From: Bilabrum cf. latius
Lineage: Eukaryota
Direction: 5' to 3'
DNA length: 64,000 bases
NCBI GenBank assembly: GCA_965178125.1
Contig: OZ237740.1
Span: 248,001 to 312,000 of the forward strand
Positions 1 through 64,000 of the stretch are shown piece by piece; the stretch's first letter is position 1; each line of letters begins with the position of its first letter. The notes under the pieces were generated by a model. The model did no database searches. It saw nothing but the letters and a program-made list of their open reading frames with translations, and had not been told where the DNA came from. A program made the position numbers and the translations under genes.

Positions 1-1403
1 GCCGGGGTGCGCATCTCGTACACCTCGATGGCGCGGTCTGCGCCGTGCACTGCAACGAACCTCCCCGAGCGATCGGAAGTCACGGTGACGACTCGCTTGT
101 CGGGGGCATACCGCGCAACGCCGCCCATCGCAGAAATGTGCTCAGGCTGCGCCACGTCAGAGTCCATCGTGCCGATCCCACCACCGCCGCTTAGGAACGC
201 CTCAATCACAGATTTTGGCTCGCCTGAGGCGGCCGAGGAAGAGGAGGCTACTGCGGCATCGGACGAGCGGCCGGCCGTCTTGAGCAGCGCCCTGTGCCCG
301 GCGGCAGTCGTGGTTCGCATAGCAAACAAGCGGAGCTGCCCGTCGGCACTGCCAGTGATGACCCTGAAAGGCGCGCTCTCGCCGTCAACGCCTGCACGCC
401 CCGCCGCCACCTGGATGGCGTCCGTCGTGGCGGCGGTCCCTTCCCCGGCAGATGCGCCAGGTGCTTCAATGCCGCTGGAGGACATCGCAGCTCTGCCCCT
501 CTTCCTCGAACCCGCCGAAGACGCACCAGCGACGGCTGCCTGCGCACTCCCACCACCCGCTGACGGGCTGGAAAACGCCCCCGTCGCGCCCACCACCTCT
601 AGGTCCCATACCTCGTTCCTGTGACTGTGCACGGTCTGCACGCACGACTACGTCTCGAGATCCCACACCTTGAGCGTGGAGTCCTTGCTCGACGTAAGCA
701 GCCGGAGATCGTTGGCTGACCCCACACCAGAGGAAGCAGAAGGAGCAGACCCAGCCGCACGGCCCCTCTTCCTGGCTGGTGGCCCGCCTGGTGGGGCTGT
801 GCCTCCCACCCGACCCTCCTTGGGCACGAGCTTGCAGGCAGTCACTTCATCCCTGTGGCCCATCAATCGGCAGATGCCCGCCTGTGCCGCAACATCCCAC
901 ACGATCGCGGTGGTGTCCCGTGACGCGCTGGCGACAAACGCGCACTCCTCATCGAAGCTCAGGCACGACACGGCCTTACGATGGCCCTTGAACGTGCACT
1001 GGCGCTCACCGTTGCGCATATCAAACACCCTTACTGAGCCATCGGAGTAGCCTACCGCCGTGCTGAATCCATTCGAGCCAACAGCGACCGCACTCACCTG
1101 CGCGGGGAGGTCCAGCCCGGTCCGGTCTTCCTCGGAAGCGAGGCGCCTCAACTGCGAGCAGGTAGCAGAACACCAAACAGGACAAAATTATAAATGTTCT
1201 ACGACGCACCCCTGATAACCGTAACGCATTGGCGAGCGTGGCCTCCTCACAATTGTACCAGTCTTCACGCTCCATACGTGAGCATCCTCCAGTCCGCCGG
1301 ACACGGCGACATCTCCCGCCGGAGTAGTATCTACATTACACTGAGGTGATGTTACAATACCGAAGCTAGAGCGTTGCTTGTACCGAAGATAGGTTTTCTG
1401 CAT
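1..1403 (-). CDS. WDR3: WD40-repeat SSU processome protein WDR3/UTP12/DIP2 (3' part outside window)
   Basis: N-terminus MQKTYLRYKQRSSFGIVTS matches the WDR3/Dip2 start; WD40 repeats (GHRKAVSCL..WD, GHRDEVT, LKVWD); GT-AG intron 1152-1250; reads through TAG 648-650 as VWDLET[Q]SCVQTVHSHRNEVW. Confidence 0.88.
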
Positions 1404-1629
1404 TGTGCTCGAAACAGAGGGACTTGCAGTTGTGCTTCGCTAGAATTTCAGGGATAGGCGATGCACTTGAGCTTTGCAGTCCCAAGGAGCCACTCAAGTA
1501 CTGCCAGATATGTCGATGCTGAAAATATAGGGTAGTAGCTATCGTAACAATTCCAATATTTGGTATTTTTACGTTTCTCAAGGAATAAGCATGATGGAAC
1601 GTTCGTGAACTATTTATTCCCTTCCAAGT

Positions 1630-4600
1630 TCAGCGCGACTGGAGGCCGCCGGCCGGTATAATCGCGTACTTGTCGCAGATCCGTGTGAACGCCATCGGAA
1701 GCACCACATCTCCCTGGTCATCCTCATCCTCCGAATCGCTCTCTCCAGCCGACGGCCTGGCGATCGGCATGCCCCCGAACCCCCCGCTCTCCTCCTTGGA
1801 CATCTCCACGCTGAGCTCGTGCGCCTCCGAGAAGAACTGCAAAATTGTCTTGTCGGTCAGTGCGCGACGGGGAGAAGCACCTCCCGCCCCGCCCTTCCTC
1901 AGCCCAAGCACCTCGGCCGCACGAGTTGTGCCGGTGCGCTTGCTCTTCCTGCCGGCGTCCTTCACTGCTGCCTGCGCCAGCGACTTGACGATCTTGGAGA
2001 ACTCGCCCACGCTAAGCACACCATCACCGTTATCGTCGTACTCGTCATACATCCTAGTGAGAACCTCCTTCTCCCATCCCTGCCGAGCCTCAAAGATCGC
2101 GACACAAACGTCGATGAAGTGGTCAAAGTCGACCACTGGAGTCTCGGGGTTCAGCTTTGCACTCGTCGCACCCGAAGCCTCCGATGCCGCACCTTCCGTG
2201 CTGCTGCCAGCGACGCTTCCCCTTGCTGCGCCTGAATCTGCTTCTGTGCTGGTGATGGCCGCGGGACGAAACCCACCGTAGGACCCAGCCGCCCTGGAGG
2301 TCTTCGGCTCGCTCAGCTCCAGTTTACCCACCACCGTGGCAGCGATCTGCTCCGCCGTTCCACCTTTCTCGCGAAGGGCCTTGGCTCCTGCATCGTCCTA
2401 TGCCTGGCCCACCGGCATGGCCATGGACACCAGCGCCGACTGGAGCCTGGCCTGCGCATCGACTGGGAATCTCAGCCGCTCAGGGTCCATGAAAGCGACC
2501 GATTTCTGGTGCGTGAACACGAACATGGCGGCGTTCAGCGCGTCCGTCAGCTGGATCGGGCACTGTCCCTCCCGCTTGTGCCTCAGGATCACCGCCTTGA
2601 ATCTGGGGAACAACTCACGGTGGAGGGCTAGCACGAATGCGCCCAGCCTGTAGCTGAACTGGCCCGGCTTCACCACGCCGAGCGCCTGCCCGAATGTTCT
2701 CACTCGGCTAGAAGCACCTTTGTACTTTTGAATGGCCTCTACCAGATTCACGATGTGCTGGTCCACGATGCTGGGCAGCCCGTACTTCTGCAACAGGTAG
2801 TCCTTGATGTAAGCATCCAGGCTCTGCCGTTCGTCTCCCCGTTCGTCGTCATTCTTGTCCTCCACAATCTTGTGCTCTATGATGTCGTACGCGAGAGACA
2901 GGGCACCGGTCAGGTTCAGTCGCTTCATCTTGCCGGGCCCACGCTTGGTGGATCCCTTCGCCTCGCGCACGCCGGCCTTCTTGATGTACTTGCGCCAGGG
3001 GCTGTACTTTGCCTCAGGATCCTCGAAAAACTTCTTCTTGCCGGATGCCTTTGCTGCCCGCGCGGCCGCCTCCAGCTCTTCCTGCTTGGCCTGGCCGATT
3101 GCGGTCCGGATCCGCAGGGGCAGAAACTTGATGGCCCGTTGCACCGGCAGCTTGTGCATCAGCAGCTCGACCAGCGCCTTGCGATCCTCCAGGCCTAGAT
3201 CATCCCTGAACGGCTTGCGCAGAGGACCGTGCGCCTCAAGTGATGCCTTCACAACGCTCTCAACAGCGTGCCCCTTCATCACGTCGAGCAGGTCCCGCAG
3301 CAGCTTGCCCTGCTCGGCGTCGCTGACCGCGTCCAGCTTGACCACCTGCTCCTTTTGCTCATCCGTAAGCTCCATGCTGTCAAATCCGTCCAGACTGTCG
3401 CGGTCGCCATCTGAAGGCCCACCAGCTCCCGAGGCGGGCTGGCCATCGTCCTCGTCATCATCGCCTGCCTCATCGTGCACACCGGCTCCAGCACCGGCGG
3501 CCCCCAAGCTCGCTGCAGATGCCCCAATCAGCATGGCCGGAGTGCGCGCGCCCTGCATGTACTTGAGTAGCCCTAGGGCGTAATCGCCTGGCTTCATCAC
3601 CCGCACCACGCCCTCGTCCACCAGTGTCGTGTCGCGCTCCTCGAGCAGCGCGTGCAGCTCGTCCTGGTCCAGCAGCCGAGCATCGCTGCCCACAAGGAAT
3701 CGGATGGCCGCACCGCGCTGCCAGGTGGGCAGCTGCCGCAGCAGGCGCGGCAGGGCCATCCCGATAGCCTGCTTGCCGGCCGCGTCTGCTGCATTCACGA
3801 TGATATCTGCAGCCTGGCGCGTTGCCTTGTCGTGGTACTTGGCTGAGGGCTCTTGCGCCTCCTCTCCATCCAGGAGCGTCTTCCTGAAGTGCTCCTTTAC
3901 CACGGTTGACACGAGGCGAACGGCATCCGTGTGCTTGGCGTCCTGCCGGTGAATCACCACTGAGGCTGCTTGCTGCACTGCCATGTCCACTGGCGCGTCG
4001 TCGCCCAGGAGCTCGGCCAGGATCTGCTTCAGTAGGTGGGGCGAGACCTCTGAGATGGATTTTTTGATGAACGTGACGCGATCCTCGTCGCTCCCGAGGC
4101 CACCGAACGCGTCCACGCAGCCGTCTACGGTTGCCAGCCTCTGCTTCAGCTCCTCTACCTGCTGCCCCTGTGTCTGCTTCTGGTTCGACATAGCCAATAC
4201 CTGGGTCTTGAGTGCCACCTGACGCGACTTGTTGAAGGCTGACTTCCACTTGTCTACCACGACCGAGCGTCGCCGTACTCCTTCCAGCTCCGTCTGCCTC
4301 GCTTCCTCCCACTGCACCAGCGCCCCCTTGAGGCCATCGATCACCCGCGCCAGCCGCCTCTTGTCGGACTTGAGGCGCTCTGCGCTGGTGAACCAAGGCC
4401 TCAGTCTGTAGTACCGCAGCAGCGCCGTGGATCCAGCCACTCCCGCCCGAGCCCCGGCAAGCTTCTGCTCCAGCCTACGCACGTACTCCGTGCTTGCGAG
4501 CACTGCAGGGGCCGACTGGTCGACCCCGGCAGCTGTTGCCTCCGTGGCTGCTATCCTCTTGGCCTCCTGCAGCTCGGCCCAAATCTGCTGCACGTACTCT

Positions 4601-6186
4601 TCCTGGTCCCTGCTGTCACCATCCGTGGCCTCCTGGCCGTCTTCGTACACTGACCTCGCCAGGACGTTGCGGACGAGTCGCATGAGTGGCTGATACCTGC
4701 CCACGTGCCTCTCAAGCTCTTCTAGAACCTCGAAGGCGCATGCAGTGGGCAGCTCAACGGGGTCGCCAACGGCGCCGTTCGAGGCAACCACAGCCCCACT
4801 GTCGCCCAGCCCGTCTCTTCCCTCGGCCGCCCGACTGAAAACGAGCGCGCGCCGGAGCTTGGCTTCGAGGCCGATGGCAGGACTGGCAAACCCGGCCCCA
4901 GCCTCCCTGGCGTACGATTCCTGCCACTCCTGCACCATGAGCACCTTGCTCTCTTCCGATGACAGCTGCTGCCTGAGGTGCTCGCGACTGAGGTGGATGA
5001 CGGGGGGAAGTGGCGCGGGCCGGATGGATCGAACCAGCTGTTCCCCGGTGGGGCCCATCTCCTCCTCACCGAGCCCGGGCAAGGAAGCCAGGCTGCCCCG
5101 CCCCATGCCCCCGGTCATAGAAGCCTAGGAGGAAACGGAGCCGAACCCCTGCCTGCTGAGCTGCAATCCCACTGCGGAGCTGTCCATTAGGCTGCCGGGG
5201 TGCTGCCGACCGCTGCTCGCGTCACCGCGGCCGCCGTCCCCTTGCGCACCTCCAGCGGCGTGCTTTGCCATGCTTCGCTGGAGTTCCCTGCGAACCGATA
5301 TGGGCATCTGATCCGATCCATGGGGCAGGGCCCATTCGGGGAGGTCGTACTCGGTCCCCTTCTCCACCTTGCGCTGTGACGAGTGCGACCGATCCACCCC
5401 GGCACTGTCGCGATGGCTCGCTACCCCCATGTACCGCTTGGTCGCAAGGGAAGCGCCCAAACCGGAAGTAGACGATGATGGCGACGCGAAGCTGCGCGCA
5501 GCCTGCGGCGTGCGTGCGCGCCTGAAACCCGTGGCCGCGCTGCCACCCGACGACTTGGTAGGCGAGCGATAGGACGTGTCTGTCCCCTGCAGCGGTCCTG
5601 CTTGGCCCCTGCCCCGGCCCAAAGCGGCTCTGTGAGCGACTTCCGCGGTGCTGCCTCGAACGGTCGGTTTATTTCCACGCATACCATTTCTGCTGCTTGT
5701 GCTGGTGCCTGGTCGGTGGGAATCCCCGCCGAGCACTTGCTCTCCGATGGTGCTGCGCTCTAACCCGAACCCGCTCAGATCAGACGCTTGCGGATGCGCG
5801 TTGGCAAACGAGCGCAGGAGTGCTGCAGATGGCTACGAGCCTATAGATGCTACGCTTTCTGTCCCGACTCCGTCTTGCTCCTTGCCGCCAGCCTGCGAAT
5901 GCCTTGGCATAACATCGGCGCTCTGCAAACCTCGCAGCGCGATTCCGGGTGATGCTGCAAATGCGTGTTTCCTTGCCGTAAGCGACGATTGTGGCTATAC
6001 AATGGAAGCTGTCACGGGGTTCTGAGAAGTCGGAACGTGCATTCCACCAACAATCGCAAAGCCTCGAGGTGGCCGTCCGCCGTGCGCTGCCCCATCTCTT
6101 GCAATTTTTCGGTACCCAGAGCCTGCTGCTTCAAGAAGTGATTGATATTGCTTCTTCTTAATCTCTCGTACGCGAGCTTCATCCAT
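1630..6186 (-). CDS. 1518-aa coiled-coil protein with C-terminal EF-hand, TSNAXIP1-like
   Basis: Track ORFs 5995-6186, 5125-5736, 2398-5118 and 1630-2334 are one frame broken only by TAG (5995, 5833, 5125, 2398); ends TGA; EF-hand DDNGDGVLSVGEF; YIKDYLLQKYGL..IVNLVEAIQKY segment resembles TSNAXIP1-like proteins (recognition only). Confidence 0.7.
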
Positions 6187-6313
6187 AACTCCTCAATGAG
6201 GCCGTATGTGGCATCAAGCACAATCGATCCGTTCATCGCAAGCCGTGGTCGCAAGTGCACTGTACTGTAAGTCTAATCCTTTGCCTCTCCACTCCTCGCT
6301 TCTGCTTGAAGTG

Positions 6314-7552
6314 ATGCTAAACCTCTGCCTGATTCTCATCCCAAGTGTACTTATCATTGGCGGGAGGGCCACGTGCAACAACCAAGCGGATTGCTCTCTA
6401 AATGGCGACTGCGTAGCAGGCGGTTGTAGTTGCGATCCAGGTTGGGTCGGAGATACCTGTGGCGAACTGGACCTACTTCCAACGCCACCAACAGCTGGGT
6501 ACTTTAATACATCAGAGTACAGCTGGGGGGGTCTGCCCATCCAAGGAAGCAGTCAAAACGGCGAAGGAGCAGAGTGGCACCTGTTCGCAGCGGCGTTCGA
6601 GTTCGGCTGCAAGCTAGAGTCCTGGAAAACAAATAGCCGGGTCATCCGAGCGACATCGCAGTCAGGGCCACTCGGACCATACAAGTTCTCTGACGAGGTG
6701 CTGCCTGCATTCGCTCACAATCCGGCCCCTCGCGTAGCACCGGACGGCTCAGTTGTCTTGTATTTCATTGGTGGGTGGAAGCGAACACCAGTGAAATGCA
6801 GCAACAGCAGCAGCCAATCGATCGCAGATTTTAGCTACAGCAATGCCGCTGCTGAGCTGATTCCATCGAAATCAGTCGGCTGGACACCGGACTGCGGCCC
6901 GCCCCCGCTCAACAGCGGGTGTGGCATCCACATGGTGCACGCCCCCAGCCCCTCGGGCCCATGGAGCAAGGTCCAGTACGTGAACGTGACGAACGCGCAG
7001 TGGGCGTGCGCTCGCACGAACCCAGCCGCGTGGATCCTCCCGAACGGCACCGTGTTCCTGGGGATGAATGCGGGGTACTGCCACGATCGAGACGAACAGC
7101 TGGCGCTTGCGTGGTCCCCCAACGGATACAAGGGCCCGTACAGCATGCGAGTGAACGGGCCAGTCATACCGGGGGGGTTTAGGGACGAGGATCCCTTCCT
7201 ATGGAGCAACAAGAGGGGCTGGCACATGCTTGCGCACGGCTTCCAGTCGCAGGCCCTTGAGGGCAGGCTGGCCTACTCACCCGATGGACTCCAATGGACC
7301 ATGTCCCCGCTACCGGCTTACAACCGAAGCATCGCGTTCACGAACGGTACCAACATCGAGGCAGCCACGGTACAGAGGCCGCAGATTCTCTTCGACCCCG
7401 ACTCTGACCCGAAGGACCCCACCCCTGTGGCCCTGTGGAATGGGGTGGGCATCGGGACCCAGGCAAACAGCCACACACTCGTGCGGCCGATCAACACGGC
7501 GGCGGGGCGCGAGGCGCTGCGGGTGCATGCAGCAGGCGTGCAAGCATTCTGA
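6314..7552 (+). CDS. Secreted protein: signal peptide, EGF-like domain, five-bladed beta-propeller glycoside-hydrolase-like domain
   Basis: Hydrophobic N-terminus MLNLCLILIPSVLIIG; CSLNGDC..CSCDPGWVGDTC EGF pattern; HNP, TNP and EDPFLW blade motifs; ends TGA. Confidence 0.7.
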   Translation: MLNLCLILIPSVLIIGGRATCNNQADCSLNGDCVAGGCSCDPGWVGDTCGELDLLPTPPTAGYFNTSEYSWGGLPIQGSSQNGEGAEWHLFAAAFEFGCKLESWKTNSRVIRATSQSGPLGPYKFSDEVLPAFAHNPAPRVAPDGSVVLYFIGGWKRTPVKCSNSSSQSIADFSYSNAAAELIPSKSVGWTPDCGPPPLNSGCGIHMVHAPSPSGPWSKVQYVNVTNAQWACARTNPAAWILPNGTVFLGMNAGYCHDRDEQLALAWSPNGYKGPYSMRVNGPVIPGGFRDEDPFLWSNKRGWHMLAHGFQSQALEGRLAYSPDGLQWTMSPLPAYNRSIAFTNGTNIEAATVQRPQILFDPDSDPKDPTPVALWNGVGIGTQANSHTLVRPINTAAGREALRVHAAGVQAF

Positions 7553-7735
7553 TACGAGATACGATACTAAAAAAGTGGTGGGCCCCGGGGACTGGCAGTC
7601 GGAAGCTCAACAGGGTTTACCAAGCCAGGGTAGGACTGTCCTCCTGGCCCCCCGGCGAGGACCAGTGCTCTCTTGTGGTTGCGATTCTGGCCTGATTCAC
7701 CGGATCAATATTGTGGTTTTGCTTACAGTGACATA

Positions 7736-7762
7736 TCATCATCATCATCATCATCATCATCA
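7736..7762 (-). repeat. (TGA)9 microsatellite that forms the stop of the FERM-IQ gene
   Basis: Nine consecutive tca triplets on + strand, in frame with the gene end. Confidence 0.9.
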
Positions 7763-9313
7763 GCTGCCTTGCGCCTCGAGAGCCTCCTCCAGCAGCTTGT
7801 CGAACTTCTCCCTGCCCTTGCAGCCCCGCCAGAAGGCTTGAATCTTGGTGGCCGCCGCTTCATTGATCATCTTCGACCTAAGCTTGTAGCCCCTAAACAC
7901 TGCCTGCACAACAATCGCGGCTCTCTCTAGTGCCGAACTAGACCCGCTGAGTCGCAAGGCGAGTCCCAGTGCTGCGTGGTCGTGCTGGCCATGACCAGCC
8001 GCGCCACCGCCAGCCGCACCACCTGCCCCTGCCCCTGCCCCTGCACCTCTCGCCGCAGCCGCTGGCGCCTTGCCCGCCCCACCGGCCTTCTACTTCGCCT
8101 TAATCTCAGCCACCAGCTGCAAGGCATACGCCGTCAAATGGTCCGAAATTGCCCTTCCCTCCCTCGTCACGTACTGGAACATCGCCCCCCTTGTGGCTGA
8201 CGCGGCCTGCGTGGCTGGCCCAGGCCTCGAGACGGTCTTCTTCAGCTCGACGTAGAACTGCCCGTCAGATCTGTAGCCCCACCTGTACATTTCCACTAGA
8301 GAATACGATGCTACCATGCTTTTGGTGCTCCCGTCCAGAACCAGCAGTCCGGTGCAGCCCACTGCAAGCAGCTACTGGGAGGCGATGGTGGGGTGGAACT
8401 CCTGCACCACCGGGAACAACTCGCACCCGAAAAACGGGAGCTGCTCTCGGAGAGACTGCACGTAGTGCTTATTCGGGGCTGTCTTGACTTCCGGTTTGAG
8501 CGTCTTCCACGCTGCCAGGATGGTGGTTTCCCAGATGGAGCTGTGCTTAGTGGGCAGCAGCGAGGCCGGTACGAGCCCACGGAGGTGGGTGGTGATGCTG
8601 CCTACCTTGTGGCTGCGGGTGTGACGTGGTGGTTGACAATAGGGGCAATAAGCGAAGTAAGGGGAGTGGGGTTGGGAGGGAAGATGATGGGGCTCGCTGC
8701 AGTCGGTGTCCCGAAGGTCCGGCTCACGTGTCTGGCTTGAACTCTCCAAACCTGGACTGCAACTGCGTGGCCGCCAGCTGCACTGCCTGGTCTGCCGACG
8801 TCGGATATATGCCGCACACTACATTATGAATGGTCTGCAGCGTCAATAGATACCGGATTACGCGGTCGTCTACGTCCATCAAACTTGCCATGAAGAGGTG
8901 AATCTTGAGGATTAATCGAGCTGCCGGCAAGTCATTCACCTGCCACGCAACGGTGATGGGGACGACCGCAGCCTTCGCTGGAATTGCACGAGATACTGCG
9001 AAGCACCAGTTTAAGAGAGACGCGGATTTAGTTGAAACGAAAGCACGGGCCCTGCCACAATTCCATCAGAAGATCGGACTCGTTGCTTACCAGTTGCGCC
9101 ATCGTGCGACTCGTGCAAAGCAAAATATGGCGCCCATTTTAAAGACGTCTTCAGACCTATCCTAAAAAGAACGTCTGCAATTACCTGCTACGCTGTGGCT
9201 TCGTTCGGTACCCGTATATCGCGATAATTCATATCTAAGAAATACACCCGAACTCGGCTCTTGCCATCGTGCACGACTGTCGGCCCTGTCGTCGCCCTGC
9301 AGAAGCGAAGCAT
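7760..9313 (-). CDS. FERM-domain protein with two C-terminal IQ motifs (start and 5' exon structure approximate)
   Basis: RVYFLD..IGL..YFALHES (FERM N-lobe); YP..AVQLAATQLQSRFG and LPFFGCELF (FERM central); IQ motifs VQAVFRGYKLR and IQAFWRGCKGR; intron 8613-8727; in-frame TAG at 9188, 8372, 8090. Confidence 0.75.
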
Positions 9314-9816
9314 GGTAGATGCTGATTTGGTTGAATAGCATGCCTGAAACAAGCATTACGTAGCCTTTAGAGGCCCATGGAATGGATGAAATGACTCACA
9401 TGGCAATTTGGTTGGACAATAGAGACCACTATCAGGGACCCACAACCGGCCCCTCAGAACGGCTGTAAAACACAACTTGCTGGCGCAGAGCGAACAGGCT
9501 GCAGATGCAAATTCAGTGCAGTAGTACCCAAGAGAGGTTTCAATATCGAATCTCATTTAATCTATAATTGTTGCGTGCACCTAAATCGCGACGCTGGAAA
9601 CTGCGTGGGTATCCAAACACGACCACAGCGTTCAATCCACAGGCGTTAGAGTAAAACGGACCAGGCTGGCTGCATATTGTGGCATATTTTCTACATTACT
9701 GGGCCAGCTTCAGTAGACACTGCGTGGTGGCCACAGGCAAGCCACTCGGCGAGTCATCGGATCTCGCTCGGCTTTTTTGCTCCGCGCCCTTTACGCCGAG
9801 CACACAGGCGCTAGCA

Positions 9817-11950
<2,134 letters not shown>

Positions 11951-12562
11951 GGTGGATGAACCGACTGAACGGTGCAGGCGAGCGAGCAAGCGAGCTCAAG
12001 GTCTCGTCTCCTAGGGTCTGGCCCTTGGTCCCAGCTGCCGTGTGAGCGCGCTGGCGGCCTGGCCTGGCATGCGGTGGGGTGAGGTGGTGGCACTGGGGTG
12101 CGGCGCTCGTGATCCAATCCAGAATGTGGGTGATCGCATGTGCCCCAGCGGAACCCTGCTGCGCTGGCCGTAGAACCTGGGCTTCAAAGCAAGCAATAGC
12201 CGCTTGCTTTGAAGGAAGGGGTGGCCTGTGCGAGGCTGTCCGTCGGTCGGTCGAAGTGTGTGAGTGTGTGTGCGTGTCTAGTAGCAGAGTGAGTTCTTTG
12301 ACCCAGAAATTGTATACCCGAGAATTGAGTATCCAAAAAGGATCAAACGAGCCGTCTAGACGTGGTGGGCACGAAGACATGCAAGCACCCACGGCTTGGA
12401 ATAGACTAGATCTATATCCCGGATCTAGGCCTGTAGGGCTCCTGCTGCAACGAGTTCAACTAATCGACAGTTCTTTGTCTTGAAACCAATCAATGCACGA
12501 ATCATGCTATTCGGCTCCACACCGCGGCATGTTTGTTGCGTCCCAGCAGAGCAACGCGAGAG

Positions 12563-12664
12563 ATGCGCCAGGTTGGGTTGACACCAGGTGTGCAAACGGT
12601 GACTATGCCCTCGAAGGAGAGGAGCATGTCACCGTCCCGGAACTGGCGGTCCAACCTGGCGCAT
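12563..12664. other. Long imperfect inverted repeat (~100-nt hairpin) between convergent genes
   Basis: ATGCGCCAGGTTGG/CCAACCTGGCGCAT (14-bp perfect stem) enclosing ACGGTGAC-ATGC-CCTC/GAGG-GCAT-GTCACCGT with a GAAGGA loop. Confidence 0.75.
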
Positions 12665-12928
12665 GGCTTCAAGCGTGTTGCACTGCCAGGCGCTGCCGTT
12701 GGGGCGTGGCGCGTCAATACTTGGGACCTGCTGGCCCGATGCTTCTGACAACAGACCGACACACATGGCTTCCCCCCGGCCGGAGAGTGTATGGGGTACC
12801 CACGTGGTGTGGTCATGGTGGCCAAGCAAGGGCCCTGCAGGTCAGCAGAATTGCACTGGGAGGCCAGAATCTGTCATTTTGTCGTCAGCAGCGAGGCATA
12901 TCAATCTATTTGCTTAATGCCCCGCTGC

Positions 12929-13408
12929 TTAGCCTCATCCTCCTCCGCCCGGTGGACGCCTCCGATCCTCGCCCCACCGAGGCCTGCGAGCATCGAGCTG
13001 CGATTCGCCGGCAAACGGAGTGTCTCGCAAGCGAGCAGCGCGCCTCTTCCACTTTTCATCCTCCTTCTACTAGTCAACCAGCTCTTTCCTCTATTGTTTT
13101 AGTTTGTTCTAGAAATCCTCATCGTTCCGTTTCCGACGAGCCTCTTCTTGCACACGCCTGATCTGCTCTTCTCGAGCCGCCTGCCTCGAACTCTAGTTCC
13201 TCCTAGATGACTCCAAGCCCGCAGATACAGCACTTTTCTCTTTTAAGGTGTACATCATGGACGATACGTACGGGCGCAACGCGATAATCAAGACAGTTGC
13301 ACCTAGAATAAACCAACCGTAATTCTGGAGAAATTTCCATGCTATCCCTATTAACTGATAAGATGCTACGTGAGCAGCCTCATCAGGACGAAGCCCCTCT
13401 TCTTCCAT
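12929..13408 (-). CDS. SELENOS: Selenoprotein S-like (SELENOS/VIMP family) single-TM protein, 159 aa, Sec at penultimate position
   Basis: TM segment FLQNYGWFILGATVLIIAL, charged coiled coil, C-terminus RRPPGGGG-TGA-GGC-TAA (GGUG-stop); five in-frame TAG (13193, 13109, 13091, 13070, 13067). Confidence 0.78.
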
Positions 13409-13578
13409 CGGGTACTGGAAGCCCTATCGGGCAGTCTATGTGCCATCGACAGCCACCAGCACTTTCTTGCGGAACCGACTGCGCGGTGCCCACTAATGTT
13501 GCGAAAGGTTACCGATATTTGTATAGCGACGCAACATGTTTTCGAGAGCGAGCATTATTGGCTAGATACTGACTAGCG

Positions 13579-14812
13579 ATGTTGTCAGTGATATCATTAT
13601 TGGCGCCGCTTGCTGCATCTGTGGCGATGGGTGTAAGTTATCGCGCACTATTGATGTGCTGCCACTCATGCAGCCGAAGACTAGCACCAAATCAATGTTC
13701 GACCTCTGTATGGAGACGAAAGGACCCTATCGTCAATCAATCATACGTTTTTGTTTATCCTGTCTGTTCGCAGGCGTCATCTGACAGGTTTATGGCAGCG
13801 CTACGAGCCGAAGAGGGACGATCTTCCGGAGGGATCGTGCAGCTGTCCGACGGCAACTTCGCTGAGAGAGTTTTTGAATCAGATAGGCCATACCACAAGG
13901 TGGTATTGTTCAATACGCGAGATGTGCGCCACAACTGCGGCCAGTGTGATTCGTTCCGTTCGGAAATTGAGATGGTAGCCACTGCGATCCGCAAGGCTCG
14001 CGAAGACAGCCCAGACGCAGCGCCAATCCATATTTTTGAGGCAGATTACAGCGCAAATAGGAAGATGTTTGAAAAAGTAAGGTGTCCGTAGGCCATTATG
14101 CCCCCGCGCGAGTTCAGCAGAAGGCAACAAGGAGCAGCCCAAGCCAGCATTCACATTACCTGGGTATTTCCTTTCGCAGCTCGGAATCAGGGGCGTCCCG
14201 ATGCTCACCTACTACCGCCCGACCACCAGCAACGTGCTCCCCGAATCTCTGAACGAGGACGACACCTTCCGCTCCCAGGATTAGACCGCTGAAGCAGCCG
14301 CCACGTTCGTCACGGAGCGCGCCGGCGTGCATCTCTCCATCTACCGCTCCCCCATTCCGGGGATCATCACCGGACTCGCCATCCTCGCCACCCTTGGTGC
14401 CGGGGCATACTTCCTGCACGGCCAGGCGATCGCTCTGTTCATGTGGGCCCAGCGGCAGCAGTGGATCTGGGTGCTTGGGTCCGTGTTCGTATACTTCATC
14501 GCCATTTCTGGCGTGCTGTACGACATCATTCGGGGCGTACCATTCGCAGGTGTCAACCGCAAGGGTGGGATTGAGGTGTTCAGCACGCAGTCCGGCATGC
14601 AGTACGCCCTCGAGGGCATCGTGGTGGGCGCGATCAACACCGTGATCGGGATCAGCATCCTGGTGCTCATCCTGTGGGCGCCCAAGATGAAGGGGGCCTC
14701 GCAGACCACGCTCGTCGGCGTGTGCTGCGCCGTGTTCCTCTTCTTCTTCATGATGCTGGTGCAGCTGTACAGGCTCAAGTCGCCCTGGTACACCCCCCTG
14801 CGGCTCTACTGA
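13579..14812 (+). CDS. Oligosaccharyltransferase subunit OST3/OST6 (MAGT1/TUSC3 family)
   Basis: Signal peptide, thioredoxin-like domain with CGQC, ISGVLYDIIRGVPF and QYALEG motifs, 4 TM segments; introns 13633-13773 and 14077-14179; in-frame TAG 14282; ends TGA. Confidence 0.88.
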
Positions 14813-15177
14813 GCTGGAGAGGAGTGGAGTGGAATGGACTGTGCTGCATGCAGGTTGTTGGATTCGATCGAATCTGTGGGAAGCACGGGCGTAGAGGGGC
14901 ACAATGGGAGTGTGACACTTGAATGGATTGGTCACGTAAACATAGATCTGTCTGGATGCTGTGCAGTTCAATGAAGTACTTCTGGTGAATCACTGTTACG
15001 ATGTCCCCTCACCTTACCGCGGCTCGACCGCTCGCCTGCCTCCATCGCTATGCGGGTGCACGCCTCCCGTTCGCGGCCGGTTGTAACCACTGGCATTTCA
15101 TTGATGAAGAAGAGGACAGGAACTTGCGACTGACTTTCGGGAAAGGATCTTCATTCTACCAGACTCTCTCCCATACA

Positions 15178-16599
15178 ATGGCTGCAGTCGCAGGAGCACC
15201 TGAAGCCGATAAATCCAGTTCTTCTGGAGACGGCAGGAAGGTGAGCGCCACTACTCATGCGGCTGATTGGGTCGATGAATCGCTGCATGCGGACGATGGA
15301 TGCGAAGCCGTCTCAATCGGTGATGCACAGTGGGAAATGATGAAAACCCGCATGATTGGATTCAGCACTTTAGATCATGTGACTGGCATGCCTGAAGGGT
15401 ACGCCCTGACCAAAGTTAGTACGTTACATGAGGACGAGCTCGAGGTTTTCGATACTTCGACTGGCAAGGTGGTCGCCACGATCAAGCTTGAACATGGAGG
15501 CGACTCATACTTCGATATGTTCTATATTCCCCGATCGGGTATCTTAACATTAATCGACGTGGGGGTGTACCACGTGAACCTGCACAAACTCGAAGCAACC
15601 GAGCTGCCTGGCTCGAAAGGCCACTGCTACTGGCCTGGGCTACTTGACCGCGCAACTGGTAACCAGCTGCGTCCATGGGCCAAGTTCAAGATGTACTGCT
15701 ACTCAGCAACGACTGGCAAGGAGACCACAATCGAGGCGGCAGAGCTGCAGGCCACCGTTCCGCTCGAATCAGAGCTTCTGGAACGCAAGCCGCTCCTCAC
15801 CCGAGTCGACAAGACGCTGACGGGGCCCATAAGTGGCATGTCCGTCCACAAGGAGCACCTGGTCGGCTATGGAGCACCACGGCACTACATCATGCTACAG
15901 GACGGCCGAATCGCAGCATGGGCGAATCACGGGGAAGGGTTCGGTGGTCTGACCATGTGGGACATGGCGACCAAGAAGGCCCGCTTCGCCGCTGACTGCT
16001 TCCTGCTGGAAGGCAACCCGAAATGCGAGGACTGGGAAGAGATTTGGGACGACAATGGAGAGAAAGAAGGCACCCTTGTGCAGGTGGGTCCCTCCATGGT
16101 GGCCCTGCTGCTGCAGAACCACAAGTACGGCATCGTGCTCATCGACGTTGATCGCATGGAGCAGGTGGGGCTGGCAGCGGAGGGCGAGCACATCCACCTG
16201 GCCGAGGCCGTGCATGTGGAGGGCATGGACCATGCCATGCTGGTGGCTGGGACCGTGAGTCCTGGTAAACTGCAGGTTTGGTGCCCTGTAGATGGTGATG
16301 CAGGTTGGTACAAGAAGCAGCAGGAGGTTGAGCTCGGCGAGAAGGTGACGGGAGTGACGGCTCTGAAGGCAATTCCGGGGGGCAAGCTGCTCGTGTCTGC
16401 CCGGCAAGGGGAGTTCCTTGATAAGCCTTTCGAGGACCACCCCTTCAAGTGCTTCGAGCTGAAAGGTGTCAAGGTACAGCTGTCGGCTGCAACAGACACC
16501 ATGGATGATCCCCATCCGGATGGGAATGCTACCGCCGGTGTAGGCGGGAGCATGCTGCTTCAGGCGGTGAAAATGCATGCCGACCCTGGATCTAGTTGA
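15178..16599 (+). CDS. Beta-propeller-like (WD40-like) protein, family copy 1
   Basis: Intact 473-aa ORF from MAAVAG; beta-rich blades with WD-like ends (LEVFD, LTMWD, LQVW, VTALKAIPGGKLLVS); paralogs at 24243 and 49392. Confidence 0.7.
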   Translation: MAAVAGAPEADKSSSSGDGRKVSATTHAADWVDESLHADDGCEAVSIGDAQWEMMKTRMIGFSTLDHVTGMPEGYALTKVSTLHEDELEVFDTSTGKVVATIKLEHGGDSYFDMFYIPRSGILTLIDVGVYHVNLHKLEATELPGSKGHCYWPGLLDRATGNQLRPWAKFKMYCYSATTGKETTIEAAELQATVPLESELLERKPLLTRVDKTLTGPISGMSVHKEHLVGYGAPRHYIMLQDGRIAAWANHGEGFGGLTMWDMATKKARFAADCFLLEGNPKCEDWEEIWDDNGEKEGTLVQVGPSMVALLLQNHKYGIVLIDVDRMEQVGLAAEGEHIHLAEAVHVEGMDHAMLVAGTVSPGKLQVWCPVDGDAGWYKKQQEVELGEKVTGVTALKAIPGGKLLVSARQGEFLDKPFEDHPFKCFELKGVKVQLSAATDTMDDPHPDGNATAGVGGSMLLQAVKMHADPGSS

Positions 16600-16917
16600 T
16601 CCGGAATCCGGATCCGGATCTGAAGAATTCAGACCACAAAGATCAACAGACTGAAGAGTCTGTGAAGACTACAATCCGGGCAGGGCAGTGCGATATTGCC
16701 TTGGGCTAGGCCTGGCACGACGCTAACCAAAAAAGTTTTCTAGATAATCTCACAGTCGATGGGTAGACTTGGGTTGAGGTGCGATTCTAAGCGTTTTGAT
16801 CCAAAAACCTTCCTGTGTACCCCATACTTTTGAAGGTGACGCGCTCCCACTCTGGCATCAACACCGAACACCATACGGCGTTAGGATCCGGATCCGGATA
16901 AAGCTCATTCTAGCAAA

Positions 16918-17567
16918 TTCAAAAGCGACCTCCCATCACGGATGCTGCAATGCACCACACACTCACACAGCACCCTGCCCCCAGCCCGATTCAAAAGCGA
17001 CCTCCCATCACGGATGCTGCAATGTACCACACACTCACACAGCACCCTGCCCCCAGCCCGATTCAAAAGCGACCTCCCATCACGGATGCTGCACTGCACC
17101 ACGCACTCGCAGCACCCTTACCCCCAGCCCGATTCAAAAGCGACCTCCCAGCGAGGATGCTGCAGTGCACCACGCACTCGCAGCACCCTTACCCCCAGCC
17201 CGATTCAAAAGCGACCTCCCATCACGGATGCTGCACTGCACCACGCACTCGCAGCACCCTTACCCCCAGCCCGATTCAAAAGCGACCTCCCAGCGAGGAT
17301 GCTGCAGTGCACCACGCACTCGCAGCACCCTTACCCCCAGCCCGATTCAAAAGCGACCTCCCAGCGAGGATGCTGCAGTGCACCACGCACTCGCAGCACC
17401 CTTACCCCCAGCCCGATTCAAAAGCGACCTCCCATCACGGATGCTGCAGTGCACCACGCACTCGCAGCACCCTTACCCCCAGCCCGATTCAAAAGCGACC
17501 TCCCATCACGGATGCTGCAGTGCACCACACACCCACAGAGCTCCCTGCCCCAAGCCCACCCAAAAGT
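16918..17567 (+). repeat. Tandem array, ~9 x 71-72 bp (TTCAAAAGCGACCTCCCATCACGGATGCTGCA...)
   Basis: Unit starts at 16918, 16990, 17062, 17133...; same family at 36559 and 63024. Confidence 0.95.
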
Positions 17568-17578
17568 GATGTTACCTT

Positions 17579-20258
17579 TCACTTGCACGTGGCATACACA
17601 GTGGACACACTGAAACCCTGAATGTCCAGCTCATAGTCCTGTTCCGGTACACCGACGGCCAGGGCGCGCCTGGATGCATCGTAGCGAGCTTGCTCTTTCC
17701 CTTCCAGCCTCGAGTCGTACGATGAGAACATACCCGAGTCGAGGCTCCTGTGCTCCCTCTCTGCTTGAGCATACTCTGCACGAGCCGCCTCCAGCCCGCG
17801 CCTGGCATCATCAGCCTCACTGGCCTTTGTTGGAAGGTAGTAGTCTAGCCAGTTCTGCCCGATACCATCCGTCGCCATCACCTGTAGGCACATGTGAGTG
17901 CTGGTGTGACGGTGCTTCTGGGTGGTAGGGAACGGCTTCAGGTCCGACTCGACGTGGAAGGGGTGTCCGAAATTCACACCGAGCACGGCGCGCATTGCCG
18001 TCCTTGGGCCGAAGCTTCTGGTCTCGGCCACAGACTCCAGCCGAGGATACAGACTGCTGCCGCGACTCCCGCTGTTGCAGGCCGATGGAAACTGGATTAG
18101 CAAAGGAGCTGGTTTGCCGCGCAGCGGCTTTCCATACAGAGTCCAGGTGCCTGCCACAGGGAGCCTCTCGCCGATTGTAGTAGCGTCCTCCCCAGGCTCA
18201 GATCCCAATGCCGATGTGCCAGCGTCTGTAAACATCGTCAGTGGGGCCACACGATCCACCGACACTTCCAGAAGCATTGGTGGTATCGCCTCTGTCATCA
18301 CGCTCTTGTGCTTGTCACCCCAGCTCAGCTGAACGCCGTGCTTATACTACATAGGTGTATCGTCAAGCTGACACTGAGTCAACCCCCGCCGCAGCCCGCT
18401 CAGCCCATACGCCTGCAGCTTGAACGTGCTAGCCACATCGGCCGGATCCACCTTGCGGTAGATCACGTTGACTCCCCCGATGCTGTCCTCTCGCCCCTTT
18501 GCACTCGGACTCGGACTCGGCGATGTATCAGGCGACCCCTCCTTGTCGTGCTGCAGCTTGCCAGTCGTGTACACGCCGGCTTCAGACCGAAGCAGGCTGC
18601 CCTCCACCGCGCGGAAGAGCGGCTTCGTCTTGCACTTCTCGCTCCCGATGCTGTGCAGATTACCCCACACCAGCCTCGCGCCTGTTGCCTCCGGCAGCTT
18701 AATCTCCACAGGACGCACGTATCCCACTTCCAGCGGCGAGCAGAACGAGGACGCCAGACACACGTGCCGGGCCTGGCACAGACCGTACGGCTCTGAGTCG
18801 CCTTCGACACCGCACCTAGGCAGCGGGTGCCTGCACGACCCTCCCTCCTGCTCCGCCTCTTCGCGGTATTTATCCGGGCAGTAGTCGCCAGTGCCCAGGA
18901 TAGCATGCAGGGCGCGCTTCCGGATTGCCTCGAGCTTAGTAAGCCGGCATGTCTCGCCCAGCAGCGCCTCTTCCCCCTCGGGCAGCGGCCTGCCGTACTT
19001 GTGCTCGAATGACGTGCACTCCAGGCTAGACGGCGGCTGGAATCGAGTGCTGCGGCGCTTGCCGCACGCTAGGTGGATGCCGCTGCCATCGCCCCCAGCG
19101 GACCCATCAGCCCCTGACTCGCCAGAGACATACGACATATGATGCGACACGGAGCTGAGGCACGCCCTGCACGCGTCTGTCGCCTGCTGGTGGTACTCGT
19201 TGACGATCTTGGTGGTGGTGCTGCCGTCCGGATGCCTGTGCTCGTGCTCTGACTCGAACTTGTTCACGAGAGCAAACTCCGAGTCGTTCAGGTGGCAGGA
19301 CTTGCGGAAGGCCTCGTGCTTCCTGGCCATCTCGTCGCAGTCCTGCAGCGGGTACGGCTTGGCCTCTGGGAATCCATTCGCGCTGCGCTCGTTGTGGATC
19401 TTGATCAGGTAGTTGAGCACCTCCTCGCAGTCTGCCTTGGGCAGGCCCGTCTCAGCCGACAGCCGCAGCAGCGTGCTTGCACCGTGCGACGCAAACACGT
19501 TGTGCGAGGCCTGCCGAATGCGCTCCTGCATGGCGGCTTCGATGAGGAACTTCCTGGCCTTGGCGGCTTGCAGCACCTGGGATAGTGGGATGTCCTTGAG
19601 CTCATTGCCGTCGGCGTCCAGCATCTAGGTATCTCCGGACATGAAGCACATCCTCCCGACCGCTTCCATGCTCTCCACCCTGCCGCGGCTCGACCGCTTG
19701 CCTGCCTCCATCGCTATGCGGGTGCACGCCTCCCAGTCGCCGAAGAGAGCCAGGCCGTGCAGGGCCCAGAACTTCATGTCCACCACGGCCGGCATCGTGT
19801 CCACCGTGGTGGCCCAGCGCTTGAGCCCAGCCATCATCGTCTCGCGGTCCTGCGTGGCGCTGACGAGGCTGGGCTCGCCTCCCCTGACGCTCACCGTGAC
19901 GTCTGTGGCGAGCTGAGCAGTGCGCCGAGACTTGCCGGACGACCACGCCGCGCTGAGATCCACTCCTGCCTTGCCCCCACTGGAGGCCAGCTCTGCCAGC
20001 TGCAGGGCCCGTTGGATGGTGGGCCCGTCCTCGCGGATGGAGCTGGTCTTGTACGAGGTGTCCACGACTTCCTCCCGCCCGTCCACGATGCGGGTGTACT
20101 TGGTGCTGGCGGTGGTGGTGTGGTTGGAGCGAGACGCCGTCAGGATATCACCGACTGAGATGGACTCTGCCGGGTCGAAGCTGGCCTGCAGGGAGAGGGC
20201 GGTGTCGGTGTGCTCGTCCGTGAAGAGCTTCTCGGAGCTGAACTTGCGGGTGACGGGG
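17579..20258 (-). pseudogene. 5'-truncated copy of MACPF gene A (C-terminal ~890 codons)
   Basis: Near-identical to 37292-39970, including TAGs at equivalent positions (19625, 18347); homology stops near 20258. Confidence 0.85.
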
Positions 20259-20450
20259 TAGGTTTCTTCTCTTGGCATGGTTGTGACATAGAACCTGTTG
20301 TGGTTGGGCTGCAGTTCCACGCCTACCTGCGAGTGCTCAGGTGCTGGACCTTTCGGTGAGTGCTCCAATGCCAATCCATCCGCCTGAAGTGCCACGCGCC
20401 GGCAATCCATCGTCCTATTGGATGCCCTGATCCGGATCCGATCAGCTTCC

Positions 20451-22521
20451 AGAATACCAGAATAATTTGTAGGGTAAAGAAACCACACAAAGTAATGTGC
20501 AACCACGAATGGCTGTCACACCCCCAAGGTGGGGCCATCAAAGATGACCTCAGAGAACAACGCGATCAAAAGACCCGCAGCCCCCCCCTAGAGCAAAGGC
20601 CAAAGCCTCAAAAGAAAGCAAAAGAAAGAAGAACCCCTCGTCCCAAAGAGGATTTCCGAAACATCATGGTGCTACACATACCGAGACGATCACCCTGAGA
20701 CTCAGCCACTCATCCACCAAAGGACCAGAGGGAAGGAGAGTGAGCCCGAGCCATCCTCGTAAGGACAGCCGGACCGTCGACACATGCCATCCGCCACCAG
20801 CGGGACGTCCATGTACGACGTAGCTACTCCCTTTCACGCAAGACACAGCGAAGCGAAGTCGCCATCTCACGCGCCCAGATCCTCTCAAGAGTGTGCATGA
20901 GCCCTCTAGGGCGAGCCACACGATGTCCCCTGCGATCCTGAGCTCGCATTGCAGCATACAGGTCATCCGATGAGCTCGCAGTCCAGCCTCGCACCGAGGC
21001 CCCAGTCCACCACCTGCAGGCAGTCCAGGACGGAAACGTTCTGATCTTTACACTCAGCTCATCAACCACCAGTGTCGCAAGCCGTACCAATCCAACAGAG
21101 GCGCTAGAGCGGGCAATTGCTCGGCGCATCTTGGGAATGGTTCGCTCAGCAGCAGCGACTCCACGCCTGTCCTGCTCCAGAGGTTGTGGGTGAGGTTCAA
21201 GACGTAGGCCATGGTCCGCCCATGCCTTCCTTATCTTGCCCTTCTCCTCTGAAGTTCGACTGGCCCAGTCACCGGAGACCCACTCTGCCTGAAGACCACG
21301 TGACTGTAGCGATGACTCTCGGCGAGTCATCTCCCCAGCCACCTTGTCAGTCAGCTCTGGAGTAGGGGAACAGGAACGAGGGTAAATACCCGCACGAACA
21401 CGAAGGATCAATCGCCCGTCGGAGCCACGCAGTTGCAGTGCTGCAGTGGTAGGCAGTGAACCAGGGCCGAACACCCCATCAACCTGACCATGGTACTGGT
21501 CCAGTGACACTGTCTGTTCTGCATTCTGCTGCCTGATTGCGCTCGCCAGGACGTAACCGGAGTGGCATCCAGGGCTCAAGTTCCTGAAAGACCTGATGCT
21601 AGAAGCAGACTTCGACGAGTGCCAACGGCGCACCGCTCGATTCAGCTCCTTCTCACCCAGCCAAGTCACTCCGTTGTCAACAGATACTCCATTGTCATGA
21701 AGGTGAAGCCTGAGAGACGCCGCAGCACTAAGAGGTCCCTGCTGCGACATCTACTGGCACATGTATGCAGTCCGGATGTAGTGAGATACCACTGGTAGAC
21801 CCCTCCTATCTGGGGCTCGCATGAGCTCAAAGAGGTCCCGTGCGGTCCTTCCGGCAGCACTCGCAAGCCATACCTCAGAATCCAACGCCACTTTCGGCAA
21901 GCGACGTCCTTCGACGGCAAATGGCATACGGTCAGCCATTCCAGTGGCCAGCATCCACCTCATGCGTGCCAGGAAACGGTCCACTACACTCAGCACAGCT
22001 GCATTCATGATCACGCCGTAGTTCACAGAGATCCGCTGTTCCAGACCTCGGAAGCGTTCCCAGCCAGTGGCGCATCCAGCAGCACCAATGCCATAGAGCG
22101 CGCTTGTGAGCGCTCCAGAATAGAGAATCTGGGAGTGTAGACGAACCGACCAATCACAGTCAACTGCAGCGCGGGTTATGATGGACGCTTGTTGCATCGC
22201 CATTGCCACCCTTCGCCGAACGTGGGGGACCATGTCAATGGCTATCACGTCCCTCTCTTCGTAGCCGGGCCCAAGCTCTGCTGCTGTGGCATGGATCCTC
22301 GTCGTCGATATCAGCAACCCTAGATACACATACGACTTCGCGCGGGGAACGGTCCATGTCTGTTCTACCCATGATGGGTTCACTTCCGTGGCTGTACACG
22401 CGATATCGTCGTCCCACCCACGGGGAAAGGAGTCGGCTGCAAGTCCAAACGGCATCATGGCAGTCTTCTTCGCGAGCCCTGATGGGCTCACTGGTCGAAA
22501 TCCAAGCTCAAGTCCGGCTTC
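20451..22521 (-). mobile_element. 5'-truncated LINE (RT C-terminal/thumb region) with (ATTCTGGT)n-type tail, copy 1
   Basis: SYVYLGLLI..HVRRRVAMA..ILYSGALTSALYG resembles the thumb region of APE-type LINE RTs; ORF reads through TAG 21751 and 20824 to TGA 20710; tail TATTCTGGTATTCTG. Confidence 0.65.
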
Positions 22522-24110
22522 AGAATACCAGAATAATTTGTAGGGTAAAGAAACCACACAAAGTAATGTGCAACCACGAATGGCTGTCACACCCCCAAGG
22601 TGGGGCCATCAAAGATGACCTCAGAGAACAACGCGATCAAAAGACCCGCAGCCCCCCCCTAGAGCAAAGGCCAAAGCCTCAAAAGAAAGCAAAAGAAAGA
22701 AGAACCCCTCGTCCCAAAGAGGATTTCCGAAACATCATGGTGCTACACATACCGAGACGATCACCCTGAGACTCAGCCACTCATCCACCAAAGGACCAGA
22801 GGGAAGGAGAGTGAGCCCGAGCCATCCTCGTAAGGACAGCCGGACCGTCGACACATGCCATCCGCCACCAGCGGGACGTCCATGTACGACGTAGCTACTC
22901 CCTTTCACGCAAGACACAGCGAAGCGAAGTCGCCATCTCACGCGCCCAGATCCTCTCAAGAGTGTGCATGAGCCCTCTAGGGCGAGCCACACGATGTCCC
23001 CTGCGATCCTGAGCTCGCATTGCAGCATACAGGTCATCCGATGAGCTCGCAGTCCAGCCTCGCACCGAGGCCCCAGTCCACCACCTGCAGGCAGTCCAGG
23101 ACGGAAACGTTCTGATCTTTACACTCAGCTCATCAACCACCAGTGTCGCAAGCCGTACCAATCCAACAGAGGCGCTAGAGCGGGCAATTGCTCGGCGCAT
23201 CTTGGGAATGGTTCGCTCAGCAGCAGCGACTCCACGCCTGTCCTGCTCCAGAGGTTGTGGGTGAGGTTCAAGACGTAGGCCATGGTCCGCCCATGCCTTC
23301 CTTATCTTGCCCTTCTCCTCTGAAGTTCGACTGGCCCAGTCACCGGAGACCCACTCTGCCTGAAGACCACGTGACTGCAGCGATGACTCTCGGCGAGTCA
23401 TCTCCCCAGCCACCTTGTCAGTCAGCTCTGGAGTAGGAGAACAGGAACGAGGGTAAATACCCGCACGAACACGAAGGATCAATCGCCCGTCGGAGCCACG
23501 CAGTTGCAGAGCTGCAGTGGTAGGCAGTGAACCAGGGCCGAACACCCCATCAACCTGACCATGGTACTGGTCCAGTGACACTGTCTGTTCTGCATTCTGC
23601 TGCCTGATTGCGCTCGCCAGGACGTAACCGGAGTGGCATCCAGGGCTCAAGTTCCTGAAAGACCTGATGCTAGAAGCAGACTTCGACGAGTGCCAACGGC
23701 GCACCGCCCGATTCAGCTCCTTCTCACCCAGCCAAGTCACTCCGTTGTCAACAGATACTCCATTGTCATGAAGGTGAAGCCTGAGAGACGCCGCAGCACT
23801 AAGAGGTCCCTGCTGCGACATCTACTGGCACATGTATGCAGTCCGGATGTAGTGAGATACCACTGGTAGACCCCTCCTATCTGGGGCTCGCATGAGCTCA
23901 AAGAGGTCCCGTGCGGTCCTTCCGGCAGCACTCGCAAGCCATACCTCAGAATCCAACGCCACTTTCGGCAAGCGACGTCCTTCGACGGCAAATGGCATAC
24001 GGTCAGCCATTCCAGTGGCCAGCATCCACCTCATGCGTGCCAGGAAACGGTCCACTACACTCAGCACAGCTGCATTCATGATCACGCCGTAGTTCACAGA
24101 GATCCGCTGT
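22522..24110 (-). mobile_element. Shorter head-to-tail copy 2 of the same LINE 3' end
   Basis: Near-identical to 20451-22040, offset 2071 bp. Confidence 0.75.
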
Positions 24111-24242
24111 TGGCTTCGCGGCCACTTCATTTGTAGCGTGTTAGAACCGAAAACCCACTTAATTGACCAATTATCAAGATGAAGAAATGAAATTGCGACT
24201 TTCGGAAAGGGATCTTCATTCTACCAGACTCTCTCCCATACA

Positions 24243-25652
24243 ATGGCTGCAGTCGCAGGAGCACCTGAAGCCGATAAATCCAGTTCTTCTGGAGACGGCA
24301 GGAAGGTGAGCGCCACTTCTCATGCAGCTGATTGGGTCGATGAATCGCTGCGTGCGGACGATGGATGCGAAGCCGTCTCAATCGGTGATGCACAGTGGGA
24401 AATGATGAAAACCCGCATGATTGGATTCAGCACTTTAGATCATTTGACTGGCATGCCGGAAGGGTACGCCCTGACCAAGGTGTGCACGTTCGATGAGGAC
24501 GAGCTCGAGGTTTTTGATACTTCGTCCGGCAAGGTGGTCGCTACGATCAAGCTTGAACATGGAGGCGACGCAAGATACGATATGTTCTACATTCCCCGAT
24601 CGGGTATCTTCACCTCAATCGATGTGGGGGTATACCACGTCAACCTGCACAAACTCGAAGCAACCGAGCTGCCTGACCCGAAAAGCCACTGCTACAGGCC
24701 CGGAGTACTTGACCGTGCATCCGGCAACCAGCTGCGTCCATGGGCTTACTTCGAGATGTACTGCTACTCAGCAACGACTGGTGCTAAGACCACGATCGAG
24801 GCGGCAGAGGTGCAGGCCACCGTTCCGCTCGAATCTGAGCTTCTGGAAGGCAAGTCGCTCGTCACCCGAGTACACAGGACGCTGACGGAGCCCATCAGGG
24901 GCATGTCTGTCCACAAGGAGCGTTTGGTGGGCTGTGGAGCACCATAGCACTACATCAGGCTGCAGAACGGCCAAATCGCAGCATGGACCGATCAAGGGGA
25001 GCCGTACGGCGGTCTGACCCTGTGGGACATGGCGACCAAGAAGGCCCGATTCGCCGCTGACTGCTTCCTGCTGGAAGGCAACCCGAAATGCGAGGACTGG
25101 GAAGAGATTTGGGACGACAATGGAGAGGCAGAAGGCACCCTTGTGCAGGTGGGTCCCTCCATGGTGGCCCTGCTTCTGCAGAAGTACAAGTACGGCATCG
25201 TGCTCATCGACGTTGATCGCATGGAGCAGGTGGGGCTGGCAGCGGAGGGCGAGCACATCCACCTGGCCGAGGCCGTGCATGTGGAGGGCATGGACCATGC
25301 CATGCTGGTGGCTGGGACCGTGAGTCCTGGTAAACTGCAGGTCTGGTGTCCTGTAGATGGTGACGCAGGTTGGTACAAGAAGCAGCAGGAGGTGGAGCTT
25401 GGCGAGAAGGTGACGGGAGTGACGGCTCTGAAGGCAATTCCGGGGGGCAAGCTGCTGGTGTCTGCACGCCAGGGGGAGTTCCACGACATGCCATTCGAGA
25501 ACCACCCCTTCAAGTGCTTCGAGCTGAATGGAGTCAACGTGAAGCTTGCGGCTGCGACTGAGTCCATCGATGATGAGACTGCTGCCGCCGGTGTAAGCGG
25601 GAGCATGCTACTCCAGGCGGTGAAGACGCATGCCTACCCGAAGTCTAGCTGA
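24243..25652 (+). CDS. Beta-propeller-like protein, family copy 2
   Basis: Colinear with copy 1; single in-frame TAG 24945; ends TGA. Confidence 0.72.
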
Positions 25653-25911
25653 TCGGATCAGGGGAATACAGACCACAAAGATTATAAATTCGGAATTTGG
25701 AATCTTGATCAACCCTTAATAAGTTACTCTAAGACTCTCCAGAGCAGGCCTGCACGTTATTAAGGGCAAAACCTTAATAACGTGCACCCAAGCTCGGCGA
25801 TTAAGGTGGGTATTAAGGAGATTTTCAAAATAATCCATTTTGTGGCCTGCCCTAAATCCGTACATACTTTTTATTTTCATATTCGCGTATTGACAAAATG
25901 AACCCACCTTG

Positions 25912-28900
25912 TAGAGAGAATATAATATGTCTGAGTCAAAGCACACACTACCCAACTACAACGACCACCCCAAGAGGCAATCGCACTGGGCAGGTCGAAC
26001 GGATCAGCAAGCTCACGCCATGGGCTCCGCAAGCTGGGCCGCTCCTCCGTGGGGGAGTTGCGCTGCTTGCGTTCCATCTGCGTTCGCGATGCCTTCGTGT
26101 TCGATTGCGTTCGGATCAGCCGCCTCGTCCGGTGCTGCACCCTCAGCTCCTACTGCAGCTGCAGCAGGTACAGCGGGCACAGCTGGCGCTTCAGCCGCAT
26201 CCAAACCCTACGCACCACCAGCTCCACCAGCTCCACCAGCTCCACCAGCCTGCTGTAGTGCCACTCCTAGCTGCGCAACTCCCGCTGCCAGCTCTCCCAC
26301 CTGACCACCAGCTCCTGCTGCGGCCGCTCCCTGTGCGCCGGTTGCCTCCCTCTGCTTCAGCAGCTCACAAGCGTTAAGGTTAAATTTGCTCGTGAAAGCT
26401 GCGTTCCGCATGGCGACCAACCTGGCGATATCCCCTCTGGCTCCATCTCCGATCCTGCCTGAAGGCTGGATCACAAAATCCCGAAAGATCACCGTTTTGG
26501 GATTTTTCAGCGTCTTCACTGGGTTCCCCGTCGCCCCCGTGGGGATACGACCAGCCGTCCTCCGGTGCGGAGGCACCTCCAGATGAACCTCCCTGTGCTT
26601 CCTGAATGCTCCCCTGACCCAGGCAGTCTCATCCTGGTAGTCCGAGCCCACGGGTTTCGCGGGTCCGGTGCGTTCCCCCTCGCGTGCTCCCTTCTTGAAC
26701 CTCTAGTTGATCGGTGCGAGTGCGGCTTGGGCAAGCGGGTCCACGCAAGTCACATCGACTAGGATCTCCTTCTTCCCTGGTCCTCTGCGGATCACCAAAT
26801 CCATCCTGTAATCCTTTCCCTCCAAGTACTGTCCCGTGTCTTCGGATGACGCTTTATACCCTGTCGCGTGCTGGCCGATCCTGCACAGCTCCCTCTTCAC
26901 AGTCTCGTGGATGCCAGTGAGCCGCCCCTTGTCGATGGCTCGCTTCAGCCTGTTCCCACAGCAGCTCATGTGTCTTACCTGGTGTATGTACCCGGTGCCG
27001 CATCGGCACTCGGGGTCCGGGCATACCAGGTTCATCTCAGCTTCCAGGTCGTGTGTCCCGTCTTGGTGCCGCATCCGCTTGAGCACCTCCTGCGCCTGCC
27101 TTGCCGATGGTGACGGTCCCATCAGACGCCTGCAAAATTCCTCTTGGTACCCCTTGTTGGAAGGAATGGTCACGCCATAACCAAACTGCTCCTTCACGTA
27201 GCAGGCGCGTAGCAACGCCCCTGCGTCGGCTGACCTGCAGCTCCTGATCAGCGCCCTTGCTCTCTGCATCTCCACTCGGGCCCTGTCTGCCCACTGTTGG
27301 TCTTCTCCTAGGAGGCGTTGTTGGAACCCTGGGATGTTCTGGAAGGGCTTCACCAGAAACATCTCCGTACAGGCACGATCTGCAGCCTTCTTCATCAGAC
27401 TTTCGTGGTGGCCGCCAAACTTCATCGGATCGTCCCCAGCAAGCCGTTGCATATGCCTCAGGTGACTCTTCAACCCTTTTGCCTCCAACATGAACCTCTC
27501 CGGGTTCGCGGCGGTCCGCTTCGCCCTTGACACGTTGTCCATCGGGTCCAACTCGATGAACACTTCCTTCGCAATTTCCACCTTGACCTTCTCAATCGGG
27601 TCAGGTGTGATGAGATTGTGCTCCGCAAACTTCACCTACTTCTCGAGTGCTGCCTTCGTCTCTGGGTCGCTCAGCATCTCCTCGAGTCTCGTCGGGTCCC
27701 AACGACTTGAGACATCCTGGCATGTCCTCGTGGGGCACCGGTTGGTGCCACAGCTGGTACTTGAGGCGTTGGTTGGGGTCCTCTTTGGCCGATCGGACCA
27801 GTCCCTTCATCTTGTACAATGCCCAGCGCACAGCCCAGTCTGCCACCTAGAGCACGGGCGCACTGTAAAGTCCGTACGTGTCGTGTTGGTTGTTGACTGG
27901 GCCTGCGGTTGCCTCCTCGAGCTGGCTAAGCGCGCTCATGAAATCCAGGTTGTACTTCATCGCCAGGCCGGTTAGTCCTGGTACCACATCGAGGACCATG
28001 CCTGCGAAACGTGCTACCAGGGCAAGACGTTCTGGGATCAGTGCAAGCCCGACTCCTCCCTGAGCTAGAGGAGCTTTCCTCTGGTGGCGGACGCACTCAG
28101 CTCGTGGGAACTGGTCGTTCGCCCTATAGAGGCCTGAGTCGAAACTGGCTATCAGGTCCGTGAACGCCTCCTCGAGGCGTTCAACTCTCTGCAGCGTCCC
28201 CCCTTTCTCCTGGCCAATGAGAATACCGCTCCTGCAGAAGTGCTGCCACTTGGGCTGGATGCACGTCCTGAACACGTACACCGCTAGCGATGGCTTCAGA
28301 AGGCCGCATTGAACGAACCCATTTGCCACATCCACCAGCCGCTCTCCCAGGTGCTTCTCCACAAACTCCCTGGTACGTGACACCGGGATGCCAGCCACGA
28401 CGATCCCCGCTGCGTTCAGCGTGCCCTGGAGTCTCCCTGCATCAATATCCTCGCGGATCGCGACCCGCGTGGACTCTGACGGGGAGTGAAACTCCGTCTT
28501 GGTGGGCTGCAGCGTGAGGTTGTCCTTCTCCACCTCCGCTCTCAAGGTGGCCATGCAAAGTGCTACTTTCTCCCGCGTTCCAAGCAGGAATGCATCACCC
28601 GCGATCGAGAGGATGAGTACGTCGGGATGTGCTGCTCGTGTTGCCTTCAGGGCCCTGTCAAAACCAAGGCAGAACAACGGCAGGCTCATGGGTGATCCTT
28701 GTACCACCCCTTGCCGGTTCTTCAGGATGTCAACCTCACCATCCGATCCTACGATCGCCGAGTACCCTGGCGATCTAAACTGCGCTGCAACAAAGGGGAG
28801 GGCCTCGGATTTCTCCTCCCTCAACACCTTCATGATAGACTCCCTCTCCACCGTGCCGTAGGCATTCTTCATGTCCACGTGGGCTGCCACACGATCCGGG

Positions 28901-29418
28901 AACGTGAATAGATACACACGAACCAAGAATGAGATGGCATTTGCCCCACAGGGGAGACCGCCTCCGAACTGCTCTGGCTTGCACCTCTTCACCACCAACG
29001 GTTTGAGCCCGTCGCCAAGATGTTTGAGGAGTGGAAGCAGGAGGTTGGAGGCCATACCGAGTGGCCTAGATTCTGGCTTCCCCGGCTTCTCAATCCCGAT
29101 GCCCCGTCCTAAAGTCAGGAGCATTCGTGCAAGTGGTGGGATCCAGCCTGACCCGATTGCGGTGTACAGCTGCATGACGAGGTCCGCCTGTCCACTGGTG
29201 AACTTGTCTGCGACTTCTCTCGACATCCCCAGAATGTCGACCGCCCGATTTCTCTTGAATTCCTGCAGGTGCGCAATTGACTTCCCTTTGCTGTCCGATA
29301 TCAGCATCGCGCTGAGGTCGAGTGGTGACTCCGGATCACATACCTCGTCTGCCTGCACTTCTCCCATTTCGCCAGAGTGCTGCTGGGTGAGCTGCACCTG
29401 CAGCGCTGGACCCAGCAG
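25912..29418 (-). mobile_element. RLE-type non-LTR retrotransposon, 5'-truncated and degenerate
   Basis: Same family as 54917-59136; catalytic IADD changed to IAGD, small frameshifting deletion near 27700, ~100-bp deletion near 26432; ends ATATTCTCTCT. Confidence 0.9.
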
Positions 29419-32400
29419 ACAGGGGGCCTTGCTACGCGCCTGCTTCAACAGTTCTGGATTGCCTCTGCCACGTAGCATAACAGGTCCACCAGCGATTCCC
29501 CCGTTGACCGACGGATGCCAGCCTGAGTGGCCCCCAAGATGCCGTCAATGAGCCCGACCGCCTTCGTGACCTTGGACGGCTGCACGTACACCTTGAACTC
29601 ATCCAGCGCTACCGTGTACCCCAGGAAATCGAACCGAGGACCTGGGGTGCCCACTGCCAGCGCTTTTGACTCGCTGACTTGGAGGCCCACTCGCGCAGCA
29701 TTATGCACCGACTGCATGGCCACATGGTCAATCCGCGTCATCGGTGCCACTAATCCAAAATCATCCATGAAGGTCGACGTTGCAGTCGTGGGCCGCACAG
29801 GATCGAAATTCCAGCGCTCCTGAAAGGCGTCACCGAAGCATGTCGTCGCCGTGGTGACGTGACCAGGGCTGCTCTTGTTGCCCATGCCGAGGCGCGTGCC
29901 GAGCAGCACCCTGTCGCCGATGCGCAATTGCTGGTACGGAATGTCACCAACAGCCAGCGGGAACTGCCAGAAGGCCTTGCTAAGGTCAATTGTCAGGCCC
30001 GCCAGGGGCTCGGAGGTGTGCTGCGAGATGCGCACGGCCTTGCGCATCAGCTTGCCGATCGATGCCATCGGGGCACTCGTCCATCGCTCGTATTCAACTG
30101 CAACATTGGCCCCCAACAGGGTTTCCGCCCATTTGTCAGAAGCATCCACCAACAGCCAATAGTCTCCAATCTTCTTCTTGGGGATCCCTACCACCGCGCT
30201 CACCGGGGTGCTCGGTGCAGATGACGCTGCGATGGCCAACCTGCGCGACTCACGCAGGCTGGCGTCCAGCTCACAGTGCACTGCAGCCTCAGCCTCAGAC
30301 GGAATGGAGTTTGTCGGCAGCTTGACCTGCTGCTGGACAGCCGCCGTGCGGCCCATCGGGAAACCGTGAGTAAACCCACACAGCGTTCGCTACGCCGGTG
30401 ACATGGCCTTCCAGTCCTTGGCTCGGAAGGTCCGAGGCGGGCATGTCGCTCGCAGGTACGTCGCCCACTGCACCTGCTTCGCTCGGGTTGCGCGTGCTGC
30501 GTCGGGGTCACCCGTGAGCACCATGGGGTCCGCTGCCAGGTGGGCCACCAGTCGCTGGTGCTGTCTACCGAGCGCTGGCGGTGCCTCTCTGGCACGACTA
30601 CGCCCCTCCGCGTCCTGCAAGGACCGCATCCAGGCTGCCCACGTTTGCGATGGTGCAGCTGAGTCATCCCAAATGCGAGGAACCCACGGTTCCACTGGCA
30701 CGACAGACGAGGCGGATAGCCATTCGGCCCAGTCTGAAGTGCCCCACGTATTTCCTTGGCTTGAGCCCAGCAGCCCGTCCTCCTCCGATGAAGAACTGCT
30801 CAGATCTGAACTCACGCCCTACCTCCCCGAGCTCCAGGCTCGGAGGACCCAACCACTGCCCCCGGCAGTGGGATCTACCAAGGCGTGGGAATGATTGTTC
30901 CCGTTGCCTCGATGTAGCACCTGACACGCTGCGAAGGACAGCAGAGGCCGCTTACGGTCCACTACTGGCTTGCAGAGCTGCCAGTCAGGGTCACCTTGTC
31001 CCAGGTCACGCACCCGTGGCGTAGAGGTGCGTAGCCGAGGCCTTGGTGGCACTGCTGACGAAGTCGATGCTGCATGGTCGCTGACACGGATCTCCTAGGC
31101 CGCATGCACTGCTGCTGCACCCTCCGCTAGTACTTCCCCGCTGACCTGACGATGACGTCGTGGCTACTGTGACCACCGCTGGTACTTCCCCGCTGACCTG
31201 ACGATGACGTCGTGGCTACTGTGACCACCGCTGGTACTTCCCCGCTGACCTGACGATGACGTCGTGGCTACTGTGACCACCGCTGCCCAATTGCATTAGT
31301 GAGCACGTCCTGCCGTCCGAAACTGCCGTCGTGTACGTTCCGCCCCTCATTCAGCTGTTGGGTATCCCCCGACCCAACTGTCCGTTGCTGAAGCCATCCC
31401 GAGAAGCCGGTCACCGCAGCGACCGGCACACAATCCTACCCACGGGAGGACAGGTCCTATTGCACCAGAGGTGAGAGAAGTCCTCTGGCGCGAGCCCGCC
31501 TCCACTCCCGAACACAGCGTTTGAGCCCCTGCTCCAAGCGCCGTGCTTGTAGTCGCCGGAGGCGGCGCCTCTCCTGCGTGTAGAGGCGCCGCCGTCTCCT
31601 TGAAGGCCTACCCGGCCGCCACCTGCTGTGGCGGCACAGGTGTGCTGGCCTTCATGAGGAGCCCTGGGCGAGCTCGATCGTCTTCTCCAGTTGTGCCACA
31701 GCCGCAGCCGTCCCGAGAGCTTGGCCCTGTGGCGTGCTGCTCAGCAGTGCAGGTCCGATGCCGTGCGGACCCTCTGGGCACAGGCACGCACGGATGACCT
31801 GCACTACGCGGCCAGGCTCCACCCCCTCGAGTGGGTCAGTATCCTCGAGGTCATCGCCCTTGAGGTACGCCGTGATCAGCGTGTGCACCTGGTCCCTCGC
31901 CGCCATCATGTCGGCCTGACTGGTGGTGCGAATCGCTGGCACCGCGATTCCCATCTTGCCCTATGCGGTTATCACGATTGCAGTGAACACGTCTTGCGCT
32001 GCTGCACGAGAAGTCTGGAGCCCCGAGCCGAAGCTGCCGCCTGCAGTGCGTGCCAGGAGCTGCAGCTTCCACAGCTGCCGGCCCCAGGACGCCAGGGACT
32101 GCGTGACTGCTGTCGCACCTGCATGGAATGCCTCCACACCCGCCTCTGGCCTGTACGGCGACATCGACTACGCCGGCGGGGAGGGCCAGGCAGGCCCTGA
32201 CGTGGCATACGTTTCCACCACCGCTGTGACCACCCGAGCATATGCTCGCACTAAAGCATAGGTGAACAGCGCGAATGGCCGAGGGTGAACCAAGTCGTCA
32301 TGCCTGGGTACCGCGAGATCGGGGGACAGCGGATCATCGCTCTTGAGCTGGAGCAGGTCTGCCCAGCTTTTCTTGATGCGCTCGTCATCCCCAGTGATTG

Positions 32401-32790
32401 CCGAAGCCAAGATGCCTGCCGCTTTCGTAAGGTACTTGGAGGTGGCTGCCAACGACATCCGCGCGGGGCAGTCGCTGCTCGCCTGCATTGCTGCGATCAG
32501 CTCCGCCTTCGCGATCTGAACGAACATCAATCGGAACTCGGTTGCTTCGATTTGACCTGGCCCGTGATCACGGAGTAACGATGCGGGGACAAATGCAGAC
32601 TACACCACACCACACTACACCACACCACGCATAGAGGACTCACCGGGATCAGGTGCACCTGCACCCGTAGCCGCCGGCGGCTGCCTCTACTCGGCGTGGC
32701 GCCTGACGAGCAAGGTCTCTGAGATTGAGGTCGCTCGGTGGGCGCAGGACCCGCTCGAGGAGCAGGCTCAGATGCGACGTAGCGATGCGG
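29419..32790 (-). mobile_element. DIRS/Ngaro-type retrotransposon fragment (ORF1-like + RT; RNase H and recombinase not seen)
   Basis: RT motifs GFTHGFPMG, GIPKK..WLLVDAS, TIDLSKAFWQFPL, LGMGNKSSP, FMDDF, FDFLGY; RT frame continues via TAG 30390 and 30819; upstream ORF 31652-32530 joined via TAG 32168 and 31961. Confidence 0.7.
31130..31285 (+). repeat. 3 x 52-bp tandem repeat
   Basis: GTACTTCCCCGCTGACCTGACGATG... at 31130, 31182, 31234. Confidence 0.9.
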
Positions 32791-33154
32791 AGGAGAGAAT
32801 ATAATATGTCTGAGTCAAAGCACACACTACCCAACTACAACGACCACCCCAAGAGGCAATCGCACTGGGCAGGTCGAACGGATCAGCACTGCGGAGGAGA
32901 GAGAGAGAGAGAGAGAGGGCAGCTAGGGGGGGGAGGGTAGAGAGAAAGGGATGGGGGGGGACGACGGTTCACCGGAACGGGGGAGGAAATGGTGGAGGAA
33001 AAGATGATCGGTGGGGTCATTGGGTTGATGAGGCGGATAGGAAGGGGGAGGCACAGGCCGGGCAGGTGTGGGTTGGGCATGTGTGACGAGTGACTCGGAT
33101 CAGGGGGATCGGATCACCGACCACATGCGGATGTGGAAGTTGAGAGGTCACAAT
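32791..33154 (-). mobile_element. Non-autonomous bipartite derivative of the RLE non-LTR element (5' end + 3' end only, ~365 bp)
   Basis: 32791-32887 equals the element 3' UTR and tail; 32888-33154 aligns with the element 5' end at 62371-62666. Confidence 0.8.
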
Positions 33155-33712
33155 TAGACTCGAGCGGCAATCAAGCCGCGTGCTATTCGGGCGCTGAGGG
33201 GCAGCGCTCGCCAGTTCTCTTTTTTGGTAACTTTGAGGATGGGCTCTCGGAGGAAACCAACTGCAACCATGTGTGACTGTCTGCGAGATTAGGGTGCTGT
33301 GTACAACGTGTGATCTCATCGGCGTGGCGCCTGACGAGTGCGACCACCTGGTGGAGTGCCGCATTCTAGGTTACATTAGTTTACTACACTAAGTGGCGGT
33401 GGTTGCCCACCTCCACCCATCATCCCAGGGGGTAGTTTTGTTTGATACGGACAGTGGCTGAACGGACAAGCCCACCAGCCAAACAACACACAGCCGTCCC
33501 AAAGGGAACCAGAATAAGACAGAGGAAGATGCCCCCGTAACAACACGGATTTGATTGTTCACAATCTGGTCCGAAGTACCGCAATTGCGGACTCACTTGG
33601 TACTACAGGTGTCTTCTTTTGTAATTTCGAGTGACTGCCGGTGAGCGCTCTGCGGGGGGATATGATATTTTGTGGACTCAACTCAAAAGCGCACGATATC
33701 ACGAAGAAACAT

Positions 33713-34010
33713 CTGGAACGAGGGCCCGGGACCTACCAGACTTCACGCTTCAGCTGCAATGGCCTAAACCACCTAAGCTCCACCCTGGGGACCCATTTCC
33801 CCCTGGGGAGCGTCAGCATTCACGTTCCCTCCGGCGCCCGCTGCCGGTACCCCGTCCTGCTGCCCGTTCTGAGCCAACCCTGCCTTGACGTTGGCGATCG
33901 CCACGGCGAGGTTGTTGTTTTCGGCTGCCCCTACAGCCAGGCTGGCAAAGTCCTCCCGGACCGCCCTTGCGAGCGCCCGTTTGGCCTTCGCTGCAGCCCT
34001 CCTCGATCCC
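33713..34010. repeat. ~300-bp dispersed duplication (second copy 48419-48716), possibly the 3' end of another retroelement
   Basis: CTGGAACGAGGGCCCGGGACCTACCAGAC...CCTCGATCCC is present twice; minus frame ends in an Ala/Gly-rich tail with TAGs then TGA. Confidence 0.75.
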
Positions 34011-35164
34011 TTCGAGACAAAATCGAGGATCCTTGAGTGGTCCTGCATGACCCGTGAGTACATAGTGTGGTACACACGCTGTTCCCCGCGCACGTGCTGG
34101 TGCTAGGCGGCAACAGCGCTCTGCTCAGCCGGTTAGTAGCGTGCACTTTTGTGCTAGAATGAGATATAACTAGAAGTGATCGCAGCATCTCCAAGCCTGT
34201 TTCGGCTGCGCGTTGCTGCTCATGCGTCACCCGCTCAAGGAAAGCGATCGCCACTAGTATGGCATGCTCGTGGCTTAGTGGTGCATGTTGCATGCGCCGT
34301 CCCAGCGCTAGCAGCTGCGTCCTCATGGGCCCATCAAGGGCGCGGAGGGTAAGCTCAGCCTCTGGCCAGCCGCCCGCTGCCATCAACGCAGCCTCCACTG
34401 CAGTCGACAGACGCATCTATTCGTCCTCGGTCTCCTTCAGGGCCGCCTGCCGCTCAGCCGTCCAGGGGTGCAGCCACGCTCGTACTGCTTCGGTCCACTT
34501 GCTGGGCACCGCTGCCACGCCAATTGCGGCAGGCCCGGGGCCACTGCTGAAATCCAGTGCTGGGGGTTGTCCAAGAGGAATAGAACCCAGAGGCTGCCTG
34601 GCCTATGCTGGGGTTGCCTGCCGAGGCCGGCTGCCGGCACGAGGCCCGGCACCAGCGCCTGAGGAAGCTCCACCCAGAGCTTCACCCGCAGCCCCTGCCG
34701 GGGCTCTGGAGGCCGACACCGAGCTCCCGGCGTGCGCATGTGCGTAGTCATCATCCGCCTTGCGAGACAGTAAACGAAGGTGTCCGCGTCCTGCGCCGTT
34801 GTGTTCGGCTCAGGGAGTTCCAACCACATGGCGAAGGACGGGAAGGAGTCAGGCAGGACCGTGGAATGGGGCCTTCCATGCACACCCTTCATGGTGACCA
34901 CCGCTGTCAACAAGTATCGAATCATAGATTCAATTATCTGTGCGCGCTTAGGAGACCCCCTCCGTACGCCTTTGATGGTATCGTTCCACTGCGCCTCGAG
35001 CGCAAGAAGCCGGTCTACAGTGAAACCACACACGTCCGTCACCGTTGCCCAAAGCATTGGATCAGACAAGGTCCCAAAGCATGCCTCAAGAAGGAAAATT
35101 GCACGTTGGAAACCGGGTTCTTTCAAGGCCAACGTCGTGAAAATGCCACGCCAGAACTGTTTTT

Positions 35165-36555
35165 TGGTAACTGCCAACCAGTGGGGATTGTAGCAGCCGT
35201 GAAGATGAGCCAATGAGTGTGGTTGAAGGAACAAATCTGATCTGTAGTCTAGGTTCATGTTATATGGACTCGGACATCAGGATTGAAGCAACGGGGAGCA
35301 GAGGTGAGACGGAAGACGAGGTGGGCGCAGGAGCACAGGAGGTGGAGAAGAAGAGGGGGACACCGGCACAGGCGACGACAGTGCGGTGTCAACAGGGAGA
35401 ACACAACGGGGGGAAGGGGGCTCCAGGTGCAAGGCACGAGGGAGACACGGGTGGCAGCGGACTGCATGGCCAGCAGCACGCAGAAGGCCAACAGGTGGGT
35501 GGACAGATGGGGCGCACGGCAGGTCGGCCAGGACCGGCGCGTGCAAGCTGAAAGGATAGGGCCAAGGTGGCAATGCTGGGAGCAAAGCACACGGTCCCTA
35601 GGGCGGGGAACAGGAACAGGAAGCCATGTGGCGACGAGGCCAGTCGGGTGCATGGGGAAAGTGGTGTGTACATTCGTAGTGTCAGATGAATACCGCATTC
35701 AGGTGGACCGGTGAAGAACCAGTCGTTCGGGGTGAAGCCCAGTGGGTCCGCGGGACCGGGGGCAGGAATTTTTCTTCCAACTCAGGTGTGGACGGCCGCG
35801 CTGGCACATGCAGCGCGAACTGTGTGCAAGTAATGGAAGTAATGGTAACTGCCAACCAGTGGGGTTTGCAGCAGCCGCGAAGATGAGCCAATGGGTGTGG
35901 TTGAAGGAACAAATCTGATCTGTAGTCTAGGTTCATGTTATATGGACTCGGACATCAGGATTGAAGCAACGGGGAGCAGAGGTGAGACGGAAGACGAGGT
36001 GGGCGCAGGAGCACAGGAGGTGGAGAAGAAGAGGGGGACACCGGCACAGGCGACGACAGTGCGGTGTCAACAGGGAGAACACAACGGGGGGAAGGGGGCT
36101 CCAGGTGCAAGGCACGAGGGAGACACGGGTGGCAGCGGACTGCATGGCCAGCAGCACGCAGAAGGCCAACAGGTGGGTGGACAGATGGGGCGCACGGCAG
36201 GTCGGCCAGGACCGGCGCGTGCAAGCTGAAAGGATAGGGCCAAGGTGGCAATGCTGGGAGCAAAGCACACGGTCCCTAGGGCGGGGAACAGGAACAGGAA
36301 CAGGAAGCCATGTGGCGACGAGGCCAGTCGGGTGCATGGGGAAAGTGGTGTGTTCATTCGTAGTGTCAGATGAATACCGCATTCAGGTGGACCGGTGAAG
36401 AACCAGTCGTTCGGGGTGAAGCCCAGTGGGTCCGCGGGACCGGGGGCAGGAATTTTTCTTTTTGGTAACTGCCAACCAGTGGGGTTTGCAGCAGCCGCGA
36501 AGATGAGCCAATGGGTGTGGTTGAAGGAACAAATCTGATCTGTAGTCTAGGTTCA
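35165..36555 (+). repeat. Tandem duplication, ~678-bp unit (two copies plus a partial third)
   Basis: TGGTAACTGCCAACCAGTGGGG at 35165, 35843, 36463. Confidence 0.9.
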
Positions 36556-36558
36556 AGG

Positions 36559-37280
36559 TTCAAAAGCGACCTCCCATCGCGGATGCTGCAGTGCACCGCA
36601 CACTCACACAGCACCCTGCCCCCAGCCCATCTCAAAAGCGACCTCCCATCGCGGATGCTGCAGTGCACCGCACACTCACACAGCACCCTGCCCCCAGCCC
36701 ATCTCAAAAGCGACCTCCCATCGCGGATGCTGCAGTGCACCGCACACTCACACAGCACCCTGCCCCCAGCCCATCTCAAAAGCGACCTCCCATCACGGAT
36801 GCTGCAGTGCACCGCACACTCACAGCACCCTGCCCCCAGCCCATCTCAAAAGCGACCTCCCATCACGGATGCTGCAGTGCACCACGCACACACACAGCAC
36901 CCTGCACCCAGCCCATCTCAAAAGCGACCTCCCATCACGGATGCTGCAGTGCACCACGCACTCACACAGCACCCTGCACCCAGCCCAATTCAAAAGCGAC
37001 CTCCCATCACGGATGCTGCAGTGCACCACGCACTCGCACAGCACCCTGCCCCCAGCCCATCTCAAAAGCGACCTCCCATCACGGATGCTGCAGTGCACCA
37101 CACACTCGCAGCACCCTGCACCCAGCCCATCTCAAAAGCGACCTCCCATCACGGATGCTGCAGTGCACCACACACTCGCAGCACCCTGCACCCAGCCCAT
37201 CTCAAAAGCGACCTCCCATCACGGATGCTGCAGTGCACCACGCACACACACAGCACCCTGCACCTACCCCACCCAGCAGT
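36559..37280 (+). repeat. Tandem array, ~10 x 70-72 bp
   Basis: TCAAAAGCGACCTCCCATC units, same family as 16918. Confidence 0.95.
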
Positions 37281-37291
37281 GATCTGACCTC

Positions 37292-40200
37292 TCACTTGCA
37301 CGTGGCATACACAGTGGACACACCACGTCCCTGAATGTCAAGCTCGTAGTCCTGTTCCGGTACTCCGACAGCCAGGGCGCGCCTGGATGCATCGTAGCGA
37401 GCTTGCTCTGCATCATTCAGGGTCTGTTCGGGCGTCGAGAACCAGCCTGAATCTAGACGCCTGTGCTCTCTCTCTGCTTTGGCATACTCTGCACGAGCCG
37501 CCTCCAGCCCGCGCCTGGCATCATCAGCCTCGCCAGCCGACGTCGGAAGGTAATGGTCCAGCCAGTTCATACCAGTACCACCCGTCGCCATCACCTGCAG
37601 GCACATGTGAGTGCTGGTGTGACGGTGCTTCTGAGTGGTAGGGAACGGCTTCAGGTCCGACTCAACGTGGAAGGGGTGTCCGAAATTCACACCGAGGACG
37701 GCGCGCATTGCCGTCGTCGGGCCGAAGCTTCTGGTCTCCGCCATGGATTCCAGCCGAGGATACAGACTGCTACCACGACTCCCGCTGTTGCAAGCTGATG
37801 GCAATTGAATCAAAAGTGGAACTGGTTTGCCGGGCAGCGGCTTCCCATACAGAGTCCAGGTGCCTGCCACAGGGAGCCTCTTGCCGATTGAAGTAGCGTC
37901 CTGCCCTGGCTCAGATCCAGCAGCGGATGTGCCAGCGTCTGCAAACATCGTCAGTGGGGCCACGCGATCCACCGACACTTCCAGAAGCATTGCAGGGCTC
38001 GCCTTATTCACCGCGCTCTTGTGCTCATGATTCCAGCTCAGCTGAATGCCATATTCATACTACATCGGTGCATCATCCAGCTGACAAGACGTCAACCCCC
38101 GCCGCAGCCCGCTCAGCCCATACGACTGCAGCTTGAACGTGCTAGCCACATCGGCCGGATCCACCTTGCGGTAGATTACGTGGACTCCCCCGATGCTGTC
38201 CTCTCGCCCCTTCGCACTCGGACTCGGACTCGGCGATGCATCAGGCGACCCCTCCTCGTCGTGCTGCAGCTTACCAGCCGTGTACACGCCGGCCTCGGAC
38301 CGAAGCAGGCTGCCCTCCACCGCGCGGAAGAGCGGCTTCGTATTGCACTTCTCGCTCCCGATGCTGTGCAGGCCACCCCACACAAGCTTCTTCTTCGTGG
38401 CCCCCGGCAGCTTGATCTCCACAGGACGCACGTATCCCACTTCCAGCGGCGAGCAGAACGAGGACGCCAGACACACGTGCCGGGCCTGGCACAGACCATA
38501 CGGCTCTGAGTCGCCCTTGACACCGCACCTAGGCAGCGGGTGCCTGCACACCCCTCCCTCCTGCTCCGCCTCTTCGCGGTACTTATCCGGGCAGTAGTCG
38601 CCAGTGCCCAGGATCGCATGCAGGGCGCGCTTCCGGATCGCTTCGAGCTGGGTCAGCCGGCACGTCTCTCCCAGCAGCGCCTCTTTCCCCTCGGGCAGCG
38701 GCCTGCCGTACTTGTGCTCGAATGACGTGCACTCCAGGCTAGACGGCGGCTGGTATCGAGTGCTTCCGCGCTTGCCGCACGCCAGGTGGATGCCGCTGCC
38801 ATCGCCCCCAGCGGACCCATCAGCCCCTGACTCGCCAGAGACATACGACATGTAGTGTGACACGGAGCTGAGGCACGCCCTGCACGCGTCTGTCGCCTGC
38901 TGGTGGTACTCGTTGACGATCTTGGTGGTGGTGCTGCCGTCCGGATGCCTGTGCTCGTGCTCTGACTCGAACTTGTTCACGAGAGCAAACTCCGAGTCGT
39001 TCAGGTGGCAGGACTTGCGGAAGGCCTCGTGCTTCCTGGCCATCTCGTCGCAGTCCTGCAGCGGGTACGGCTTGGCCTCTGGGAATCCATTCGCGCTGCC
39101 CTCGTTGTGGATCTTGATCAGGTAGTTGAGCACCTCCTCGCAGTCTGCCCTGGGCAGGCCCGTCTCAGCCGACAGCCGCAGCAGCGTGCTTGCACCGTGC
39201 GACGCAAACACATTGTGCGAGGCCTGCCGAATGCGCTCCTGCATGGCGGCTTCGATGAGGAACTTCCTGGCCTTGGCGGCTTGCAGCACCTGGGATAGTG
39301 GGATGTCCTTGAGCTCATTGCCGTCGGCGTCCAGCATCTAGGTATCTCCGGACATGAAGCACATCCGCCCGACCGCTTCCATGCTCTCCACCCTGCCGCG
39401 GCTCGACCGCTTGCCTGCCTCCATCGCTATGCGGGTGCACGCCTCCCAGTCGCCGAAGAGAGCCAGGCCGTGCAGGGCCCAGAACTTCATGTCCACCACG
39501 GCCGGCATCGTGTCCACCGTGGTGGCCCAGCGCTTGAGCCCAGCCATCATCGTCTCGCGGTCCTGCGTGGCACTGACGAGGCTGGGCTCGCCTCCCCTGA
39601 CGCTCACCGTGACGTCTGTGGCGAGCTGAGCAGTGCGCCGAGACTTGCCGGACGACCACGCCGCGCTGAGATCCAGTCCTGCCTTGCCCCCACTGGAGGC
39701 CAGCTCTGCCAGCTGCAGGGCCCGTTGGATGGTGGGCCCGTCCTCGCGGATGGAGCTGGTCTTGTACGAGGTGTCCACGACTTCCTCCCGCCCGTCCACG
39801 ATGCGCGTGTACTTGGTGCTGGCGGTGGTGGTGTGGTTGGAGCGAGACGCCGTGAGGATATCACCGACTGAGATGGACTCTGCCGGGTCGAAGCTGGCCT
39901 GCAGGGAGAGGGCGGTGTCGGTGTGCTCGTCCGTGGAGAGCTTCTCGGAGCTGAACTTGCGGGTGACGGTGTACTCCCCTCCCATCGCGATGCTCGTGGA
40001 CACGAGTTCACCATACGTGTTAAGGAATCCAAGGTACTGATCCTGTACCCAATCAGGGACAGAGGCCCACAACTTCTGAAGGCCCTCGCGGCCGAGCGCC
40101 TTGCCAGGATAGAAGTCTTTGATGTACTCCACAGCATTGGAGGTGACGCGTAGTTGCAGAACTGCTCTCTTGAACTCATCCGTAAGCAGCGTCTCGTCAA

Positions 40201-41146
40201 GCACCAGCTGGCACTCAATCGTTTCAAGTGCATCGTCAGTGGCTATTCCGATATCAAGGGGCCCTGCCCGTACTTCATGTGGCAGTAGCGGCGTAGTTGA
40301 TCCATCTTTCCTGGCCTTATCCAGGCAGCCGACAGCGTAGATGCTCTCTGGAACACTCAGTGAATGCGTCAAGATGGTGCGGGTGGTAGAAACGGTAGTC
40401 CCTTCATTAGCAGACTGCTGCGAAGAATCTGAAGACGTTGATGCGCTTATTCCAGCTACAATTGGACCTAAAGCGGCGCTGAGTCCGAGCTTGGTAGCGC
40501 GCTACGATGCCACATCGACGGCATCGCTACAGTGCTGCGCAGTACTGCTCGAAGTTGCCGTTGCCCTCCTCTACAGGTCAACCTGCGCAGCCATAAATCA
40601 ATTGAGGTTGCATCATTCTAGTCGTTTTTATTCATTTCATTTTCCAGTAGGCAGAATACCAGAATACCAGAATAATTTGTAGGCAGTATGACGAGTGTAA
40701 TGTTGCGCGCATTTCTTTTATTCGGATTTGGTTCTTGCGACCAAATTGTGGGCGCGCGCGCCCGGAAACATCGGGGGATCCGCATCATGGCTCCCAATGC
40801 GATCAATCCGCTCGAAATACAAACGAAGCAAGCTTACATCAATTCAAATATGATACTTAGCTCAAATTCTGTATAATCAAGATCTCACATAATCTGGGAC
40901 CCACACCATCCCCGTCGGCGGCAAAAAGTTACACTTTCCAGCAGCAATCGCTGTATTTTGTAGGACTTGACCGAGCTTGTAGTCCGGAAAACCGGTTTTT
41001 CCGATTGAAAGAGTTGAAAATGATGATCCTATGGCGTCCAAACCAGATACTGGCTTGCAGAGCTGGGCTGACCGCAATAGTTCATCTTCGGTAGCAGCTC
41101 GCACCTTGGTGCATGTAAGGGCAATCACAGCCAGCAAATAGTACAT
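37292..41146 (-). CDS. Secreted MACPF (perforin-like) protein A, ~1180 aa
   Basis: Signal peptide MYYLLAVIALTCTKVRA; intron 40583-40888; LTDEFKRAVLQL, YLGFLNTYGELVSTSIAMGG (MACPF signature-like), VSVRGG..WATTVDTMPAVV; Cys-rich C-terminal half; in-frame TAG 40571, 40502, 39338, 38060; ends TGA. Confidence 0.8.
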
Positions 41147-41435
41147 ATCTGCTGCAAAACGTTGAACAGGAGGCAATTTGAGACACCTGCGTGCTTCAAG
41201 CTGCAAATCTGTCAGAGTTGTGGTTGCAATTTGTCAACAGCATTTCCAGATTCGGAGCTGTCCAGGCGATGAGCAGACCTGTTTGCTCCACCTGCAGCTA
41301 TTTCCAACCACTAGCTGGGATAATAACGTCCATCTGGAAAGCATGCAGCTATTTTGTAACAATACAGTGCACTTGAAAGCTGCAAGGTGGCCGTGGCCAG
41401 GTGATGCAGGAATTGGCCAACGCCACCGGCTCTTC

Positions 41436-44400
41436 ATGCTGGCAGCTATTTTACTCTGCATGGCCCCGCTGGTCCGCTCGAAAACAACCAAGGGGCTCAA
41501 TCATACCATTATTGGTATGCATGAGCTGGGTAGAGGGCAGTCTGAGTGGACTCAAGATCCTATTCCGTCAATCCTTCTGTGAGCTCGCTCGATACTACAC
41601 ACACCATAAATCAAGAAGCTTTTCGACGCAATCCGATCGCCCGAGTAACCTGTTTAAATGATTTGGCGTCTACTACCTACGTTCAGCTCCTGTATTCCGT
41701 GTGTCGCAGGCTGTAGTGTGACGTGACAGCTGAAAAATCTCTGGGCTTCCTGTCGCTGCAAATCTTGCAAGGCAGCAATTCTCATGAGGCTCTTTAGTCT
41801 GCAGCATCCGGTATGATGCGTACAAGGGCTACTACGTACGATCCCCCAGCGACGCAGTGCACGGCTCTCGATCACCCCCTTCTGCAAGGCCAGTTGCTAC
41901 CCCATCATGTGGCCTTCCACCAGATGTCCCTCGCAACCTCAGAAAAAGACTGCCGGTCTTCCGACAGGGCAGTCAAAGCTTCAACCTCATCTTCGTACAC
42001 GATTGGACTGTCTGGTATGATCCCAACCCCTGTACTGACGCTCGACCTGGGGTTCTCGGTGTCCAGCAGCCACTCACTCGAGACTAGCACAGCCACTCAA
42101 GCCCGTGTTGTTTCAGTGTCAGAGACTCTCGAGACATACGGATTGAGCTTGCAGGGCCTTGCATTGACTCCTTCGTGTGAACAGAAGCAGGGAAGCGGCA
42201 TGGCATGCGTGTCTGGGTCATCCTTTCCCCTCAAGCAGCAGTACAAGCAGGCGGTTGAGTCGTTGCCTAGCCCACCGTCATGTTTGGAGAACAGCACCGA
42301 GAAGCTACCCGCGAGCGGCCTAAACCTTATGGGGCTGCATTTCCACCATAGCAGAGGTACAACCATGGTAGTCGCCACGGTCCTCGGCGGCAAGATCTCA
42401 CTGGTTTAGAGCTTCCAGCAGAACGAACGGGACGAGAATGAGGAGAGCGAGCAGTCCTATACCGCCGAGGTGTCCATGGAGAAGCTGTTAACGACAACGA
42501 CAGACATTGCAGTGTCAGAGGCAACTACTTCGCATCATTCTACTGTGTCAGATGGAGCCGGCGGAACCATCGAGCATACAACTGAGACAAAGGTCGTAGC
42601 GAGCCAAGAGACTGGACCTGAGGTGGTCAACGGCGACCGAGATTCTGCGGGCAGCCAGTACGCCAAAGGAGAAGCGGCAAAAGGGCTTGATTCAGTCATG
42701 ACTGTAGCCAAGGGGGCAATGGACGCTGCCAGTGGGGCACACCTTAAGCTGCAATTCGGCATGCAGTCAAAGCAGTCCCGGTCTTCCGCAGCAAGCGATG
42801 CTCTTGATCGTGTTCAAACAGAGGTGTCTGGAGGCATCGTTGGGCTGACGTCAGTGGCGCTCAGCCCTGAAGGGGGCGTCAGCGGGTCTGAGGCCGCATC
42901 GGCAGAGATTCATGGAGTGTCTCACTGGGTGGGGTCCGTCCAGTCCGGTGGCACACCCCAGAGCCGTACCACGCAGAGCTTGCCCGTGGCAATCGTGGAC
43001 GAATCAGGATGCACCCCTGCCAATAGCCTGGAAATGATGCTTGCCGTGGAGAACAAGCAGTGGTGGCGAAAGGAAGCCACGGACCCCTAGGAGCAGCCTA
43101 TCCAGGACCTTTCAGCGCCAGATGAGTCCATCTCTTCGGAAGAAGGCGAGGCCGGTGGCAGCGACTCCAGTCCGCGAGCACCAGAAATTGGCAGCCTCGA
43201 GCAAGACGAAGGTGGCGAGACCGATGCATTGCTGCAGACAGCAGTGCATGGGCACACAGAATCGGCGCTCGACCTGGCCTAGAAGGTGTTCGAAACCGTC
43301 CACCAGGACGGTAGCGCCAGCAAGCCTCTTCACAACGTGTTGAAACAGGCCGCCAGTAGCAGTTTGAGCAGCGCCCACTCCATCCGCTTCAAGAACTTCG
43401 GCACCTTGCTGCAGTCTGCAGCTATTGCCACGAGTCGGAATGGAGGGGAGTCCTGCAGGTCGCTGCCGGGGATCGCCCAGACCGCAACGAGCGTCCAAGT
43501 CCTCGAAGACATCGGCCTGATGTGCTGCCGCGGCGGAGTCCACTGCCTGCCACGCGATCGTTCAACTGCAACGATGAAAACTGCAATGCGTGCGGAGCAT
43601 GCAACTGCCTCGGAGTGGGTGGCGGCAGCCGGTGAGGCCAACGGTGAGAACGGCACCGTCACCCGAGCGCTGCTGGTTGCCGCTGCCGTAGAGCTGAGCA
43701 CGATCGCGATTCCAAGCGACGCTGTACTGGTCGTGTCGGCGTCGTGCTGGCAATCTGAAGCTGTTGAGGCCACGTCTGGCATCGGAGATCGAACGGTGGT
43801 GGCGTACTATGACCAGGACTTGGAGACGTGGCTTGTGGCAGACAAGGATGCACCCCGGCTGCTGACGATGACGGAAGCGTTCGGGTGCCTCCCAGCCGTG
43901 GACTTGTCCGAGGACGCCGAGGCTGCAATCCTGCTGCCCCGCAGCAAGACCGAGCACTTTGAGCCGAAGGCCTACGTTGCCGCGCTGCTCGCCTCTCGTT
44001 TCGTTGCCGAAGGAGACACCGAGCTACTACGCACGCTCATGACACGGGGCGTGATCAATTGGGCAGACATGGACCAGGAGCAGAGTTTCGCGCTGTAGGC
44101 CTACCAGCAGGAGCTAGAGGCTGCCGGTATTCTCCAAGCTAGTAGCAGCAGCAGCGACTCGGAGCGGAGCGCAATCCTGCTGCAGTCACAAGGAGCCTCG
44201 TTCTCCTCGTCCGTGCGACTGGAAAGAGGTCAGCACCGGAGACTGCGGCGGAATCGAGCAACGCGGCATGGGCATCTCCGGCACGATGCCGGGCATTCTG
44301 TCGCAGTCCAGCGTGGATTCCCTCATGTCAGGGTGCTGCAAGCGTCGCTGCGCGGGGTCGGGAGCATGCTACACGACGAAGACGTCAGTTTTCCTGCCTC

Positions 44401-44989
44401 ATACATCGACACCCTCGGTGCCGAGCGAGACCTGAGGTACAACGAGGAGAAGCTGTGGAAGCAGCACGACGAGTCGCTCCAGAAGGAGGTCTGCGTGAGC
44501 GGCGGCACGCACCGCGTGCTGGCCCGGCGGCAGTTCCTATCGAAGACCAAGCAAGTGCTCCTTAACCTTTACAAGCAGCTACGGGTTGTGAACAAACAGG
44601 CAGAGCACGTGACGGTGAGTGCGCTCGGTCTCGGCGAAAATCTATGCAAGAGGGATTCTGCACGCACAGGACGCAGGGGGCGCTCTGGGGTCATCTCTAC
44701 CCTGGGCACAGCAGGTGGGATCGCTCGGAAGGCAGCTCCTCAGTGTGAGGACAGCGCCGTCATGCATTCCACGTCCTCCGCCGTCAGGAACATCGCGAAA
44801 ATGTCCGATGGAGGCTCTAGCACAGCAACAGCTGTGGCAAGCGAGCTTCGGGAGACAGTGATAAGGCTGGCTAGAGCTCGGGTGGAGGCAGACACCCCGG
44901 AGGTGACTACCCCTGGTGGCGAAAGCGCTGGCGCGCACACGCCAGCTCGTGATGCCTAGCCCTAGGAGCAAGCACAAGCAACAGTTTGA
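41436..44989 (+). CDS. Secreted MACPF (perforin-like) protein B, ~1110 aa (5' exon structure inferred)
   Basis: Signal peptide MLAAILLCMAPLVRS, GMHELGRG; LKQQYKQAVESLP, FHHSRGTTMVVATVLGG, EVSGG..WVGSVQ; one frame 41807-44989 broken only by TAG (42407, 43088, 43280, 44096, 44957, 44963); ends TGA. Confidence 0.72.
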
Positions 44990-45002
44990 AGCGTTGGGTA
45001 AT

Positions 45003-45790
45003 TTTGACACGGTGGGAGTACGGTGCTGGCTGCAGGGGTGGCAGCAGCGCCTGAGACGGGTGGTCGCTTTTTGACACGGCGGGAGTACGGTGCTGGCTGC
45101 AGTGGTGGCAGCAGCGCCTGAGACGGGTGGTCGCTTTTTGACACGGCGGGAGTACGGTGCTGGCTGCAGGGGTGGCAGCAGCGCCTGAGACGGGTGGTCG
45201 CTTTTTGACACGGCGGGAGTACGGTGCTGGCTGCAGGGGTGGCAGCAGCGCCTGAGACGGGTGGTCGCTTTTTGACACGGCGGGAGTACGGTGCTGGCTG
45301 CAGGGGTGGCAGCAGCGCCTGAGACGGGTGGTCGCTTTTTGACACGGCGGGAGTACGGTGCTGGCTGCAGGGGTGGCAGCAGCGCCTGAGACGGGTGGTC
45401 GCTTTTTGACACGGCGGGAGTACGGTGCTGGCTGCAGGGGTGGCAGCAGCGCCTGAGACGGGTGGTCGCTTTTTGACACGGCGGGAGTACGGTGCTGGCT
45501 GCAGGGGTGGCAGCAGCGCCTGAGACGGGTGGTCGCTTTTTGACACGGCGGGAGTACGGTGCTGGCTGCAGGGGTGGCAGCAGCGCCTGAGACGGGTGGT
45601 CGCTTTTTGACACGGCGGGAGTACGGTGCTGGCTGCAGGGGTGGCAGCAGCGCCTGAGACGGGTGGTCGCTTTTTGACACGGCGGGAGTACGGTGCTGGC
45701 TGCAGGGGTGGCAGCAGCGCCTGAGACGGGTGGTCGCTTTTTGACACGGCGGGAGTACGGTGCTGGCTGCAGGGGTCGCAGCAGCGCCGA
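45003..45790 (-). repeat. Tandem array, ~11.7 x 67 bp, nearly perfect
   Basis: GACACGG units at 45006, 45073, 45140...45743; minus strand TCAAAAAGCGACCACCCGTCTCAGGCGCTGC is related to the 70-72 bp family. Confidence 0.95.
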
Positions 45791-45939
45791 AGACGGAGGC
45801 TCGCTGAACAACTGTACTCGCTTTATATTCTCTTTGTACGCAATGCACATGGTGCCATACGTACGCCACCAACGTGTCCAGCGCACCAGACCTACAGCAG
45901 CAGAGGCCACGGCGTCCGCCGCTTCACGCTACCGTGCCC

Positions 45940-46805
45940 TCATCCGATCATCCCGGATGCCGGTGATATTCCCCTACAGCGCCTACGGGCAGTGCTTTTT
46001 GTATCAGTGCCAAGCATGGATGCTGATGCGTCAGACGGAGGGTAATCTCTGTCGAACCTGCCATTGTCCCACTGCTGGATCCACTGCTCAGCTATGGCCA
46101 CCCTGGCGCGTTCTGGCATGGGGGCGGTTGCAACCCCGCCCCTCGACACAGCGCTTTGAACCTGCCCGGCGGCCCCAAGAGAGAACGCATCCGCGGCGGC
46201 GGGGTCGTAGGGGACATATTTCCGCCATATCTCGGGGCAGGCTGTCCAACGAGTGCCCACAAGCAGCCAGGCTGCAGGGCACGATGGTGCGGGGCATCGG
46301 CCTGGCGCTCCGGGGCCCTCGTCACACCGATTCCCAGCCCGTTTACCCACCTCACCCTCAAGCTCTTCACGGCTTCGATTCCGGATGGCTTCCAGGTTCG
46401 CTGCACCCATGGCTAGCTGCGCCGCGCATCGCAGCCGGTGCCTGCCCCTGCCGGATCCAGTGCCGGCACAGGCAGGCCCCTGGACAGCGGCAGCGGACAC
46501 ACGCCCACCCTCAGCCGCCTGCCCCGAAGATCCGTGCCAACCTCACCGCATTCCAATCTCATGTACTGCATGAGATCTATGCCCTCCATCCGTGAGAGCA
46601 CAAGCCCAGCGCACCCCCACCCCTCGACCACTCGGTACAGGCAAGGCACTCCCCTCACCACGACCCCGTCCCGACCAACCCCAGCACTGCCGTGCCATGC
46701 ATCCGACCGCTGTGTGGCCCCTGTCTCCACCAGCGCGAAGGCCTTCGCCCTCTCTAGTGCCTGTATCTCGGCGATCACGACCGACAGGTCTTCAAGCAAA
46801 GGCAC
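45940..46805 (-). pseudogene. Degenerate protein kinase fragment
   Basis: LVLSRMEGIDLMQY (hinge-like) and VGTRWTACPEIW..YDPAAADAFSLG (subdomains VIII-IX) lie in different frames; no HRD or DFG. Confidence 0.45.
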
Positions 46806-46955
46806 CGCATGCCTCGTGCTGCATGCTGTGGCAGCGCCGGTCAGCTGGGACCCTGAATCGCCACCTGGTTTGTAAACTCTTGCTCATGGCCATTCCCAGG
46901 ATATCAGCCCCACATTCCCGGATCACTCGAACAGCCCGCGATTCCAACAATCGGA

Positions 46956-47852
46956 TCAAAGCAGGTCAAGGGAGTCACCCGCCTGCCAGCCCTCGCCCTG
47001 CTGCCAGCCCACGGCCTCCCTGGCTTCTCTCCAGGCAGCAAACGTGGCCCACTTCACCATCATGGACCTGAAGGTGACGCAATCGGGCAGCAGCGGGGGC
47101 TCAAGCTCTGCCAGGGTTCTGATCACCGACTGTGTGGACGCGTTCTTGTAGTTTCCGGCCATGATGTGCAGGTCCTTGCCCTCCCACTCGAGCTCACTGG
47201 CGGCAGCCGCTTCGTTCACGATCGACCGCACCAAGCCTTGGACGTCGTGCGCAGTCGCGCCGGACAATGCGACAATGTGCGCGTGTGGAAATAGCCAGGC
47301 GGCATCTTCGGAGGTCTGCACCATGCCCAATTCCCCCATGAGCCCGCTGTCGTACAGCAGGCTGGCCAGGTGGTCCCGCCGCCGCTCGTGGGTCCACTCC
47401 GACCACGGCGGCGTCCCCGATTCGGTTGCTGCAGGTGGTTGCGTCATTCCTTGCGAAGTTGTAACCTCTCGCATCGGAAGCGCGACCTACTCCAAGATCT
47501 CGTCCGAATCGGCCGCTGTGTCGTTCGCGAAGTGGTCCTTTGCCAAGCGCACGGTCCGCCTCATCATGTCGTTTACTCCGCCCTGCTTCCTGGCTGCACT
47601 CAGCAGAGCCACCAGGGCCTTGGCGTAGTCCCGGGGCTCCCACCGCCTGTCTGCCTGCATCACAAGGCACGCCAGTGTTTCTTTCCTAAGTAGCGGTGGC
47701 AGTACGATGCCCTTGGGGTCTTGTGGGGTGCCCGCCGTCTTCTGCACTCTGGTAGAGACCTTTCTGGTGTGTGGGTCTCGGACGCGGATGGCCACCTGCA
47801 TGCGGGCCATCAGGAAGCGTATCGTCTGGCGTCCCCATCCTTGTTCCGTCAT
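46956..47852 (-). other. Chimeric ORF (~298 codons via TAG 47487), possibly starting with an RT fragment
   Basis: VAIRVR..STRVQKTAGTPQ resembles the RT GxPQG motif; the remainder is unrecognised. Confidence 0.3.
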
Positions 47853-49391
47853 GATGGCCTCGGGCTTTGGGGGATCTGATATTTTGTGGACTCAACTCAA
47901 AAGCGCACGCTATCACGAAGAAACATCTGGAGCTGATAGCGGCAACCAATGCGAACGCCCGACTACAGCGACGGATTTTCAAGCCCCACGGCTTGCTAAA
48001 GGATATAGAGAGGCAATGGGCCAAAGGCATGAGCGCGTGCATGCTCGCCTCTCTGAAGGATCGTGAGACGCAGAGACGGTCATGGAGGAGGAAATGGTGG
48101 GTCTCGACCGGGGACCCCGATGTGGGACTGGACCGCGCCTTGTGCCGGGCACACGCTCCGCACCTGTATGCTTTCTCCTTGTGAAGGCAACAGGCTGGGG
48201 GCCTGTGGGGGACCACACTGATGGCGAAAAATGGGAACTCGGCGGCATAGGCTGAGAACGGGGGGCCTTTGGCCTGAAAGGGTCGGGGGTCTTGTAGTCC
48301 TTTATTTTTAGGGCTCCTCTGGATCTAGGTGATCACCCAAACCCCCTCGGGGGCGACGGTGCATTTGGGTGTTTATGGAATCTTTACCCAACAATGTATT
48401 TCTGTATTTCTGTATTTTCTGGAACGAGGGCCCGGGACCTACCAGACTTCACGCTTCAGCTGCAATGGCCTAAACCACCTAAGCTCCACCCTGGGGACCC
48501 ATTTCCCCCTGGGGAGCGTCAGCGTTCACGTTCCCTCCGGCGCCCGCTGCCGGCACCCCGTCCTGCTGCCCGTTCTGAGCCAACCCTGCCTTGACGTTGG
48601 CGATCGCCACGGCGAGGTTGTTGTTTTCGGCTGCCCCTACAGCCAGGCTGGCAAAGTCCTCCCGGACCGCCCTTGCGAGCGCCCGTTTGGCCTTCGCTGC
48701 AGCCCTCCTCGATCCCCTCGGGCTCTCGATAGTTTTTGTTGCGTGTGATTATCTTAATACGTTATTACTAATTACAGGAGAGGAAGGGACGGAGGGCGCT
48801 GCCTGGGGCAGGCCTCCAGGAGGCGGGTCAGACCAGAAGAACGGGGAAGGGGCAGGAAGGTCAGGGCGTCCTCCACCCCCATGGCCCGACGGAGACGGGA
48901 ATGGGGACATGGGTGCAATGGGCTGGTGGAGTCCGGCACTCAATAGTCATCGCGACACCTCCTGCGCAGCAGATGGTGCCCATGACTCGGCTAAACTATT
49001 AACTTCTATTAGCCGAGTTCATGGAGCTGTCGTCTTGCCTGTGGTGGAGAACGCGCGAGGCCTCCGGTGGATTTTGAACTGGCAACAGTTTCCACAGAGC
49101 CGGAATCGGAAAGGAGCTGGCATGCCGGTGGTCGGGAAGCCCTCCTATGGGTATCGAGCCCGAGACTCCAGGAGTTTCAGTTGCGCCACAACCCCACCAC
49201 GGCGGGGTATAGGCGTTTCTGGATCATCCTGAGTGAGCTCGGAAGTCTCGATAAGTGCCACAGAGAATTAGTTTTGGGCGAGGGTCCAAGGCGAGGTCTC
49301 GAAGGTGATGATGACGATTGATTATGAAGATACGACTTTTTACAGGACTTTCGGAAAGGGATCTTCATTCTACCTAACCTCTTCTCATACT

Positions 49392-64000: not shown

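Follow-up and report, generated by a model that had tools for sequence, protein, structure and literature searches.

The MACPF/CDC fold combines a bent central sheet with two clusters of helices, which refold as hairpins, and the MACPF signature reads (Y/W)-G-(T/S)-H-(F/Y)-x6-G-G. The perforin-like proteins (PLPs) of apicomplexans, PLP1 of Toxoplasma and PPLP1-5 of Plasmodium, form small paralogous families that lyse host or vacuole membranes. Complement components C6, C7, C8 and C9 are diverged MACPF paralogues, some of them genetically linked, that assemble into one pore. Foldback-type transposable elements carry terminal inverted arrays of tandem repeats, and the SIDER elements of Leishmania are repeated 3'-UTR cis-elements that co-regulate sets of genes. 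Here we describe two divergent genes, A and B, each followed by a tandem array, in a contiguous stretch of 64,000 nt (the window) from what looks like a GC-rich, intron-bearing, protist-type eukaryote. We put at about even the chance that they are a fixed divergent pair of lineage-specific secreted MACPF paralogues, co-expressed and with 3' minisatellites that are part of the gene unit.

Gene structure, splicing and genetic code

Genes A and B lie head to head. Their start codons are at 41146 on the minus strand and 41436 on the plus strand, leaving 289 bp between the two ATGs, in agreement with the initial annotation, which had described a head-to-head pair about 290 bp apart. Local GC falls to ~50% in this spacer (41147..41435), which is probably a bidirectional promoter together with the 5' UTRs of A and B. 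Gene A (41146..40889 joined to 40582..37292; 1182 aa) has a first exon whose coding part, 40889..41146, specifies 86 aa comprising a hydrophobic N-terminus and the beginning of the MACPF domain. Within the 306-nt intron (40583..40888, minus strand, GTGAG..GCAG) there is, at 40659-40683, a solo 25-bp piece of a repeat terminus. Exon 2 (37292..40582, minus strand) has 1096 codons, four of them in-frame TAG, and ends in a TGA stop at 37292-37294; it encodes the MACPF domain followed by a Cys-containing C-terminal region of ~700 aa without a family match. Gene B (41436..41578 joined to 41710..44989 on the plus strand; 1140 aa) is built similarly: the coding part of exon 1 (41436..41578; 47 codons plus 2 nt) specifies a hydrophobic N-terminus, the intron (41579..41709) is 131 nt long and again GTGAG..GCAG, and exon 2 (41710..44989) has eight in-frame TAG codons and a TGA stop at 44987-44989. 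The C-terminal ~650 aa of B gave no family match, and Pfam revealed no known domain in the C-terminal region of either protein. The signal peptides (MYYLLAVIALTCTKVRA in A, MLAAILLCMAPLVRS in B) were assigned by eye from the hydrophobic N-termini.

Splicing was read from contigs of several runs, of which X1 and X7 are by our guess RNA-like and X2 is DNA-like. The gene A joint 40580->40887 (cut +2) and the gene B joint 41578->41710 (GT..AG) were both present in X1 and X7 contigs, where the exons opening at 41146(-) and 41436(+) were joined to the main ORFs; spliced forms of A and B co-occur in these two runs. X2 and X8 contigs passed unspliced through the intron(s). If X1 and X7 are DNA, the joints would represent intron-less alleles and not transcripts. 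One X7 contig was unbroken over 41788-45043, and an indel seen in gene B was 24 nt long and in frame. On the gene A side, X1 and X7 contigs reached 41211; in both runs contigs ended at that position and began at 41336, with X2 passing through the spacer (a weak hint). A single X2 contig spanned the 5' ends of both genes.

The gene pair noted at the outset is real; what had been missed is that neither gene is intact unless TAG is read as sense and one intron is removed. Under the standard code, A and B both shatter into pieces. A reassigned stop codon thus hides such genes, and public protein sets probably hold only fragments of them. The spliced frames of A and B were open in a frame check, with no internal TGA or TAA. 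Reading TAG as sense yielded ORFs of 1520, 1403, 1334, 1147 and 1101 aa, against 908 aa for the longest ORF under the standard code, and TGA was the terminator in all 15 long ORFs. TAG was retained at the identical codon in 13 of 17 paralogue comparisons. In-frame TAG codons of gene B were compared with homologues: all five homologous residues at four TAG positions were Q, two of them at codon 288 and one each at 515, 579 and 851, an argument that would be circular if the database homologues had themselves been called with TAG as Q. In a conserved kinase, the two TAG positions sit on variable columns. The 64,000-nt window held no suppressor tRNA. Taken together, the host probably reads TAG as Gln and terminates at TGA. 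Eukaryotic nuclear codes in which UAG, usually along with UAA, specifies glutamine are described in PMC5304391 and PMC2984419. The present case resembles these codes in having sense TAG where homologues have Q and TGA as terminator; it differs in that TAA was neither in-frame nor terminal in the 15 ORFs examined here.

Tandem arrays and partial gene copies

We delimited the arrays with TRF. Behind gene A lies an A-type minisatellite at 36560..37271 on the minus strand (end 37261/37271; 72-bp unit x9.8, 95% matches, units of 70-72 bp), and behind gene B a B-type minisatellite at 45002..45796 on the plus strand (67-bp unit x11.9, 99% homogeneous, core GGGTGGTCGCTTTTTGA). The first begins 20 nt past the gene A stop (array end 37271) and the second 12 nt past the gene B stop (array start 45002), each in sense with its gene, much as the earlier estimate of ~15 bp from each stop had it. 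Written in the sense of the adjoining gene, the units (GCAGCATCCGTGATGGGAGGTCGCTTTTGA... for A, GCAGCGCCTGAGACGGGTGGTCGCTTTTTGA... for B) align over their full length and are ~70% alike, and none of 1000 shuffles reached the observed score, so that the proposed relationship between left and right units holds. The alignment score was 46 in the same gene-relative sense and 8 in the opposite orientation. The arrays had also been said to face each other like subterminal repeats. They are indeed related and inverted, but this follows from divergent transcription: each array comes after its own gene in that gene's sense, and with the genes head to head the arrays look inverted.

A core, GGGNGGTCGCTTTT, occurred 38 times, always within four arrays, against 0.03 expected occurrences, and the core GGGAGGTCGCTTTTGA was invariant in the A-type array. 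In all 16 unique A-type units the 16-nt core was invariant, and B-type units have almost the same core; elsewhere the unit varies. Both arrays finish in the same unit phase. The RNA-fold z-score was -3.15 for A-type and +0.17 for B-type units, and the shared hairpin showed little covariation. RNA-like contigs entered the B-type array by ~40 nt, and contigs of RNA-like runs gave depth in the bin of the A-type array (36560..37271). These contig ends and the summed depth weakly indicate that the arrays are transcribed.

Self-BLAST bore out the reported recurrence of the array and gene A junction. A second copy (16917..20260, minus strand) consists of an A-type array, at 16917-17532 (TRF, 71 bp x8.6) or extending to 17566, and 2.7 kb from the 3' part of an A-like gene; 16919-20260 is 92.7% identical to 36632-39973 over 3358 bp. 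Homology stops inside the MACPF domain, the ORF at 17579..20506 gave no Pfam match, and neither a B copy nor a B-type array was found in the vicinity. A third copy (63012..64000, minus strand), which runs off the end of the window, has an A-type array (63012-63525, 70 bp x7.3) and the 3' end of an A-like gene; here 63523-64000 is 89% identical to 37161-37638. The window contains a single gene B and a single B-type array. Each of the three duplicated A-type segments stops at the outer array edge, with unrelated flanks beyond, and the arrays may therefore mark duplication breakpoints.

The most likely history under our preferred reading, a fixed pair of paralogues with arrays as part of the gene unit, is that an ancestral gene and its array were duplicated in inverted orientation, so that both genes would have inherited arrays; later segmental duplications would have copied arrays together with the 3' part of A. 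The arrays would then belong to the gene/3'-UTR unit as a putative shared 3'-UTR element. With a conserved core of ~30 nt and 10-12 repeats per mRNA, they might be a common post-transcriptional cis-element through which the stability, storage or translation of these mRNAs for potentially self-harmful pore formers is controlled.

Alternatively, and in our judgement rather unlikely, the arrays are functionally neutral minisatellites that lie at the 3' ends by chance and count only as recombination-prone DNA: non-allelic exchange or replication slippage within them makes the A-family duplicates, and the A-type and B-type units stay recognisably similar through occasional conversion of one inverted array by the other. 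The exact coincidence of all three A-type segments with the outer array edge, beyond which the flanks are unrelated, fits this explanation. So do differences from copy to copy in the number of units (8.6, 9.8 and 7.3) and in their length (70-72 bp), an array divergence of 9-13% between paralogues with ~7% coding divergence, the lack of an RNA-structure signal in B-type units and the 99% homogeneity of the B array, which is typical of concerted evolution. However, a start 12-20 nt past both stop codons and a common unit phase at the end are unlikely for independent neutral insertions. A neutral origin also sits poorly with a 16-nt core that stays invariant in A-type and nearly so in B-type units while the remainder drifts, and with units ~70% alike behind coding regions that show no nucleotide similarity at all by self-BLAST.

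A more specific proposal, which we regard as unlikely, is that the units are a dedicated 3'-UTR control module. A single RNA-binding protein or small RNA would recognise the ~30-nt core, of which each mRNA has 10-12 copies, and would hold silent or co-localise the mRNAs of two complementary MACPF subunits until release; A and B would then be made together and form a hetero-oligomeric pore, and the arrays would have been kept since the inverted duplication, travelling with each new paralogue. The one unusual feature of the locus is a non-coding minisatellite family kept directly behind the stop codon of two paralogues whose proteins are only ~20% identical. If selection keeps the arrays there, they would offer a simple handle on co-regulating potentially self-harmful pore formers; if not, they exemplify minisatellites that mark duplication breakpoints in an expanding effector family.

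A as a MACPF protein and B as a probable one

The Pfam profile match places gene A among the MACPF proteins, residues 137-377 of the exon-2 ORF matching positions 45-196 of PF01823 with 40.8 bits (E 3.6e-10), above the gathering cut-off of 21.5. Its best PDB sequence match among MACPF proteins was complement C9 (E 0.67), and word-based searches returned no relatives. The whole gene B ORF, in contrast, gave no Pfam match at E<=10 and so did not reach the MACPF gathering score; its exon-2 N-terminal part scored an insignificant 7 bits (E 8.1) against the MACPF profile. The early description of two MACPF genes is thus established by Pfam for A, whereas B, lacking a match of its own, is probably a very divergent MACPF protein, with the domain in the N-terminal ~430 aa of exon 2. 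This assignment draws on direct comparison with A. The local alignment of the A domain with B scored 104, a value reached by none of 2000 shuffles and none of 2000 block shuffles, and composition-corrected blastp of B against A gave a co-linear alignment with E 0.039. MAFFT aligned YGELVSTSIAMGG with RGTTMVVATVLGG, which have the same x6-GG spacing, as well as later GG and W motifs. In the signature region A reads Y-G-E-L-V-x6-G-G and B reads R-G-T-T-M-x6-G-G; the spacing and the GG are kept, and the H is absent from both.

Gene B has just nine relatives among 1.84 billion cluster representatives. One homologue, P0007 (38% identical, E 3.7e-38), matched Pfam MACPF positions 4-140 with 20.2 bits (E 7e-4), slightly below the cut-off of 21.5. 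A PDB sequence search with gene B and P0007 gave no match, and AlphaFold2 models had a mean pLDDT of 28.4 (B) and 34.4 (A), too low to serve as fold evidence.

We consider it quite improbable that B, a Ser/Thr-rich secreted protein in that case, is unrelated to A, with nothing in common but a promoter region and similar composition. The empty Pfam search, the modest BLAST E value and an hhalign probability of 1.9% for the B family against A are what such a protein would give. The block shuffles, which preserve local composition, however, never reached the observed score; the alignment is co-linear across the whole domain with the signature spacing retained, and P0007 gave its MACPF match. The homologous 3' arrays at equivalent positions likewise favour common descent of both gene units. 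In each protein a hydrophobic N-terminus and a pore-forming domain would then be followed by a long C-terminal region, unrelated between the two and presumably used for targeting, and the target membranes that they may lyse could be those of prey, a host or a competitor. With this locus the perforin-like proteins gain a branch that is very divergent and restricted to one lineage.

Mobility and comparison with known systems

It is highly improbable that everything from one array to the other moves or amplifies itself as a two-gene toxin cassette of foldback-like type, with the arrays as subterminal inverted repeats. In favour of such a cassette, related arrays stand inverted on either side of the pair, repeats and retroelements abound in the region, and 360-bp direct repeats lie farther out (33655-34014 and 47869-48720). 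Against it, the window holds one full unit, its other copies being an array and a 3' portion of A that breaks off inside the gene; the arms are just ~70% alike, unlike terminal repeats of an active element; and both genes have spliceosomal introns, with one X2 contig over their 5' ends, as for a resident locus. Fixed ends and target-site duplications were sought in the window, where the outer flanks of the arrays were unrelated and showed neither. The initial annotation had seen no transposase, and by Pfam neither A nor B nor any of eight flanking ORFs has a domain of a transposase or integrase. The RVT_1 ORFs of the window, at 26-31 kb and 55-63 kb, are not part of the A-B unit.

Compared with foldback elements, the locus shares two short-unit arrays that face each other around a central segment; it departs from them in its arms, which are only ~70% alike, and in having no target-site duplication, transposase or second full copy in the window. 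Like apicomplexan PLPs, A and B are predicted to be secreted protist proteins with a signal peptide, an N-terminal or central MACPF domain and a lineage-specific C-terminal region, which in PLPs targets membranes. They differ in that sequence similarity was detectable through the Pfam profile and no further, in being TAG-recoded, in carrying 3' minisatellites and in having no known C-terminal domain that we could find. The TSP, LDLa and EGF accessory modules of complement were not detected in A or B, and the complement membrane attack complex provides a precedent, by analogy, for a putative A+B hetero-pore. The arrays differ from SIDER elements in being a tandem minisatellite, confined in this window to one gene family; they resemble them as a sequence family that several genes carry in sense in their 3' regions, which by analogy may provide a post-transcriptional handle.

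Genetic code, gene models and host

Read with the standard code, genes A and B (the head-to-head pair, probably both perforin-like, or MACPF; A on the minus strand, B on the plus strand) fell into pieces, with ORFs abutting in frame, for example at 39337/39338. With TAG as a sense codon, long ORFs appeared throughout the window, including one of 1100 aa with 4 TAG codons on the gene A side (37292..40594) and one of 1147 aa with 8 on the gene B side (41546..44989). In-frame TAG codons are found, for instance, at 39338-39340, 19625-19627 and 21751-21753. Reading TAA as sense gave almost no gain in ORFs, and reading TGA as sense did not lengthen the longest ones. All 15 long ORFs examined terminated with TGA, and TAA occurred in these 15 neither in frame nor as terminator. 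In 13 of 17 comparisons between paralogues, TAG was retained at its codon. Codons 288, 515, 579 and 851 of gene B, all TAG, are Q in the database homologues P0004, P0007, P0005 and P0008 (5/5 residues), a result whose weight depends on the code with which those proteins were called; the fragmentary lengths of the homologues suggest standard-code calling. Because of the uniform TGA ends, the retention of TAG between paralogues and the Q residues in homologues, it is well supported that TAG is a sense codon, probably for Gln, with TGA as terminator. UAG-to-Gln reassignment is a known kind of nuclear code (PMC5304391, PMC2984419).

The window also encodes an AGC-type protein kinase (9899-11950; closest to S6K1 in the PDB, E 2e-96). 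It has a single intron, two in-frame TAG codons and, N-terminally, a domain resembling myosin TH1. Both codons fell on variable columns of the kinase alignment and did not identify the amino acid. The kinase intron, the reverse-transcriptase domains in several ORFs and the GC content of ~59% mark the window as eukaryotic. No tRNA, suppressor tRNA genes included, and no Rfam family was found in the window.

To define the gene models, we compared contigs of four public sequencing runs over 37120-45150. Two of these, X1 and X7 (from two studies), are RNA by guess only; run depth and parts without contig cover were used for no more than the weak hints named as such. In contigs of X1 and X7 an intron is missing from each gene, 306 nt from gene A (40583..40888, minus-strand GT..AG) and 131 nt from gene B (41579..41709, GT..AG); contigs of X2 and X8 are unspliced across both introns. 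The introns are real even if X1 and X7 are DNA, in which case the joints would be intron-less alleles. Gene A thus reads 41146..40889 + 40582..37292 on the minus strand (1182 aa) and gene B 41436..41578 + 41710..44989 on the plus strand (1140 aa), each with an open frame, a TGA stop and an intron of the form GTGAG..GCAG. Gene B has no further intron, since one X7 contig spans 41788-45043 without a break. Both proteins begin with a hydrophobic, signal-peptide-like N-terminus, as judged by eye. Contigs of X1 and X7 both end at 41211 and both begin at 41336, and an X2 contig passes through; this hints, weakly, at 5' ends of the genes that border a spacer of ~125 bp inside the 289-bp ATG-to-ATG interval. 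The two genes are probably co-expressed.

Some contigs differed from the window sequence. One contig of X7 carries a 24-nt in-frame insertion at 43222, in the C-terminal region of gene B. X8 contigs diverge at 41761 and at 43230, a sign that the middle of gene B may differ in the X8 organism. Organism D likewise seems to differ over ~41.8-43.2 kb, and from X2 and X8 the gene pair would seem to occur in several strains. Contigs of X1 and X7 depart from gene A at 37587 and 39292, with one joint 37607-39258, a pattern that points to expressed paralogues of the A family whose 5' or 3' parts are mosaic.

Relation of the two proteins to the MACPF family

The initial annotation described both genes as MACPF genes. 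For gene A this description stands: the protein matched Pfam PF01823 with 40.8 bits (E 3.6e-10), and by sequence it is a MACPF protein. It is a distant one, the best match among solved MACPF proteins being C9 at E 0.67, and word-based homologue searches (near-length and shorter) yielded none for it. For gene B membership is probable, though unproven and, like that of gene A, judged from sequence. The whole gene B ORF gave no Pfam match, and its N-terminal part matched Pfam MACPF insignificantly (E 8.1). The gene B family aligned with gene A in hhalign at a probability of 1.9%. Neither PDB sequence and profile searches, run with P0007, gene B and the profile of its family, nor a near-length homologue search with the gene B protein, which has 9 relatives among 1.84 billion cluster representatives, gave a match.

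Membership of gene B is indicated by direct comparison with gene A and by one homologue. In blastp the two proteins aligned co-linearly with E 0.039. Their Smith-Waterman score of 104 exceeded all of 2000 shuffles (maximum 86) and all of 2000 block shuffles that kept local composition (maximum 99). The MAFFT alignment matched the two domains over their full length, with identically spaced signature regions YGELVSTSIAMGG and RGTTMVVATVLGG and with matching GG and W motifs further on. The homologue P0007, 38% identical to gene B (E 3.7e-38), aligned with positions 4-140 of the Pfam MACPF profile (E 7e-4); its 20.2 bits lie below the Pfam cut-off of 21.5 bits. The C-terminal 650-700 aa of A have no relation to those of B, and neither region is related to any family.

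AlphaFold2 gave an unusable model of the gene B exon-2 N-terminal domain from a 4-sequence alignment (pLDDT 28.4). The model of the gene A domain, from an alignment to which the B family had been added, was likewise unusable (pLDDT 34.4). Since the method also failed on the Pfam-validated gene A, its failure on gene B discriminates nothing.

Homologous tandem arrays behind both genes

Tandem Repeats Finder placed the left, A-type array at 36560-37261/37271 (72-bp unit, 9.8 copies, minus strand) and the right, B-type array at 45002-45796 (67-bp unit, 11.9 copies, 99% matches, plus strand). Further arrays of 70-71-bp units lie at 16917-17532 and 63012-63525. In the sense of its own gene, the left unit starts GCAGCATCCGTGATGGGAGGTCGCTTTTGA and the right unit GCAGCGCCTGAGACGGGTGGTCGCTTTTTGA. 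The two units, ~70% alike, could be aligned over their entire length with a score met by 0/1000 shuffles; the opposite relative orientation scored 8 versus 46. The core GGGNGGTCGCTTTT occurred 38 times in the window, always within the four arrays (0.03 expected), and a looser core revealed no additional sites in the window and no single copies behind other genes. The arrays begin 20 nt after the stop codon of gene A and 12 nt after that of gene B. The claims that the units are related through a common core and that the stops lie close to the arrays were thus borne out, and the arrangement of arrays and genes is real, far beyond chance. In public stretches from metagenomes (n=119) and prokaryote genomes (n=116), all 80 loci in each set among the matches listed held isolated single matches to the core GAYGGGWGGTCGCTTTT and no tandem; these look like chance hits.

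Both array types occupy the same place behind the stop and have the same end phase. A 16-nt core was invariant in 16/16 unique A-type units, the remainder of the unit being variable. The coding regions of A and B are without nucleotide similarity to each other, and the proteins are ~20% identical. We favour the reading that the arrays were inherited with the gene unit under some constraint, given their position, end phase, ~70% identity and invariant core despite the lost similarity of coding nucleotides. Most simply, the arrays would then act as a multi-copy 3'-UTR element that gives A and B common post-transcriptional control. Contigs of the RNA-like runs X1 and X7 enter the arrays, and both runs show depth in the array bins; these are two weak hints. 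A serious rival is that the arrays are neutral minisatellites or recombination-prone DNA. The RNA-structure z-score was -3.15 in A-type units against +0.17 in B-type units, covariation in the hairpin of the units was weak, and by these two measures a hairpin common to both types was not established.

Each array follows its own gene in the sense direction, so an inverted arrangement is obligatory for divergent genes with homologous 3' ends. The inverted orientation noted initially is correct; its interpretation as subterminal repeats is not supported.

Duplicated segments, surrounding repeats and known systems

The junction of array and gene A recurs as had been noted, in copy 2 (16919-20260 versus 36632-39973, 92.7% match) and copy 3 (63523-64000 versus 37161-37638, 89% match). 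Copy 2 consists of the array and the 3' 2.7 kb of gene A, broken off inside the MACPF domain; it gave no Pfam match, and upstream of it nothing is B-like. The array-to-array unit occurs once in the window, with no second copy of gene B or of the B-type array. On their outer sides, the three A-type arrays have mutually unrelated flanks without target-site duplication. A transposase-like domain was found in neither A nor B nor eight flanking ORFs, in agreement with the initial annotation. The initial interpretation holds in part, for a probable and probably co-expressed MACPF pair; the proposed mobile two-gene cassette is not supported: there is a single full unit in the window, the duplicates hold the array and part of gene A only, target-site duplication and transposase are lacking, and the arms are ~70% alike. 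One contig of the DNA-like run X2 holds the 5' ends of the pair and X8 holds parts of both genes, as expected for a resident locus. One part of the mobility idea survives: the arrays may be duplication breakpoints, since every A-type duplicated segment ends at the outer edge of its array.

The neighbourhood is rich in other repeats. A tandem repeat of ~678 bp without Pfam match (34437-36560) adjoins the left array at its outer end (35165-35776 versus 35843-36460, 98%; third, partial copy 36459-36555); its period above 500 made TRF miss it. A 2.07-kb tandem duplication (20445-24111; 20445-22040 versus 22517-24111, 99.7%) carries in each copy a TAG-containing ORF of 500-600 aa without family match. 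The 25 bp with which this duplication begins (CAGAATACCAGAATAATTTGTAGG) stand solo in the gene A intron (40659-40683), where X1 and X8 contigs diverge; this repeat terminus is all that the region upstream of copy 2 shares with that intron. A direct repeat of ~360 bp (33655-34014 and 47869-47931 + 48418-48720, 97-99%), its right copy split by 486 bp, flanks the 14-kb gene-pair region; outside it lies a retroelement terminal fragment (32709-32888 versus 50806-50985, 96%). Several retroelement copies with TAG-recoded RVT_1 ORFs of 1300-1400 aa occupy 25905-31280 and 50887-62697, two of them inverted (54918-57507 versus 61724-59135, 98.8%), with terminal repeats of ~600 bp at 50887, 53698, 54304 and 58525. 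A gene of 470-530 aa without family match is present in three ~90%-identical copies (15001-16599, 24243-25652, 49233-50801), one convergent with the truncated copy 2, the array lying in between.

In the literature searched, no paper linked MACPF with stop-codon reassignment. The locus is a new, very divergent addition to the MACPF proteins, and its one unusual feature is the unexplained conserved 3' minisatellite. The A and B proteins would be expected to act like MACPF pore formers, the group in which sequence places gene A. The closest analogies are the perforin-like proteins of apicomplexans and, should A and B form a hetero-pore, the complement set C6-C9.
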